Shown here piece after piece: positions 1-64,000 of a stretch of DNA of 64,000 nucleotides. Positions within the stretch are counted from its first letter, which is position 1. Every line of letters begins with the position of its first letter. The notes beneath the pieces are model-generated. The model ran no database searches. It had not been told where the DNA came from and saw only the letters and a program-made list of their open reading frames with translations. Both the position numbers and the translations under genes were made by a program. The stretch lies in IMG/VR virus record IMGVR_UViG_3300022934_000003; one strand, written 5' to 3'. Source of the DNA: a virus.

Positions 1-560
1 TATTTTTGAATCCACCAAATGAAATCATCTTCGGTGTTCCAAGAGTTTTCTCCGTAAAATTCTGTAACAGCTTTTTGTACTGTAGGAAAGTGAATATCAT
101 GACCAATAACTCTACCGCCTTCACGGACTTTAGGGTGCCAAGCTTTAATATCTCTTAAGCAACCTTCATATCCATGATCAGCATCAATAAATACAAAATC
201 GAAATGGCCGTCTGGATATTGTTCTGCGACATTTGTTGTATAATCTTTAATAATAACAGCGTTATCATGATTATGACAAAAGTTTAATAAATCTGTGTAA
301 TAACGTTTATGATCCCAAGCATGTCCATTTTCGCCTGGTGTCCATTTTTCTGGACCATTATTTTCTGGTTGTGATTCATATAAATCAACACCAACTAAAT
401 TACATTCAGGACAACGTTTTACCATATTTTTGAAGCTTACACCATCGTGCACTCCAAGTTCAGCGCCTGTTTTATAATTGTTTTCTTTAATGAATCTGAT
501 GAGAGTGTCCCATCTCCAAATATTGCCACCATCATTACCACGGTCACGAATTATACCCAT
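1..560 (-). CDS. class I SAM-dependent methyltransferase (Methyltransf_24-like); stop codon at the window edge
   Basis: Own translation: MGIIRDRGNDGG...GAELGVHDG...FDFVFIDADHGYEGCLRDIKAWHPKVREGG...IWWIQK; absent from the ORF track. Confidence 0.75.
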   Translation of the reverse strand, partial: MGIIRDRGNDGGNIWRWDTLIRFIKENNYKTGAELGVHDGVSFKNMVKRCPECNLVGVDLYESQPENNGPEKWTPGENGHAWDHKRYYTDLLNFCHNHDNAVIIKDYTTNVAEQYPDGHFDFVFIDADHGYEGCLRDIKAWHPKVREGGRVIGHDIHFPTVQKAVTEFYGENSWNTEDDFIWWIQK

Positions 561-602
561 AATATTTCTCCATTTACAAAATATATTTTTTATTTATTGA
601 GT

Positions 603-1340
603 TTAGCCAAGTCCATTTTTAATTAAAATTATATCAAATGCTGAAGTAACACGAGAATTATTACCAGCAGCTTTTGCTCTAACATCAATATCAGATTTTT
701 CAGATACTGCTACAGGGACACTGAATGGATAGAAATAAGCTCCACCATCTGAAGTTACTTCAAAACTATGCCCAACACGGAAAGTATCTTGACCAAATTG
801 GCGAATCATCATATCACCTGTTGCTTGCCCGCCACCTTGAACTGAAGAAACCCCTTGTGTAATATATGCCGTACTTCCTGCAGGAACAGTATAAACAGCC
901 ATTAGTGTTTGACCTTTACCTGCAGTAATACGAGCAACAATTGTTCCGCCAGCTGCGCCTGCTTCAATATCAATATTGCCAGTATTTGTTTCACCACCTG
1001 CAGTACAAAATGCGCGATTTACTCTACGGAATAGTTTAGTACTAAGAGTGTCAGTACCTGAAATTACAATTTCTTCCTCTTGAAAATTATAATCAGAATC
1101 CAAGCCTTGAACTGTAACTGTATGACCTTCGTCTGCTATGTTATTTCTTTTAACGTTCACAACAGCAGGAGTATCTAATGCTGCCCAAGGATACAATGTA
1201 TCATTAATATCCCAAACCGACCCCGTTACATTAATACTTAAAGCAGGAACGGCACCAAACTTGTGGATAAATGAAGTACCTTTAACAAGTCCTCTTGCTA
1301 TATTTAGATGTAAATCTTCACTTGGATAATATTGAGCCAT
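603..1340 (-). CDS. hypothetical protein, possibly virion-associated (beta-rich)
   Basis: 245-aa ORF rich in G/T/S/V, in the late-type block. Confidence 0.45.
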   Translation of the reverse strand: MAQYYPSEDLHLNIARGLVKGTSFIHKFGAVPALSINVTGSVWDINDTLYPWAALDTPAVVNVKRNNIADEGHTVTVQGLDSDYNFQEEEIVISGTDTLSTKLFRRVNRAFCTAGGETNTGNIDIEAGAAGGTIVARITAGKGQTLMAVYTVPAGSTAYITQGVSSVQGGGQATGDMMIRQFGQDTFRVGHSFEVTSDGGAYFYPFSVPVAVSEKSDIDVRAKAAGNNSRVTSAFDIILIKNGLG

Positions 1341-2573
1341 TTATTTTTGCCAACCTTTAATATATTTGTCTGAGAAATTAGCTCTACTAAATCCAAGACG
1401 ATCAACAAGTTTAACTGCGTTTTTACCCATGTGATCGATTGCAACAAAACCTTCTTGTTCTGTTACTTCATAACCATTATCTGTTCTTAAGAACGTTCCT
1501 ATTCTCTTTGCTTTATCTAATTTACTAATAATTATATGTTTAATATCTATAATTAAATTATACAAATCAAACATCATTGTTATCTGAGATGCGGGTGTTT
1601 TTTTGAAATACTCCAAAGTTGCATCACGTTTTGCAAACGAACTTGCCTTACCCTTCTCTGTTTTCTTTTTGTCTGCATCTTTTTGATATACATTATTTAT
1701 ATAGTCCTGTAATTGCTTAACAAATATTCTCGTATTTCCAATTCGTTGGCCTTCTCTAATTTTTGTATTAATAAAAGTTTTAACTCTCATTAATGTATCA
1801 GGATTATCTGAAATACCATTAAATGTTTCTTTTTTAATTTTTCTAAATAACATACCAGCTTCTGAAAGCTTTTTAGTAACAAAAGCAGTTTCTTTTCCAG
1901 TCATTGTAGCATTACCAGAAACATCTTTATAGACAGCATCTACTGACCAGACTCCTTTCGTTTTTTTGAGACCGCTTGCAATCTCTTTTCCAAAAGAAGC
2001 AGACAGTTCTTTAATTGAGTTTCCTGTGTATGTTGTGTGCCATACCACTCCGATCTTGGATCCGAGGATTTCTTTCGCGAGGTCACTATCTTTAGGTACC
2101 GCGTAAACAATCGTATTAGGATGGAAAGTAATATGCGGGACTCCCATAATGTTAACCGTTTTAATATCTTTTTTATCATATAAAAAATCACCTTGTACAA
2201 CTCCTTTAATACCGAGTTTAGGTAGCTCGGCTAAAGCAAGTTTTAATTTAGCATTTAAATCACCATCAGTATCTGCATCTATATCAGCATTTGTTTTATA
2301 TACTTTTGGTACTTTATTAAAAATTGATTTCTTCGCAACAAAGAATTTACCATCTTCAGGATCTGTTCCAGCAAATACTGCAGGAGCACCATCCCATTTA
2401 ACTGTTACATTTACACCAGATTTAGCATTACCTGCCAACATATCTCTTACACTGCGCAAAAAATTAATTGCAGAGCGTGTACCATCAACACCAAGATTCA
2501 GTATAGAATCTTCGAGGTGTTCCATATGTACATTTTTATCTTCTGTTAAATGTTGTTTAAATGTTCTAACCAT
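1341..2573 (-). CDS. DUF6267-like protein with ligase/nucleotidyltransferase motifs and a capsid-targeting-like leader
   Basis: Motif I VKWDG, QGDF, EGFV, VKLVDR; N-terminus MVRTFKQHLTE. Confidence 0.6.
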   Translation of the reverse strand: MVRTFKQHLTEDKNVHMEHLEDSILNLGVDGTRSAINFLRSVRDMLAGNAKSGVNVTVKWDGAPAVFAGTDPEDGKFFVAKKSIFNKVPKVYKTNADIDADTDGDLNAKLKLALAELPKLGIKGVVQGDFLYDKKDIKTVNIMGVPHITFHPNTIVYAVPKDSDLAKEILGSKIGVVWHTTYTGNSIKELSASFGKEIASGLKKTKGVWSVDAVYKDVSGNATMTGKETAFVTKKLSEAGMLFRKIKKETFNGISDNPDTLMRVKTFINTKIREGQRIGNTRIFVKQLQDYINNVYQKDADKKKTEKGKASSFAKRDATLEYFKKTPASQITMMFDLYNLIIDIKHIIISKLDKAKRIGTFLRTDNGYEVTEQEGFVAIDHMGKNAVKLVDRLGFSRANFSDKYIKGWQK

Positions 2574-2615
2574 TAGTTATATTATAACCTATTTTTATTA
2601 AAAAGTACAACGTTT

Positions 2616-3623
2616 TTAATCTCTTAATTTTATTTTTAAACCTGCGCGCATAGATCCACTAGAAGCTCCACCATATGTTGCTAATGAAAAAGAACTAAAC
2701 TCTGGAAGATCTTTTAAATGCAAAATATTTTGCCCGTATTCAGTATAATAAAATTTAAAAGTATTATTACTTCTATTATTTATTACAAAGTAGTTATCTC
2801 CACCTTCAGCAAAATGACGTAATATTAACTTATGTAATTTTAATAATAATGGTCTACTTGTTGTTGTAAAAAATGGTGGTATTTTACCGGACTTTGGAGC
2901 TCCATCATCTCCAGGAAACCCAAACTCGTTATTTTCTGCTCTAAAATAATCAATAACACTAACAAAATCTTTTTTTACTAATTTAAGTTTATTATGAGTA
3001 GCAAATAATTTTGATATATCATCTATAATTTTTGGAGTTTTTCTAATCCTACTTACCGATTTATCAAAAAATGTAATAGGTGCATTATCACTTCCGGCGC
3101 CTTTAATTTCAAACTGAGTTTTGTGGCCATCGACTTCACATATTAAATCTGGCGCATTAGATCCCGGCCTAGCCATAGAAATAAATTTATAATCATAATC
3201 ATGTTTGAATGCTATATTTTGTACTGCATCAGCAACAGCTTTTTGTGAGGCTGAACCCGAAGCAACTCTATTTTGTGCTCCGCCGGCTGGTTTAATTACA
3301 TGACTAATTAAAATATATCCTTCTACTCTACCTTTATGACTTTTAGTAGAAATGGCGCTATATGTACCTCTTCTAGAAATACCTATATCTAAATTATGAA
3401 CTAATCTAGAAGGATATAAGAAATGAACATGAGAACCTTTATTTAGTTTTCTTATAGGCTGACCATCATCAGTATACAAATATGTATCTTGTGCTAATGG
3501 AAATCCTTTTGCATATTTAAAAGTATTTGCATTTGATGACGGAGCATATACTGTTCTATATCCTGCTCTATTAAAATCTTCATTGCCTTCGCGAGGAAAA
3601 TTCATAGCAGTAAATGTTGCCAT
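2616..3623 (-). CDS. PD-(D/E)XK-like nuclease domain protein
   Basis: PDLICEVDGHKTQFEIKG. Confidence 0.5.
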   Translation of the reverse strand: MATFTAMNFPREGNEDFNRAGYRTVYAPSSNANTFKYAKGFPLAQDTYLYTDDGQPIRKLNKGSHVHFLYPSRLVHNLDIGISRRGTYSAISTKSHKGRVEGYILISHVIKPAGGAQNRVASGSASQKAVADAVQNIAFKHDYDYKFISMARPGSNAPDLICEVDGHKTQFEIKGAGSDNAPITFFDKSVSRIRKTPKIIDDISKLFATHNKLKLVKKDFVSVIDYFRAENNEFGFPGDDGAPKSGKIPPFFTTTSRPLLLKLHKLILRHFAEGGDNYFVINNRSNNTFKFYYTEYGQNILHLKDLPEFSSFSLATYGGASSGSMRAGLKIKLRD

Positions 3624-3624
3624 T

Positions 3625-4446
3625 TTACTTGCTCATCATTTGATTAAATATTTCTTCTACATCTTTTGGATTATCTAAAGATAATGGAGATTTACCACCT
3701 TTTACTTTTAGACTAGCAATTGCTCTGATTTGAGATGATCTTTGTGTTGGATATGCTTTAGTTCCGCCAGAACCAGAACGAGTCAAGCGAACATAAATTT
3801 CTATATCTGCTTTAAGTTGTGGAATTTTTAAACCTAATGGATTTTTTTGTAAATAGAACATACCCAATTTACCAATTTGAATATAATAACATTTTTTTCT
3901 TGCATACCAATCATGAATAAATTTAGTATTATATTTAACTATAGTATTGATAGGTTTGAGTAAACCTTTTTTCTGTAATATTGCCCAAGCTTCTTTTGTT
4001 GTTTTGAATGGAACTTCGTATACGCCAGCTTGCTTATGTAGCTCAATTGGCTCTAGCGTTTTCATTTGCTTGATATAATTTCTGATAGGTCTTTCTTTTG
4101 ACTTAACAGCATTGATAATCATTTCTTGTACATCATCTTCAAGATCTTCACCTGCTTTTGAAAGTCCGTATGGTTTTCCTTTATTAATCTTAACAGATGG
4201 TCCGCCCATTTGAGCATCTTTATCCATTTTAATTTCTACAGGAACATCTTTACCATCTAAAGTAAGGTACATATCTACTACATTAGAAGCAAATCCACCA
4301 GCATTGTCTGGTTTAAGAGTAATACGTTTATCTTTTGAAAACGCTCTGTTTTTTAAAGTTTGAATTACAGACTTACGTACTTTTGCTTCATACGCAAGAC
4401 CGCCTACGCCAACTGTTTCATTGATATATTTTTTAAAACCCTTCAT
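3625..4446 (-). CDS. PD-(D/E)XK-like nuclease with capsid-targeting-like leader
   Basis: GLAYEAKV...VDMYLTLDGKDVPVEIK; N-terminus MKGFKKYINE. Confidence 0.55.
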   Translation of the reverse strand: MKGFKKYINETVGVGGLAYEAKVRKSVIQTLKNRAFSKDKRITLKPDNAGGFASNVVDMYLTLDGKDVPVEIKMDKDAQMGGPSVKINKGKPYGLSKAGEDLEDDVQEMIINAVKSKERPIRNYIKQMKTLEPIELHKQAGVYEVPFKTTKEAWAILQKKGLLKPINTIVKYNTKFIHDWYARKKCYYIQIGKLGMFYLQKNPLGLKIPQLKADIEIYVRLTRSGSGGTKAYPTQRSSQIRAIASLKVKGGKSPLSLDNPKDVEEIFNQMMSK

Positions 4447-4470
4447 TGTTATACCTTTACTGTTTAGGTA

Positions 4471-4478
4471 TATTTATA
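4471..4478 (-). promoter_or_regulatory. T4-type late promoter TATAAATA
   Basis: tatttata on + strand, overlapping the gp41 stop, just upstream of 3625..4446. Confidence 0.6.
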
Positions 4479-5862
4479 CAATGCCGCCTGCTGAGAATAA
4501 TGTTTTCTTAGATTGTCCAAAAGCTGGTCCATTTGGTGTTGTATTAGCAGTTGGATTATCATTTTGAATATTTTGTTGTGCATTATCTTCGAGATCATAT
4601 ATTTGCATTTTAGATCTATCAATACCAACTACAAATCTACGATAATAGTTCAAATCATTCCAACGATTTTTCAATTGTTTAAACATAATTTGGCCAAGAT
4701 TATCAAGATCTTCAGATGATATAATACCAAGTATACAATCCGCGGTATGAGTAATACCCATAGATTCTGAAGTATTTGTAAGATCTACATCAGAGTTTCC
4801 ATAAGCATCTCTATTATATTGAGAAGATGTTACAATAGCGCAATTAAACTCCATTGCAAGACCGCGAATTTCTTCTGCAATTGATTTTACAAGTGTATAA
4901 GAGTTTGCTTGAGCCGCACCTTTAACTCGAGATGAAGCACATATATTTAGATAATCAATAAAGATAACGTCTGGAGTAAATCCACGTTTCATCTTTAATT
5001 CATTTAATAGATGTCGGAAATGTCCAGCATGAGCAGAACCGGTTGGATATTCTTTTACAACAAGTTTACCAGTTGTTTTATCTTTAATACGATTAATTCG
5101 TTTTTCATATACATCTCTTGGCATAATTTTTAAATCATCAAGAGAAGTATCCATCATATTAGCATCGATACGCTCTGCAATTCTTTCCTCTGCCATTTCC
5201 ATAGTAATATAAACTACGTTCTTACCTTGCATTAGATAAGAAGCAGCCATATGACATTTGACGAGAGACTTACCACCGCCAGTCGTTGCAAGGAGTACTG
5301 ACATGGACTTACGTGGTAGCCCGCCCTTGGTAACTTTATTCAGCATCTCAATATCAAAAGGTAGTCGTTCTTCTTTTCTATGATAGAAGTCATAACGACT
5401 ATCAGCATCATCAATAAAATCATGACCAATCGAACTATCAAAACTGATGGAAAGAGACTTAGATAAAAGTTCGGGAATAGAACCTTTTTCATTTACTTTG
5501 TCTTCACCATCCATGATCAAAATTGCTTTACGAATAGAGTTAAACAAGTCTTTATCCTGGCAGAATTTCTCAGTTTCAGAAACTAGCCAGTCAATGTTTG
5601 TATCATTATCTAGAGCAAGAGAATCCACGGTGGACATAACTTCTTTATATCCATCTTCATTTAAATCTTTTCTCTTATCTAGTGAAATTTTGAGAGCCTC
5701 TATTGAAGGAGGCTCTTTAAATTCTTCTACGTATGTAGAATAGGTTTCAAATATTTTTTTCAGACTATTATCATCAAAGTACTCTACTTGTACATATGGA
5801 TATACTTTTCGATAATAGTCTTCATTAAATACTAGGTTTGATATTACTGTTTTTTCAATCAT
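4474..5862 (-). CDS. gp41: replicative DNA helicase (T4 gp41)
   Basis: Walker A ATTGGGKS, YITMEMAEERI, IFIDYLNI, KQLKNR. Confidence 0.95.
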   Translation of the reverse strand: MIEKTVISNLVFNEDYYRKVYPYVQVEYFDDNSLKKIFETYSTYVEEFKEPPSIEALKISLDKRKDLNEDGYKEVMSTVDSLALDNDTNIDWLVSETEKFCQDKDLFNSIRKAILIMDGEDKVNEKGSIPELLSKSLSISFDSSIGHDFIDDADSRYDFYHRKEERLPFDIEMLNKVTKGGLPRKSMSVLLATTGGGKSLVKCHMAASYLMQGKNVVYITMEMAEERIAERIDANMMDTSLDDLKIMPRDVYEKRINRIKDKTTGKLVVKEYPTGSAHAGHFRHLLNELKMKRGFTPDVIFIDYLNICASSRVKGAAQANSYTLVKSIAEEIRGLAMEFNCAIVTSSQYNRDAYGNSDVDLTNTSESMGITHTADCILGIISSEDLDNLGQIMFKQLKNRWNDLNYYRRFVVGIDRSKMQIYDLEDNAQQNIQNDNPTANTTPNGPAFGQSKKTLFSAGGIV

Positions 5863-6925
5863 CCTTTACGTCTTCAGTCACTGTTTCATCATCAGAGATT
5901 ATAACACTTCCTCCCACTGAAAAAGCATTTTTAATATAATCTTTAAAATCTGTATTATTAAATATTATATCCCAAAACTCTGGATTGTCAACTATTTCTT
6001 TCGCACGATAATTTTTATCGCCAGAAATAACTTCACCAGTAGATGGATCTACAGCTTGATACCAACCAACTTTTGGTTTGATAATATATCCACCTTTTTC
6101 AGCAACTTCCATAAGTCCAGATAGTTTTTGAATACCACCTTCCCAACTTACTGTAATAGGAATCTTAGATTTTTCTTTAACATGACGAGATTTTTCGATG
6201 TTAATTACAAAATGATAACCTTGAATTTCTGTACCAACTTTATCTTGTTGACGACCAATAATCCAAATTGCATCAGCTGAATAGTAAATACCTGTACCAC
6301 CAGACACAACATCTTTAGGGAATAATCCAATCTCTTTGTAAGTATGATTAACTGCAATAAGTGGAATATCTTTAAGATTTAAATGTGGTGTTACAATACG
6401 GAATAGAGATTTAAGTGCTTTAGCACGTGACATATCAGCAACTGATTTACCGTCAAGTGCATCTTCAACCTCTTTCTTAGATGCAAGGTTACCAACTGAA
6501 TCGATTACAATAATAACCTTCTCGCCTTTTTCAATCTTATCAAGTTGAGAAGTAATATCGAATTTAAGTTCTTCAGCATTTGTAACTGGAGTATGAACTG
6601 TACGATTCATGTCAATATCAAATGATTCGAAATAAGCTTGTGGTGTACCAAACTCTGAATCATAAAACAATAATACTGCATCTGGATTTCTTTTCATATA
6701 TGCTGAAGCCATTAAAAGAGCGAAAGCAGATTTGAAATGTTTAGATGGTCCAGCCAGAACAAGAAGTCCTGGAGTTAAACCACCATCTAAATTACCAGAT
6801 AATGCAACATTTACCATAGGCACTGATGTTGGTGCCATATCTTTTTTACCAAAAACTTTTGACTCTGCAATAGGAGCAGTCATTTTAATGGTACTATTTT
6901 TTACAATCTTATCTAATAGACTCAT
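5855..6925 (-). CDS. uvsX: RecA-like recombinase UvsX
   Basis: AGPSKHFKS, FYDSEFG, IDSVGNLASKKE. Confidence 0.95.
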   Translation of the reverse strand: MSLLDKIVKNSTIKMTAPIAESKVFGKKDMAPTSVPMVNVALSGNLDGGLTPGLLVLAGPSKHFKSAFALLMASAYMKRNPDAVLLFYDSEFGTPQAYFESFDIDMNRTVHTPVTNAEELKFDITSQLDKIEKGEKVIIVIDSVGNLASKKEVEDALDGKSVADMSRAKALKSLFRIVTPHLNLKDIPLIAVNHTYKEIGLFPKDVVSGGTGIYYSADAIWIIGRQQDKVGTEIQGYHFVINIEKSRHVKEKSKIPITVSWEGGIQKLSGLMEVAEKGGYIIKPKVGWYQAVDPSTGEVISGDKNYRAKEIVDNPEFWDIIFNNTDFKDYIKNAFSVGGSVIISDDETVTEDVKDD

Positions 6926-7254
6926 TAAGACCCTCCATCTACAATTGTTAATAGTTTTGCTTTATAGGCATTAATCTTTGAAACACGATCAGGCCAATAA
7001 ATTGTTGACTTATCCGCATTTTGACATAAATTGTCTAAAAACGGTGTTATTGATTTATATAAAAGTTCTAGACGATATTCAAGGTCGTCAGCTTTTACTT
7101 TAGCGTCAGTTAATTGATCTTCTAAAGTTTGCTTTTCGCTACTGACTTGTTGAATGGTTTCTTCGGCCGCAGCTTGTTTTTCTTCGAGTTCCTCGTCGAT
7201 AAAGCTGAAGCCAAAGTCAAAGTCTAAGAGCTCCTCGTAGGTTTTATTAGCCAT
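6925..7254 (-). CDS. hypothetical coiled-coil protein
   Basis: 109-aa ORF coupled between gp32 and uvsX. Confidence 0.6.
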   Translation of the reverse strand: MANKTYEELLDFDFGFSFIDEELEEKQAAAEETIQQVSSEKQTLEDQLTDAKVKADDLEYRLELLYKSITPFLDNLCQNADKSTIYWPDRVSKINAYKAKLLTIVDGGS

Positions 7255-8179
7255 TTGCTAGTTCCTTAAAAATTGAAAGATCATCGTCATCATCTGCCAT
7301 ATTCATTGCTGATGACTCTTGAGGTGCAGCAGGAGCTTCTGGAGCAGATGCTACTTTCTCATTATTACCCATTTTACTTAGATCTAGATCATCTGCTTCA
7401 ATATTATCTTCTGCTGTAGAAGGTTCAATTGGAGCTTCACCAAGTGCAAGTACACGGTGTAATTTTGCTTTCAATTCAGAATAAGATTTAAAATTCTTAG
7501 GATCAATCAAATCTTGCAATGAATGCTCTTGATTATAAATCGATTCTAACACTGCATCATCTTCAGATAGAGGTGATGGAGCTTCGAACTCAGATTTATC
7601 ATAGTTAGGATAACCTTCGAACTGACGAATCTTAAGACGGAAATTAGCACCTTCCCATAGATCAAATGGATTTACTGGTGTTTCATCTTCGAATTGTGGA
7701 TTCATAAGATCATTCAATTTATCAAAGATCTTTTTACCAAACTGATAAAGGAATACTTTACCGTCATTTGCTGGATTAGCAGAATCTTTAATAACTTGGA
7801 TATTAGCGACATATTTCAAACGACGCTTTTGTTTACGTGCTTGTTCTTTATCAGCTTCAACACCACTATTCCAAAGTTTACCATTGTATTCTGATACAGG
7901 ATCATCTTGATTTAAAGTAGTAAGAGAATTTTCGATATACCAAAGACCCGTAGGACCTTGGAAACCGTGATCCCAGATACGTACAAAAGGCATTTCTTCA
8001 CCATTAGGTGCTGGCAAGAAACGAATGATTGCAAAACCATTACCTGCTTGATCGCGAGTTGGCTTCCAAAACTTTCCTTCGTTAGGATCTGAGTAAGATT
8101 TTTGTGAAATGTTTTCTAGTTGTTTGTTCAGTTTATCGAGCGAAGCTGAACGATTCTTTTTGAGTGCGTCGAATGACAT
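7247..8179 (-). CDS. gp32: single-stranded DNA-binding protein (T4 gp32)
   Basis: GNGFAIIRFLP, WYIENSLTT, FGKKIFDK, GANFRLKIR, acidic C-terminal tail. Confidence 0.95.
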   Translation of the reverse strand: MSFDALKKNRSASLDKLNKQLENISQKSYSDPNEGKFWKPTRDQAGNGFAIIRFLPAPNGEEMPFVRIWDHGFQGPTGLWYIENSLTTLNQDDPVSEYNGKLWNSGVEADKEQARKQKRRLKYVANIQVIKDSANPANDGKVFLYQFGKKIFDKLNDLMNPQFEDETPVNPFDLWEGANFRLKIRQFEGYPNYDKSEFEAPSPLSEDDAVLESIYNQEHSLQDLIDPKNFKSYSELKAKLHRVLALGEAPIEPSTAEDNIEADDLDLSKMGNNEKVASAPEAPAAPQESSAMNMADDDDDLSIFKELANG

Positions 8180-8245
8180 ATCATTTCTCCTTATATTGCG
8201 TTGTATTTTTATATTGCGTTATATACGTAGGATAACCTACATACT

Positions 8246-8253
8246 TATTTATA
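8246..8253 (-). promoter_or_regulatory. late promoter TATAAATA upstream of gp32
   Basis: Exact match; T4 gene 32 also has a late promoter. Confidence 0.55.
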
Positions 8254-8853
8254 TCAGAAAAAACGTTCACGTATAATTTTTTTGAACTTTTTTTCGTCAA
8301 TTTCTAAAAATGGTGAATAATTTTTTATTAGTTTAATTATATCACCTGCTATGAATTTGTCAACTATTTTTTCTTCCCAATATGGAAATATATTAGAAAT
8401 CTTTGCTAATATAGTTAACGTCTCCAAACTAATTTTTCTTTGCATATATGCAGTAATTACATATGGATGTTGCCCGTCTACTGATACAAAGTTTTGTTGA
8501 TAATTATCTTGTAAATTATTCAAATCTGTTTTAAATACTTTTGATAGTGATTGTATTTTCTTTTTCCATTCAATATATCTTTCTTCACCATCTTGTTCTA
8601 TAATTTCTCTTATCCAAACATTTGGTTTTACTATCATATTAGCAACCATTAGATTTATAGGATCATCTTTATTTGATAATTTTTCAAAGAAATAACAATC
8701 ATTTCTAGTACGATACTTATCAAAATTTGCTCTTATTTTTCCATTATACTTATGGAAATCATAATCGCTTGAAAAATGTTGTTTGAGTGCTAAATATTTT
8801 ACGTAATACTCAAACGACTTTTCATTAGCATAACTTAGTGATGTCTGTATCAT
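8254..8853 (-). CDS. gp59: helicase loader (T4 gp59)
   Basis: YLALKQHF...YDFHKYNGK, ISLETL; synteny 33-59-32. Confidence 0.88.
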   Translation of the reverse strand: MIQTSLSYANEKSFEYYVKYLALKQHFSSDYDFHKYNGKIRANFDKYRTRNDCYFFEKLSNKDDPINLMVANMIVKPNVWIREIIEQDGEERYIEWKKKIQSLSKVFKTDLNNLQDNYQQNFVSVDGQHPYVITAYMQRKISLETLTILAKISNIFPYWEEKIVDKFIAGDIIKLIKNYSPFLEIDEKKFKKIIRERFF

Positions 8854-9061
8854 CTGAATGTACCATCCTCAGCTCAACTGCTTCGGTCTTTATTTTTTCC
8901 TTTAATATGGTTGATTTCTTAACAATATCTGCTATAACTTCTATTTCTATTTCATTAATTCTAGCATATTCACATAGAGCATCTATATAACTTACACCTT
9001 TCTTTAACATGCCTTCTATTTCATGATGAATCCTTTCTGGAGTTTTTGGCGTGACTAACAT
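8825..9061 (-). CDS. gp33: late transcription coactivator (T4 gp33)
   Basis: SYIDAL..Y...EIE....LKEKIKTEA; synteny. Confidence 0.85.
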   Translation of the reverse strand: MLVTPKTPERIHHEIEGMLKKGVSYIDALCEYARINEIEIEVIADIVKKSTILKEKIKTEAVELRMVHSDDTDITKLC

Positions 9062-9063
9062 AA

Positions 9064-9285
9064 TTATCCTTTAAGTGTTTTAATACCATCAAGCCAATTT
9101 TCTGCAGCATCTTCTGCCCATTGACGAGATTTTAAAGGGTACATTTCTTCTGCCACTAACTCTTCATTAATATAAAATTTACACGAAGATCCATCCGAAC
9201 TTTCAAAAATTTCTACTTTTAATGTTTTACCATCTCTTTCTTTAAGTAATGTGTTTGGCCACATCCCTGATGTTGTCATACCCAC
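9064..9285 (-). CDS. hypothetical protein
   Basis: 73 aa ending AEDAAENW, a pattern typical of T4-like marine phages. Confidence 0.55.
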   Translation of the reverse strand: MGMTTSGMWPNTLLKERDGKTLKVEIFESSDGSSCKFYINEELVAEEMYPLKSRQWAEDAAENWLDGIKTLKG

Positions 9286-9327
9286 TTTTGTCTCCTTTTA
9301 TTAATTCGATTATATATCTATTATATA

Positions 9328-10029
9328 CTAATTTTCTGTAATGTCAACTATTTCTTCAAATAAAATATTGTTTATATACTTATCTTTTAACTCTTCAGAA
9401 ATACCCATCTTTAAAATAGAATTGTGTAAGTGTGGATTTTTCTTTTGATTAATACAATATTTGTTTAAATGCTCGGTAGTATCTCTGTCTTCATCTGCTG
9501 CATGAGCAAACATATTATTTAAATAATAATCAGTTAATTCTTCAGTTACTTTAATAAATTGATCTAATTCTTCTCCAACTCTAATATTACCTACTGCAAT
9601 CATATCTTCTGAAAATATTTCTAAAGCCCAATCAGGTAATTCACGAGATCTTTTCCATTCTAATTTAGAAACAACTTCTTTCATATGTGTATTATATGGA
9701 TGATCATAACCATGCAATGGAGAATAATCCATAAAAGAACCTGTAATCTTATTTGGTCCTGCAACAATATCAAATCCTAAAATAGGTAGTTCAATACCAA
9801 CTTTTGGATAAATGTTAATATGCATTAACCAAAGCTTTTGTGTTTCTCTATTATCAATTATTTTAAGGTGCGCTTTACGAATAAAACAAGATTTCCAAAA
9901 TAAATCTTTCCAACCTTCAAACTTTAAATCATCGGTATATAGAGGATTATCAATTCTAGTCATATGACGATCAAAGGTTAACTCTAATCGTTTAGCATAC
10001 TTATCTAATTGTTCCCATAAATCGGACAT
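9328..10029 (-). CDS. ferredoxin-dependent bilin reductase (PcyX/PcyA-like)
   Basis: RKAHL, MHINIYP, LPILGFDIV, DYSP, RELPDWA..IFS, YCINQKKNPH; near a heme oxygenase. Confidence 0.88.
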   Translation of the reverse strand: MSDLWEQLDKYAKRLELTFDRHMTRIDNPLYTDDLKFEGWKDLFWKSCFIRKAHLKIIDNRETQKLWLMHINIYPKVGIELPILGFDIVAGPNKITGSFMDYSPLHGYDHPYNTHMKEVVSKLEWKRSRELPDWALEIFSEDMIAVGNIRVGEELDQFIKVTEELTDYYLNNMFAHAADEDRDTTEHLNKYCINQKKNPHLHNSILKMGISEELKDKYINNILFEEIVDITEN

Positions 10030-10712
10030 TTCTTTCTTTCCTTATACGCATCCATAAATTTTTGTGGAGCACTTAATTGAGATAAACTATTATATTCTTC
10101 TTTAGAAACAACATGAGTTTTAATTTCAACTTTTTTATCAGTCATAGGAAGTAAATATACCATTGCAGTGCCAACTTCAAAAAAGTAATTTTTACTTCGT
10201 TCTAAAAACATATTAATATGTGTTGAATGTTGATACTTATAATTTACAATACCTGGTGGAATTTGTAATGGTTGTTTATTAAAAGAATAAAAACCTTGTA
10301 TTTGACAAAAATTTACTCCAGTTTTTTCTTTTAATATCCAAGGAGATTTAATCTTAGCATGTACTAATGGATCAAATGCTCCTTGTAAATGATAATCTGG
10401 ATGTTGCTCCATGCCATAATTATATGGAGGAGACGGATATTTCCATTCATAAATTCCATCGTCATTTACTATAATACTTAAGTCTGCCCATAAAGGTAGA
10501 GCAAATGTATTATTAATTAAATCTCCAATTCCATCACATTTTTTAAATGTAGAAACTTTTAAATGATGATTATCTTCATCTATATTATGTACCGGTTTTA
10601 ATTTTTTAAACCAGTCTGGAAGATATTTTGATGTTTTTTCTATTGGATACTTTGCAATATTTTCATTGAAAGTAAATGCATCAACTACTATCTTTTTCTT
10701 TTTGAATATCAT
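10005..10712 (-). CDS. conserved phage hypothetical protein
   Basis: PDWFKKL...TFKKC...PLWAD...PPG pattern common in marine phages. Confidence 0.55.
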   Translation of the reverse strand: MIFKKKKIVVDAFTFNENIAKYPIEKTSKYLPDWFKKLKPVHNIDEDNHHLKVSTFKKCDGIGDLINNTFALPLWADLSIIVNDDGIYEWKYPSPPYNYGMEQHPDYHLQGAFDPLVHAKIKSPWILKEKTGVNFCQIQGFYSFNKQPLQIPPGIVNYKYQHSTHINMFLERSKNYFFEVGTAMVYLLPMTDKKVEIKTHVVSKEEYNSLSQLSAPQKFMDAYKERKKCPIYGNN

Positions 10713-10872
10713 CTATTTTACTAAGCTTCCAAGAAGTTTTCGTATCATCAATTGGTTCCCATTTTAAATTATCACCCCATGTCCAACCAAGTTCTTCCAA
10801 TACTTGTTCTTCTAATTCAAAATACAGGTTTCCTTCATTATCTTGTTGAATTTTCTGTGTAAACTTTCTCAT
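10681..10872 (-). CDS. AbrB/MazE-like small DNA-binding protein
   Basis: LYFELEEQVLEELGWTWGDNLKW. Confidence 0.55.
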   Translation of the reverse strand: MRKFTQKIQQDNEGNLYFELEEQVLEELGWTWGDNLKWEPIDDTKTSWKLSKIDDIQKEKDSS

Positions 10873-11063
10873 TACTTTTTCTTCTTCGCTCTATGCGCTT
10901 TGGCCCATTCATTTTGTGTGCGGGTTACTACTACTTCTTTTGTTTTATGACGACGCTCGCGGGCAGCTTCGTCTCTCTGCATTCTCGTGGATTTTGATTT
11001 ATCTTTTTCTAGATATTCTGGAATGTAATCTAAGTCTTCGTTGATTTCTGCTGATAAAATCAT
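10872..11063 (-). CDS. hypothetical basic protein
   Basis: 63 aa, AGGAG RBS, sigma70 promoter upstream. Confidence 0.55.
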   Translation of the reverse strand: MILSAEINEDLDYIPEYLEKDKSKSTRMQRDEAARERRHKTKEVVVTRTQNEWAKAHRAKKKK

Positions 11064-11098
11064 ATCTCCTCCTTATATTATTTGCAGTTTATATCTTT

Positions 11099-11127
11099 AT
11101 TATATACTATAATAATATAAATGTCAA
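11099..11127 (-). promoter_or_regulatory. sigma70-like early promoter
   Basis: TTGACA-N17-TATAAT. Confidence 0.7.
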
Positions 11128-11700
11128 CTATTTTTTCATCATTTCTGACATTTCATCAAAAAGCTGTGATGCGAAATCAAAACAAACTTTTGCTTCATCT
11201 GCCATATCATCATTTAATAGTTTTCTAAATTCTGAAATAAGGACTTTTGTATCTCCATTAAATTCGTACATCATACCTGAACCTGGAGTTTTGTTTTTGA
11301 TAATTTGACCACCATGCAATTCACCAAAATGACGCACATACATATGTGCTAATAGTCTCTCATTATCATTTGCTATTTCATTAATATAACTTTCATATTG
11401 ATCTACTGAAGGTGGGAACTTTCCGTTTGGTGAAAATCCGTATTCTGATTCAAGCTCACGAATATCTTGAAAGATACGATCAGATCTACGAATTGGATAA
11501 AGATGTTCTGGAATTTTACAGTGTTTTTCTAATACTTGATAATTTAAAAATTGGCATTGTAAAAATTTATAATAGATTTCTGTATCGATTGAGCCACTAA
11601 TAAGTTCTTTTGCAAAAGCTCTTCGCTCTGCTGATTGATGATGAGCCCATGTAAGCTCTTTAAGTTTACTTTGTTGACCTTCCACATTGTGCATATTCAT
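11128..11700 (-). CDS. heme oxygenase (HemO/Ho1-like)
   Basis: LKELTWAHHQSAE (proximal His), LLAHMYVRHFGELHGGQII. Confidence 0.9.
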   Translation of the reverse strand: MNMHNVEGQQSKLKELTWAHHQSAERRAFAKELISGSIDTEIYYKFLQCQFLNYQVLEKHCKIPEHLYPIRRSDRIFQDIRELESEYGFSPNGKFPPSVDQYESYINEIANDNERLLAHMYVRHFGELHGGQIIKNKTPGSGMMYEFNGDTKVLISEFRKLLNDDMADEAKVCFDFASQLFDEMSEMMKK

Positions 11701-11712
11701 TCTCCTTTAATA

Positions 11713-12384
11713 TTATTTATTCCATCGCCATGTTAATCTTGGAGAAATTAAATCTTTCATTTCAAACTCACTCCATTTGGCTACTTCTTTTTGTATTTTT
11801 AAATGTTCGGGTGTCATTTTTGTAGTATCTGTATAACTCCAATCAATTTCTGTAGTTTTAAGACCATATTGGGCACCTAATAATTTTATATATTCTTCTG
11901 AATCATGTATAGATAATGTACCTGGCGCGATTCTATTACAGTGTGCTACAATAGTTCCATTATCTTTAATTAACTCAGACATTATTTCTGTTTGTTTTTC
12001 TCCATCATTAGATTGAAATTGATACACGCCAAAATTAAAAATCCAATCTGCAGATTTGGGTTTAAAATAATTTAATGCATTATGTATATCATCTACAATA
12101 TCTACTTTAGGATGAGGTGTAATATCTATTCCAATAAGATTATCTATGTAATCTTTAAATAAATTTCCACCACAACCAAAATCAATTACTAAATCTGGTT
12201 TACTTGCTTGAACTTCTAATGCTAAGTCCAATCCAGACTTTTGTCGATATAATGCTAATTCTCTTTTGCGAAATTCTTCCTCGCAATTATATCTAGCAAT
12301 AATCTTTTCTAATGTATCTAAATCTCTACTTTTAAGCAAATTATTCTCCAAATGTAATTTGTTTAAATCTAAATTTACTATCAA
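11713..12384 (-). CDS. class I SAM methyltransferase (paralog family)
   Basis: VIDFGCGGNLFK...NLIGID; C-terminus PRLTWRWNK. Confidence 0.75.
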   Translation of the reverse strand: MIVNLDLNKLHLENNLLKSRDLDTLEKIIARYNCEEEFRKRELALYRQKSGLDLALEVQASKPDLVIDFGCGGNLFKDYIDNLIGIDITPHPKVDIVDDIHNALNYFKPKSADWIFNFGVYQFQSNDGEKQTEIMSELIKDNGTIVAHCNRIAPGTLSIHDSEEYIKLLGAQYGLKTTEIDWSYTDTTKMTPEHLKIQKEVAKWSEFEMKDLISPRLTWRWNK

Positions 12385-12862
12385 TAACTAATTTAATTAT
12401 TTTAACAATATCATCAGTATGCATTTTTTCTTTATCTGGAAATCTTCCTTCTACTCTTGGTGTATCAATTAATCCTGGTTTAAGTATACAAGTATTAAAA
12501 CCAATATTATATAATTGAGCATTAGCATGTTCAAGTGCTGCTTTCCAAGTAGAATAAGGACGGATTTCTTGTTTTTCCCCGTCAGAACTAATAGATCCCA
12601 TATTAATTATTTTACCTTTAAAATTATTTTTAGCAAGAAAATGTAATAAATCTATTTGATAATTTTTTTCGTGTGCATTATTAATAACAACATCAAATTC
12701 TAATAATTTATTATACCATGTTTTATCAGAAATATCATGCTCGTTTTGTCTTGAAAACCCAATCGCTAATGCATCGGCTTCATTAAGATAAGCTTGATAT
12801 ATGGCTTTTCCAATTCCTTCTGTATGTCCAGTTATTGCTATTTTCATTATATTCTTTCCCAA
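12341..12862 (-). CDS. short-chain dehydrogenase/reductase
   Basis: ITGHTEGIG, INNA, NMGS, YSTWK, PGLIDT. Confidence 0.85.
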   Translation of the reverse strand: MGKNIMKIAITGHTEGIGKAIYQAYLNEADALAIGFSRQNEHDISDKTWYNKLLEFDVVINNAHEKNYQIDLLHFLAKNNFKGKIINMGSISSDGEKQEIRPYSTWKAALEHANAQLYNIGFNTCILKPGLIDTPRVEGRFPDKEKMHTDDIVKIIKLVIDSKFRFKQITFGE

Positions 12863-13215
12863 GTATGTTCGCTTGTCAATTTAAAACTTCCATGATGTTC
12901 CATATTCCATCTTTCTGGTTCAATCATACTTAAAAATAAACCATCATTACTCATATACAAATGATAAGTTCTACCAACAACTGGATTAAAACTAAATTTA
13001 GAATTATAAACCATTTCAGTATCTTCTGCTAGTTGAGATAATCTAAAGTATTCTTTTTTTAATTCTTCAAAATGCGTTGTTAATTGATTTCTTGCATTTG
13101 CTCCTCGCTCTCTTTTCTTTGTTAGAACTGCAGGAACAGTAAACGCTGGCGCGCCAACATTAGTTGGATATTGTGTTAATCCTGGTGCATCCACTACGTT
13201 ATCTGGCTTTTTCAT
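12847..13215 (-). CDS. DUF2452-like protein
   Basis: YPTNVGAPAF, FNPVVGRTYHLY, FLSMIEPERW. Confidence 0.65.
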   Translation of the reverse strand: MKKPDNVVDAPGLTQYPTNVGAPAFTVPAVLTKKRERGANARNQLTTHFEELKKEYFRLSQLAEDTEMVYNSKFSFNPVVGRTYHLYMSNDGLFLSMIEPERWNMEHHGSFKLTSEHTWERI

Positions 13216-13682
13216 ATATTTCCAACTAAATGTAAACGATTCCCCTCGTCATTTCTACCATTAAATGCAGTATGCTTTTGTCTTGTATCTACTTCATATA
13301 AACTTCCATCAGCGGGCATATGAAATACTAAATCTTCAAATGCAAATTTACATTTTCGATGTGTTATGATTGGAATATGATATCTAAATGTACGATCTTT
13401 ATGCCAAGAATAACAAGTATGAGGCTTTAATATTAGTAATCTCGTCCTATATATTTTGTTTTCTTCTAATATTGAATTAATATATGGAATATCAAATAAT
13501 GGATATTTAAATGAATCTTCTGGATATTTTAAATTTTCAATTTTTCCTAAACATTCATTATAATCAGAATCTGGATTTATACCTTGTAAGCACAATTCTT
13601 TTTCAAAATATGGAAGAGTTTCTATCTCTTCTTTTATTTTATTTAAATCGTATTTTTTTATTATTTTACAATACTTATTCAT
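13212..13682 (-). CDS. Asp/Asn beta-hydroxylase-like Fe(II)/2OG oxygenase
   Basis: RLL.LKP, WHKD, RYHIPIIT, HTAFNG...RLHLV. Confidence 0.75.
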   Translation of the reverse strand: MNKYCKIIKKYDLNKIKEEIETLPYFEKELCLQGINPDSDYNECLGKIENLKYPEDSFKYPLFDIPYINSILEENKIYRTRLLILKPHTCYSWHKDRTFRYHIPIITHRKCKFAFEDLVFHMPADGSLYEVDTRQKHTAFNGRNDEGNRLHLVGNI

Positions 13683-15193
13683 GAGTATGTTGTAAGAGAT
13701 TTATCTCTCTTAATTCCATAAATTAGAATCATTAATGCGAATATTAAGCAACCTGTCATTATAGGATGCATACTCCATATAGGATTATTTATGTAGTTTC
13801 CATCCATAAAATATAGTTGTTGTATTTGAAAGAATGAACCTTCAAGTCTCTCTGCTAAGAAATATGCAATTAAAAATGCCGGACGACTAAATTCATATTT
13901 CTTCATATAGTAACCAAGTATACTAAAGAATGTGAGTAATGTTAAATCCTCCCACCAAGTTACATAATAATTAGCCGCTAATACAGACCATATTGTTAAT
14001 CCTGCCATTACAGGAACCCAATAGATTGGTTTTAAATAAACTATTTTTGATACTTGTCTTGCAAATAATAAGAGTACAATACCAGCGATTGCAGTACCTA
14101 ACATGTATCCCCAGTATAAATGATCTATAAATTGCTGATCTTCTACTAAAGCAACCGTGCCCATTTCAAAGCCTACATACATGAAAAGAGCCATGATAAT
14201 TGCAACACCACGATTGCCTGGAATACCAAATAAGAATGCAGGAAGAAGTGCTCCAGCTTTACCGGAATTATTTGCACCCTCACTGCCAATTACACCTTTA
14301 ATATTACCTTTACCAAATGGAATTTTTTCTTTTTTAGAAATAGCAGTTGTTGCAGTATATGCAGACCAATCTCCTATTCCTCCACCAGTTCCGGGTAATA
14401 CACCTACAATAAAACCAATAAGTGAACCTTGAAATGCAATCCACCCATGTTTAAATGTATCTTTAATGCCCTGCCAAGTTTGTTGATTATGATGTTTCTT
14501 ATCAATCTTAGAATATTCATTTTTATTTCTTAGAACTTCTAATAATTCTGGCATTGCAAATAAACCGGCGGTGACAATAACTATTGATACGCCATCAACT
14601 AGATATTCCCATCCACCAGTCCATCTTGGAGTCGAGTACATATCATAACCAATTAATCCTACAAACAAACCAAATGCTAATGCAATTAAACAACGTATTG
14701 CATAGCGAGTAGTAATAAGAGTAATAAGTGAGAAGGATAAAACAATCATACCAAATATTTCTGGTACACTTATATAATCACTAATCAGATTGTACATTGG
14801 AAACAAAGAGAATCCAACAACTCCAAACAATAATCCACCAAGTGTAGAAGTGGTTATTGCTGCTGACAATGCGTATGATGCTTTACCTTGTTTCGCGAGA
14901 GGGAAACCATCTACCATTGTCGCTGCGGTTCCATCAGCTCCTGGGATGCCAATGAGTACCGAAGCAAATGAATCGCCAATAGAACACGATACCATTACTG
15001 CAATTGCAAATAATACAAATAAGTATTCTGCTCCAGGAATATCAAATAATTGAACTAATCCAAAGAGTAGTATTAATGCTTTTGCTGGACCAGCAGAAGG
15101 TATTAGACCAATAAGAGATCCATATAATACTCCTGCTGTAATAATGATACCCCACTGCAAATACAGTGGGAGCGAAATGAGTGATTCAATCAT
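13679..15193 (-). CDS. tctA: tripartite tricarboxylate transporter permease TctA
   Basis: GSLIGLIP, SVLIGIPG...AATMVDGFPLAKQG, GVLPGTGG, SEGANN, FGIPG; many TM helices. Confidence 0.9.
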   Translation of the reverse strand: MIESLISLPLYLQWGIIITAGVLYGSLIGLIPSAGPAKALILLFGLVQLFDIPGAEYLFVLFAIAVMVSCSIGDSFASVLIGIPGADGTAATMVDGFPLAKQGKASYALSAAITTSTLGGLLFGVVGFSLFPMYNLISDYISVPEIFGMIVLSFSLITLITTRYAIRCLIALAFGLFVGLIGYDMYSTPRWTGGWEYLVDGVSIVIVTAGLFAMPELLEVLRNKNEYSKIDKKHHNQQTWQGIKDTFKHGWIAFQGSLIGFIVGVLPGTGGGIGDWSAYTATTAISKKEKIPFGKGNIKGVIGSEGANNSGKAGALLPAFLFGIPGNRGVAIIMALFMYVGFEMGTVALVEDQQFIDHLYWGYMLGTAIAGIVLLLFARQVSKIVYLKPIYWVPVMAGLTIWSVLAANYYVTWWEDLTLLTFFSILGYYMKKYEFSRPAFLIAYFLAERLEGSFFQIQQLYFMDGNYINNPIWSMHPIMTGCLIFALMILIYGIKRDKSLTTYS

Positions 15194-16236
15194 TACTTCT
15201 TAACGTCGTATCTGAACCAGTCTTTAGCGATTTTTAATAGATTTTTAGAATTTTCTTCTGTTTTAATACTAGTAATATATTCAGAGTGTGTTGATGCGTC
15301 TTTAGCACCTAACCAAGGATAGTTACCAAGTTTCTTTTGAAGTCTTGCGACAGCATCTTTATCTTCTAACATTTTACTAATTGCTTTATTCATATCATCT
15401 TTATATGGATTATCTTTATGAGTAAAGATTGCTTTTTGCAATCCATCACGATATGCTTGATTTAAACGATAAGCGTCATATACTTCACCAGAAGGATCTA
15501 CGCCATATTGAAGTTTATATGCTTCTTCAAATGTTTGCTTACCTTTTTCGTTATTCGGATCACCGTATTTTCCATTCTTATCAACAATACCATGTGAATA
15601 CCAAACTACATGAGTACCTGCTTTATATTGTCTTTCAGAAGCAGCTAAAGCAGAAGCCATCGTATCACGACTACCTTGTAGTAACTGATCATTAAATGCT
15701 TTACGTCTCACACCACCTTTTTTGAAACCACCGACTAAACGCATTTTCTTATTAACACATTGTAGGAAAGTATCAACCTTTGCAGATTTTTCTGGACCAC
15801 ATTCCATCATACCAACTGAAATCCAATCAGGACCAAACCCAGATCCACCATCAAGTGGGAATGTCATTACACCTTTACGATTAGCAACTTTCGAAATCCA
15901 CATTGATGAGTTCATTACGACCATTGCATCATATTTTGCATAATCGAAATCACCAACATTTTCCAGTAGGAAAGCTTCTGCATTACCACCGTGTGTAATA
16001 AGTAGTGTTGATTTATCTGTCGAAGAATACGACTTTAAAGATTTTTTACCACGAGCACCTGATACAAATCTTGGTACTAAAGTGTGGTCAGTATAGTTTT
16101 GAAGTTCTTTTACAACTGTATCACCCCATAGAGTGGTACCTTGTGCTCCAGGTTTAGATGGATATTGAACTTCGATTGTTGCTGCAGAAGCAGCTGTTGC
16201 GAAACAAATCGCAAAAAGCGCGATTAATTTTTTCAT
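15193..16236 (-). CDS. TctC/Bug-like periplasmic substrate-binding protein
   Basis: Signal peptide, VQYPSKPGAQGT, FVSGARG; adjacent to tctA. Confidence 0.65.
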   Translation of the reverse strand: MKKLIALFAICFATAASAATIEVQYPSKPGAQGTTLWGDTVVKELQNYTDHTLVPRFVSGARGKKSLKSYSSTDKSTLLITHGGNAEAFLLENVGDFDYAKYDAMVVMNSSMWISKVANRKGVMTFPLDGGSGFGPDWISVGMMECGPEKSAKVDTFLQCVNKKMRLVGGFKKGGVRRKAFNDQLLQGSRDTMASALAASERQYKAGTHVVWYSHGIVDKNGKYGDPNNEKGKQTFEEAYKLQYGVDPSGEVYDAYRLNQAYRDGLQKAIFTHKDNPYKDDMNKAISKMLEDKDAVARLQKKLGNYPWLGAKDASTHSEYITSIKTEENSKNLLKIAKDWFRYDVKK

Positions 16237-16248
16237 TATTTACCTCAT

Positions 16249-16893
16249 TCATATTTTTGTTACACTTATATAAACATCATCATGCTTATTATATTCAAAT
16301 GTGATTGCTTTTGAATAATCATAACCTCGTATATCTCTAAATGATTCAACAGCATCAAATAGTTTCCATTCAAGCTTATGTTTCTTAGCAAACATATCTA
16401 TATATGCATCTTCTTCGATTAAAAGTTTTTGCATAGTTTCACGATCTTTATACATCTCAACATAAGATGGATACTTATCGTCTTCGAAACTCATAATTGA
16501 GTCCCACCATTTAAAAGATTCTATTGGATCTCTTTTTATAAGAACCATATAGTCACCTTTAAAATTGTCCCAGATAAAATCTAAATTATTATTTCTTGCG
16601 AGTGCATGTGATTTAATAACTCGATAGCCTTCACCTGTAAATTCTTTATTAATCTCATCGAGAATATTTTCTTTTCCAACATCTTTGAGGTTAGTCCAAG
16701 AATGACCGCATGTCATTCCCGGACCCCAGTAAATACCTCTATGACCGTTGAATTTGTATCCTCTATCATTTGCTTTGTGAAAGAAGATACGATCTTCGGT
16801 TTCGTCGGTTTGATCACAAGGTAGACAGTGTCGAATACATATATCTATTCCACTCCATCTACTGCCTGGAATCCCACAAAACCAAATATTCAT
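16249..16893 (-). CDS. sulfotransferase-like P-loop protein
   Basis: FCGIPGSRWSG, VIKSH, IKRDPIES; paralog of 18977..19660. Confidence 0.5.
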   Translation of the reverse strand: MNIWFCGIPGSRWSGIDICIRHCLPCDQTDETEDRIFFHKANDRGYKFNGHRGIYWGPGMTCGHSWTNLKDVGKENILDEINKEFTGEGYRVIKSHALARNNNLDFIWDNFKGDYMVLIKRDPIESFKWWDSIMSFEDDKYPSYVEMYKDRETMQKLLIEEDAYIDMFAKKHKLEWKLFDAVESFRDIRGYDYSKAITFEYNKHDDVYISVTKI

Positions 16894-16912
16894 AATATAT
16901 TATACCATAGTT

Positions 16913-17776
16913 TTAAGCGAAAGAGAAATTATTTATCGCAATTTCATCCGCTACGTCATGCTCCTTGAATTGACCTCTTGCAACTGGCTTCCAGTTAAAG
17001 CTAGCATCTCTAAGAGTTTGCCATACTTTACCTTTTTCTTTCATCTTCTCATCAGAAGTATCAAAGCCATAAACTGAAGCACATCTCTCGGCACCTTCTT
17101 TAACAGCTGCAGTACCTTGGCAATTAATCCAAAACATTCTTTCCATCATTTGTGGAAGTACAGCCATTACTTTAGCCTGAGCTTCTTCAGTTGTAGCAAG
17201 TTGTTCAATAGTTCTTGCTCCAATTCTTGAGTGCATATACTCATCTTTAGAAATCTTTGCATAAGTTTTAGAAACGATTGGATCATCGATTGATGTAGCC
17301 ATTGCATTCCATACTCTTGCTGCTCTACCTTCTGCAACAAATTGGTATACTGCAGCCATTAGTTCATCTTTGTGACCACCAATTTCTTCGAATAGAGAAG
17401 CACCTTTTTCAGATACTTTAGACTTATCCATTTGCCATGCATATTCTTGCTCTAGTTCTTGATCAGTAAACTTATGTCCTGATAGATATTCGATTACGTT
17501 ACGAACCATATCGTAATGTTTAGCTTCATCATAGACTTGCTTTGATAAAAGCTTAAGTGTAGTAGGATCAGTTGAAGCAGGCTTTTCAACTAGTGCTTTA
17601 CCAATCTCTACGATGTTCATTCTTTCATTAAACATTCTACGTTTAAAATGAAAAATTGCCTCGTCCAAATCTGGATCGTTACGGAAATATGTTTGAGTTT
17701 GCTCTTCAGATGATTTATACAAAGGCTCAATATAATCTGCAACTTTTTGGACAAATTCTTTACCGGTCATTGTCAT
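16913..17776 (-). CDS. ferritin-like di-iron carboxylate enzyme
   Basis: E...DEAKH...E...DEYMH di-iron ligand pattern. Confidence 0.7.
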   Translation of the reverse strand: MTMTGKEFVQKVADYIEPLYKSSEEQTQTYFRNDPDLDEAIFHFKRRMFNERMNIVEIGKALVEKPASTDPTTLKLLSKQVYDEAKHYDMVRNVIEYLSGHKFTDQELEQEYAWQMDKSKVSEKGASLFEEIGGHKDELMAAVYQFVAEGRAARVWNAMATSIDDPIVSKTYAKISKDEYMHSRIGARTIEQLATTEEAQAKVMAVLPQMMERMFWINCQGTAAVKEGAERCASVYGFDTSDEKMKEKGKVWQTLRDASFNWKPVARGQFKEHDVADEIAINNFSFA

Positions 17777-18332
17777 TTGTATTTACTCCTATATATTTTT
17801 TTATTTCGTCAGGTACCCAAAAATCTTCTTCTCTTTCTGGATGCCAAACAACGGCCATTACGTTACCTTTAATCCAAGATTCTATATGACCATCTTCATC
17901 TCTTACCAAAACTTCAGAATCTTCAGGTTCTTTAACTATAGTAGAACCATGATATGAATTTATTGTTCTACTAGTATATTTATATGTTATTTTATGTCTT
18001 GTTCTTCTATGACCTTCTATATCTATTAATTTGCCATCCATTAATTGAGTTAATAAAAAAGCTCCGTGGCAAATACCTAATATTGGTTTATTAAGTAATC
18101 TAAAATGTTTTAAAGCATCTATCTCAGTAATTATTCTTTGTGGTGTATCATTTCCACCTGATAAAACTAATAAATCATGCTCTTTTGCTAATTTTTTATA
18201 ACTATTTTTTCTATTTAATAAAGCAGTGATATCATGATCTCTAAACATTTGATAAAATCCATGTTCGATGGCATCAAATGTAAAGTCTGGATTTATTCCG
18301 GGTAGTATTGTACTAGAAATTAATACTTTCAT
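17760..18332 (-). CDS. class I glutamine amidotransferase (PuuD/C26-like)
   Basis: LSGGND, PILGICHG, NSYH, WHPE. Confidence 0.85.
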   Translation of the reverse strand: MKVLISSTILPGINPDFTFDAIEHGFYQMFRDHDITALLNRKNSYKKLAKEHDLLVLSGGNDTPQRIITEIDALKHFRLLNKPILGICHGAFLLTQLMDGKLIDIEGHRRTRHKITYKYTSRTINSYHGSTIVKEPEDSEVLVRDEDGHIESWIKGNVMAVVWHPEREEDFWVPDEIKKYIGVNTNDNDR

Positions 18333-18967
18333 TATAAACCGTTTTTAATAATTTCCCATGTTTTTTCCGTTGCTTCGCCTGTAATTTGCAATGCTGGTCT
18401 AGCAATCCAAGATGCGTTTGCAGTAGAATGAGGAGTAGTATTAAATTCCCAATGAAAGACTGTACCTTTTTTCCATTGAGTATAAGTTCTATTACCAAAC
18501 TGGGCCATTTGTCCAGGCTCCCAATCTGCAAGCATTACTAAGAATCTTACTCTATTATCTAAATGTTCTTTTGCATATACTTTTTCTTTATCTGGCATGT
18601 CTGGAAAATTATCTACATGTTCCATTAAAATATGACCAGGTAATTGATCATTGAATTTAAATTTTGTGTCACCAACTAAATGGAATAAATCAAAAATAAG
18701 ATGAAACTTTGGAAATTCTTCGAATGTTTTTAATTCAAGTTTACTAAACATTTTAGTATTAGCACCAACTTCATCTTTTAATTTTTCTTTAATCTCAGGA
18801 TAAACTTCATAAATTCCACGAGCACTATACCATTTTTCTTTTGGATTTTTACTTCTAGCTTTTGCGATTTCATCTTCTAAATCATAATCAAGCACACCAA
18901 GAATTTTAGAGTGTCGTCCTTCTGGATCTTCTTTCCACTTATCATAATGATATTTTTCTAATTGCAT
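18332..18967 (-). CDS. Fe(II)/2OG-oxygenase-like protein
   Basis: QLPG..LMEHVD...L.DW.PGQ...W..G...PHSTANAS...R..LQITG. Confidence 0.6.
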   Translation of the reverse strand: MQLEKYHYDKWKEDPEGRHSKILGVLDYDLEDEIAKARSKNPKEKWYSARGIYEVYPEIKEKLKDEVGANTKMFSKLELKTFEEFPKFHLIFDLFHLVGDTKFKFNDQLPGHILMEHVDNFPDMPDKEKVYAKEHLDNRVRFLVMLADWEPGQMAQFGNRTYTQWKKGTVFHWEFNTTPHSTANASWIARPALQITGEATEKTWEIIKNGL

Positions 18968-18976
18968 GCGTATTTC

Positions 18977-19660
18977 CTAAATATGTGTAATACTATTTAT
19001 TCCGCGATATAAAACAGGCCAAAGTGTTTTATCTTCTTCTTTTCTTAATTTATGATGATATGTTTTATTCTTTGGTAAATAATCTTTCCATTCAGGCCAA
19101 TTTTCATCTATCCAATCAGGCATATCCCAAAGATTATAATTCATTTGTAGATTATTTTCTTTAATGAATTTTTCCATACATTCATTCTCAATAAAGATTT
19201 GACGTCTCATATTTGATGTATTTCCATACCAATGATATTGTGGATATTGAATATCCCAACCACCAGATTCTAACCACCAATTTAATGACATTTGTGGTTC
19301 TCTCATCATCATTAATATATCAACTTCTGGTAAATTTTCTTTTATCCAATCTAATTGATAAGCAAACCAATGACATCTTACAAATCTAATTCCATCACCA
19401 TCAAATGCTCTATCAATTTCTTGCAATATAGCATCTCTCCCCATTAATGCTAATTGATCGAATCTTTCTCCATATTGATGATATGGTCCAAAGAATCTAT
19501 GATAATGTTCAGTACCATTACTTGGTGTATCTTGTAAATGAGGCATCCAACATGAATTATCAATTATATTAGAAGTTTCATTTCTTAAAATGTATTCAAG
19601 TCTTCCCCATCGAGATCCGGGTACACCTGTTATAAAAACTATTTTCTTTTCCATCGCCAT
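18977..19660 (-). CDS. sulfotransferase-like P-loop protein
   Basis: ITGVPGSRWG, VRCHWF, MREPQMS. Confidence 0.5.
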   Translation of the reverse strand: MAMEKKIVFITGVPGSRWGRLEYILRNETSNIIDNSCWMPHLQDTPSNGTEHYHRFFGPYHQYGERFDQLALMGRDAILQEIDRAFDGDGIRFVRCHWFAYQLDWIKENLPEVDILMMMREPQMSLNWWLESGGWDIQYPQYHWYGNTSNMRRQIFIENECMEKFIKENNLQMNYNLWDMPDWIDENWPEWKDYLPKNKTYHHKLRKEEDKTLWPVLYRGINSITHI

Positions 19661-20247
19661 ACAAATAATCTCATTATTGCTTCTTCATCTGCTTGTCCAG
19701 GAGCTCCGATTTTACCCGCAGCAGCCGTTTCTTCTATTGGTTCATGTATCCATTCAACTTTATCTTTATACTTTTCATATACCTGATAAACTTCATCTAA
19801 TGTCCAACCATGATGTCTAAATGCTTTTTGATTACGAACTATTTTTCTTTCACTTAATTGTCTTGCTCTTATAATTAATTTTCCACCAGGTTTTACTAAA
19901 TCAATCATAATACCAATTTGATTCATAATATTATCAAACTCACCAAAGTTAACTGAGCCTAATGCAATTACACAATCTGCACAACCGGGTTGAAATATAT
20001 TTGATGCTTCTTCGACAGACATTGTTAAATCTGACTCTGGATAATGTGCAACATCTAAACCAATTAAATTTTTTACATGTTCTTTATATGGATTAATACC
20101 ACAACCAACGTCAATAACTAATCCTTCTATTTCTTTTAATTCATCTACTAAATTCATATTAGTTTTTGAATGTGTTAAGAATTTTTCCTTTGTATATGGA
20201 AATTCTTCAAATTGTTGTTTTACTTGTTCTAACAATCGTCTATTCAT
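19639..20247 (-). CDS. class I SAM methyltransferase (paralog family)
   Basis: VIDVGCGINPYK..NLIGLD, VKPGG. Confidence 0.8.
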   Translation of the reverse strand: MNRRLLEQVKQQFEEFPYTKEKFLTHSKTNMNLVDELKEIEGLVIDVGCGINPYKEHVKNLIGLDVAHYPESDLTMSVEEASNIFQPGCADCVIALGSVNFGEFDNIMNQIGIMIDLVKPGGKLIIRARQLSERKIVRNQKAFRHHGWTLDEVYQVYEKYKDKVEWIHEPIEETAAAGKIGAPGQADEEAIMRLFVWRWKRK

Positions 20248-21121
20248 ATTTTTTCCACCACCAATTAAATCTAGGTCTTACACCATCAGGGAATGTAGGA
20301 TCATACCTATCGTCTTTTAATCTTCTGTATCTTTCATTATAACATACATGTCTAATGTGATCATAGGTTTCATATACTTCGGTAGGATCTAGCATTTCTG
20401 AATTATCAGTTTGACGATCTATCCATCTATTCCATTCGTCAACTGTTGTAGTTTCTGGAGTATATCTATCACAATAAGATTCTAATACCTCCCACGGTAC
20501 TTGTTTCATATCAGTAAATTCTGTAATAATATCCTGTTTTAAATCTGGTACAGAAGGATTAGGATCAAGTAATTCTAAATCTAATTCATTTGAGAATTGG
20601 CGAATAGCATCTCTTGTCCAAGGATAATGAATCATACCACGCTGCTGAAATTGTGTTTCATCTGATATTCTACCAGGTCTCGCGTGTGAGCATATTAACC
20701 CGCCTGGCTTTAATACGCGTTTGCATTCTAATATTAATTCTACTATCTCATCTTTTGTTCCAAAATTAAAAGGACCAACAGATCTAATAGCATCTACAGA
20801 ATTATCTTTAAAGCGTGGAAGGATATCCATTACATCACCAACAATATCAGCATTGCCATTATATGGTAATAAATCTATTCCGATTAAATTAGGAATATAT
20901 TGTTTCATCATATTATTACCACAACCAATATCAAGTACTAAACCTGGATTTAGTTTATTAATAACTCTTGCTGCAGTATAACCAGATCCAGTTTTTGCTG
21001 GACTTGTTACACGAATAATCTCTGCCCAATCTTGTGAGAAGTGATCTTTAAGTCTTTCTAATCTCCATTCACGTGGAGATTTACCAACTTCTATAGCGTC
21101 GTATCTTTTTCCCATATCCAA
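20240..21121 (-). CDS. class I SAM methyltransferase (paralog family)
   Basis: VLDIGCGNN, RVLKPGG. Confidence 0.82.
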   Translation of the reverse strand: MDMGKRYDAIEVGKSPREWRLERLKDHFSQDWAEIIRVTSPAKTGSGYTAARVINKLNPGLVLDIGCGNNMMKQYIPNLIGIDLLPYNGNADIVGDVMDILPRFKDNSVDAIRSVGPFNFGTKDEIVELILECKRVLKPGGLICSHARPGRISDETQFQQRGMIHYPWTRDAIRQFSNELDLELLDPNPSVPDLKQDIITEFTDMKQVPWEVLESYCDRYTPETTTVDEWNRWIDRQTDNSEMLDPTEVYETYDHIRHVCYNERYRRLKDDRYDPTFPDGVRPRFNWWWKKYE

Positions 21122-21804
21122 AATAACCTTTCTCTAATTCTGCCATTCACTACTTTATCTTTTATTTCAATATCATTTGGAACTAAACTTAAATCTGTAT
21201 AATCAATAATAGGTTCTTGATAATATTTTAATTTGTGTTCTTTTGTAAAAATGTGGGTTGTTTCAACAAACCAAGGATATAAATTTGCAGGTTTACCAAA
21301 CTCTGGATGATATAATTTTTCGGGATCGTCATCGTAAGGTTTACATAAACATGCTATATAACCACCTGGTTTAGTTAAATATTTTAATTGTTGAATCATT
21401 TTATGTATTGTTACTTCGTCATGATGATGTAATATTCCAATTGCTAATACCCAATCAAATGATTCTTTTTGAAATATATTACAAGCTCCTTCTAAATCTA
21501 TATTAATATCGGGATTACCCCAAGTTCCAGGTTCAATACCAATTAAGTTTTTGATTTTATTCTTAAATGGATTTACACCACATCCAACATCTAATACTAA
21601 AGCATCTTTACCAGAATTATGTCTTATATTTCTTAATAACCATTTTCCAGTATATTTTCTTGTATCATATGTAAATTGACCAATATAATCATCATAGCCA
21701 ACTTCATCTTTTTTATATCTATCTTGCCAGTCTTTTGTTCTTTCTTCTATTGGTTTATTCCACCAATTTGGTAATTCAACTTTGCCAGTAATATCAGTCG
21801 TCAT
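21091..21804 (-). CDS. class I SAM methyltransferase (paralog family)
   Basis: VLDVGCGVNPFK, SFDWV, TKPGG. Confidence 0.82.
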   Translation of the reverse strand: MTTDITGKVELPNWWNKPIEERTKDWQDRYKKDEVGYDDYIGQFTYDTRKYTGKWLLRNIRHNSGKDALVLDVGCGVNPFKNKIKNLIGIEPGTWGNPDINIDLEGACNIFQKESFDWVLAIGILHHHDEVTIHKMIQQLKYLTKPGGYIACLCKPYDDDPEKLYHPEFGKPANLYPWFVETTHIFTKEHKLKYYQEPIIDYTDLSLVPNDIEIKDKVVNGRIRERLFWIWEKDTTL

Positions 21805-22732
21805 AATTTATAGACTCGGTCATTTCATCGTAAAATTGTTTCATATCAATTTCTTTAACGATTTTCATTTTTCTTACATTAAATTTATCTGAGCCTTCAT
21901 TCTCTATAATATCTTTTACTTGGAACTTAGCTTGGAACAATTTATAATCTCCATAAGCACCGCATGATACCCATTCTTTTAGTACCCAATCCATAGAAGC
22001 AACTGCCATTCCAGTATTATGCTTTGGATGTAATGGAACATGTTTACCATCTTGGTTTTCAGCATCAAATGTTTTACCAACTTCGTATGTAATTTTTGGA
22101 TGATAGATTCCTCTACCATCTGCAGCAGTTAATTTATATCCAATGACCCATTCATTTGGTTCCATAAAATCATATTGTAATGCTGCATCATGAAAAAATC
22201 TAGGTGTATTTGTCCAATGAAAAGAAGTATTACGAGTAATCATACCACGCATTCTATTTTTATCAAAGAATGAACCTTGGAAATCTGATTTTCTTGCGTT
22301 TACTTTACGGAAATCATTTGCAATAAATGTAGAATCGGGAGCAATTAAATGTTGTAAATCTGCTCCAATGAAATTACAATCTTGAAGTGTAAGTTCTTTA
22401 GCCCAACATTCTGTCATATAACCTTCACGTAAATTACAATTTATAAATGTTGCACCATCTAATTGACATCTTTTAAAGATCGCAGATCTTAAACCAACTT
22501 TATAGAATGTAGCACCACGTAAATCAGATCCAGTAAAATCACAACCGTCCATTACTAATCCATCAAAGCTTACACCTCTAAAGTCTTGATTTCTAAAATC
22601 ACAATTCTTAAATTTGTATTTACCATCACCGGCTGTTCGGTCATGCTGAGTTGTTGTAAGATTTTCTCCTATTGCAATAATATCAAGTAAATCTTCATCA
22701 TATTTTAATTTTCCATTTCTTGTATAAATCAT
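21794..22732 (-). CDS. pentapeptide-repeat protein with C-terminal domain
   Basis: CDFRN-QDFRG-VSFDG...SDLRG-ATFYK repeats; C-terminal GYK...YEVGK domain. Confidence 0.85.
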   Translation of the reverse strand: MIYTRNGKLKYDEDLLDIIAIGENLTTTQHDRTAGDGKYKFKNCDFRNQDFRGVSFDGLVMDGCDFTGSDLRGATFYKVGLRSAIFKRCQLDGATFINCNLREGYMTECWAKELTLQDCNFIGADLQHLIAPDSTFIANDFRKVNARKSDFQGSFFDKNRMRGMITRNTSFHWTNTPRFFHDAALQYDFMEPNEWVIGYKLTAADGRGIYHPKITYEVGKTFDAENQDGKHVPLHPKHNTGMAVASMDWVLKEWVSCGAYGDYKLFQAKFQVKDIIENEGSDKFNVRKMKIVKEIDMKQFYDEMTESINYDD

Positions 22733-23514
22733 AATACTAACCTTACGTATTTGTTTTCTTCATAATCTTTATCACAGGTAAATCCAGCTGCTGTAAAAGC
22801 ATAAATAAATTTTTTACTCGGTAAACTCCAAACTTCTTTACAAAAATGTAATTTTGCTTGATTTATCACTTCTTCGAGTAATAATTTAGATAATCCCATT
22901 CCTCTATAATTGGGATCTACCCATAATCCTCGTGATCGATAATACATACCAGTAGCATAACCCGAGTTAACTCCAATAAGTTTATTATTATCATATAAAC
23001 CGAAAAAGTCTGGTTCGTCTGTTGCAGGAGGATAATTAGAATCTACATGCACTTTAAAAGAGTCTAAGCCAGGCCATAATTTATTATCCCATATTTCTTT
23101 TATTTCCTTAAAAGAAATTTCTTTTATTTTAAATTCATATCCTAATAATGTAGAAATAGGTGTATTATATTTTGGATTGACGAGCTTAGTTGTTGGTTTG
23201 ATTTGTTTTAATTGACCAAAGTTTTTAATAACTTCTATTGTATTTTCTATATCATTAGAAATAAATTTATCAATCACAAATAAATGTGTTACATTATTAA
23301 CCATATCTAAATGATCAGTACCTATTGCAATTACATCTAATTTATCTGTTTTTATTTGTTCCCAAATAAAATTTCGTACTTTTTCGTCTTTAGGCCAAGT
23401 ATAATCAGCAGTTACTATAATAGATTCTATATTATGAGGAAATATATTTTCTCTATAATAAGTTGCTGCTATATCATTCTTTAAAAAGATTACATTATTA
23501 ATATCAAGTTCCAC
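22729..23514 (-). CDS. GNAT acetyltransferase (C-terminal domain)
   Basis: RGLWVDPNYRGMGLSKLLL. Confidence 0.8.
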   Translation of the reverse strand: MELDINNVIFLKNDIAATYYRENIFPHNIESIIVTADYTWPKDEKVRNFIWEQIKTDKLDVIAIGTDHLDMVNNVTHLFVIDKFISNDIENTIEVIKNFGQLKQIKPTTKLVNPKYNTPISTLLGYEFKIKEISFKEIKEIWDNKLWPGLDSFKVHVDSNYPPATDEPDFFGLYDNNKLIGVNSGYATGMYYRSRGLWVDPNYRGMGLSKLLLEEVINQAKLHFCKEVWSLPSKKFIYAFTAAGFTCDKDYEENKYVRLVL

Positions 23515-24784
23515 GTATAGACATCCCAGTAATTCTATAATTCCAACTTATATCTGTATAAGATGAAAATAGTTTTGCAACATCGTGCATATTATTTTTC
23601 TTCTTTTTATATTTATAGGACAAATAGTGCCATTGTTTTACCAAATCTGGATCTGAAAATAAACTAAACCAAGTATTATCATAATCTTGAGATTCTCCCC
23701 ACAAACGATAAGATGCTATTTCAGTTCTATAAAATGCAAGCATTTTTTCATAAGGATCTTTATCTATCCTATTCCATTTTTCAGTAAAATAGTTTAATAT
23801 AAAATGATATCCAGCATTTTTTTCTACGTTTGAAATAATAGTAGAAGGAGTATTTTGAAAATGACTACTAGTTGCATTAGTAAAAATATTTACTAGATCT
23901 TCTATTTTTGGGTTATTTGTAGATGCTAAATAATTATGAGAGTATTTTACGATATCACCTACAATATATCCTCCTCCTACTTCACCAGACATTGCTATAT
24001 CGCCTTTATCTTTTACTGCATGTCTTTTAACAGAAAATTGGCCGGCATGCCAATGTGTATCTTCGCACCAATAAGTATCTTTCGAAAAATGTCTAGTGTT
24101 ATTAACATTAAGATATTCTATATTCCATCCTATATTCTCGTAATCTTTAGCAGCATTAATATCAATTAAGTTTTTTACATTATCACTATGTACTTTTACT
24201 AAGCGCGGATTAAATCCAAAATGTTTTAAAGCCATTGCAAGAAAAGCAGAATCTTTACCACCGCTAAACGATACTACTGGATCGAGATTATGAATATGAG
24301 AAAATATTCTCTCTAAACATTTTAAAGTTTTATTAGGATCTGGTTCAGAGATAGAATCTTCATTTAATAAATCCATATAACGAGATTGCTTTGTATTAAT
24401 ACAATAATGTTCAGGCATTATTTGTTCAATCTCATTATAGCGAGTTAATTCACCAACAGTAAATTGTTTTATTATATTTTTTTGTTCATGCCAAAGTTTA
24501 CAATCAGTTAATTGATCTGTATCTTTTATTAGATCTCTAAGGTTATCACTAATTTTATTTTTTGTATAGTAAAGATTTGTAGTTGCATAATGATCTACAC
24601 AACCTATCCAATAATCGTTATCGATATAAACATATGCAAATTGACCACGTATATCTTTTGGTGGATCTCTATTTTCTAATTTGTTATAAAGATCTTCGTG
24701 TGAATAATTTGAGTATCCATATATCCATAATTTGTTTTTAAAACAAGTAAATTGTCTCTTTGGATTTTTATTGAGAAATATCAT
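23504..24784 (-). CDS. asparagine-synthase-like PP-loop ATP pyrophosphatase
   Basis: RGQFAY...DHYATTNLYY (degenerate Ntn domain, no Cys1), VSFSGGKDS, MSGE. Confidence 0.7.
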   Translation of the reverse strand: MIFLNKNPKRQFTCFKNKLWIYGYSNYSHEDLYNKLENRDPPKDIRGQFAYVYIDNDYWIGCVDHYATTNLYYTKNKISDNLRDLIKDTDQLTDCKLWHEQKNIIKQFTVGELTRYNEIEQIMPEHYCINTKQSRYMDLLNEDSISEPDPNKTLKCLERIFSHIHNLDPVVSFSGGKDSAFLAMALKHFGFNPRLVKVHSDNVKNLIDINAAKDYENIGWNIEYLNVNNTRHFSKDTYWCEDTHWHAGQFSVKRHAVKDKGDIAMSGEVGGGYIVGDIVKYSHNYLASTNNPKIEDLVNIFTNATSSHFQNTPSTIISNVEKNAGYHFILNYFTEKWNRIDKDPYEKMLAFYRTEIASYRLWGESQDYDNTWFSLFSDPDLVKQWHYLSYKYKKKKNNMHDVAKLFSSYTDISWNYRITGMSIRGT

Positions 24785-24903
24785 TCGTAATATTTACCAG
24801 ACTTTTTCAATTCTTTTTTCTTATCTTTTACAACACGCATACGAAAAAGCGGTGTTCGAACCGCTTGTTTAATTTTATTTTTTATTGATTTAGTCTTTTT
24901 CAT
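24781..24903 (-). CDS. 40-aa basic peptide, ArfA-like
   Basis: Own translation MKKTKSIKNKIKQAVRTPLFRMRVVKDKKKELKKSGKYYE; ATGA overlap with the next gene. Confidence 0.55.
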   Translation of the reverse strand: MKKTKSIKNKIKQAVRTPLFRMRVVKDKKKELKKSGKYYE

Positions 24904-24908
24904 AGTTT

Positions 24909-24937
24909 ATTATATCATACAAAACAAGATATGTCAA
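24909..24937 (-). promoter_or_regulatory. sigma70-like early promoter heading the tailoring-enzyme operon
   Basis: TTGACA-N17-TATAAT. Confidence 0.7.
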
Positions 24938-26674
24938 CTATTTATCAAATACTAAGCTAAAATTTTTAGAAATAAGATGAACAATTGTTACATCTACCTC
25001 TCTCATTATTTGTTCGAACCTTCCTTTTGCAGTTTTAAAAGAAATGGAATTTGTATTAAATTCTGCTTTACTACCATAATATTGTTTAAAGTGGAAAGAT
25101 TCTGGTAATCTATAAATTAATACATCATTTTTTTGACATTTATATGAAAATATAGTTTCATTATCATAACCAAAAGAAGCTCTTATATTTTCTGGATAAA
25201 ATGAATATTCGTCTTCTTTAAGTTCCTTCATTGTTTTAATAATCTCATCTATATTACTAAAATAATCTAATTTATCCATACCATATCTTGATGCACAAAT
25301 AACACCTGTATTATATACATTATTATCTGGTTCTAAATTATCTTCATTTAATAGAGCATGAGCATTCCAATATTTTGCTTGTGGATTTCTAAAATCTTTT
25401 TGATAATGAGTAAAGTACGCCTGAGACTTATCATAAATGTGTAGTTTATGTTTATCATCATATTGACAACAAATAGCATAGTCTACTGGTACAGTATCAA
25501 ATATATCTCTGTGATTTCTAAACCAAACATCATAATCAATGTACATGACATAATCATACTCATAAGTAAGTTTATCAAGCAAATAAATTTTATATAAATT
25601 TATAGCATCATATTCTGATAAATCAGGAAATTTTTTTATAAAATTTTCGTATTTTTCATCCCTTGTAAATCTTAAATAAGTTGCATCAATTGCTTTTGCA
25701 TAATCTTTATGATTTTGAATTAATTCATTTTCATATTTTGCAAATTGTTCTTGTGCTATTTTACTTTTATTTTTTTCATTATCACGATAGCTTGGAGGAG
25801 CATCTAATTTATTATCGTCTATGTGAACATATAATGAAAAAATACATTTTGTTTTCTTATTAAAAAATGCATTGAATTGTTTATTAATATAATGTATACA
25901 ATGAGCATCAACTTTATCAGCAGGTCTATGATCATATATTTTATGCCATTTATCATCAAAAATTACATAAGGTATTTTATACTTTTCTAAAATATATGAA
26001 AAAATAGATTCATTATTTGCAAAATATAAATTTTCAAAAAATCGATTTAAATTTTCTTTTTTAATTTCTTGAATTTTTATAATGGCTTCTTTCATTCTTT
26101 CAATGAAATGAATTTTTTTAATATGCTCAGAGTTAGCTAGCATAATACCAGTATTAATTACATGATTATCTCCACCATCTAATAAATCTTTCGTAATATG
26201 GTATTTGAGAACAGGACTTCTTAAACCAACTTGATCTAAATTAAGAGCTTCTTTATTTTTAGAAACTATATCATAATCTTGATCTTTAATATGAATACCT
26301 TTTGATAAATCGTGCTCATCAAATATATTTAAATCTGTATTAAACACAACATCCATATCAACATACATAACTTCATCATATTCTTCAGCAAGTTGAGCAA
26401 ATAAATGGTGTTTATATAAATTTATTTTAGTAAACTCTAATTCAGTATCTACGTCAAATTCCTTCATTGTATTATGAAAGAATTTAAAATCTACATTAAT
26501 CTTTTTTGCATAGTCTTCTTTATTAGTTACTAATAAATCAAAATAATCTTTTGTAATTAATTCTTTAGCAACGCTAGCGTCTTTTTCAGCAGATAAATCT
26601 ATTTTACGCTTTCCTAAATATTTACGAGAATCAATTTTTATATCATCATATAATGTAAAAATAACTCTTTTCAT
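24938..26674 (-). CDS. tandem two-domain GT-A glycosyltransferase
   Basis: YDEVMYVDMD...NTG...NNESIFSY repeated as YDYVMYIDYD...NTG...DNETIFSY. Confidence 0.75.
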   Translation of the reverse strand: MKRVIFTLYDDIKIDSRKYLGKRKIDLSAEKDASVAKELITKDYFDLLVTNKEDYAKKINVDFKFFHNTMKEFDVDTELEFTKINLYKHHLFAQLAEEYDEVMYVDMDVVFNTDLNIFDEHDLSKGIHIKDQDYDIVSKNKEALNLDQVGLRSPVLKYHITKDLLDGGDNHVINTGIMLANSEHIKKIHFIERMKEAIIKIQEIKKENLNRFFENLYFANNESIFSYILEKYKIPYVIFDDKWHKIYDHRPADKVDAHCIHYINKQFNAFFNKKTKCIFSLYVHIDDNKLDAPPSYRDNEKNKSKIAQEQFAKYENELIQNHKDYAKAIDATYLRFTRDEKYENFIKKFPDLSEYDAINLYKIYLLDKLTYEYDYVMYIDYDVWFRNHRDIFDTVPVDYAICCQYDDKHKLHIYDKSQAYFTHYQKDFRNPQAKYWNAHALLNEDNLEPDNNVYNTGVICASRYGMDKLDYFSNIDEIIKTMKELKEDEYSFYPENIRASFGYDNETIFSYKCQKNDVLIYRLPESFHFKQYYGSKAEFNTNSISFKTAKGRFEQIMREVDVTIVHLISKNFSLVFDK

Positions 26675-27309
26675 CTACCAATTACCATATATCTATTACA
26701 ATTTTCAAGTTCTTTTTCATTTGAATAAAATACATCTATTAAGTTAAATGATTTTATAAACTCTTCAAGAGAATTGTGTGTATTAATATGACTTTGTACA
26801 TCATGATAATTATTACCTTGAAAACATATAATTGTATCTTTTCTTTTTAATGCTAATATTAAATTAAGATCATCTTGTTCCATATGTTCGCAACTTGTAT
26901 TAATAATTACATCAAAGCTTTTAATAGTATCAAACAAATAATCTTCAGCATTATTATGAATGAATTTAGTATTTTCTGATATTAAACCTTTTTGTAATAC
27001 TTCTCCAATTTTTGGAGATTCTGGATCTGAATCAATATTTCTTATTTCTACATTATCGCTTAAGTGTTGATTGAGCATTGCACTAATAAGTCCATACCAA
27101 GAACCTACTATACATATACGTTTAGGATTATCTATAAAAGGTAATAAAGTTTCAACGAGCCACTCTTTACTTTCAATTTGACTTTCTTTAACTGAATTAA
27201 TAATATCAATTGAACGATATAAATCTATATCTGTTTCATATTTAGATAATTCATATAATTCTTTTACTGCTTCTAATGCATTTTTATATAGTTTTTCTTT
27301 ATACGACAT
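26671..27309 (-). CDS. SAM methyltransferase-fold protein
   Basis: IVGSWYG, NIDSD, DVIINTSCEHM; start re-called at MSYKEK. Confidence 0.65.
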   Translation of the reverse strand: MSYKEKLYKNALEAVKELYELSKYETDIDLYRSIDIINSVKESQIESKEWLVETLLPFIDNPKRICIVGSWYGLISAMLNQHLSDNVEIRNIDSDPESPKIGEVLQKGLISENTKFIHNNAEDYLFDTIKSFDVIINTSCEHMEQDDLNLILALKRKDTIICFQGNNYHDVQSHINTHNSLEEFIKSFNLIDVFYSNEKELENCNRYMVIGR

Positions 27310-27898
27310 ATTCAATACCATTATACATATCAATTGGTGTAGGAGCTCCATAAGGATTTGCAACACTGTTTACTATACCATTTTCAAATTTATTTAATTT
27401 AAATTTTTCATGTACTAAAAATCTATCTATGCCTTTATATTTGCGCATAAAATAATCTCTATTCGTCATAAAGTGTTCCCAAATATGATTTTGCTCACCC
27501 GCAATCCAAGTAATTACTGAACTATTTATTTTAACATCATAAGCATGTTTAGCAAACTCTAAATCTTCTTTCCAATAAGCATTAAGTATTGTTAATCCAT
27601 CCCAAGTAATAAATTGAGAAGGATCTTCTTTAATATCCATATCTAAATCAAAGAATAAGCATTTACCTCTTAATGGAAAGTCTTTACTAAATAATGCTAA
27701 TTTATTCCACCAATATTTTAATGACGGTTTTTTATATACTCCAATACAATTAATTTTAACACCCTTAATATCATCTGTATAACAATAATAATTTGCTTCT
27801 GGATAATATTGTATTAATTGCTCATGTAATTTATTTACATGATTTGCTGTATACTTTTTTCCATGTTTAACAAATATAATATTAATTTGTGGTGACAT
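27299..27898 (-). CDS. GT-A glycosyltransferase
   Basis: KHGKKY, CYTDD, WWNKL, LFFDLD, NSSV. Confidence 0.75.
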   Translation of the reverse strand: MSPQINIIFVKHGKKYTANHVNKLHEQLIQYYPEANYYCYTDDIKGVKINCIGVYKKPSLKYWWNKLALFSKDFPLRGKCLFFDLDMDIKEDPSQFITWDGLTILNAYWKEDLEFAKHAYDVKINSSVITWIAGEQNHIWEHFMTNRDYFMRKYKGIDRFLVHEKFKLNKFENGIVNSVANPYGAPTPIDMYNGIEYVV

Positions 27899-28961
27899 TT
27901 ATTTCTTCTCTTAACTGATGTTCTTTTTTAGCACGGTTCGAACATTGTCTTTCACAGGGCCATAAAGGTTTTTCTGATTTAAAACTTTCTGGTAAAGTTT
28001 TAGTAAACCATTTTCCATCTACAATTTCTTTGAGAGTATGATTAAAAATATTATAATCTTCTTTATTATCTGTATAATCTTTCCAATGAGGAGAATTAAT
28101 CCAATCCGTATTATCTTTATAATTTGATTTAAAATATCCGTTGTCTATATAACAACAAGGTACTACTTGTCCAAGTGGATTTATAATAATATCATTTCTT
28201 GGTAAAGCCCAACGGCATTTTATTTGATTATCTAATACAAGTTGATTTGGTTTAGCACCTGGAATAAAAGGATTTGTTAAACAATCTCTATTTGCTGGCT
28301 CTAATACTTCTTTTTCGCCATTTTCATTTATAAAAGGATAATTACCATTTTCATCTATTTCACTTCTATCAAATCTATCTGAAATAACATTTGTATGAAA
28401 TTTTGAACCATTTTTAATACATAATTCTTTTATTTCATCTAAATAATCTTGATTGTGCTTAAATACGACAGTTTGAGTTTTTGCATTTGCATATGTAGAT
28501 GCAAATGTTTTCATATTATTTAATACTTTATTTAAATCTGTAAATCTACGATATTTAGAATGCATCTCTTGATTAATTCCATCAACATCAAATCTTACAT
28601 TTAGTCGTCGTCCTCCCATTATACCAAAATTCCACCACCATTCTTCATCTCTAATAGATCCATTTGTTTCTATTTGTACTGTTACAAACTTTGAACTGTT
28701 TAAAATATATTCTACTATTTCAAATATATCTTTCATCATAATAGAGTCTCCCCACGACCCTACAAATTTAAAATCCTTAACTTTTTTTACATCTTCTGGA
28801 GAGAAAGCTTTTTTGAAATCATCGAGAGACCATTGAACAAGAGGCAGCCATTCTTTTTTCTGCAAATTATTTTTAGAGTTTGTTCTATGACATTGAGGAC
28901 AACCCGCATTACAAAACGTACACAGGTCTAAAGTGACTTTTAAATTATCAGTATCCCACAT
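27882..28961 (-). CDS. radical SAM protein with SPASM/twitch domain
   Basis: CNAGCPQC, ETNG, DG, C-terminal C...G.VVPCC...C...C. Confidence 0.88.
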   Translation of the reverse strand: MWDTDNLKVTLDLCTFCNAGCPQCHRTNSKNNLQKKEWLPLVQWSLDDFKKAFSPEDVKKVKDFKFVGSWGDSIMMKDIFEIVEYILNSSKFVTVQIETNGSIRDEEWWWNFGIMGGRRLNVRFDVDGINQEMHSKYRRFTDLNKVLNNMKTFASTYANAKTQTVVFKHNQDYLDEIKELCIKNGSKFHTNVISDRFDRSEIDENGNYPFINENGEKEVLEPANRDCLTNPFIPGAKPNQLVLDNQIKCRWALPRNDIIINPLGQVVPCCYIDNGYFKSNYKDNTDWINSPHWKDYTDNKEDYNIFNHTLKEIVDGKWFTKTLPESFKSEKPLWPCERQCSNRAKKEHQLREEINVTTN

Positions 28962-28976
28962 AATATAAAAATTTAA

Positions 28977-29477
28977 TTAATTGGTAATTAGAGACAGTGC
29001 TTCTACAACTGATTGAGCTTTACGAACTTTTCCTTTTAATTCTGCATCAGCATCTTTCATATAATCGCTTTCTAAAGCCCATAATTTAAATTTAAATAAG
29101 TAGTCTTTATCTACATTATTTTGTAATATACTTTCAAAAATATCATTGTCAGATGAAAGCATTCTCATCTTTTGCTCATGTATCGCATCTTTTTCATAAT
29201 TTTGATAAAGACCTTGCTCAATTAACTGTTTTGCTGCAGCAGCAACTTCTATATTGTGTGCTTCTGAATGCATTCTTTTATATTCTGCTGTTGAGTCTTG
29301 TAGTTTTTCTTCATCCCAACCTTCTTCAAGTAATGCTTTATAATTTAGATTATTTTCATCAACTTCCACATAAAAAGGAAGAAGAGTTTTTCCATCATCA
29401 GACCAATCTATTCTAATGTTTGTTTGATCCGGATTTATATAATATGCATTTATAATTTTACCACTAAATTCTGCCAT
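28977..29477 (-). CDS. hypothetical protein
   Basis: 166 aa, AGGAG RBS. Confidence 0.6.
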   Translation of the reverse strand: MAEFSGKIINAYYINPDQTNIRIDWSDDGKTLLPFYVEVDENNLNYKALLEEGWDEEKLQDSTAEYKRMHSEAHNIEVAAAAKQLIEQGLYQNYEKDAIHEQKMRMLSSDNDIFESILQNNVDKDYLFKFKLWALESDYMKDADAELKGKVRKAQSVVEALSLITN

Positions 29478-29489
29478 TTTCTTCTCCTA

Positions 29490-29870
29490 TTACCATGCTT
29501 TACAACTCCAGTACCTGGCTTTATCTTTAGGTCCTGGATTATCACAATTATGTCTAGCTCTAAAAGATTTACGGCGAGCTGGAATATGCTTTTTAATTGA
29601 CATATTAGGATCACCAAATTCTACTTTTTTAGCCTTACCATCTCCATCAGGATCTACATAAACCTTTGATTTTTTAACATCACCCGCAGTAGGTTTATTA
29701 AGAGTTACTTCTCTGCCTTTATAAGTTGCTTCAGAAATCTTATGTTGACCACCGCAAGATTCACATGATTCATCACAACCACAAGTTCCGTCTTCTTTAA
29801 TTTTATTACCACAGCAAGAGCATTTATCTCCTACTTTGGCTTCCGTAATAAAGTGTATAAATGATTTCAT
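29490..29870 (-). CDS. DUF6321-like protein with Cys cluster and capsid-targeting-like leader
   Basis: MKSFIHFITEA; CSCCG..CGC..C..CGG; RRKSFRARHNC...ARYWSC; start re-called. Confidence 0.6.
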   Translation of the reverse strand: MKSFIHFITEAKVGDKCSCCGNKIKEDGTCGCDESCESCGGQHKISEATYKGREVTLNKPTAGDVKKSKVYVDPDGDGKAKKVEFGDPNMSIKKHIPARRKSFRARHNCDNPGPKDKARYWSCKAW

Positions 29871-29871
29871 G

Positions 29872-30861
29872 TTAATTTCCTTTTTTAATTCTAAGAGATT
29901 GAGATATTCCAACTTGTTGAGGTGTACCGTTTGGAAACTCTTGTGTTCTATAATCATCAGCATTTACAAATCTAGTCGTATAACCAGTACCTGTAGGCAC
30001 TCGTCTTGTATCTATCATACTTGTTCCAACTGTTAAACCTGAACCATTAATATTATATGATATTTTCTTAGTTGCGTTATTAGCTAATTCATAATTTATA
30101 AATGGAGCAAGCAAATCTCTCCAAGATTCTGGAGTATGTACTCGAAGTGTTTCATCTGTTGCATCAAAATATATAGGAAACTGATCTCCACCTGTTATCA
30201 CTGCATAAGAGGTTTCAGGATAATCTACCTTATGTAAATAATATGTATTAACTGTTAATGGTTGATATGTAGATTCAGGTATACCACCAGAAGTATATGC
30301 ACTAGTATCTGCAATAGTATCAGCAAAAAATGTTCCTACTTGTGTTGCATTTGCTGGTGCTGCTGCAGTACTTATAAAATAAGTTCCGCCTTGAGCTGTT
30401 CCTGTAGCTGAAGTTGTAAATTGATCTATTACTGGAGTAACAAATGTATCAATAAAATCTTGGCGAGTCATTGCTTGAATTTGATAGTTCTCTGTTGCAG
30501 TGTTTGCTAAATATACAGGAAATTGGAAATTATTAAGATCTCCAGTTGGTTGCGGATCAGACCATCTTACTTCTCTACATGAATTGTATACCGTAGAACT
30601 TTGAGAAATGTTTGGTGTTTCAGCTTCTGTTGCAAAACGATCTACTCTAGATGTTGAAGATCCTGCAATATAATATGTATCTGTTAAAGGAAAGCCAGAT
30701 AATAAATTTGGATCACTTCCATAATTACCTATTTGTAATTCAACAGATGGAAGTTGTGCGTGAACCCAACCAGCAAATTCATTTAAATCGTCTATTGCTT
30801 CTTGATCGGCTTGCACCATATTATTTGATCCATCAAATACAAAGGGGAATACTACTGCCAT
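29872..30861 (-). CDS. putative virion structural protein
   Basis: T/G-rich; DDYRTQEFPNG; downstream of late promoter. Confidence 0.5.
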   Translation of the reverse strand: MAVVFPFVFDGSNNMVQADQEAIDDLNEFAGWVHAQLPSVELQIGNYGSDPNLLSGFPLTDTYYIAGSSTSRVDRFATEAETPNISQSSTVYNSCREVRWSDPQPTGDLNNFQFPVYLANTATENYQIQAMTRQDFIDTFVTPVIDQFTTSATGTAQGGTYFISTAAAPANATQVGTFFADTIADTSAYTSGGIPESTYQPLTVNTYYLHKVDYPETSYAVITGGDQFPIYFDATDETLRVHTPESWRDLLAPFINYELANNATKKISYNINGSGLTVGTSMIDTRRVPTGTGYTTRFVNADDYRTQEFPNGTPQQVGISQSLRIKKGN

Positions 30862-30876
30862 GTTATATTCTCCAAG

Positions 30877-31059
30877 TTAATCTCTTGCGCAATAAAGAGT
30901 TCTAACTTCTGTACCTTGAGAATCAAATATTCTTAAAACATTACTTTGAAATTTAATTGCTGAGTTAATAGTATTTTTTGTGATTGTATCTGTATTTGCG
31001 ATATTTTGTAATTCATACGTATCGCTAATCATTGTGTTGCCTGCTACTTTAATTGCCAT
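30877..31059 (-). CDS. small putative virion protein
   Basis: MAIKVAG, a tail-fibre-like N-terminus; late promoter. Confidence 0.45.
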   Translation of the reverse strand: MAIKVAGNTMISDTYELQNIANTDTITKNTINSAIKFQSNVLRIFDSQGTEVRTLYCARD

Positions 31060-31097
31060 CTTCGTCTCCTCCTGTAAAATTGACTATTAGCAAAATA

Positions 31098-31119
31098 TAT
31101 TTATACTTATTTATAAATA
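31098..31119. promoter_or_regulatory. divergent late promoters
   Basis: TATAAATA on - at 31098-31105 and 31108-31115 and on + at 31112-31119 (palindrome TATTTATAAATA). Confidence 0.7.
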
Positions 31120-31169
31120 CTAATTGATATGAATTCTTTATTATGCTAAATTAATTAGGAGATTATAAA

Positions 31170-31532
31170 ATGGCAGATGAAGAAGTTAAAAAGGTTAAAA
31201 CAATTGATGCCTCGGTAATGGCTGATGCAGACTTAGATGGTGATGGACATATTTCTCAAGAGGAATATGAAATGCATCTTGAATTTAAACGTAAAGAATT
31301 AGAAGATGCTGATGCAATGAGAGATGCGCAAAGAACTATGGCATGGTTCGCTTTATTTGGTATGTTATTATATCCTTTTGCTGTTGTTCTTGCTACAATG
31401 TTAACATTAGATCAAGCTGCTAAGATTCTTGGTGATATGGCTGCTACATACTTTGTATCAGTTGCTGCTATTGTTGCTGCGTTCTTTGGTGGTCAAGCTA
31501 TGGTAGCCAAAAGCGGAAAAGAAAAGAAATAA
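31170..31532 (+). CDS. EF-hand-containing two-TM membrane protein (holin-like)
   Basis: DLDGDGHISQEE loop; two hydrophobic segments; basic C-terminus. Confidence 0.6.
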   Translation: MADEEVKKVKTIDASVMADADLDGDGHISQEEYEMHLEFKRKELEDADAMRDAQRTMAWFALFGMLLYPFAVVLATMLTLDQAAKILGDMAATYFVSVAAIVAAFFGGQAMVAKSGKEKK

Positions 31533-31533
31533 A

Positions 31534-31561
31534 AAAGGGACCGGCTGGTCCCTTTCTTTTT
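31534..31561. terminator. bidirectional intrinsic terminator
   Basis: aaagggacc-ggct-ggtccctttc with A and T tracts, between convergent genes. Confidence 0.8.
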
Positions 31562-31580
31562 GAGTATTCTAATTGCTATA

Positions 31581-32459
31581 TTAGAATGCGACGTTCATCT
31601 CTACTTTATAAGCCAGATCTGAAGCTGATGAATCATCAGTTACTGAAGCAGAGAAAATACCTCTTTCTACTTTACCAACATAGATATCTGCATCATTTTT
31701 AGTAATATACTTACCTGTTAATGTACCAACTTCTGCAACATCCATAGATGCAACTACACCATATAGATCTTTACCAGCAACTGCATCAGAGATATCACCT
31801 AGGATACCATCATCTTGAGTTACACCAGCAGCGTCTTGTACATCGATATTAACATATGTAACACCAAAACCAGCAACATCGCCACCTACTGAATAAGCAG
31901 TATTAGTTTTACCAGCAGAAGCTTCTTGAGTTTCTACGTTAACTGAAAGACCTTGAAACTCAGTACCTAGAGTAAGGAAACGAGTATCATTTGTTACGTT
32001 TTGTGCTTTAATATCAACACCTGCAACATTAAAAGTAAGATCAGCAGTAGCATTACCGTCACCAGACTTTTGTGTTACTTTAACACCAGCTGGACCAACG
32101 TTAGTTGCAACTGAGAACTTCTGAGAAGCTGCAGATTTTTTCTGTAGAAGGCCATTACCCTTCATACCTTTTTTGTTACCAGCCATAAGATCTAAACCAC
32201 CAAGTTTAGTATCAATCCAAACTTGTGTAGCATTAACAGAATTATCTGAAGTGTCTGCGCCGATGTCTTCTAGCATCATAGTAACTGTAGACTCGCCAGA
32301 CTTACCTTTAACTGTAAGATCTAAATCTTGAGCATAATTAGCTGGACCATTACCACCTGTAAAGGTACCTTCGTAATTACCAGTAATAGAAATATCAGCG
32401 ATTGCTGATGTAGTTAAAAAAGAAGCAGCTACTGCTGCTGCAATAAAAGATTTTTTCAT
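31581..32459 (-). CDS. outer-membrane porin-like beta-barrel
   Basis: Signal peptide, amphipathic beta-strands, C-terminal Phe (YKVEMNVAF). Confidence 0.7.
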   Translation of the reverse strand: MKKSFIAAAVAASFLTTSAIADISITGNYEGTFTGGNGPANYAQDLDLTVKGKSGESTVTMMLEDIGADTSDNSVNATQVWIDTKLGGLDLMAGNKKGMKGNGLLQKKSAASQKFSVATNVGPAGVKVTQKSGDGNATADLTFNVAGVDIKAQNVTNDTRFLTLGTEFQGLSVNVETQEASAGKTNTAYSVGGDVAGFGVTYVNIDVQDAAGVTQDDGILGDISDAVAGKDLYGVVASMDVAEVGTLTGKYITKNDADIYVGKVERGIFSASVTDDSSASDLAYKVEMNVAF

Positions 32460-32517
32460 TATAATCTCCTTTTATAAAATATATACACTTAAGGTGTGTA
32501 ATTAACCTTCAAGAGAA

Positions 32518-32769
32518 TTAATAAACTCCAAGAATAAATTCGTCGCTTACGAGAACACGATTAGTATCGATCCTTAAGCTTTTTTCCCAGATTAGTGCAA
32601 CTTTATCGCCAACTTTAATTTCATATTTGTTGACATCTGGACCAACCGCGTCGACTCGACCTGGTCTAGCACCTACATCAACCGAAGAGCCAGTTAGTAC
32701 AATACCACTGGCAGTTTTCGTTTCTGCTTCTTGCTGGGTAACTAAAACGTAATTTTTCAATGGATTCAT
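32518..32769 (-). CDS. groES: co-chaperonin GroES-like
   Basis: PLKNYVLV, KTASGIVL, GRVDAVGP, IKVGDKV, ILGV. Confidence 0.88.
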   Translation of the reverse strand: MNPLKNYVLVTQQEAETKTASGIVLTGSSVDVGARPGRVDAVGPDVNKYEIKVGDKVALIWEKSLRIDTNRVLVSDEFILGVY

Positions 32770-32786
32770 AATTTCTCCTTCAATAT

Positions 32787-33002
32787 TTAATCAAATGACG
32801 CGCAGTCAGCGATTAAATCTCCATCTTGATCAGTTGTAATAAATACATGATTTTCAATAACTTCATCGCCTATATTATAGTGAACTTCGTATTGAGCTTC
32901 ATCTGAAGCATTAATTTGTACAAATGATGAATCATCAACAACGATACTATAACCGGCTTCTACAATCAATGCATTTATTTCATCAGTAGTTAAATTTTCC
33001 AA
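32787..33002 (-). CDS. acidic hypothetical protein
   Basis: 71 aa; TATAAATA at 33018-33025 upstream. Confidence 0.5.
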   Translation of the reverse strand: MENLTTDEINALIVEAGYSIVVDDSSFVQINASDEAQYEVHYNIGDEVIENHVFITTDQDGDLIADCASFD

Positions 33003-33225
33003 TTTAATTCTCCGTATTATTTATAACAAAAAGTGTTACACTTATAAAACAAAGTGTAACATTGTTAACACAATATTACTTTTTAATAATATTGATTTAT
33101 ATATAAAAGTTTTTTTATTCTAATGTAAATAAAATTATAAGTCCAACCGCGGCTGCTATACCTGCTGCAACTGCAGTGAAAACTTCTTTCACTGTTAAAT
33201 GTTTATTCATTATATTTTCCTTTAT

Positions 33226-33648
33226 TTATAAAGTTACTTCAAGAGCTTTAAAAGCTTCTAATGTTAATTCCTCTTCTAATTCATATGCTTCCACTTCCCA
33301 AGGAGCATCATGGTAATTAATATCTTCATGAACTAATGTACCTTTCCAACGATGTACACCGCCAATAATTTCTTTTAATTCACCACGTGCATATTGTTTT
33401 ACATGAATCATTTCGTGTACAACAGTACCAATTAATTCATACAAAGACATACCTTTACAAATTTCCATTTCAAATTCGCGATTTGTATCACCCATGAGGC
33501 AGTATCCATAAGCATCACTATTTTTAATAGTGACATCGATTTCGATATTACGGATACGCGGCATGAGTTTATGGAGACACCATTCGACGGTAGATGTTAC
33601 GATTTCACGTTCTTTAGATTTTCCACCGACTACATTAATATATTTCAT
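33226..33648 (-). CDS. zinc metallopeptidase-like (SprT/HExxH) protein
   Basis: HEMIHVKQ...PWEVEAY. Confidence 0.75.
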   Translation of the reverse strand: MKYINVVGGKSKEREIVTSTVEWCLHKLMPRIRNIEIDVTIKNSDAYGYCLMGDTNREFEMEICKGMSLYELIGTVVHEMIHVKQYARGELKEIIGGVHRWKGTLVHEDINYHDAPWEVEAYELEEELTLEAFKALEVTL

Positions 33649-33686
33649 TGTGTAATATTACCACTCTTTTTACCATTTATAGTAAT

Positions 33687-33755
33687 ATTATAACATGATT
33701 TTCAAAAAATGTCAACCTTTTTTTGAAATAAAAAAGCCTTATAAATCAATAACTT
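33687..33755 (-). promoter_or_regulatory. sigma70 promoter with upstream IHF-like box
   Basis: TTGACA-N17-TATAAT at 33687-33715; AATCAATAACTTG just upstream. Confidence 0.65.
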
Positions 33756-33765
33756 GGAAAAAATT

Positions 33766-34278
33766 TCAGTCTTTTTTAAGCTTTTTGCAGAGATTATCGT
33801 ATTTTGCTTGGTCAACAACACCTTCTGATAGCAATTTTTCACGATTTTTCATATGTTTGGCCTGTACATCGTCCTTAGAGCCACCAAAATAAGGAACACA
33901 ATGTCCTTCCTTAATCATGATTTCTGTGACTAATGTGGGGGTTGTCATGCCATTATAATCCATTGAAGTAATAGGATACTCAACATAAAAATCGCCAAGA
34001 ATACGACCAAATTTACCTTTCATATCTTCGCCATCTTTATCTTCAGTAGTAACTAATTGTCCACCATTTTTCAAAAGTTCTTTTAATCTATTTTTAGCAG
34101 CAATACCAAATAGTTTTTCTACTTTGTCGCTTGTGCGTGATTCTGGTGTGTCAATGCCCATAATTCTTACACGCTCATCGCGTAGCCAAACACCAAAACC
34201 AAGGTTGATGTTAACATCGACTGTATCACCATCTACTACTTTAATTAGTTCTACGTCATATCTATTTTGCTGTGCCAT
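33766..34278 (-). CDS. thermonuclease (SNase) family protein
   Basis: KVVDGDTV, RVRIMGIDTPE, GKFGRILG. Confidence 0.88.
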   Translation of the reverse strand: MAQQNRYDVELIKVVDGDTVDVNINLGFGVWLRDERVRIMGIDTPESRTSDKVEKLFGIAAKNRLKELLKNGGQLVTTEDKDGEDMKGKFGRILGDFYVEYPITSMDYNGMTTPTLVTEIMIKEGHCVPYFGGSKDDVQAKHMKNREKLLSEGVVDQAKYDNLCKKLKKD

Positions 34279-34289
34279 TTTTACTCCTA

Positions 34290-35012
34290 TTAAGTGTTAA
34301 TTTTTCTCCACCACCAACATAATCTGCTCATATCTTGAAAATGTCCGCCGGTCCAATTTTGCAAAAAAGTCTCGCCGACTTTTTCTAAATTATACGTAGC
34401 TTCCATATTATTAATAAATTCTTCATTCCAGCCGTCATCTTGTATTCTAGCTTTTACAAAAATCCAATCACTTGACATTTTAACAACATATTTTAATTCT
34501 TCTTCAATCCAAGTTTGATCATCGCTATTTAAAGAACCAATACAAACAAAAACATCAGCCGCATTATCTCCATACATTTCATGCGCTTCTTGTGAAGAAA
34601 TTACACGAGTATTATCATCAGCAAACCAATTGATATATTTGTTATCATATGTAGTCCAAATTTTTTCATCATCTGTACCACCAGCATCTGAAAATGGTTT
34701 TCTTTCTGATGTTAAACTTTTTTGAAGCTTCTCATAAAACTCAAATTGATTTAGTATATCTGCTTCTAAATTGCCGCCCATAAACTCATCCCAGCTTCCA
34801 TCACCACATAGACAATCTGCTCTTCCGTGAGCTCTGTGTGGTAACCAATAATAGTTTCCAGATTGAATAATTCTTGTTGGGTTTTTCTCAAAAATTTCAG
34901 TTAATACTTTTCCTTCCCAATTAATTTTTTTAGCCCAGGAAAATGAATCATCTGAATCTGATATGCCAATCAGCTCTTTAATTTCATTATCAGTATAATT
35001 AAATTCTGCCAT
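34290..35012 (-). CDS. hypothetical protein, possibly a degenerate methyltransferase paralog
   Basis: ADVFVCIGSLN and C-terminal RLCWWWRK. Confidence 0.45.
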   Translation of the reverse strand: MAEFNYTDNEIKELIGISDSDDSFSWAKKINWEGKVLTEIFEKNPTRIIQSGNYYWLPHRAHGRADCLCGDGSWDEFMGGNLEADILNQFEFYEKLQKSLTSERKPFSDAGGTDDEKIWTTYDNKYINWFADDNTRVISSQEAHEMYGDNAADVFVCIGSLNSDDQTWIEEELKYVVKMSSDWIFVKARIQDDGWNEEFINNMEATYNLEKVGETFLQNWTGGHFQDMSRLCWWWRKINT

Positions 35013-35020
35013 TTTTCTTA

Positions 35021-35461
35021 TTAATCATTAAGTGGATTGTCTAAAGCTTTTTGAATTCGATCTTCTAGATCTGTTTTTGTCGTTTCTAGTTTATTTTCAA
35101 AACGATCTAATTTAGTATCATAATTTTCTAATTTTGCTGTTACTTTTGTATCAATACGATACATATTTGTTTTAGCATCATTTAAGTTTGTTTCCATTGA
35201 TGATAAAAGTTTTTGTTGATTGTCAATCTTTTGGTCAATTAATTCCATGCGCTGTTCAAATGCACCTACATCAAGATTAGCAACTTCCTCAATCTTTTGA
35301 TACATTGTAAAACCTGCATATAACATACCAATAACAGAACCAAGACCAGCAATAGCCATACTTAATGTTGTAGGAGTCATCTTCAACCCCATTACATTAA
35401 ATGATTTGTCTTTAAGTCCTTCTAATTTTTCTAGCTCTTCGCCTAAATCTTTATCTGCCAT
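35021..35461 (-). CDS. single-TM coiled-coil protein
   Basis: Hydrophobic segment followed by a long heptad region ending ALDNPL. Confidence 0.6.
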   Translation of the reverse strand: MADKDLGEELEKLEGLKDKSFNVMGLKMTPTTLSMAIAGLGSVIGMLYAGFTMYQKIEEVANLDVGAFEQRMELIDQKIDNQQKLLSSMETNLNDAKTNMYRIDTKVTAKLENYDTKLDRFENKLETTKTDLEDRIQKALDNPLND

Positions 35462-35479
35462 GATTTACCTTTCTAGTTT

Positions 35480-35668
35480 TCAATATCTTTTAATTCTAGT
35501 ACGTGGATATACAATAGGATTTTGTTTATTATATTCCCTTTGCCTTTCCACTTCTTCTTTTGTAAATTTACTGATATAAGATTGAGCACATTGAGATGCA
35601 ATAGAGTAGTTGGGCTCATATGAATCCCAACACCATTTTATTGCATCGTTAACGTTTGCAAAATCCAT
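35480..35668 (-). CDS. hypothetical protein
   Basis: 62-aa ORF within the operon. Confidence 0.45.
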   Translation of the reverse strand: MDFANVNDAIKWCWDSYEPNYSIASQCAQSYISKFTKEEVERQREYNKQNPIVYPRTRIKRY

Positions 35669-36127
35669 TTAACTCTTTCCTAGATAGAATGAACCAGCCG
35701 CAAGAATAGAAATCTTAAGCCACTCAAATGCAACTACCGCGTTCTCTAGTCTTACAAACTCTGTAACTGTTTGTGTATTATCAAATAAACCTAGTAAATT
35801 AAATCCTTTTGTAACTTCTACAGGAACAACAATATCTAATCCTGTTAAACCAGCAGTCATTGCCCATGCACCCATTGCTAACATAGATAATACAAAGATA
35901 CGTCTTGTCATTTTAGCGAATGGATCATTACCCACTCTTTTTGCAGCTGCGTTTGCTGAATCTGTTGCTGCCTGTTTTCTCTTAGCATCATTCTCTGTCT
36001 CGGCATTCATCTTACCGATTAAAAGTTTTTGCTGTTCTGCTTTATTTTTTTGAGCTTGGTCCATGAACTTAAAAAGTCCACCCATTGCGGCGCCACCTGC
36101 CATTGTAATTAGTTCTACTGGAATCAT
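35669..36127 (-). CDS. holin-like membrane protein
   Basis: N-terminal amphipathic helix, TRR..TM, C-terminal TM ending FYLG. Confidence 0.5.
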   Translation of the reverse strand: MIPVELITMAGGAAMGGLFKFMDQAQKNKAEQQKLLIGKMNAETENDAKRKQAATDSANAAAKRVGNDPFAKMTRRIFVLSMLAMGAWAMTAGLTGLDIVVPVEVTKGFNLLGLFDNTQTVTEFVRLENAVVAFEWLKISILAAGSFYLGKS

Positions 36128-36504
36128 TTTTCTTTCCTCATTAATAATTTATATCTAATTGTATTTGCTAAATACAGCCCTCCAGAAAGTAAAAATATAA
36201 TTAATAATGGCCAAGGTAACCTTAATGGTTGCTCTTCGACTTCTTCCACCTCACCAACAATTTCTTGTTGATTAACTTCTGGTTTTTTCTTCTCTACTTT
36301 TTGAACCACAACTTCTGATCCATTCCAATTGTGATTCGAATCATAATATTTTTCTTCTTCATAAACATCTTCTGTTATTGGTTTTGTTTCTTCTAATACA
36401 GTTTTAACAGTAGTTGCTTTACTAATAATATCTATAATAGGATATGTTTCTAAAGTAGAGCATCCTGTTAAAAATATCATTAAACATATTATAGCATATT
36501 TCAT
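36124..36504 (-). CDS. lipoprotein with C-terminal TM (u-spanin architecture)
   Basis: Lipobox LTGC; C-terminal PWPLLIIFLLSGGLYLA followed by basic residues. Confidence 0.5.
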   Translation of the reverse strand: MKYAIICLMIFLTGCSTLETYPIIDIISKATTVKTVLEETKPITEDVYEEEKYYDSNHNWNGSEVVVQKVEKKKPEVNQQEIVGEVEEVEEQPLRLPWPLLIIFLLSGGLYLANTIRYKLLMRKEK

Positions 36505-36929
36505 TTTTTCTTGTCAGAATCATTTTCAAATTTAAAATTTTTCAATTTATTAATTTCTTCTTGTAATTTAATTACCTCAAGTCTTTTCTTTCTTAACTCA
36601 AGTTCATATAATGAATTACAATTAATTCTTTCTTTTGGCGCATCTAACGGAATAATTATTCTCGCATAAACACCTACGTCTTTAGTACTATCAACATTTG
36701 GATTACTCGATCCAAATGGAGAATCATAATTATCAATAATACCAGTAACACCAAATTCTAAATTAGTTGCTCCGCCAATAGCATTTTTACAATCAAGACC
36801 ATCAGGAGATCTTATACTATCTTGTCCATAAGTACTACCAGCATTTGGTAATTGTAAATTTAATGAACTAGCAGCTAAAACTCCGCCGCTAAATATCATT
36901 GATAAACAAAATACAACAAATTTTTTCAT
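36501..36929 (-). CDS. secreted protein with C-terminal coiled coil
   Basis: Signal peptide MKKFVVF...VLA; two Cys; start re-called. Confidence 0.6.
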   Translation of the reverse strand: MKKFVVFCLSMIFSGGVLAASSLNLQLPNAGSTYGQDSIRSPDGLDCKNAIGGATNLEFGVTGIIDNYDSPFGSSNPNVDSTKDVGVYARIIIPLDAPKERINCNSLYELELRKKRLEVIKLQEEINKLKNFKFENDSDKKK

Positions 36930-36943
36930 TTCAATGTTCCTTC

Positions 36944-37330
36944 TCATTTTATTTTAGAACATATCCTAGATAAGATAGCGGTTCTGATTTCATCTTCTTT
37001 TTTTATTTTAGATTTAGAACAAATATATAATGCTCTATCTTTATCTTTTTCTCTTATGTAAATATCTAATCTAACTCTACTAAGATATTTTAATTCTATA
37101 ATATTTTGTTTACTTATAGAATAAGAAGTTACAAACGGAACATTTTTCCAATCTTTATCAAATACTCCAACCTCATAATACTCTACATCTTTTCTTTTAT
37201 TTAACATCTCCATTGTAGTTTTTAGTACTCCTTCAACATGAGATGGTTCTAATTTTGGGTATGTTGGCGTCATTTCATGAGCGCTCAATGTTAAAGGTAA
37301 TAACGCCAACATCATAATAAAATATTTCAT
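36944..37330 (-). CDS. secreted protein, fimbrial-chaperone-like
   Basis: Signal peptide, AHEMTPTYP, LNKR..V.YYEV, YICS...SRICS. Confidence 0.5.
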   Translation of the reverse strand: MKYFIMMLALLPLTLSAHEMTPTYPKLEPSHVEGVLKTTMEMLNKRKDVEYYEVGVFDKDWKNVPFVTSYSISKQNIIELKYLSRVRLDIYIREKDKDRALYICSKSKIKKEDEIRTAILSRICSKIK

Positions 37331-37347
37331 AATCTAATTTTTCCTCA

Positions 37348-37848
37348 TTATTGTGCTACGCAACTTGCTTCAACAAGTGCTGTGTAACTTCCACCTGGAA
37401 AAGCTTTTGAGCCTCCCATAACTGCTGTAGATGAAGTCTTAAACCAAGTACTTCCTGTTGCAGTTAAATCATACTTATCCGTCATATCAAATTCAATTTT
37501 ATTTGTTTCATAATCTGCCATATTTGTAGCGTCTGATACTGCAGATACTTCAGTATCGCCTGACCATGTTACCACGTCTGGTAAATTTGGTGCAGATGAA
37601 AAAGCACTTGGTGCAGTAAATTCTACATAATACGCATCAGCTAATGTAACGTCTACGCGTGTTACCGCTAGAACACCACCATCAGCTACTGCTGTTGTTA
37701 ACGTATAAGCATTAGGGTTACCATACACACCAGCTGTGTCGGTAGAAATAATGCATCTTGACTGTACACTACCATTAATTGGAGTATCAGCCGCCGCACT
37801 AGTAATCATACCTAATGTAGCAATTGTGATTAATGTTTTAATGAACAT
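37348..37848 (-). CDS. secreted pilin/fimbrial-subunit-like protein
   Basis: Signal peptide; INGSVQSRC at the N-terminus; PGGSYTALVEASC at the C-terminus. Confidence 0.5.
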   Translation of the reverse strand: MFIKTLITIATLGMITSAAADTPINGSVQSRCIISTDTAGVYGNPNAYTLTTAVADGGVLAVTRVDVTLADAYYVEFTAPSAFSSAPNLPDVVTWSGDTEVSAVSDATNMADYETNKIEFDMTDKYDLTATGSTWFKTSSTAVMGGSKAFPGGSYTALVEASCVAQ

Positions 37849-37891
37849 ATGTTCTCTCCTAACTAGTTATTTTTTTCTTATCATATATTCA

Positions 37892-38776
37892 TCATCTATA
37901 TTGCGCGTTGATCATTTCTTCGTGCAATTTTTGAGTGGACCAATTCAAACGTCTTCCACTCTTATTATCTGGAAGTTGCCCTCCATCTAATTTTACAGTT
38001 TCTTTATATGAACCACCAGGAATAGTACTATTGATATAACTAGTCATATTAACCTGATTATTCATTTGTTGTAGCATTAATCCTTGAGCTATTGACTCTG
38101 CAAATAAAGCGGAATTATCTGCTTCTGCTAATGCTTTTTCTAATCTTTCTTTTCTATCTTTCTCTTCTTTTTCTTCTGCTTCTGCTAATTCTTCTTCAGA
38201 CTTTTCTTCTTCTTCGTCATAATTTTCTTCTTTGTTATCTGTTTCTTCTTCCTCTACTTCAAACTGCTCATATAAAGAAGATACATCAATTTCTGGAGGT
38301 TTGGGTGGAATAAATCCTGGACAATTAACATTTGCTTGTGGATTATAACAAGGATCTACTTTATATGTGTAAATCACTGTTGCATCTTCAACCGTACCAT
38401 CACCAGTTGTATTTAAAAATCCATCTCCAAACTGAGAACGATGTACATAAGGTAGTGGAACATTCTTAATAATCGCAATTCCGCCTGGAGCTCCATCCCA
38501 ATTATCTGTTTCTTTCCAAACATAACCAGACTTATCAGCATTCCAGTTACCAATGTCTACTTCAAAATTGGAATTGGTTTCTTTTATTGGAGTGTAAGTA
38601 TAAAATACATTATTAATACTTGTTCCACTCGGATCAGGCAATACACTATCCATACTCCAAGGATTGCCATAATTCACAGCATTCCCCGTGAATCCGTAAT
38701 AAGGCTTTATAGATTCAGAATAAGAATAATAAGGCAGCAAGGCCACCAAGGCCGTAAGTAGCAGTTTCTTTAGCAT
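37892..38776 (-). CDS. secreted protein with acidic stalk
   Basis: Signal peptide, beta domain, DPC..P....CPG, long E/K-rich tract. Confidence 0.6.
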   Translation of the reverse strand: MLKKLLLTALVALLPYYSYSESIKPYYGFTGNAVNYGNPWSMDSVLPDPSGTSINNVFYTYTPIKETNSNFEVDIGNWNADKSGYVWKETDNWDGAPGGIAIIKNVPLPYVHRSQFGDGFLNTTGDGTVEDATVIYTYKVDPCYNPQANVNCPGFIPPKPPEIDVSSLYEQFEVEEEETDNKEENYDEEEEKSEEELAEAEEKEEKDRKERLEKALAEADNSALFAESIAQGLMLQQMNNQVNMTSYINSTIPGGSYKETVKLDGGQLPDNKSGRRLNWSTQKLHEEMINAQYR

Positions 38777-39266
38777 TTAATTTCCCGTCTGAAATATCTA
38801 ACTCTTGTTGAGTTGTTTCTACATGTGTTTCCCAAGCTAATCTAGCTTCGTTACCAATCAATCCATTATACGGACAAGGAGTTCCGGCGTGCATCATAGC
38901 ATCAAAGACTTTCTGGTCTTGACACATAATAGATACAGCAGCGACTTTCATACCCATATCATACATAGTTTTAGCATTTTTAAGTCTAATACAATTTTCT
39001 TCGGTAAATGTTGTACCTGCTGAGATACCAAGAATTTGAGTTTGAACTGCACCTGCTACACCAATAGTACATAGGTCACTATTATTACCTGCACTAAATT
39101 GCGGTGAGATCGCAGATGGCGGTGGTTGCTTGATGGTTGTATTCATCGAGCCATTAGTCGTCACAGTGCTATCTGTGGTCGAAATTGTTTCGATCGGTTC
39201 TGCATTCACTGTGTTAATAAATAAAGACATAGCAAAACCAATCAATAATGCATAAAATTTATTCAT
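38715..39266 (-). CDS. secreted Cys-rich protein with C-terminal membrane anchor
   Basis: Signal peptide; PPPSAISP..DLC..C..C..AGTPCP; hydrophobic C-terminus. Confidence 0.6.
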   Translation of the reverse strand: MNKFYALLIGFAMSLFINTVNAEPIETISTTDSTVTTNGSMNTTIKQPPPSAISPQFSAGNNSDLCTIGVAGAVQTQILGISAGTTFTEENCIRLKNAKTMYDMGMKVAAVSIMCQDQKVFDAMMHAGTPCPYNGLIGNEARLAWETHVETTQQELDISDGKLNAKETATYGLGGLAALLFLF

Positions 39267-39320
39267 TATAATATTCCTTTAAATTGGTTTTTGAAAATAA
39301 GCTTAGCTTACTCTATTGAT

Positions 39321-39357
39321 TATTTATATATAATAAGTAATCAAATTATTATAAATA
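39321..39357. promoter_or_regulatory. divergent late promoters
   Basis: TATAAATA on - at 39321-39328 and on + at 39350-39357. Confidence 0.65.
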
Positions 39358-39386
39358 AAACAGATAGTATGAAAGAGGTATAAAAT

Positions 39387-40118
39387 ATGATTGAAAACTG
39401 TTCAAAAATGGCAAAAGCAGCACAAACTGCTTATTTAGATGGCAAACCGGCCAAGCCCGAATATAAAAAACTAGGGTATACAACACACAAATTTATTGAT
39501 ATTGATGGTGCTCAGTGTCATATTGTATCAAATAAAGATGAAGTTGTTTTATGTTTTAGAGGGACAGAACCTACAGAATTTTCTGATATTACAGCAGATT
39601 TAAATGCTTTTCCTGATAAAGCAAATAACGGACATGGATTAGTTCATAATGGATTTCAGGAAGAAGTTAATAAAGTATGGGATACTATTACAGCTTCATT
39701 AAATAAAATGAAACTTGATGGTAAAAATTTATTCGTTTGTGGACATTCACTTGGTGGTGCAATGGCTACAATCGCAACAAGTCGACTCGGTGATAAAGTT
39801 AATGCTTTATATACATATGGGTCGCCGAGAGTAGGAACAAGATCATTTGTTAAATCATTTGCTCAAATTCCTCACTATCGACACGTAAATAATAATGATA
39901 TGGTTACTAAAGTACCTTTTGCTTTAATGGGATATAAACATCACAGCAAAGCAAGATACATTAATTATTACGGTAATATTAGATCTCTTACACCTTGGCA
40001 AAGAATCAAGGATCAATGGAGAGGTCGTTGGGCAGCTCTTAAAAAAGGTTGTCCTTTTGATGGTGCATATGATCATAGTATGAAATATTATGTACAATAC
40101 ACCGAAGCGAATCAATGA
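39387..40118 (+). CDS. class 3 lipase
   Basis: FRGT, VHNGF, GHSLGGA, YGSPRVG, NNDMV, DH. Confidence 0.9.
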   Translation: MIENCSKMAKAAQTAYLDGKPAKPEYKKLGYTTHKFIDIDGAQCHIVSNKDEVVLCFRGTEPTEFSDITADLNAFPDKANNGHGLVHNGFQEEVNKVWDTITASLNKMKLDGKNLFVCGHSLGGAMATIATSRLGDKVNALYTYGSPRVGTRSFVKSFAQIPHYRHVNNNDMVTKVPFALMGYKHHSKARYINYYGNIRSLTPWQRIKDQWRGRWAALKKGCPFDGAYDHSMKYYVQYTEANQ

Positions 40119-40429
40119 GTGATATGATTGATCGCATGTTAGGCGACACATTGTGGATTTATACTGCAATTGCTGGCGCTTTACTAGGTGCGGCATTCTT
40201 AGCATGGTTTAAAGAAACGCATGCAGGAATATGGTTAAACGGCAAGTTTGATAGTTTTTTAGATTATCTTGCCATTCGCTGGGGTTGGACTTGGTTACAA
40301 GAACCAGAAGATGCCTGGCGTAAAAAGTATCCGAAGATTACTAAAAAAATTGATGAGATTGAGTTACGTCTTAAAAATGTTGAAGGTAAAGCGGGTACTA
40401 AAATAATAAGACAAAAGAAGGAGAAATAA
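40115..40429 (+). CDS. membrane protein
   Basis: N-terminal TM; ATGA overlap with the lipase gene. Confidence 0.6.
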   Translation: MSDMIDRMLGDTLWIYTAIAGALLGAAFLAWFKETHAGIWLNGKFDSFLDYLAIRWGWTWLQEPEDAWRKKYPKITKKIDEIELRLKNVEGKAGTKIIRQKKEK

Positions 40430-40430
40430 T

Positions 40431-40649
40431 ATGTTAAAACAAGTAGTAGGTTGGATTAATGAGGCTACATCAGCAGGTGTTGCTTTAATCGCACTAGCAA
40501 TCGTTTTACAGGTTATCTTTGGTGGTACTGTTCCATTCATCGGTGGCGACGTAATCGGAACAATCACTGGTATTGTTGCACAACTTGGTTCACAAGGACT
40601 AGTTGGTTTAGTAGCAGCAGCTGTATTGTATAAGATCTTTGCTAAATAA
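40431..40649 (+). CDS. small two-TM membrane protein
   Basis: Highly hydrophobic 72 aa; AGGAG RBS. Confidence 0.65.
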   Translation: MLKQVVGWINEATSAGVALIALAIVLQVIFGGTVPFIGGDVIGTITGIVAQLGSQGLVGLVAAAVLYKIFAK

Positions 40650-40664
40650 GACTAAGGTCTTAAT

Positions 40665-40698
40665 AAAAAAAGAGGGAGCTTAATTGCTCCCTTTTTTT
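40665..40698. terminator. bidirectional intrinsic terminator
   Basis: gggagc-ttaatt-gctccc with A and T tracts, between convergent genes. Confidence 0.8.
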
Positions 40699-40888
40699 AT
40701 CTAATGTGAGGATCTATATGGTCGTCATTATAAACTTCATCTCCAAGCGCCCTGATTTTTCTGGCTAAACCATTATATCTAAATTGCCAAGTATCAGCTC
40801 TTTCTTTTTCAGCTTCATACTTTCCTTTCCAATCAGTTTTTTTAAATTTTTCTGCTTGAAGTTTCCACCAGTTTTTTAAACTTGCCAT
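40697..40888 (-). CDS. hypothetical protein
   Basis: Start re-called at MASLK (AGGAG RBS). Confidence 0.5.
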   Translation of the reverse strand: MASLKNWWKLQAEKFKKTDWKGKYEAEKERADTWQFRYNGLARKIRALGDEVYNDDHIDPHIR

Positions 40889-40899
40889 ATTATACTCCT

Positions 40900-41193
40900 T
40901 TAAACACAACCTGTGGGTTTAGGCAAACCACCATATTTAGTAATTGGTTTCATGGGACCTGTCATCCACATTTTGAATACTTCTTTTTTATCCATACCAA
41001 TTGCCTTTGCAAAATTACGAATAGCAGGAACAGCTGATGTATCCTCATAGATTTCTCTTGCTTTCATAATATGCTCAATTTTTTCATCAGTTAGTTCATA
41101 TCCATCTTCTTCTGCCATTGCATTCATAACATCGACAGACCATTCTGACATATCTAACAAATAACCGTCACCATCTCTTTCTGGTAAACTCAT
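40900..41193 (-). CDS. TusE/DsrC/DsvC-family sulfur relay protein (single C-terminal Cys)
   Basis: DGDGYL...W...A......LT...R; C-terminus GGLPKPTGCV. Confidence 0.9.
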   Translation of the reverse strand: MSLPERDGDGYLLDMSEWSVDVMNAMAEEDGYELTDEKIEHIMKAREIYEDTSAVPAIRNFAKAIGMDKKEVFKMWMTGPMKPITKYGGLPKPTGCV

Positions 41194-41225
41194 AATATAC
41201 TCCTAGGTATTTAATTAAAAAATAT

Positions 41226-41516
41226 TTATACTTCTTCAGTTGGTTTAAATTCTATTAACATATTTTTAAGATATGGATCACAACCTTTATCTTCTAATCT
41301 TGTCATCAACCACATCTCAAATGAGTCTTTGTCCTCGAATGTTCTTTTAAAGTAGAAGGTCTCGTTGGGTAACTCTCTTTCGAAAGATACCACAACAGGA
41401 CCAGCATATACATCTTTGATAAACATTACAGCTACAACGACATATGCAATTACCCCCATTAGCAATGCCGCTGCCCAACCTGGACAATTCTTTTCGTTAC
41501 AGCTTGAACCTATCAT
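41226..41516 (-). CDS. single-TM hypothetical protein
   Basis: 96 aa with TM segment. Confidence 0.5.
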   Translation of the reverse strand: MIGSSCNEKNCPGWAAALLMGVIAYVVVAVMFIKDVYAGPVVVSFERELPNETFYFKRTFEDKDSFEMWLMTRLEDKGCDPYLKNMLIEFKPTEEV

Positions 41517-41530
41517 AGATTTCTCCTATA

Positions 41531-41815
41531 TTACTTCTCTTGTACAGGGAAGTTGTAGTATGGTGATGCATAACCATAATTTTTATATGGATTATGCTGA
41601 TAAGATACAACGTAATCTGGATCGTCAACTTCGTTAATCATATTTACAAATTCAGTTGGATACCAACGTGGATCCATCATTGAATATGGATTAAACGAAA
41701 AGATACCGTTATCTTCTACATAACCATAGTTGTTGTTATTAAAAGGGCCAAAATCAAATGCTGAAGCAGTTGAAACGGCTGTTGCCATAATTGTTGCTAA
41801 TGCTAGCTTTTTCAT
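41531..41815 (-). CDS. secreted N/Y/G/P-rich protein, sulfur-globule-protein-like
   Basis: Signal peptide ending ASA; low-complexity N/Y/P/G mature region. Confidence 0.45.
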   Translation of the reverse strand: MKKLALATIMATAVSTASAFDFGPFNNNNYGYVEDNGIFSFNPYSMMDPRWYPTEFVNMINEVDDPDYVVSYQHNPYKNYGYASPYYNFPVQEK

Positions 41816-42014
41816 ATCTATTCTCCTATTAAGAATTAAATGATGCTCTTAAAGAGCGGGTTATAATAATTACGCTACTAGAGCGATTTTTTTACATGTT
41901 AGATAATCTAACTATGTTTGTTACTTTTATTTATAATACTAAATTACTATATTATAATATTTTAATATTAATTATTTTAATAATAACTATCTATTTTTTA
42001 AATAGTTAAATTAT

Positions 42015-42257
42015 TTAAGCGATAAACCAGCGATAGATTCCGAAAATATCTATCCAAAGAAAGAAAAAGTTTTGTGCAAACATTGGCCAATCTTTTTCTC
42101 TTGCAAAATATAATGATAGTAGTACATGTCCTACTAAGAACATCCAGAATCCCCATCGTGAAGATTCTATATTTGCTGAGAGGATAGTCCCAGCACTTAA
42201 AAACATTATTGTTGCTGTCCATTTTGCAAATGACTCATTCATTATAAGCTTGGTCAT
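42015..42257 (-). CDS. small three-TM membrane protein
   Basis: KW.ATI..., QN.FF...D..GIYRW. Confidence 0.6.
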   Translation of the reverse strand: MTKLIMNESFAKWTATIMFLSAGTILSANIESSRWGFWMFLVGHVLLSLYFAREKDWPMFAQNFFFLWIDIFGIYRWFIA

Positions 42258-42451
42258 TATACTCCTGCATTTAATGGATGAGTAAGTTCATCTATCATTA
42301 GATAAATGTCTTGTTCTATTTCACACCAATCATCTTCTGAATAAAAGAAATCAAAATAACCTTCATCAGAAAGACGATTCATGATTTTACCTGAATCAGT
42401 CATTCCATCTTCAACAACAAATTTTTCAACAATTTTTTCAAAATTTCGCAT
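42257..42451 (-). CDS. hypothetical protein
   Basis: RBS and sigma70 promoter at 42483-42511. Confidence 0.55.
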   Translation of the reverse strand: MRNFEKIVEKFVVEDGMTDSGKIMNRLSDEGYFDFFYSEDDWCEIEQDIYLMIDELTHPLNAGV

Positions 42452-42511
42452 AATATTACTCCTTATTGCATTATATAATCATATTATAACATAGTATACA
42501 GTATTTGTCAA

Positions 42512-42664
42512 CTATTTGTCTTTACCTCTTTCGCGATTAAAATGATCTTTTTCTTTTTGTGACATTTTAATGTATTTAGCAAAAGAAATGCATTCTACAT
42601 TACCATTCTTATCTGGTGTAGAACACCACATTCCACTTGATACGATATCAGAATTTTTTACCAT
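42512..42664 (-). CDS. hypothetical 50-aa protein
   Basis: Own translation MVKNSDIVSSGMWCSTPDKNG...; AGGAG RBS. Confidence 0.5.
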   Translation of the reverse strand: MVKNSDIVSSGMWCSTPDKNGNVECISFAKYIKMSQKEKDHFNRERGKDK

Positions 42665-42676
42665 TTTTACTCCTTT

Positions 42677-42937
42677 TCATTTTATTTTGTTTTGTTTAAT
42701 GGGTTTATTACCTAAAGCCTTACGTGATTGTTTTTTAAATTGAGCATTCATTTTCTTTTGCTGTGCTTGCGCTTTTCTAGCTTGTACTTGCCCACGCTTT
42801 GTGTAATCAGTACCTTTTTTTGCTTTTTTATTAATTGTACGACGTACATCAAATATAATTTTAAATTTTGGAAGGATTTCAATTCTGAACCATCCTACTC
42901 TAAAATTAAATCTCATAATCTTATTGTTCCGTGACAA
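42677..42937 (-). CDS. basic hypothetical protein
   Basis: ORF track. Confidence 0.45.
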   Translation of the reverse strand: MSRNNKIMRFNFRVGWFRIEILPKFKIIFDVRRTINKKAKKGTDYTKRGQVQARKAQAQQKKMNAQFKKQSRKALGNKPIKQNKIK

Positions 42938-43194
42938 GTACCATCATGACCAGTTCTTTGTCTATTTAATGGTCTCATGCCTGTACTAATTAAATCACCT
43001 AAACTAATATCACCAGCGGCTAATACTGCTACTAATAAATCTTGAGCATCATCTATAGTCATGTGAGTACATCCAGCACGACCACTTTGTACACAATTAA
43101 TGTTATGTTGAATATCATCCTGCCAAGTATCAACTTGTGGGATTCTAGTATCATCAGGAGTAACTCCCCAAACTAAAATATCTTTCATAATCAT
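42913..43194 (-). CDS. hypothetical protein (early)
   Basis: Downstream of a 37-bp promoter repeat. Confidence 0.55.
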   Translation of the reverse strand: MIMKDILVWGVTPDDTRIPQVDTWQDDIQHNINCVQSGRAGCTHMTIDDAQDLLVAVLAAGDISLGDLISTGMRPLNRQRTGHDGTCHGTIRL

Positions 43195-43209
43195 TCCTTT
43201 TTAATTTTT

Positions 43210-43246
43210 ATAGTTATATTATACACTAGTTCTAAGAAGATGTCAA
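43210..43246 (-). promoter_or_regulatory. 37-bp early promoter repeat, copy 1
   Basis: TTGACATCTTCTTAGAACTAGTGTATAATATAACTAT. Confidence 0.8.
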
Positions 43247-43254
43247 GGCTTTTT

Positions 43255-43725
43255 TTAAAAAACTATGTATTTTCTTTGATCATCTACCCAATCATCAAAT
43301 GATCTGTCATCTTGTGGAATATATCTATCATCAGCACCAGCCATTGTATTAATTTTGTGCTTAATTGATCCATTTAATCTTCTACTTAAAGCATGTTTAT
43401 GAAAGTGAACTCCAACATGACCATCTTTAGGGTACCACATATCTACAATGTCAGTTTTCATAGCAAGCTTATCAATCATATTAAGAGTGTATCCTCCAAG
43501 ATCAGATTTTTTGGCTTGTGAACCATCAACATTATCCCAACCCCATTTAGGATGGTAGTGAACAGTATCAAAGATTAATGTTAACTTGTCATCATTGTGC
43601 ATAACGAAATCAGAATTACATGCGTCTAAAAGATCATTCATAATATCGTTAAGATCATTACGATTGTTGACTTTGAACCTTAATCTTGAAGCGTACTTGT
43701 CATTATCAGTAAATCTTTTTGCCAT
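43255..43725 (-). CDS. hypothetical protein (early)
   Basis: 156 aa downstream of a promoter repeat. Confidence 0.6.
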   Translation of the reverse strand: MAKRFTDNDKYASRLRFKVNNRNDLNDIMNDLLDACNSDFVMHNDDKLTLIFDTVHYHPKWGWDNVDGSQAKKSDLGGYTLNMIDKLAMKTDIVDMWYPKDGHVGVHFHKHALSRRLNGSIKHKINTMAGADDRYIPQDDRSFDDWVDDQRKYIVF

Positions 43726-43749
43726 TTTTAACGTCCTTGTTTATTAAAT

Positions 43750-43786
43750 ATAGTTATATTATACACTAGTTCTAAGAACATGTCAA
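43750..43786 (-). promoter_or_regulatory. 37-bp early promoter repeat, copy 2
   Basis: One mismatch to copy 1. Confidence 0.8.
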
Positions 43787-43839
43787 CTTATTTTAATAAT
43801 ATTTTTTTATTATTATAATAAATTATTTTTATAATTTTC

Positions 43840-43916
43840 TGGTGGGCCCACTAGGATTTGAACCTAGGACCAATGGATTATGAGTCCACTGCTCTAACCA
43901 ACTGAGCTATAGGCCC
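43840..43916 (-). tRNA. tRNA-CAU, most likely tRNA-Ile2 (Met not excluded)
   Basis: GGGCCTATAGCTCAGTTGG...GTGGA-CT-CAT-AA-TCCAT...GGTTCAAATCC...CCA. Confidence 0.9.
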
Positions 43917-43925
43917 AACTTAATT

Positions 43926-44801
43926 TTAAGGGAGTTTAATTTCTAAATTGTATTGATCTAAACACATGTCTTCTAGTGTTTTTGTGAGAGTAACTAAATT
44001 ACTTAGATCATCTACTACACTTGCTGTAGCATCACCTTCTCTACGAGGTGCAATTTCTTTTTCGATTTTAATACCTGTAACTTTTTCCATGCAATCAAGT
44101 ACTTCTAATACACTATATCCTTCATTACTTCCAAGGCATTCATATGGTGTATTTGCAGGACCTGTTTCTACTGCATTTACAATTGCATTAGTGAGATCCA
44201 AAATATGAATATAATCACGTATGCAAGTACCATCGCGAGTAGGATAGTCATTACCGTATATAGAGATTTTAGGAAGTTTGTTCGCAGCAACCATAGCAGC
44301 AACACGAATAAGATGGGTAGGAGCACCGAGCTGTCTGTTAACGCCATCAGTACCAGAAACATTAAAAAAACGGAAGATAGTATACCCATTTGCTTTCTCC
44401 TTAATAATATCTTCTGCTGCTACTTTACTTTTAGCATAAGGAGAAGCCATTTCCCAAGCACTACTTGTACTTGCAAAAATAAAATGGTCAGTACTTACGT
44501 TATCTAACATATTTGCAGTTCCCATAGCATTTACTCTATAGTATTCAGTTGGTTCTGACATACTTTGAGGAACAACACTACGTCCTGCTAAATGTACTAC
44601 AGCATCAAATTTACCACCAATCTGAGGATCGGTAATATCTATATTATACCAGTCTGGACAATAATCTGAAATATCATTATATTCACCATGAATATTAGTA
44701 TCCCATCCTGTAACATGATGACCATGTTCTTTTAACATTTTACATACATGACTACCGATATAACCAGTTGCACCTGTCACTAAAACATTTTTTACTTCCA
44801 T
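43926..44801 (-). CDS. galE: UDP-glucose 4-epimerase-like NAD-dependent epimerase
   Basis: VTGATGYIGSH, HLAG, YAKSK, RFFNV, DGTCIRDYIH. Confidence 0.85.
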   Translation of the reverse strand: MEVKNVLVTGATGYIGSHVCKMLKEHGHHVTGWDTNIHGEYNDISDYCPDWYNIDITDPQIGGKFDAVVHLAGRSVVPQSMSEPTEYYRVNAMGTANMLDNVSTDHFIFASTSSAWEMASPYAKSKVAAEDIIKEKANGYTIFRFFNVSGTDGVNRQLGAPTHLIRVAAMVAANKLPKISIYGNDYPTRDGTCIRDYIHILDLTNAIVNAVETGPANTPYECLGSNEGYSVLEVLDCMEKVTGIKIEKEIAPRREGDATASVVDDLSNLVTLTKTLEDMCLDQYNLEIKLP

Positions 44802-44823
44802 AATATAATCTATATTTTTTTTA

Positions 44824-45099
44824 TTAAGAAGGCATAACCAAACCTGTTACGGCTTGTGTATAACTCTTAGAAACCTGAGGAGCTGTTTCAGTTACAAAAA
44901 TTGCATTATTGAAAACTACTTCTTTAGGATTATCTTTACCTGTAAAACAAATACCACGAGCAAATCCAAGTTGACCTTCGTCATTCATTGTAATCATCTT
45001 TGGATTATCAAGTGTTATAACATTATTGCTCATAGTAACTAATTTACCAACATACTCACCTGAGGCTGTTTGTACTGTTACAATATCATTCTTTTCCAT
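44824..45099 (-). CDS. conserved phage hypothetical protein (Sm-like fold likely)
   Basis: Start re-called at MEKNDIV because the longer ORF overlaps tRNA-Cys. Confidence 0.6.
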   Translation of the reverse strand: MEKNDIVTVQTASGEYVGKLVTMSNNVITLDNPKMITMNDEGQLGFARGICFTGKDNPKEVVFNNAIFVTETAPQVSKSYTQAVTGLVMPS

Positions 45100-45125
45100 T
45101 TTTATTCCTACTTTTATAATTAAAC

Positions 45126-45201
45126 TGGACTTGGTGACAGGACTCGAACCTGCATAGAACGGATTTGCAATCCGATGCATAACCAATTCTGCCACACCAA
45201 G
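45126..45201 (-). tRNA. tRNA-Cys(GCA)
   Basis: CTTGGTG acceptor, TCGGA-TT-GCA-AA-TCCGT, GGTTCGAGTCC, U discriminator, CCA. Confidence 0.92.
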
Positions 45202-45205
45202 AATT

Positions 45206-45283
45206 TGGCCTCGCCGGGAGGACTCGAACCTCCAACCTACAGCTTAGAAGGCTGTTGCTTCTATCCGCTTGAGCTACGGCGAG
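45206..45283 (-). tRNA. tRNA-Arg(UCU)
   Basis: ACAGC-CT-TCT-AA-GCTGT, GGTTCGAGTCC, CCA. Confidence 0.92.
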
Positions 45284-45287
45284 ATTC

Positions 45288-45737
45288 TTACTTCTTAAAT
45301 TTAACTGTTCTAGTTACACCATTTTCTGTGAATGTAACTACTGAATGACTATAAACTTCTTTCTTTTCTTTAGTATAGAGAATAACATCTCTACATTTTT
45401 CTACTTGTGTATAGCCAACAACATTGGTTTTGTTACTAACTGAATCAGCTCCAATAAGAGCACCAAGAACTGTTAATGCATCTTTACCAGATCCACCTCC
45501 AAATTGATTGCCAATAACTCCGCCAACAATAGCACCACCTAAAGTTTCAGAAGTAGTTGGTCTGCGAGTATGGTAAATAGGTTCTTCTACGATATTGCAT
45601 GTTTGTACAACTTTAGGAACTTTTACTGTTTCCGTTACAAAAATATCTTCAACATCGGCTGCATAAGCACCAGACGACAGCATTGTTGCTGCAATTGTAG
45701 TAAGTAAAGTACGTTTCATAATCAATCCTTTTTTCAA
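45288..45737 (-). CDS. glycine-zipper 2TM domain protein
   Basis: LGGAIVGGVIGNQFGGGSGKDALTVLGALIG; signal peptide. Confidence 0.8.
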   Translation of the reverse strand: MKKGLIMKRTLLTTIAATMLSSGAYAADVEDIFVTETVKVPKVVQTCNIVEEPIYHTRRPTTSETLGGAIVGGVIGNQFGGGSGKDALTVLGALIGADSVSNKTNVVGYTQVEKCRDVILYTKEKKEVYSHSVVTFTENGVTRTVKFKK

Positions 45738-45751
45738 TTTATAGTACCATT

Positions 45752-46117
45752 TTATACCATGTTTGTGAGAATGTCAACATAATTTTGCACAAAATTATTA
45801 GCATTATTGCTTGAAGGCATATAAAAACTATTATTTACCTGATAAATGCTATTATTTTCTATCATTATTTGCTTAACTTCTTCTAACATTTTTCCAATAA
45901 TATAGAGTACTTGATCAAATTCCAAATCTTTTGTACATACCATTAAAGTATATTCCTCTTCACCATTTTCATAGATTAGGCCATTTTTTCCATCATCGAA
46001 TGTTTCTGGCCAAGCTTCTACTGTTATTTTATTTGGAAAGATGTCTATTTGTGCACAAACATAATTAACAAATTGCTCTGTTAATATGGGATCTATGTTA
46101 TATGCTTCTACTTTCAT
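45752..46117 (-). CDS. hypothetical protein
   Basis: 121 aa coupled to gp52. Confidence 0.55.
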   Translation of the reverse strand: MKVEAYNIDPILTEQFVNYVCAQIDIFPNKITVEAWPETFDDGKNGLIYENGEEEYTLMVCTKDLEFDQVLYIIGKMLEEVKQIMIENNSIYQVNNSFYMPSSNNANNFVQNYVDILTNMV

Positions 46118-47457
46118 TACATTTTATCCAAATCTTTTTTAAATTGATCATTTGGTGTAGTCGACTTCCAATATGCTAGTCGACTTTGACACTCTTTAAT
46201 CTCTTGTTGTAGTTCTTTAACCATTTCATCTGTTAGACTTAATATATTTATTCTAAGTAATCTATCAATATCTTCAGGAATAGCTTCCGTATTTAATTTA
46301 ATTTGATTAGCAACATCATCTTTTTTCTTATTTTTAAATTCAATTTTATTATCAAGTACTGCTTGAATAAATTGCATTTTAATTTTTAACCATCTTGCTA
46401 ATTCGCTTTCTTCCATCTTACGAAGATCAATTCTTTTTTGTAAAATACTTAAGCGATAATCACAAAAGTCTTTAACGAGCTGGCGTTCGTCAGTATATTC
46501 TCTAAGCTTTCCATCAAATCCAATTACAGTTAAATTTTCTGTAAGAGGTTTGCTTAATTTAAACTTAGAAATAACTTTATCATTATTCCAATTTGCTGAT
46601 GTATTTTGTTTTAACTTAACTTCAAATTGAAACCCAGTCTTATCGCATTGATCTTCATAAGATACGATGTCACCTTTATCTTCTAAAGCATCTAGTACTT
46701 TAACATATGATTCGCGATCATAACCATATGGAACCTCTGTAATTTGTAGAACCGTTTTACTTTTCTTTTCGAAATTACCTAATACGGTATACTTATTTTC
46801 AGCTTCATTGTACTTTACAGTTCCGCTGAACTCTGGAAAAGTTATAGGAATTCTACGAGCAATATTACCAGTATTAAGATACTCGTTACATGCTGTAGAG
46901 AGGTCACTAGGGTGACGTGGAAGAATATTTGTAGCAAATCCAGTTGCAATACCTTTAGTACCATTTGCTAATACTAATGGAATAACTGGAATATAAAATT
47001 TAGGTGGTTCATGTTCAGGATCATCATGTTTAGGTGCTAAGTCGACATCCTGAATATACTTATCAAAATTAGAATGAACTTTTGTATAAACATAACGAGG
47101 TGCACCAGCTTCTTGTACTAATCTTGTACCAAAAGATCCACGACCTTCAACTAAACAAACATTATTGTTCCATGTAGCAGCCATCAATTGACCAGCACCT
47201 GCAGCACTTGCTTCACCATGCGCATATCCATAATCAGAGATAATACCTGCAATAGCACTTACTTTCTTAAAATCTTTTTTAGAATTAAGTAGAGAACTAT
47301 ATAGATAAAATCTTTGTACTGGCTTAAGCCCGTCTATCATATTAGGAATAGCACGTGCTTCAACAGTATACATAGCAAATGAAAGCCATTCATTGCTTGC
47401 TACTTGAGAAATTGGATAATCTGTATTCATAGAGTTATTTGTCTTTAAATCATTCAT
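46117..47457 (-). CDS. gp52: DNA topoisomerase II medium subunit (T4 gp52)
   Basis: RAIPNMIDGLKPVQR, YAHGE, APRY, GIATGF. Confidence 0.95.
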   Translation of the reverse strand: MNDLKTNNSMNTDYPISQVASNEWLSFAMYTVEARAIPNMIDGLKPVQRFYLYSSLLNSKKDFKKVSAIAGIISDYGYAHGEASAAGAGQLMAATWNNNVCLVEGRGSFGTRLVQEAGAPRYVYTKVHSNFDKYIQDVDLAPKHDDPEHEPPKFYIPVIPLVLANGTKGIATGFATNILPRHPSDLSTACNEYLNTGNIARRIPITFPEFSGTVKYNEAENKYTVLGNFEKKSKTVLQITEVPYGYDRESYVKVLDALEDKGDIVSYEDQCDKTGFQFEVKLKQNTSANWNNDKVISKFKLSKPLTENLTVIGFDGKLREYTDERQLVKDFCDYRLSILQKRIDLRKMEESELARWLKIKMQFIQAVLDNKIEFKNKKKDDVANQIKLNTEAIPEDIDRLLRINILSLTDEMVKELQQEIKECQSRLAYWKSTTPNDQFKKDLDKM

Positions 47458-47498
47458 ATAATAATATTATAACATGTTTTAGTTTAATGTCAACAAGT

Positions 47499-49325
47499 TT
47501 ATGCCATCATATATTCTTTACGTAGCTCAGAATTTTTTCCAAACATCATTTGAAATATATTAGCATTATCAACTGTTACAACATCATAAACTGGTTTATT
47601 AATTATTTGATCATACTCGTTTTCTTGTAATGATCCTAAACCTTTTATGTAACGATGTTTCCAACCTGTCTGAGTCGACTTGAATTCATTAGCCTCTTCA
47701 TATGTATAAAACCATTTAACATCAGATCCTTTAGATGAAATCATAATTGGTGTACGAGTGATTTTAACTTTTTTCTCAGTTAATAATCTTGGCCAGAATT
47801 TATAAAAGAATGCAATAAGTAATGGACTAATATGTCCGATACCATCATGGTCAGCATCTGTTAATGTAGCAATATATTCATATGTCATATTATCAACAGA
47901 GTTCGGATTAGTGATATCGAGGCCGAGAACAGATACTAATTCACTTAATTCTTTATTTTTAAGAACTTCAGCTGGTTTCATATCCCACGTATTCATAATA
48001 ACACCACGTAATGGATATGCGCCTACCTTATCAGGATTTCTTACTTTAAGAAGGAATCCCATTGCAGAATCTCCCTCTACAATTTTAAGTGTTGCATTAT
48101 CAGTATTTGCTGCAATATGTTTTGCAACTTTAACTTTACGTAATTTCTTCTGTGCAAGAGTAGCAGCACGTCTATCTGCTGCAATCTTCTTAGCAAGCTG
48201 AGCTTCAATAATAGGATCAATAATAGAAGGTGTATTTAAAATCTTTTTAGCATAGAAAGATGCTTCTTTAATTCCAGCTTCAATTGAATGTTCCTTAACA
48301 TTACTCATTGGATTTGTTAGACGTTCTTTTGTTTGAGAATCAAATTTAGGATTTGTAAAATTCTTTGCAAACATTACAAATGTTAAACCATTCTTAATAG
48401 TCGACTTTGCAACTTCAATTTTATGTCTACGCTTAATCATTGCACCTAATTCATCTAAAACAATATTAGTCATGTAGTCGACATATGTACCACCCATGCG
48501 AGTGTTAACACCATTAATAAATGAATTAGATCTAAATCCATCATCGGATGCAGAGAAAAAGAAAGATAAATTATCAGTCTTTTCAATAATTGCTTCTTCG
48601 CCAAATAACTCAGAATATTTTTTAAGATTATTTACTTTAATACGACGTTTATTAAATGAGAATGCAATTTCTGGGAATGCCATTTGTAAACTCATTAAAC
48701 GATCTTCTACTAAATCAATCGTATCTAAATCAAATAGATTATCAGTTTCATATAAACTAAAATCTGGAACAAACATAACTTCAGTACCAGATCCTACAGG
48801 ATATTCTCTTTGTTCTACTTTAATATCCTCACCACCATTTTTACAAGTAACTTGAACCAATTTACCATTGGACCACGTTTTACCTACAAATTTAGTCGAC
48901 AAAAAGTTAGTTGCTGCTGAACCTACACCATTTGTACCAATAGTAACTCGTTCATCATCAAATGAAGTACCAGCATTTACTCTTGTCCAAGCAGCGACTG
49001 GTCTAAGAATTTTATCTTTAGTTGTTTCATCAAAGATTTCATCTTGTGGAATACCACGTCCATTATCTGTAATTACAACAGAATTATTATCTCTTATAGA
49101 AACATTAATTTTATTTCCATATTTAAAATTAGTACGAATTGCTTCATCAATAGAATTATCGAGAATTTCATCAATCATTTTAGACAAAGCAGGAACATAA
49201 GTATGTTTATCCCACTTACCTAAAACAAATCTTTCAATAACTTCTTGAGAAGAAGAACCCATATACATACCAATACGTTCTCTGACGTGCTGGCGTGCGG
49301 TTAATATTCTAAAATCTTCAGACAC
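47499..49325 (-). CDS. gp39: DNA topoisomerase II large subunit (fused gp39+gp60)
   Basis: EILDNSIDE, DNGRGIP, GTNGVG, EGDSA, PLRG, TDADHDG, YIKGLGS. Confidence 0.95.
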   Translation of the reverse strand: MSEDFRILTARQHVRERIGMYMGSSSQEVIERFVLGKWDKHTYVPALSKMIDEILDNSIDEAIRTNFKYGNKINVSIRDNNSVVITDNGRGIPQDEIFDETTKDKILRPVAAWTRVNAGTSFDDERVTIGTNGVGSAATNFLSTKFVGKTWSNGKLVQVTCKNGGEDIKVEQREYPVGSGTEVMFVPDFSLYETDNLFDLDTIDLVEDRLMSLQMAFPEIAFSFNKRRIKVNNLKKYSELFGEEAIIEKTDNLSFFFSASDDGFRSNSFINGVNTRMGGTYVDYMTNIVLDELGAMIKRRHKIEVAKSTIKNGLTFVMFAKNFTNPKFDSQTKERLTNPMSNVKEHSIEAGIKEASFYAKKILNTPSIIDPIIEAQLAKKIAADRRAATLAQKKLRKVKVAKHIAANTDNATLKIVEGDSAMGFLLKVRNPDKVGAYPLRGVIMNTWDMKPAEVLKNKELSELVSVLGLDITNPNSVDNMTYEYIATLTDADHDGIGHISPLLIAFFYKFWPRLLTEKKVKITRTPIMISSKGSDVKWFYTYEEANEFKSTQTGWKHRYIKGLGSLQENEYDQIINKPVYDVVTVDNANIFQMMFGKNSELRKEYMMA

Positions 49326-49398
49326 TAAATTTTGCTCCGTTTTTAACTTATAATAAATAATAACATAACTTTAAAAAAATGTCAACAGGTAAATTTCA

Positions 49399-49887
49399 AT
49401 GATTACAAATTATTTATCGCCGGTATCATTTCTTGTAACTATAGATAGAATACCCAATGTAGAGTTCTTTACTCAAAAGGCTACTATCCCTAGTTTAACT
49501 ATGACGCCTATATTACAAACTGCTCCTATTCACAATATATATAAAGAACCAGATCGCTTAGACTACACAGAACTGGATCTATCTTTTATTGTTGATGAAA
49601 ATATGACCAACTATAAAGAAATATTAAACTGGATGGAAGGTCTTGGTACTCCAGTTAAATCTGATCAATACGCAAATTTAGCCAAAACAAAAGAAGGTAT
49701 TGTATCAGATATATCTATACTTATTCAAAATAGCGCTCGCAATCCAAATATTAAATTTACTTTTACAGATTGCTTTCCAACTTCATTAGCACCCGTCATG
49801 CTAGATGTAACTTCTCCAGATGTTTTTTATCCAGAATGTAACGTTACATTTAGATATAATAACTTCTTTATGGAAACTATTAGTTGA
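49399..49887 (+). CDS. gp3: tail completion/tube terminator (T4 gp3-like)
   Basis: NYLSP..F, PNVEFF, FIVDENM.NY, FPTSL; synteny gp3-uvsY-uvsW-gp55. Confidence 0.8.
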   Translation: MITNYLSPVSFLVTIDRIPNVEFFTQKATIPSLTMTPILQTAPIHNIYKEPDRLDYTELDLSFIVDENMTNYKEILNWMEGLGTPVKSDQYANLAKTKEGIVSDISILIQNSARNPNIKFTFTDCFPTSLAPVMLDVTSPDVFYPECNVTFRYNNFFMETIS

Positions 49888-49941
49888 CATTTCTAATAAA
49901 CTATGTTATAATATTATATATTGTGAAAAACTGAATGTCAA
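49884..49941. promoter_or_regulatory. face-to-face sigma70 promoters
   Basis: + TTGACA 49884 / TATAAT 49907; - TTGACA 49941 / TATAAT 49918; both with a 17-nt spacer. Confidence 0.65.
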
Positions 49942-49950
49942 GGATTTGTA

Positions 49951-50388
49951 ATGAGTACTGAAGATATTAATAATATTTGGGCTGAAGATTCTCGTATAGA
50001 TGAATCAAATTTAGCCGGCGAGCTTAAAAAAATTCCAGCTTTGCATAACAAATATTATACATTATATTATAAAGAAGCATTAACTGTCAAAAAATTAAGA
50101 GCAGATTATAAAGTATTAGAGCTAGAAAAGCGAGAATACTATGATGGATCTATGGCAGAAGAAGATCTTAAAGAACGTGGGTGGGTCCCATTTCAGAAAA
50201 AAGTACTTCGTAATGATGTAGACAAGTACATCCAAGCAGATAAAGATATTATAAGATTGAGTCTCAAAATCGATCTCCATTCAGCAAGAGCAAACTTTTT
50301 AGAAGATATTGTAAAGACTTTGCATTCAAGAAATTTTATTATTAAATCAATGATAGATATTATTAAATTCCAACACGGCGAATATTAA
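49951..50388 (+). CDS. uvsY: recombination mediator UvsY
   Basis: DSRID, IPALHNKY, EYYDG, SRNFIIKS. Confidence 0.9.
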   Translation: MSTEDINNIWAEDSRIDESNLAGELKKIPALHNKYYTLYYKEALTVKKLRADYKVLELEKREYYDGSMAEEDLKERGWVPFQKKVLRNDVDKYIQADKDIIRLSLKIDLHSARANFLEDIVKTLHSRNFIIKSMIDIIKFQHGEY

Positions 50389-51881
50389 TGAGTGAAGTAA
50401 TAAAAATTGAGCCGCATGATGCTGTACACATGGTTGTACATGCAGATTCTGGTACTAAAATGGAATTAGAAAATTATTTCCGTTTTCAACCAAGTGGTTA
50501 TCAATTTTCTCCAGCATATAAAAATAGAGTATGGGATGGATGGATTAGAATTTTCCAGGCATTACGTCCAAAATTATATGTTGGTCTATTACCTCATTTA
50601 CAAAAATTTTGCGAGGAAAGAGGATATGATTTAGATGCTCCAGATCATATGATTTTTGGAGAAGATGTTCCTGATGATTATGCATATAAATTAGCAAAAG
50701 AAATTGATTGTAAATTTGAACCTCGTGATTATCAAAATCAATATGTAATTGATGCATTAAGAGATCAAAGATCTTTATCATTATCTCCCACATCATCTGG
50801 TAAATCATTAATTATCTATTTAATTCAACAACATTATTTTAAAACATATAATCATCGTACACTTATTATTGTACCGACAATTGGATTGGTCCATCAAATG
50901 GCAGGTGACTTTGTCGACTATGGATGTGATCCGGATTTAATTTATAAGATACAAGGTGGAGTCGACAAGAATACAGATGCTCCAATTGTTATTTCTACAT
51001 GGCAATCATTAGTTAAATTACCAAAATCATGGTTTGCTCCATTTAGAGTTGTACTTGGAGATGAAGCACATCAATTCCAAGCTAAATCTTTACAAAAAAT
51101 TATGGAGTCTTTACCTAATTGTTATTATCGACATGGCTTTACTGGCACATTAAAATCAGAAGAAAGTAAAACACATCGTCTTGTATTGGAAGGATGTTTT
51201 GGTAAAGTAAGAAAGCACGTGTCGACTAAAGAACTTATGGATAAAGGTACTGTTGCAGACTTTAATGTAAAAGCAATTGTACTTTCTCATTCACCTGATG
51301 TAAGAAAAAGTTTTTATTCTGCATATAAACAAATTAAAGAATCGAGTAAACGTTATCCTGCGGAAAGAGAATTTATTGTTAATAATACAAAAAGAAATAT
51401 TTTTATAAGAAATCTTTTATGGTCCCTTGAAGGACAAAATAATCTTGTATTATTTGATCTTGTAGAAAAACATGGTAAAATATTAGAACCTCTTTTACAA
51501 AAAGAAGATCGTCAATTGCATTTTATATATGGCGGAACAAAAGGAGAGGAAAGAGAAAGAATTAGACACTTAGTAGAAAATGATCCAATTAAACAGCATG
51601 ATATTCTTGCTTCTTATGGAGTTTTTTCAACTGGTGTTAATCTAAAGAAATTGGATAATGTAATATTCGCTTCTGGTTCTAAATCAGAAATTAAAGTATT
51701 ACAATCTATTGGTAGAGCATTAAGAAAAGGGAATGACGCTGATAAAGCGACATTGTATGATATTGCAGATGATTTATCTCTAAAATCTTTTGAAAATTAT
51801 ACGTTACAACATTTTAGAAAAAGAATGGAAATCTATGGATCAGAACAATTTCCTGTTAAGATTTTTACAGTTGATGTTTAA
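50388..51881 (+). CDS. uvsW: DNA helicase UvsW
   Basis: WDGWIR, PTSSGKS, DEAH, GFTGTL, QSIGR. Confidence 0.93.
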   Translation: MSEVIKIEPHDAVHMVVHADSGTKMELENYFRFQPSGYQFSPAYKNRVWDGWIRIFQALRPKLYVGLLPHLQKFCEERGYDLDAPDHMIFGEDVPDDYAYKLAKEIDCKFEPRDYQNQYVIDALRDQRSLSLSPTSSGKSLIIYLIQQHYFKTYNHRTLIIVPTIGLVHQMAGDFVDYGCDPDLIYKIQGGVDKNTDAPIVISTWQSLVKLPKSWFAPFRVVLGDEAHQFQAKSLQKIMESLPNCYYRHGFTGTLKSEESKTHRLVLEGCFGKVRKHVSTKELMDKGTVADFNVKAIVLSHSPDVRKSFYSAYKQIKESSKRYPAEREFIVNNTKRNIFIRNLLWSLEGQNNLVLFDLVEKHGKILEPLLQKEDRQLHFIYGGTKGEERERIRHLVENDPIKQHDILASYGVFSTGVNLKKLDNVIFASGSKSEIKVLQSIGRALRKGNDADKATLYDIADDLSLKSFENYTLQHFRKRMEIYGSEQFPVKIFTVDV

Positions 51882-51913
51882 GAGCCTTTTATTGGTTTCT
51901 AAGGCATAAGCCT

Positions 51914-52019
51914 ATTATACATGGCTTTTAAAAGTTTGTCAACCCTTTTTTTAACTTTTTTTTAAAAATAATTTAATTTAATAAAAACAGTTGACATTTC
52001 ATTAAAAATATGTTAGAAT
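51914..52019. promoter_or_regulatory. back-to-back sigma70 promoters
   Basis: - strand TTGACA-N17-TATAAT at 51914-51942; + strand TTGACA-N17-TAGAAT at 51991-52019. Confidence 0.6.
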
Positions 52020-52052
52020 TATTTAAAATTATTACAACACGAGTGAGGAACT

Positions 52053-52574
52053 ATGGCTAAGCGTAACTACGTTAATAATAAAGACCTACTCGCAGCAATG
52101 GTAGATTATAAAGCAAGTTGCCAAGAAGCAGAAGAAGCTGGTGACAAAAAACCACGCGTTCCTGATTATATTGGTGAATGCATTTTACAAATTGCTACGA
52201 GATTGGCTACTAAACCAAATTTTTCTGGATATTCATATAAAGAAGATATGATTTCAGACGGTATTGAAAACTGTTTACTTTACATAAGCAACTTTAATCC
52301 AGATAAATCTAATAATCCATTTGCATACTTTACACAAATTATTTGGTATGCATTCTTAAGACGTATTGCAAAAGAAAAGAAACAAATGTATATTCGTTTC
52401 AAATCTTCTCAAGCATTTCTTGCAGCAGGTCAAACATATGAAGGTGATGAAGATTTAAGTTTACATTTAAATACTGCAGCAGATTATATGAATACATTTA
52501 TTGAAGATTTTGAAGATAAACTTAATCGTGATAAACAAAAGAAAAAAGAAAAAGAAGAAGAAAAGAAAAAATGA
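52053..52574 (+). CDS. gp55: late sigma factor (T4 gp55)
   Basis: NYVNNK, PNFSGYSYKEDMISDGIENC, NPFAYFTQI. Confidence 0.95.
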   Translation: MAKRNYVNNKDLLAAMVDYKASCQEAEEAGDKKPRVPDYIGECILQIATRLATKPNFSGYSYKEDMISDGIENCLLYISNFNPDKSNNPFAYFTQIIWYAFLRRIAKEKKQMYIRFKSSQAFLAAGQTYEGDEDLSLHLNTAADYMNTFIEDFEDKLNRDKQKKKEKEEEKKK

Positions 52575-52930
52575 GATTTACAAAAGAACACGAATGGATT
52601 AAAAAAGAAGGTGACTTATATTTAGTTGGAGTTACTCAACATGCTATTGAATTATTAGGTGATTTGGTTTATATTGAATTACCAGCACCAGGTGAAGTGT
52701 TTGATAAAGATACAGAATGTGCTGTAGTAGAATCTGTTAAAGCAGCTTCAGATGTTTATTGTCCAGTATCAGGCCTGGTGACTGAAATTAATGCATCATT
52801 AGAAGATACGCCTGAAGCAGTAAGTGATGATTGGACTACATGGATATTTAAATTAGAAAATGTAAACGAAGCAGATTTAGAAGATTTTATGGATGAGGAA
52901 GCTTATAATAAGTATATCGAGGGATTATAA
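52571..52930 (+). CDS. gcvH: glycine cleavage H-protein-like lipoyl carrier
   Basis: FTKEHEW, LGDLVYIELP, VESVKAASD (lipoyl Lys), PVSG. Confidence 0.9.
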   Translation: MRFTKEHEWIKKEGDLYLVGVTQHAIELLGDLVYIELPAPGEVFDKDTECAVVESVKAASDVYCPVSGLVTEINASLEDTPEAVSDDWTTWIFKLENVNEADLEDFMDEEAYNKYIEGL

Positions 52931-53991
52931 TGAAAATAGCAATGGTTACAGACATGCACATTGGAGTGCGTGGTGATTCTAAAATATTTCAACAACATCA
53001 AGAAAGATTTTTTCGTGAAATCTTTTTTCCATATTTAGATGAGCATGATATTAAAATCGTATTTGATCTTGGTGATACATTTGATAGACGTAAATATATT
53101 AACTTTGTAAGTTTACAAAAAGGTAAAGAGTTTTTCTTTGACGAACTTGCTAAACGTAATATTGAATTTCATGCTTTAGTTGGTAATCATACAACATATT
53201 ATACAAATACAAATGAAGTTAACTCAATGAATCTATTGCTTCGTGAGTATGATAACTTTCATATCTATGAAGATAAATGTGAACATTTGACAATTGGCTC
53301 AACTAAGTTTATAATGGTACCTTGGATTAATAATTCAAATTACAAAGAAATGATGGATCAAATTCGTAATTCAGATGCTAATGTATGTATTGGCCACTTC
53401 TCAATTCAAGGATTTGAAATGGATAAAGGACATGTATGCGATCATGGTTTAACTAAAGAAGTATTTACAAACTTTGAAGCAGTATACTCTGGTCACTTCC
53501 ATCATCCATCTACATATAATAATATTTCTTACCTTGGTTCTCCATATGAAATGACATGGGCTGATTATCAAGGTAAACGTGGTTTTAGAGTATTTGATAC
53601 TGAAACAAGAGAATTAGATTGGATTTTAAATCCAAATCCTATTTTTCATAAGATTGAATATGATGATGCTGATATGACTATTGATGATGTTGCTAATCTA
53701 AATACAGATAATATCGAAAATACTTATATTAAAGTTATTGTAAAAAATAGAACTAATCCATATATCTATGATCTTTTTATTAATAGGTTAGTAGATTCTG
53801 GAGCAGCTGATGTAAAAGCAGTTGAAGACTCTTTAAATTTAGAAGCTGAAGGTATTGATGAAATACTAGATGAAACTAAAGACACAAAAGAAATATTACA
53901 TAACTATATTGATGCAATGGAAACGCGTGTTGATAAAGTTCATGTAAAAAGAATTATTGATGAATTATATACTGAGGCACAATCTATATAA
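52930..53991 (+). CDS. gp47: Mre11-like nuclease (T4 gp47)
   Basis: TDMHIG, LGDTFDRR, VGNH, SGHFH. Confidence 0.93.
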   Translation: MKIAMVTDMHIGVRGDSKIFQQHQERFFREIFFPYLDEHDIKIVFDLGDTFDRRKYINFVSLQKGKEFFFDELAKRNIEFHALVGNHTTYYTNTNEVNSMNLLLREYDNFHIYEDKCEHLTIGSTKFIMVPWINNSNYKEMMDQIRNSDANVCIGHFSIQGFEMDKGHVCDHGLTKEVFTNFEAVYSGHFHHPSTYNNISYLGSPYEMTWADYQGKRGFRVFDTETRELDWILNPNPIFHKIEYDDADMTIDDVANLNTDNIENTYIKVIVKNRTNPYIYDLFINRLVDSGAADVKAVEDSLNLEAEGIDEILDETKDTKEILHNYIDAMETRVDKVHVKRIIDELYTEAQSI

Positions 53992-55704
53992 ATGAAAATA
54001 CAATTTAAAAAGATCCGCTATAAGAATATTCTTTCAGCGGGTAATGCATTCACTGAAATTCTTTTCGATAAAAGCAAAACAACTCTGGTAAGTGGCACTA
54101 ATGGTAGTGGTAAGTCGACTATGCTTGATGCTCTTACATTTGCTTTATATGGAAAAGCTTTTCGTAAAGTAAAGAAGGACCAATTAGTTAACTCAATTAA
54201 TAATAAAGAATTAGAAGTTGAAGTTGAATTTGCTATTGGATCATCTTATTATAAAATACAACGAGGTATTAAACCAAACTATTTTAAGATTTATTTGAAT
54301 GGTAATTTAATAGATCAAGATGCTGCTGTTAAAGATTATCAATCTTATTTAGAACAAAATATATTACGTCTAAACTATAAATCTTTTACTCAGATAGTTG
54401 TATTAGGTAGCGCAACTTATGTTCCATTTATGGATTTAGCAGCAGGCCAACGAAGAGATATTATTGAAGACTTACTTGACATTGAAGTATTTAGTGTTAT
54501 GAATACGTTATTAAAAGATAAAATAAGTTCAAATAAAGAAAGCATTACAGAAAACAGTTATCAAAAAGATATGATCGAAACAAGAATTGATTCAGCAAAA
54601 GAACATAATGAATCAATACGAAAGATTAAAGAAAAAGAAGTCGACAAGATTAAAGAAAAGATGAAAGTACATCTCGAAAATATTGAAAATGAAAAAGCTT
54701 CTATTGATGTACTTGATAAAGAAATTGCAGAACTTAATGAATCTATTAAGGATAAACCAAATGTTAAATCTAAATTAGATAAAGCAAAACAACTTAAACG
54801 CGATTTAACATCATCATTACAAACTCTTATAAATGAGCATGCTTTTTATCATAATAATGATAACTGCCCAACTTGTGAGCAAGCTATTGCTCATGATTTT
54901 AAGCAAGAAGCAATGACTAAAAAATCAAATAAGATGGATGAAATTAAAAGTGGTACTGTAGATCTTGATGCTAAAATACAAGAATATGAAACTCGTATGA
55001 ATGAAATTTCAGATGTCGAAGATAAGATTTCTGATAAAGCACTTACAAGTGCAGATCATAGAGCTCATATTAAAATGGCAAAGAATGCTCTTGTGTCTTA
55101 TAAAAATGAATTAACAAGTGCTGAGGAAGAAGTCGAAGCAGTTGACACATCTAAATTAGAGGAATATAATAGACAATTAGAAAAGATTGAAAATCAGCAA
55201 ACAGTTTTATTTGAAGAAAAAGAAGTGATTGGAGTTATTAGAGCAATGCTGCAAGATGGAGGTATTAAAGCTAAGATTATTAAACAGTATGTACCTGTTA
55301 TGAATAAACTTATCAACAAATATCTAACAGCGTTTGATCTCTTTGTCGACTTCCAACTAGATGAAAACTTTAATGAGATTATTAAATCTCGTTTCCGTGA
55401 TAAATTCTCTTATGCTTCATTCTCAGAAGGTGAAAAGCTACGTATTACATTATCAATTATGTTAGCGTGGCGAGCTGTAGCAAAATTAAGAAATTCAGTA
55501 GCAACTAATCTATTATTGCTAGATGAAACATTAGATGGTGCTCTTGATGGAACTGGTATCGAGATGTTAATTGATACTTTACATAACTTAAATGCTGATG
55601 ATAATATCTTTGTTATCTCTCATCGTGGACATCAGTTTGGTGACAAATTTATGTCTCATATTAAATTTGAGAAAGTAAAAAACTTCAGCCAAATTGCAGC
55701 TTAG
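53992..55704 (+). CDS. gp46: Rad50-like ATPase (T4 gp46)
   Basis: GTNGSGKS, CPTC hook, FSEGEK, LLDE, ISH. Confidence 0.95.
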   Translation: MKIQFKKIRYKNILSAGNAFTEILFDKSKTTLVSGTNGSGKSTMLDALTFALYGKAFRKVKKDQLVNSINNKELEVEVEFAIGSSYYKIQRGIKPNYFKIYLNGNLIDQDAAVKDYQSYLEQNILRLNYKSFTQIVVLGSATYVPFMDLAAGQRRDIIEDLLDIEVFSVMNTLLKDKISSNKESITENSYQKDMIETRIDSAKEHNESIRKIKEKEVDKIKEKMKVHLENIENEKASIDVLDKEIAELNESIKDKPNVKSKLDKAKQLKRDLTSSLQTLINEHAFYHNNDNCPTCEQAIAHDFKQEAMTKKSNKMDEIKSGTVDLDAKIQEYETRMNEISDVEDKISDKALTSADHRAHIKMAKNALVSYKNELTSAEEEVEAVDTSKLEEYNRQLEKIENQQTVLFEEKEVIGVIRAMLQDGGIKAKIIKQYVPVMNKLINKYLTAFDLFVDFQLDENFNEIIKSRFRDKFSYASFSEGEKLRITLSIMLAWRAVAKLRNSVATNLLLLDETLDGALDGTGIEMLIDTLHNLNADDNIFVISHRGHQFGDKFMSHIKFEKVKNFSQIAA

Positions 55705-55712
55705 GAGAAAAT

Positions 55713-55928
55713 ATGCAACACAAAATTAGTGACTTCTGTAAAAAAATTAATCTAATGCACGAGAAAGCATCATACCTTCGTTATGAAAAATACAGTGTGC
55801 CAAAGGAAAGACGTGATGAAGGAATGATTAGAGCTCTTATTGATGACATTCAAGCTCTTGCTATTGAAGTTGCGCATGACCGCGGAATCCACCCAAAAAT
55901 GTCAGAAAAGGATGTAAATAATAGTTGA
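55713..55928 (+). CDS. hypothetical protein
   Basis: 71 aa, AGGAG RBS. Confidence 0.55.
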   Translation: MQHKISDFCKKINLMHEKASYLRYEKYSVPKERRDEGMIRALIDDIQALAIEVAHDRGIHPKMSEKDVNNS

Positions 55929-55953
55929 CATTAATGCGCTTTTTTGATATAAT
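55925..55953 (+). promoter_or_regulatory. sigma70 promoter for gp43
   Basis: TTGACA-N17-TATAAT. Confidence 0.7.
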
Positions 55954-55988
55954 GTTAACTATAATGTACAAAACACATAAGGAAATTC

Positions 55989-58568
55989 ATGCCTGATTTT
56001 TACACCAACGTAGATCGAATTGGTAACTTTATTCTATGGCGAGGATATCAAGCCGGACGAAAGTTCGAACGTAAAATTAAATACGAACCTACTATCTTTG
56101 TAGGTACTAATAATAAAGAATCGATGTGGAAATCTCTTATTGATGATAGTCCACTTCAGGCTACTAAAAAAGGTACGATGAAAGATACTCGTATCTATAT
56201 CGAAGATCATAAAGATGTTCATGGATTTAAAATTGCTGGTAATAGTAATTATGTTGCGCAATTTATTCAAGAGCATTATCCTGATAATATTGAATTTGAT
56301 CCATCATTAATTAATATCGTTTCGTTTGATATAGAGGTTGATATATCTGATGGTTATGCTAATATTAACCAAGCAGATAAAGAAATTACATCTATTGCTT
56401 ACAAGTCGACTAAACACCTAAGGTATCATTTGCTTGGTCGTAAAGACTATGATAAGACTCAAACTATTACTGATATTAATCCAGATAATATCGAATTTAA
56501 AAAGTTTGATACTGAACATCAATTACTTCAAGAGTTTAAACGTATTTGGATGGAAGACTATCCTGATATTGTAACTGGTTGGAACGTTGAATATTTTGAT
56601 ATTCAATATATTATAACTCGTATGATTCGTTTATTTGGCGAAGACTGGGTTAAAGATCTATCTCCTTGGCGTAATATTCGTCAGCAATCTCGTGAAGTAT
56701 TTGGTAAAAAACAATCAACTTGGTCTATATCTGGTATATCGATTATTGATTATATGGATGCTTTTAAGAAGTTTGGTTACAAATATGGTCCACAAGAATC
56801 TTATAAACTAGATCATATTGCTTACGTCGTGCTTGGTGAAAAGAAATTAGATTACTCTGAATATGGTTCTTTGACTGCTTTGTACGAACAAAATCCACAA
56901 CTTTATTTGGATTATAACCTTAAAGATACATGGCTTGTTGAAAAGCTTGAAGAGGAATCAGGTCTACTATCTCTTGTAATGACTGTTGCTTATGGTGGAG
57001 GTGTAAACTATTCTGATGCATTTGGTACCGTGAGTATTTGGGAAACAACTCTTTATCGTCGACTGATGAAAAAAGGTATTGTGCCTCCATTAAAAGGTGG
57101 TCCTGGTGAACGCGTTGCTGAACTCGTTGGTGGTTATGTTAAAGATCCAAAGGTTGGAATGCATCCTTGGGTTGTCTCATTCGATCTAAATTCTCTATAT
57201 CCACACCTGATGTTACAATATAACTTGTCACCAGAAACATATGTAGACAACGCACGAGAATATATTAACCAAGATATGGTGCTCAATGGACAAGAAGTTG
57301 CAGATCCTAATAATCCTGGTAGTACAATGCGTGTACCATATCAAAACAGATCTAGGTATGCAACATGTGCTAATGGTGCATGCTTTAGAAAAGATAAACT
57401 TGGTATCATTCCTGAAATCATTGATGAATATTATGCTACTCGATCTGGAATTAAAAAGCGTATGTTACAAGTTGAACAAGAACTTGAAACTGCGAAGGGT
57501 ACTGATAAATTAGCTCTTAAACGAGAAGCTAACCAATTACATAATCAGCAAATGGCGATTAAGATTGCTATGAACTCTTTGTATGGCGCAACAGCAAATA
57601 TTTACTTCCTATATTATATTAACGATATGGCTGAAGCAATTACAACATCTGGCCAATTGTCAATTCGTTACGCTCAAAAATCTGTAAACGAATATCTAAA
57701 TAAGTTATTGAAAACAGATAGTGTTGATTATATTATCTACATCGATACAGATTCTATCTATGTTAATATGGGACCTGTTATTCAAGCTTCGTTTGGTACA
57801 ATGGATATCGATCGTGCTAAAGGTGAAGAGTTCCTTGATAAAATTTGTGAAATGAAAATTGAACCTATTATTGATGCTGGTTATAAAGAACTTGCTGAAA
57901 AGATGGGAGCATATCGACAAGCAATGAGTATGAAGCGAGAAAAGATTACTGATAAAGCAGTATTCATTGCAAAGAAACGTTATATTTTAAATGCACTTAA
58001 CTCAGAAGGTGTACATTATGAACAACCTAAGATTTCTGTTACAGGTTTGGAATCAGTACGATCTTCTACTCCGGAAGTTTGTCGTGATAAACTGAAAGCA
58101 GCATTTAAAGTAATTATGAATGAAGGTGAAGAAGCAATGCAAGAATTTATTGCTAATTTTAAAGATGAGTTCTTTAAACTACCACCTGAAGCTATTGGCC
58201 GTAACTCCGGTACAGATAATATAGATAAGTATAGGAATAGAGAAACATTGTACAAAAAAGGTTGTCCAATGCACGTAAGAGGTTGTATTCTTTATAATTA
58301 TCATTTGAAAGAAAAGCAGTTAGATAAAAAATTCGAATCTGTTATTTCAGGTGATAAAGTAAAGTTTGTTTATCTTAAAACACCTAATCCTATTCGTGAA
58401 AATATTATATCGTTTCCCGGAGTACTTCCTAAAGAACTTGGATTGCATGACTATATAGATTATGAAAAGCAATTCGAAAAGGTTTTTCTAAGTCCTCTTG
58501 AATCTATCCTCGAAGCGATCGGTTGGTCTGCAGAGAAGGTAAATACTCTTGAAGACTTTTTTGTTTAA
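55989..58568 (+). CDS. gp43: family B DNA polymerase (T4 gp43)
   Basis: [40 protein letters not shown]. Confidence 0.97.
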
Positions 58569-58579
58569 GGAGATATACG

Positions 58580-58762
58580 TTGAATGACGAAACAAAACGA
58601 TGGAGATTAGATGTGCTAATATCAAAACATGATCACCAGCATAACATAGTAGAACAACTTATTGCTGAAGGTTGCTCAGATGATATTGTAAGCAAAGCTA
58701 AGAAAGAAAAATTATTATTAAAGGATGAAATAAGAAAATTAGAATTAGAACTAGGAGAATAA
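58580..58762 (+). CDS. DUF465/YdcH-like coiled-coil protein
   Basis: KH......V....KKEKLLLKDEI. Confidence 0.65.
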   Translation: MNDETKRWRLDVLISKHDHQHNIVEQLIAEGCSDDIVSKAKKEKLLLKDEIRKLELELGE

Positions 58763-58763
58763 C

Positions 58764-59279
58764 ATGAGTAAAGATTGGGCCCAAGATATTCATGAAATGC
58801 AAAACAAGTTCCAACTACCTAATTGGGTAAAGGATAATCCAGATAAACTTAAAGAGTTTTTAGAGTTTAGGATTCGTTTTGTTCGTGAAGAATTGGAAGA
58901 AACAGAAAAAGCGTTTGCAAATAAAATTGACGCAGAAGAAATTGTAGATGGTTTAATTGATATATGTGTAGTTGCTATCGGCACACTTGATGCATTTAAA
59001 GTAAATTCTCATCAGGCATGGGATCAAGTTATGGAAGCTAATATGTCAAAAGAAGTTGGTGTAAAACCAGAAAGACCAAATCCACTTGGTTTACCAGATT
59101 TAATGAAACCAGAAGGTTGGCAAGCTCCATCTCATGCTGGTAATCACGGTTTATTAGCAAATCTATATCGTCTTGATAAGATTGGACAAGGACTAAAACA
59201 GCAAGTAGAATCAGGAACTTTGTCTGCAGATGATCTAGATTATATTGAAAAAATTGCAAAAAGTTTGAAAAAAGGCTAA
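58764..59279 (+). CDS. MazG-like/PRA-PH all-alpha NTP pyrophosphohydrolase
   Basis: EELEE..EEIVDGLID..V.EANMSK..KPEGW. Confidence 0.8.
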   Translation: MSKDWAQDIHEMQNKFQLPNWVKDNPDKLKEFLEFRIRFVREELEETEKAFANKIDAEEIVDGLIDICVVAIGTLDAFKVNSHQAWDQVMEANMSKEVGVKPERPNPLGLPDLMKPEGWQAPSHAGNHGLLANLYRLDKIGQGLKQQVESGTLSADDLDYIEKIAKSLKKG

Positions 59280-59286
59280 AAAAGGG

Positions 59287-59323
59287 TTGACATCTTCTTA
59301 GAACTAGTGTATAATATAACTAT
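59287..59323 (+). promoter_or_regulatory. 37-bp early promoter repeat, copy 3
   Basis: Identical to copy 1 (reverse complement). Confidence 0.8.
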
Positions 59324-59348
59324 ATTAAATAATAAAGCAAGGAGATTT

Positions 59349-59624
59349 ATGATTACAAAAGAAAACTTTAGAATTGAATCTAACTATCTAACATTTGTAC
59401 CTTCAACTGCGAAGACTCATGCTGACTTTACTCATGTTTGTTCTAGAGATCGTAGATTCCACAAATGGACTTGTGCTAAAGTCCGTAATCTTATCATCAA
59501 AGAATTAAATGATAATAACATTACAGAAGATAAAGTTAATCGTGATCTTATTGAGTCTTTCTTAAATGACGGTGTTGTTAAAGATTACATTACTGCTAAC
59601 GTACCATCTTTTATGAGAAAATAA
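59349..59624 (+). CDS. hypothetical protein (early)
   Basis: Start re-called at MITKE after AGGAG. Confidence 0.55.
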   Translation: MITKENFRIESNYLTFVPSTAKTHADFTHVCSRDRRFHKWTCAKVRNLIIKELNDNNITEDKVNRDLIESFLNDGVVKDYITANVPSFMRK

Positions 59625-59639
59625 TTTAGGAGTTATATT

Positions 59640-59888
59640 ATGTTAAAATATGAAAATGTTGCTGAAGTTGGTGATACTATCAAAGCTTTAGATTTTGAAC
59701 CTTGGGTTGGCCGTGAAGATGTTTATCTAATTGGTAAAGTTACAGATAAAGGTATGAACGAGCTTGGTTATGCCGCTTATACAGTAAAAGTTTTAGAATC
59801 TCCAGGATTCGAATCTCGTGTTGGAACAACTATGTATGTTCCATATCAATCAAACTTTGATTTTGAAGGTCGTGTATGCCGGGTTTAG
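59640..59888 (+). CDS. hypothetical protein
   Basis: 82 aa, AGGAG RBS. Confidence 0.6.
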   Translation: MLKYENVAEVGDTIKALDFEPWVGREDVYLIGKVTDKGMNELGYAAYTVKVLESPGFESRVGTTMYVPYQSNFDFEGRVCRV

Positions 59889-60124
59889 TTTATTGTGATT
59901 ATATTGCAGATCGTGTTAAGACTGCATTAAATATTGATTCTGAAATAGAAGGATCATTATTACAAGAAGTAGGTAATATCGAATGGGATCTGCATCCAAA
60001 AGACGGATACTTATTATCTACAGATAAATGGCTTTATGCCACAGATATTAACGGTAATAAATATCGAATATCTGTAGAAAAAATAGAAGAAGAATATGAA
60101 CGAATTGCTGATAGAGCTATTTGA
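59876..60124 (+). CDS. hypothetical protein
   Basis: 82 aa, overlapping the previous gene. Confidence 0.55.
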   Translation: MPGLVYCDYIADRVKTALNIDSEIEGSLLQEVGNIEWDLHPKDGYLLSTDKWLYATDINGNKYRISVEKIEEEYERIADRAI

Positions 60125-60269
60125 AAAATTAGAGCAACCATATAATAGTTTAGTTGTATTAAAACTAGCTGATATGATAGACACTATGATAGAAGATGGT
60201 GTTTTAGATGAATCTGATGCACAAATAGCTGAAAATATCGAATTTATTTGCAAATTACCAAAAAAATAA
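60096..60269 (+). CDS. hypothetical 57-aa protein
   Basis: Own translation MNELLIELFEKLEQPYNS... Confidence 0.45.
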   Translation: MNELLIELFEKLEQPYNSLVVLKLADMIDTMIEDGVLDESDAQIAENIEFICKLPKK

Positions 60270-60283
60270 TTGAAAATAATTCT

Positions 60284-60360
60284 AAGTTATTGATTTTTAA
60301 TGAAAACTTTTTTCACAAAAAGGTTGACATCTTCTTGAAACTAGTGTATAATATAACTAT
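60284..60360 (+). promoter_or_regulatory. IHF-like box plus 37-bp early promoter repeat, copy 4
   Basis: AAGTTATTGATTT at 60284-60296; promoter at 60324-60360 (2 mismatches to copy 1). Confidence 0.75.
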
Positions 60361-60383
60361 AAAATAAAAAATTAGGAGATATT

Positions 60384-60662
60384 ATGCGATACTACGAACC
60401 CAACTACAATCCTACTGATGCTGAGAAATACGCTGCCCATCTTGGTCGTATTCTTATGGATTATTCAATGAACATGCCTATGAAAGGCTTATCAAATGAC
60501 GAGGTCGCTCGTTCTAATCGTATGTCTGCTTTTGGTGATAGACTTACTCGTATCGGTTCAGAGTTTGGACCAAAAACCTTTAATGATGTAATCGAATCTG
60601 CTGGTGTCACTATGACAGAAGCAAAAGAATTTCTTAAACTAGCTAAAAAGGAGGACAAATAA
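60384..60662 (+). CDS. hypothetical protein (early)
   Basis: AGGAG RBS. Confidence 0.6.
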   Translation: MRYYEPNYNPTDAEKYAAHLGRILMDYSMNMPMKGLSNDEVARSNRMSAFGDRLTRIGSEFGPKTFNDVIESAGVTMTEAKEFLKLAKKEDK

Positions 60663-60663
60663 A

Positions 60664-60810
60664 ATGTCAGCAATTAGCGATATTATTATTGATATTCAGG
60701 AAATGCTTGCGGAAGGTTTTCCTTCTCTAGCGATTGCTCAAGCTCTGGAAATTCCAGTAGAATGGGTTGAAGAAGAAAAAGATAAGATGAGACGTGAAGG
60801 AGATTTATAA
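60664..60810 (+). CDS. small protein, possible HTH
   Basis: Own translation MSAISDIIIDIQEMLAEGFPSLAIAQALEIPVEWV... Confidence 0.5.
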   Translation: MSAISDIIIDIQEMLAEGFPSLAIAQALEIPVEWVEEEKDKMRREGDL

Positions 60811-61154
60811 TGAAATACACATTTGATGAAAATATTTTTTCTGATCTATATAAAGATGCTTATGGTGTTCGTCCTCGTGGACATGCATTCTATACTGCTT
60901 CAAATGAAGAGAAGCAAAAAATATGGGATGATACTTTACAAGCTCAGATAGATAATGAAAAATTCGAAAGAGCAGTTGAAAAAGAATGTATTAATAAGTT
61001 TGAAAAAACTGTAGATCATTTAATTAAAATTGGAGCTAATAAACGTTCTACTGCTATTCGTTGGATGATGGATGCAAGTGATGCTGCCGGTGATTGGGAT
61101 TACTTCTCTTATCAAAATAACTTACCTTACGATTATCTTAAGGAGGCTTCATGA
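60810..61154 (+). CDS. conserved phage hypothetical protein
   Basis: SDLYKDAYGVRPR...A.RW. Confidence 0.65.
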   Translation: MKYTFDENIFSDLYKDAYGVRPRGHAFYTASNEEKQKIWDDTLQAQIDNEKFERAVEKECINKFEKTVDHLIKIGANKRSTAIRWMMDASDAAGDWDYFSYQNNLPYDYLKEAS

Positions 61155-61330
61155 ATATAGAAGAGTTTGAAACAGTATTAAAAAATCATGATTGGTTTTC
61201 TGCTATGAGTGATGATCATAGAGTATGGAAACGCGGTCAGGAAGAGTTTGCAAAAATTCGTGAGATAGTTAAAGAAAACCCACAATTTGAAAATATTTTT
61301 AATCAATATGTAGAAGAGAGGATGATATAA
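61151..61330 (+). CDS. hypothetical 59-aa protein
   Basis: Own translation ...LKNHDWFSAMSDDHRVWKRG... Confidence 0.55.
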   Translation: MNIEEFETVLKNHDWFSAMSDDHRVWKRGQEEFAKIREIVKENPQFENIFNQYVEERMI

Positions 61331-61331
61331 A

Positions 61332-61589
61332 ATGGCAGAACTAAAAAGAACCCCATGTTACAAATTTACAGTTCAAATGAAAGAAGGAAAACCAGTTGGT
61401 AATGACGCTAAATTAGTTGAACTATTACGCCAAAATGTTAAAGCAGAAAATGTTTTTGCAAAGCGTGGTAAAAAGAAATATGTTAAATTGCAAGGACGAG
61501 GCCATCGTTATGGTAGCCGTCGTTTTTGTCGAAGTCTTCCGCTATCATTAGCAGAAAGAGCAGATGTTTATGTTTATGATCGCTATTAA
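61332..61589 (+). CDS. hypothetical protein
   Basis: 85 aa; VKLQGRG...ADVYVY. Confidence 0.55.
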   Translation: MAELKRTPCYKFTVQMKEGKPVGNDAKLVELLRQNVKAENVFAKRGKKKYVKLQGRGHRYGSRRFCRSLPLSLAERADVYVYDRY

Positions 61590-61593
61590 TTAG

Positions 61594-61622
61594 TTGACAT
61601 TTACAAAAAAACATGTTATAAT
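61594..61622 (+). promoter_or_regulatory. sigma70 promoter
   Basis: TTGACA-N17-TATAAT. Confidence 0.7.
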
Positions 61623-61657
61623 ATACTATTAAATACTTCGCGATACAAAAATATACT

Positions 61658-62296
61658 ATGAATATAAAAGCAGAAACGAAAGGTCAAGAGACTTTTAATG
61701 TTGATGGTGAATATACACCACTCATTAATGGAATAAGGCAAGTAATGCCAGAATTACAAAAAGTTTGGAAAGAGAAGTGTATTCCAGCTTTTGAAGATTT
61801 TAAAGGTGTTAATATTGTCGAATATTTTGATTCATTACCAGTTTCACAACGATCAGTAGAAATGAGTAAACAACTTGGTGATTCAATTAATAATTATATG
61901 GAAAAGCTTTTAATTGAATTGGGTGTTGGCATTCGAGTTGAACAAGAAGATGGATATGATTGGGTATACACTAACAATCGTGAAACTAAAATTGAAGATA
62001 AAAATGCAATGTCTCAAAAGCCAGATAATAGACAATGGGTTGGTAATAGTGGCAGTGGTAGGAAAGTTCCTATGCACCTACTAAAGAAATTTAAGATTAA
62101 TGATAAACTTGAAATCATTGGTGCTCATGCTTCATTAGTTAATCTTGATAATACAACTCAATACTGGGTAAATAGTGCTGGTGCAAGATCAACACTTTCG
62201 TTTAATTGGAATGATATCAATGGTATTATTCCTGCTTATGGACACTGGGATGGTAAAAAGAAAAACTTATTCCCACGTTTTGAATCAATCAATTAA
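61658..62296 (+). CDS. hypothetical protein, possible restriction-endonuclease fold
   Basis: GYDWVY....IEDKN resembles PD-(D/E)XK. Confidence 0.4.
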   Translation: MNIKAETKGQETFNVDGEYTPLINGIRQVMPELQKVWKEKCIPAFEDFKGVNIVEYFDSLPVSQRSVEMSKQLGDSINNYMEKLLIELGVGIRVEQEDGYDWVYTNNRETKIEDKNAMSQKPDNRQWVGNSGSGRKVPMHLLKKFKINDKLEIIGAHASLVNLDNTTQYWVNSAGARSTLSFNWNDINGIIPAYGHWDGKKKNLFPRFESIN

Positions 62297-62308
62297 AGGT
62301 TATATGGC

Positions 62309-62698
62309 ATGAAACAAAAAGTAACAAAAACTCCCGAAGCTTCAGTAAAGTATTCTAAAAATACTCCTGAGGCTGTAAAAGTACTTCAAGAGTGTATTGA
62401 TTTACAACTTAAAAAATCTAGAGATTATCAAAATCCAAACTCACCAATCAAACAAGCAGATTATTATCCAAGTGGTGTACAAACAATTTATGAAGTTATG
62501 TGGGCTAAAATGCTTCGTATGAAATCTGTTATGGAAGCAATGAAAGCTTCTGATGGATATGATCCTAATTTTGAAAGCCTAGAAGACAGCGCTAAAGATC
62601 TTGCTAACTATGCAAGCTTCTTTGTTTCTTATTGTCGTGGAGGTATTGGAGGACAAACTGAAGGTAAAGATATTTTCAATAAACCAATAAAGAAATAA
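62309..62698 (+). CDS. nucleotide-modification-associated (DUF1599/Nmad1-like) protein
   Basis: KKSRDY...KMLR...ESLEDS..DLANY; adjacent to the hydroxymethylase. Confidence 0.65.
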   Translation: MKQKVTKTPEASVKYSKNTPEAVKVLQECIDLQLKKSRDYQNPNSPIKQADYYPSGVQTIYEVMWAKMLRMKSVMEAMKASDGYDPNFESLEDSAKDLANYASFFVSYCRGGIGGQTEGKDIFNKPIKK

Positions 62699-62710
62699 AG
62701 AGGTAATATT

Positions 62711-63406
62711 ATGATGAACGTTGCTGATATTAAAAATTACTTTGTTGGTGAACTTGAAGCTCAACGCTTTACCGTAGATAAAACTGGTGCAAAAACTATT
62801 GAGATGCTTGGTGCATCTTTTAAAGCAGATAAACCAGCCATTTTTGGAGTACCTTCTGATGAGTATATACAAAAAGAAATCGCGTGGTATGAAAAGCAAT
62901 CAACCAACATTAATGACATCTATGGTGAAGAACGTGATGCTCCTGCTGCTTGGAAATATGCTGCTGATGCTTATGGGAATATTAATAGTAATTATGGAAA
63001 AATAGTTTTTTCTGATCAATACTATAATCAATTTGAAAATGCATTAAATGAACTGAGAAACAATCCAGACTCTCGTAGAGCTGAAATGGTTTATAACCGT
63101 CCAAGTATTTGGAAAGAGTTTGATGAGAATGGTAAATCAGATTTTATTTGTACTAATGCACAAACATTCTATATTCGTGATGGTAAACTTCATTTGGTTT
63201 CTCAAATGAGATCTAATGATGTTGTATTTGGTTATAAAAATGATTATGCTTGGGCTCAATATCTAATGGATAAAATGGTTACTGCATATAATGATACTAT
63301 AGATCTAGATAGTGATTACATTACTAAAGGCGATCTTATTTGGCAAGTACAAAACTTACACGTTTACGAAAGACATTTTGAATTAGTTGAAGCGTATGGG
63401 ATGTAA
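62711..63406 (+). CDS. gp42: dCMP hydroxymethylase (T4 gp42-like, thymidylate synthase fold)
   Basis: NSNYG, DFICT, MRSNDVVFGYKNDYAW, LHVYERHF. Confidence 0.82.
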   Translation: MMNVADIKNYFVGELEAQRFTVDKTGAKTIEMLGASFKADKPAIFGVPSDEYIQKEIAWYEKQSTNINDIYGEERDAPAAWKYAADAYGNINSNYGKIVFSDQYYNQFENALNELRNNPDSRRAEMVYNRPSIWKEFDENGKSDFICTNAQTFYIRDGKLHLVSQMRSNDVVFGYKNDYAWAQYLMDKMVTAYNDTIDLDSDYITKGDLIWQVQNLHVYERHFELVEAYGM

Positions 63407-63408
63407 TT

Positions 63409-63582
63409 ATGGCTAAATATAATATACAAATAACAAAAGACGGAAAATTTTCAGCGAATGCATGTATGGTAATTAATGAAGATCATAATACATACGTGCA
63501 TGAATGTCCATTGTTTGATACTATTGATGAAGTACAAACATGGATTATTGAAAACGCTAAATATATAACAGAATGTAAATAA
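63409..63582 (+). CDS. hypothetical 57-aa protein
   Basis: Own translation MAKYNIQITKDGKF... Confidence 0.45.
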   Translation: MAKYNIQITKDGKFSANACMVINEDHNTYVHECPLFDTIDEVQTWIIENAKYITECK

Positions 63583-63869
63583 TGAAAAAATCACCTATTA
63601 ATAATATGCAGCAATTGTTAGCAATTACTGCTGAGGAATGTGGAGAATTAACTCAAGCTTGCATGAAAATAATGAGAATGAATAATACCAAACAAGGAAT
63701 GTTTGATAATAACGAGTATTATAATTCTTTATTAGATGAAGTTGGAGATGTTGCTTGTATGATTGGGTTACTTATAGAGCACGGATTTGTAGATGAAGAT
63801 GTTATAACAAACCGTGCAATAGCTAAAAGAGAAAAGTTAAGACAATGGAGTACATTAATTAATGACTGA
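63582..63869 (+). CDS. MazG-like nucleotide pyrophosphohydrolase
   Basis: AEECGELTQA..K...LLDEVGDV. Confidence 0.75.
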   Translation: MKKSPINNMQQLLAITAEECGELTQACMKIMRMNNTKQGMFDNNEYYNSLLDEVGDVACMIGLLIEHGFVDEDVITNRAIAKREKLRQWSTLIND

Positions 63870-64000
63870 TAAGTGGGATAAGCGATTTATGAATGTCGCA
63901 AGAGAAATCTCTACGTGGAGTAAAGATCCAAGTACTAAAATTGGTGCTATCATTGTTAATGATGAAAGACGTATTCTTGCAACTGGTTATAATGGTTTTC
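63862..64000 (+). CDS. dCMP deaminase (partial, runs off the window)
   Basis: WDKRFM..A..I..WSKDPSTKIGAIIV....ILATGYNGF. Confidence 0.85.
   Translation, partial: MTDKWDKRFMNVAREISTWSKDPSTKIGAIIVNDERRILATGYNGF

Follow-up and report, generated by a model that had tools for sequence, protein, structure and literature searches.

The window analysed here is a 64,000-nucleotide stretch of viral DNA (IMG/VR record IMGVR_UViG_3300022934_000003), assigned to a T4-like phage from its replication genes and encoding a DNA polymerase whose identity to that of any cultured phage is at most 44.5%. On its minus strand, a sigma70 promoter of the early type, located directly 3' of the stop of the upstream gene, heads a tightly packed series of genes; the next 12/12 promoter on this strand (11127-11099) lies just past hemO. 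Nineteen minus-strand ORFs run between the two promoters, from 24903 to 11128 with hemO as the last, separated by gaps of at most 19 nt and, for most neighbours, overlapping by 1-44 nt. This bears out the layout proposed by the sequence-only reading, namely one sigma70 promoter heading about 18 packed genes, and nearly all of its gene calls are upheld by HMM, motif or fold. In order of transcription, the features are:

24937-24909, minus strand: early-type sigma70 promoter, TTGACA-17-TGnTATAAT, 12/12, with extended TG
24781..24903, minus strand: 40-aa basic ORF (Pfam ArfA 7e-4, weak) with an internal hairpin and T-run
23504..24784, minus strand: AsnB-like PP-loop adenylating enzyme; SGGKDS motif, only weak WbuX/AsnB/DUF7411 matches
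22729..23514, minus strand: GNAT acetyltransferase (Pfam 5e-8); GNAT is the C-terminal half, the N-terminal half unassigned
21794..22732, minus strand: pentapeptide-repeat protein (Pfam 4e-17); C-terminal domain unassigned
21091..21804, minus strand: cassette-family SAM methyltransferase, paralog 1 (Pfam; DxGCG, D99 and D117 conserved)
20240..21121, minus strand: cassette-family SAM methyltransferase, paralog 2 (Pfam Methyltransf_11 1e-8)
19639..20247, minus strand: cassette-family SAM methyltransferase, paralog 3 (no Pfam match; family membership by BLAST)
18977..19660, minus strand: predicted sulfotransferase-fold protein, paralog A; GxPGSRW motif
18332..18967, minus strand: Fe(II)/2OG-oxygenase-like protein; H117-x-D119 ... 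H180 ... R190
17760..18332, minus strand: stand-alone class-I GATase (Pfam 2e-13); intact Cys-His-Glu triad
16913..17776, minus strand: di-iron carboxylate enzyme, encoded by the cassette's signature gene; invariant ligand pattern
16249..16893, minus strand: predicted sulfotransferase-fold protein, paralog B, modelled (pLDDT 93.8; Z 10.4 to TPST1)
15193..16236, minus strand: divergent TctC-family periplasmic binding protein; signal peptide, adjoins TctA
13679..15193, minus strand: TctA membrane permease (Pfam 4e-84); ~11 hydrophobic segments
13212..13682, minus strand: Asp/Arg-beta-hydroxylase-like cupin (Pfam 8e-5); recurrent accessory
12847..13215, minus strand: DUF2452 protein (Pfam 2e-7)
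12341..12862, minus strand: shortened SDR (Pfam 6e-7); TGxxxGIG and YxxxK retained, ~60 residues missing
11713..12384, minus strand: cassette-family SAM methyltransferase, paralog 4 (same family by BLAST)
11128..11700, minus strand: heme oxygenase, hemO (Pfam 2e-19); last gene of the transcription unit

The core of the cassette comprises the di-iron enzyme, the GATase, the sulfotransferase-fold proteins, the methyltransferases and the Fe/2OG oxygenase, often with a TctC-type binding protein and sometimes with TctA. The di-iron family is present on 370 IMG/VR contigs, with a single match among 185,579 prokaryote species genomes and none among 50,697 GenBank phage records; the cassette is confined almost wholly to uncultured aquatic phages. 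In 38 non-redundant loci flanked on each side by at least 8 kb, the GATase is found in 35, the cassette methyltransferase in 30, one or other of two sulfotransferase-like families (ST or f4) in 29, an Fe/2OG oxygenase or cupin in 26, a TctC-like protein in 19 and TctA in seven. A compact version (L027) consists of a methyltransferase, the di-iron enzyme, the GATase, TctA, TctC, a sulfotransferase-like protein and an oxygenase. The core travels as a unit between genomic contexts: it sits between PhoH and the endolysin gene in many phages (PhoH adjoins it in 18 of the 38 loci), others have it near MoxR/VWA genes, and in this phage it precedes hemO. No published description of the cassette was found in the literature.

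The periphery is far more restricted. Only the 3-5 closest loci have the accessory genes for the PP-loop ligase, the GNAT and the pentapeptide protein: homologues of the PP-loop enzyme, which has no N-terminal Cys nucleophile, occur in L001-L004 only, GNAT homologues are present in these same loci, and the pentapeptide-repeat gene is found in five; in sister clades, halogenases and radical-SAM enzymes take the place of all three. Recurrence of the cupin, the SDR and a methyltransferase is limited to one or a few distant loci, with relatives of the cupin in L036 and in family f57 of L008-L013, and the SDR again beside the cassette in L036. DUF2452 has no homologue among 90 cassette loci and no link to the cassette was found, while hemO, although part of the same transcription unit, does not recur with the core and is outside the cassette. 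Of the single 18-gene pathway envisaged earlier, what stands is thus the recurring core, shorn of the genes confined to the closest relatives and of the unlinked DUF2452 and hemO. The 40-aa ORF is probably a ribosome-rescue or leader element and not a pathway enzyme; a terminator-like hairpin (24866-24847) lies inside it, and the related loci L001 and L002 carry a tmRNA at its place. Directly upstream of the operon lie a radical-SAM gene and a 578-aa gene, the latter without a Pfam match.

Four consecutive long helices of the di-iron enzyme carry the ligand pattern E / ExxH / E / ExxH without variation, and the modelled fold matches helical-bundle oxygenases with Z-scores of 13-15.6, heme-oxygenase-like and ferritin-like bundles alike. 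Pattern and bundle are common to PaaA, aldehyde-deformylating oxygenase and the heme-oxygenase-like UndA, CADD, HrmI, BesC and AetD; however, identity to any of these is at most 15% and, unlike them, the cassette enzyme is accompanied in 92% of loci by a stand-alone GATase, an association that could not be matched to a described system. The GATase triad (Cys88/His164/Glu166) is unchanged in 62 of 62 relatives, and the nearest curated family is gamma-glutamyl-CDP-amidate hydrolase. The amidated product suggested by the sequence-only reading rests on the clade-specific PP-loop protein; the conserved GATase looks more like a gamma-glutamyl-amide hydrolase. In other loci, the di-iron and GATase genes are separated by a small conserved ORF that encodes a membrane protein (DUF6552).

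The model of sulfotransferase-like paralog B superposes on TPST1 with an rmsd of 3.3 over 168 residues; the top nine matches of its fold search (VIA) are all sulfotransferases, the top three being tyrosylprotein sulfotransferases, with kinases at Z 8.1 or below. Because Foldseek returned no significant match for the model and sequence searches of the PDB with the sulfotransferase-like proteins found nothing, the assignment rests on a Z-score only about 2 above P-loop kinases; it is at this fold level that the sulfotransferase-like character of the paralogs, of which B was modelled, is confirmed. The cassette proteins have this fold in common with PAPS-dependent sulfotransferases (TPST1/2, CurM/OLS domains, Stf0/1/9 and NDST; Z 8.1-10.4 over ~160-170 residues), including an N-terminal strand-loop-helix where those enzymes have the 5'-PSB loop, a conserved His following a central strand and, past the next strand, a conserved Arg...Ser. 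Unlike those enzymes, they are ~210 aa long, show no sequence-level match and carry an atypical PSB-like loop, PGS[R/K]W and not P[K/R]SGTT. The window holds no PAPS-synthesis gene; some loci encode a fusion of an APS-kinase-like domain and a nucleotidyltransferase, with a PAPS-synthase-like layout. The cassette methyltransferase family is present in 73 of 91 loci, and its nearest solved relatives act on small molecules (phosphoethanolamine N-methyltransferase at 3e-7, sterol C-methyltransferase, ToxA). The HxD...H...R motif of the Fe/2OG protein is invariant in 46-47 of 47 relatives; a weak match links the protein to AtsK, an alkylsulfatase of the TauD family (E 0.038).

The uptake component recalls the tripartite tricarboxylate transporters (TctABC) and Bug proteins such as BugD, with a clear TctA and a remote TctC/Bug relative in the usual operon position. 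The latter aligns with phage TctC (hhalign 97.6%), matches BugD at 1e-3 in a profile search and has Bug/TctC proteins as four of its five PDB matches; its gene adjoins TctA in each of the ~9 TctA loci with inspected gene maps, and the two families occur together in 14 of 15 TctA loci. In contrast to known TctABC systems, this one is virus-encoded, embedded in an enzyme cassette and lacks any TctB that could be found, and its binding protein has diverged too far to be matched by Pfam TctC; cassettes of other phages carry a canonical TctC without TctA. By comparison with cyanophage PstS-type uptake genes and pelagimyophage islands, the phage periplasmic binding protein, the early-type promoter and the plastic region of a marine T4-like genome are all shared, but here a permease and a series of tailoring enzymes are genetically tied to uptake, and this series is kept in many phage lineages instead of being specific to an island.

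The reading we favour, tentatively and at slightly less than an even chance, is that the early operon is built around a mobile, virus-borne import-and-tailor cassette that modifies a small molecule. The target may instead be a macromolecule, such as an envelope glycan or a protein tyrosine. Remodelling of the host envelope, whereby a surface polysaccharide (LPS or capsule) would be sulfated, methylated or decorated, for example against superinfection, is in our view unlikely, even though several lines of evidence lead towards it. The curated family nearest to the GATase belongs to the O-methyl-phosphoramidate pathway of the Campylobacter capsule (PMC11800397), the PP-loop protein weakly matches the N-acetyl-sugar amidotransferase WbuX, glycans are the acceptors of many sulfotransferases (the fold matches include NDST and Stf-type enzymes), a radical-SAM gene lies upstream, and glycosyltransferase-rich pelagimyophage islands have been proposed to change the host surface (PMC7029224). 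The C. jejuni pathway (Cj1415-Cj1418, with Cj1419-1422) also has methyltransferases and group-transfer enzymes, and the fusion found in some cassette loci is analogous to Cj1415 and Cj1416. However, the GATase family, two divergent members of which score highest with the hydrolase model of the Cj1417 type, reaches 52-55 bits, far under the cut-off of 250; the cluster proteins put through an NCBIfam scan gave no glutamine kinase, cytidylyltransferase or CDP-amidate kinase match, no f38-type kinase/nucleotidyltransferase gene lies within the window, and the di-iron enzyme and Fe/2OG oxygenase are without counterpart in that pathway. The cassette lacks neighbouring glycosyltransferases in most other phages, a dedicated binding protein and permease are hard to explain for a glycan target, and the affinities of the methyltransferases are with small-molecule enzymes.

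Scavenging of nutrients, by import and breakdown of a dissolved organic compound (gamma-glutamyl, sulfonate or sulfate ester, for instance) as a source of N, S or C for phage replication, fits the PstS-like logic of uptake, the proximity of PhoH, the AtsK match, the hydrolase-type GATase and the early-type promoter; it is quite improbable, as up to four SAM-consuming methyltransferases, two to three sulfotransferase-fold enzymes and the flavin halogenases of sister clades are tailoring and not catabolic enzymes, and the PAPS-synthase-like gene of some loci points to group transfer, not release. Modification of a peptide or protein, by tyrosine sulfation or RiPP-type tailoring with AsnB-like and radical-SAM/SPASM enzymes and halogenases, draws on the tyrosylprotein sulfotransferase matches, on the radical-SAM/SPASM enzymes and Trp halogenases flanking the core in L008-L013, and on an AsnB-like enzyme devoid of the glutaminase nucleophile, as in lasso cyclases. 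The 40-aa ORF heading the operon could suggest a precursor but is not conserved, no conserved precursor-like ORF was found (the spacer ORF being a membrane protein), neither a RiPP protease nor a recognition element was detected, and the uptake system is left unexplained, making this very improbable. There is scant likelihood of a plain hotspot in which unrelated host-derived genes have gathered in a plastic region with no common pathway. Hypervariable regions are known in T4-like genomes (PMC7029224) and the variable periphery fits such a picture, but for the core it is largely refuted: the core does not show the random combinations that the sequence-only reading named as its refutation but co-occurs in many divergent phage contigs, at 68-92% across di-iron clades only ~40% identical, gene order is locally kept while the whole set moves, and several sulfotransferase-like proteins of the family carry a fused methyltransferase domain. 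The di-iron enzyme, the one core family searched for in cellular genomes, had a single match there and so was not recently acquired from a host. Hypermodification of phage DNA or tRNA seems extremely improbable. Phage base hypermodification does employ amidotransferases and PP-loop enzymes, and a dCMP deaminase lies close to the cassette in L006; still, the cluster genes yielded no transglycosylase, hydroxymethylase, base kinase or DNA-binding enzyme, DNA/RNA methyltransferases are not nearest to the cassette family, and a periplasmic binding protein with a permease does not fit such a role.

Returning to the import-and-tailor cassette, we infer each chemical step from fold or family; the import, hydroxylation, methylation and possible sulfation foreseen by the sequence-only reading are compatible with the folds and motifs, and its failure to match any described pathway still holds. 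Early in infection, the phage would place its own binding protein and permease in the host envelope, and this pair would import a carboxylate-type, possibly sulfonate, compound. The oxygenases would hydroxylate or oxidise it, the GATase-type enzyme would cleave or install a gamma-glutamyl/amide nitrogen, the sulfotransferase-fold enzymes would add sulfate or a comparable group donated by a 3'-phospho-nucleotide, and the four methyltransferase paralogs would methylate it. In this lineage, the AsnB-like enzyme, the GNAT and the pentapeptide protein would enlarge the cassette; their role may be in an amide or acetyl step, or else in shielding phage or host from the product.

The window belongs to a T4-like myophage, as judged from PHROG matches that include a gp43-type DNA polymerase, topoisomerase II subunits, gp46/47, the gp41 helicase and a UvsW-like helicase. 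Its G+C content is about 31%, and its DNA polymerase shows no more than 44.5% identity to any counterpart in cultured phages, the nearest being those of cyanomyophages. The 13-kb operon finds no match among GenBank phages by megablast; a contig of 216,746 bp carries an identical di-iron protein. The elements that frame the operon, and the tRNA genes of the window, are as follows:

24937-24909, minus strand: sigma70 promoter, 12/12 with extended TG, directly behind the stop of the upstream gene
11127-11099, minus strand: next 12/12 sigma70 promoter on this strand, just beyond the heme oxygenase gene (hemO)
43840-45283, minus strand: three tRNA genes (Met-CAT, Cys-GCA, Arg-TCT)

Nineteen ORFs lie between the two promoters; no gap is longer than 19 nt, and short overlaps predominate. 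The sequence-only reading had placed one sigma70 promoter at the head of about 18 abutting or overlapping minus-strand genes running into hemO; the promoter and the tight packing are borne out, the count becomes 19 ORFs with hemO included, and the list of gene products largely agrees with Pfam, motif, family or fold evidence. Consensus sigma70-type promoters are early promoters in T4-type phages. The T4 late-promoter motif TATAAATA is about as frequent as expected by chance, and its occurrences inside the cluster are all intragenic. The downstream promoter heads the next minus-strand unit, which includes two 63-aa ORFs and a bilin-reductase gene (9328-10029), and the 578-aa gene upstream of the operon promoter (24938-26674), with two DxD-like segments and an apparent internal duplication, has no match in Pfam, PHROG or NCBIfam.

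The di-iron protein served as the handle for testing a pathway against a mere hotspot of auxiliary genes. Exact-protein look-ups retrieve contigs whose versions are 78%, 68%, 64%, 60% and about 42% identical, and a profile scan finds relatives on 370 contigs in IMG/VR, the longest measuring 329 kb. The profile gives one match in a scan of one genome each from 185,579 prokaryote species, and tblastn gives none in 50,697 GenBank phage records. The sole match in cellular genomes (L090, CALCPD010000071.1) is a 17.7-kb contig in a Nitrosopumilaceae MAG bin; it bears cupin, second sulfotransferase-like (family f4), di-iron and GATase genes, its neighbours match PHROG families, and it probably represents viral DNA binned in error. 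ORFs were called and clustered in 91 loci, and the counts below refer to 38 non-redundant loci flanked by 8 kb or more on each side.

Genes accompanying the di-iron gene
GATase: 35/38 loci
cassette methyltransferase: 30/38 loci
sulfotransferase-like protein of either family: 29/38 loci
Fe/2OG oxygenase or Cupin_2 protein: 26/38 loci
TctC-type protein: 19/38 loci
TctA: 7/38 loci

The di-iron/GATase pair is the most constant element of a co-inherited enzyme set that retains its catalytic motifs. The set recurs in differing neighbourhoods across phages and reaches a compact form in one locus (L027) that holds methyltransferase, di-iron, GATase, TctA, TctC, sulfotransferase-like and oxygenase genes; several fusions between the sulfotransferase-like protein and a methyltransferase domain are found in a library of 1.84 billion proteins. 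Co-occurrence counts, compact forms, varied neighbourhoods and fusions together argue that the core is a functional unit rather than a chance assembly. Synteny of TctA, TctC, sulfotransferase-like, di-iron and GATase genes, which the sequence-only reading had set as a check, is encountered in IMG/VR loci such as L027, and random gene combinations among related phages, which the sequence-only reading had named as its refutation, do not describe the core. The idea of one full-pathway operon may hold for this co-inherited core but not for the periphery, which varies: DUF2452 and hemO show no recurrence with the core in the clustering of loci.

The signature enzyme carries a complete set of candidate metal ligands:

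16913-17776, minus strand: di-iron enzyme, with invariant E51, E84-x-x-H87, E149 and E179-x-x-H182

In a structural model (pLDDT 90.6), these residues sit on four consecutive long helices (37-63, 71-99, 138-162, 166-193). The model aligns with heme-oxygenase-like TenA, CADD, HrmI and UndA at Z 13-15.6 (TenA and CADD at 15.5-15.6) and, among ferritin-like proteins, with an ADO-like protein (Z 15.0) and PaaC (13.1); the sequence profile finds nothing usable among PDB sequences, PaaA appearing at E 0.7. The gene is tandem-duplicated in L005, L006/7, L014, L065 and L082, with paralogs about 40% identical. Its partner GATase (Pfam GATase, 2e-13) has a Cys-His-Glu triad, C88, H164 and E166, invariant in 62/62 sequences. 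Among curated families, it scores best against the gamma-glutamyl-CDP-amidate hydrolase from the O-methyl-phosphoramidate (MeOPN) pathway of Campylobacter, at 6e-14 here and 1e-14 in a member about 35% identical, the next-best family being six orders of magnitude worse; with 52.5 and 55 bits lying far below the NCBIfam Cj1417-equivalog cut-off of 250, this family would be only the nearest subfamily of the phage enzyme. The window shares with the MeOPN pathway this hydrolase-like GATase, whereas the rest of the donor-pathway enzymes were not found: an NCBIfam scan of the cluster proteins detects no glutamine kinase, cytidylyltransferase or CDP-amidate kinase. A full O-methyl-phosphoramidate pathway was rejected, since the window holds the hydrolase-like GATase only and a kinase/nucleotidyltransferase fusion is confined to some other loci.

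Two paralogs with a GxPGS[R/K]W motif can be assigned at the level of fold:

18977-19660, minus strand: sulfotransferase-like protein
16249-16893, minus strand: sulfotransferase-like protein

Neither has a sequence match in Pfam, NCBIfam or PDB. Foldseek against PDB returned nothing at E <= 1e-3 for either the sulfotransferase-like or the di-iron model, and VIA-align was used for this reason. With the sulfotransferase-like AF2 model (pLDDT 93.8), ranks 1-9 are all sulfotransferases, including TPST1 (Z 10.4), TPST2 (9.8), an olefin-synthase sulfotransferase domain (9.2), Stf9 (8.8) and NDST (8.2), and P-loop kinases follow from Z 8.1. The modelled fold therefore favours the earlier call of two sulfotransferase-like genes; compared with PAPS-dependent sulfotransferases, the phage proteins appear to share the fold but not a detectable family match in sequence. 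The PGS[R/K]W loop and the conserved His96, Arg121 and Ser126 are family-compatible though atypical. In L020 (14116-14994), and also in L022, L023, L050, L081 and L085, a 292-aa fusion of an APS-kinase-like domain (GLPGSGKTT, ICDFVAP) to an HxGH nucleotidyltransferase (GRWQPWHDGH) adjoins the sulfotransferase-like genes; this miniature PAPS-synthase-like arrangement could supply the donor nucleotide. The window has no homologue of this fusion.

Clear Pfam matches cover TctA, GATase, GNAT, pentapeptide, two methyltransferases, an Asp/Arg-hydroxylase cupin, DUF2452, a shortened SDR and hemO. ORFs 19639-20247 and 11713-12384 join the family of the Pfam-matched methyltransferase pair, so that the window has four methyltransferase paralogs, which have in common a DxGCG motif and a Trp-rich C-terminal tail. 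A further putative oxygenase is recognised by its residues:

18332-18967, minus strand: Fe/2OG-like protein, with H117, D119 and H180 in 47/47 sequences and R190 in 46/47

It matches TauD-family AtsK weakly (E 0.038); the facial triad and the 2OG-binding Arg are both in place, which predicts an Fe(II)/2OG oxygenase. The PP-loop protein has an SGGKDS motif, starts with MIFL and hence has no Cys2 nucleophile; its matches to WbuX, AsnB and DUF7411 are weak, and asn_synth_AEB scores 5.6e-4. The SDR (12341-12862) is 173 aa long, retaining TGxxxGIG and YxxxK but being some 60 residues shorter than usual in the central region; as a 176-aa homologue exists in the distant locus L036, this short form is conserved.

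The uptake components comprise a full-length TctA (Pfam 4e-84, spanning 3-422 of 423 profile positions), with about 11 hydrophobic segments, in line with a large permease of the 12-TM type, and a remote TctC/Bug relative with a signal peptide (15193-16236). A single-sequence query of IMG/VR with TctA gives zero relatives, and tblastn against GenBank phages gives nothing beyond matches about 25% identical, on fragments or prophage-like records. The TctC-like protein has no Pfam match; in hhalign it scores 97.6% against phage TctC, and a 12-sequence profile matches BugD at 1e-3 over two co-linear stretches, as well as BugE, AdpC and MatC (a three-sequence profile finds nothing usable among PDB sequences). 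This divergent type adjoins TctA in every TctA locus with an inspected map, and the two families are together in 14/15 TctA loci; canonical TctC (Pfam 9e-20) is present without TctA in other loci. Of the TTT transporter proposed earlier, TctA and a TctC/Bug-family binding protein are thus recovered but not TctB, as no small hydrophobic ORF adjoins TctA or TctC in the window. The host may possibly provide TctB, or the pair may work in a TctB-free mode. In L003 (1724-3055), the same cluster also encodes another, divergent paralog of TctA (443 aa, 25% identical), beside a 411-aa protein without assigned function. In L026 (10758-10988) and 13 other loci, all without TctA, the di-iron and GATase genes have between them a gene for a conserved membrane protein of 76-86 aa, whose three helices are hydrophobic (Pfam DUF6552, 6e-11); this protein may serve as an alternative component for transport or for anchoring, and a role as precursor or carrier was rejected given its membrane nature.

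Around the core, the PP-loop, GNAT and pentapeptide genes are limited to the closest relatives, the pentapeptide gene being additionally present in L013. L036 again has, next to the cassette, the cupin, the SDR and a methyltransferase resembling the one encoded upstream (26671-27366); cupin relatives also occur in L008-L013. In sister clades the cassette is extended by Trp halogenases, radical-SAM/SPASM enzymes and an arginine-deiminase-like protein. In L008-L013, flavin Trp-halogenase genes (one or two), several radical-SAM/SPASM genes, a nucleoside-phosphorylase-like gene and an arginine-deiminase-like gene border the core, and these genes stand in place of the transporter. The two closest relatives (di-iron identity 78%) have a permuted two-piece tmRNA with the tag ANDNFAPEMRLAA directly upstream of the PP-loop gene (L001: 408-745; L002: 5866-6203), where the window has a weakly ArfA-like 40-aa ORF (24781-24903); two different ribosome-rescue elements therefore occupy one position. 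The 40-aa ORF was rejected as a precursor peptide because it is not conserved and is replaced by tmRNA in these relatives. The permuted tmRNA is an alphaproteobacterial trait and would hint at the host.

From these elements we infer an order of events running from import to methylation. A compound would be taken up by the binding protein and permease that the phage itself encodes, and both iron enzymes would oxidise it; the GATase-type enzyme would then cleave, or transfer at, an amide nitrogen, the enzymes modelled with a sulfotransferase fold may perform a group transfer, and the methyltransferases would methylate the product. A small-molecule substrate is favoured by the presence of uptake components, by the methyltransferases, whose nearest relatives of solved structure are phosphoethanolamine N-methyltransferase, sterol C-methyltransferase and ToxA, and by the tailoring-type variation between clades. 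A virus-exclusive pathway of aquatic phages with its own transporter, turning an imported compound early in infection into a sulfated, methylated small metabolite, with pentapeptide/GNAT self-protection in this lineage, is put forward tentatively and with low confidence. The same enzymes might act on a glycan, for example to remodel the host envelope, which seems rather unlikely; pelagimyophages have glycosyltransferase-rich islands (PMC7029224). A nutrient-scavenging role is improbable, modification of a peptide or protein is very improbable, and a DNA-hypermodification system was rejected as no matching enzymes were detected.

Literature searches found no description of a di-iron/GATase/sulfotransferase-like cassette, in agreement with the earlier failure to match the operon to a described pathway; reports of tctA in viral contigs go no further than a domain hit whose role is unknown (PMC4164917, PMC6359870), and the role of phage sulfotransferases is called unclear (PMC10580990).

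Auxiliary genes of phages are usually single genes borrowed from the host. Unlike these, the present cassette combines several enzymes with an uptake component of its own and stays together on hundreds of contigs from uncultured phages, and it appears, from sequence comparison, to be absent from all cultured phages on record; its signature di-iron enzyme, the one core family searched in cellular genomes, is nearly without cellular homologues. With 7-9 genes, the cassette is amenable to heterologous expression and, if the proposed pathway is true, would provide compact sulfotransferase-like enzymes as well as a di-iron/GATase enzyme pair of a new class. It would then constitute a phage-borne secondary-metabolite system without cellular counterpart, whose metabolite could act as a signal, as a toxin against competitors or as a means of manipulating the host. 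If the cassette makes or remodels a metabolite, unknown chemistry would be taking place within many infected aquatic bacteria.
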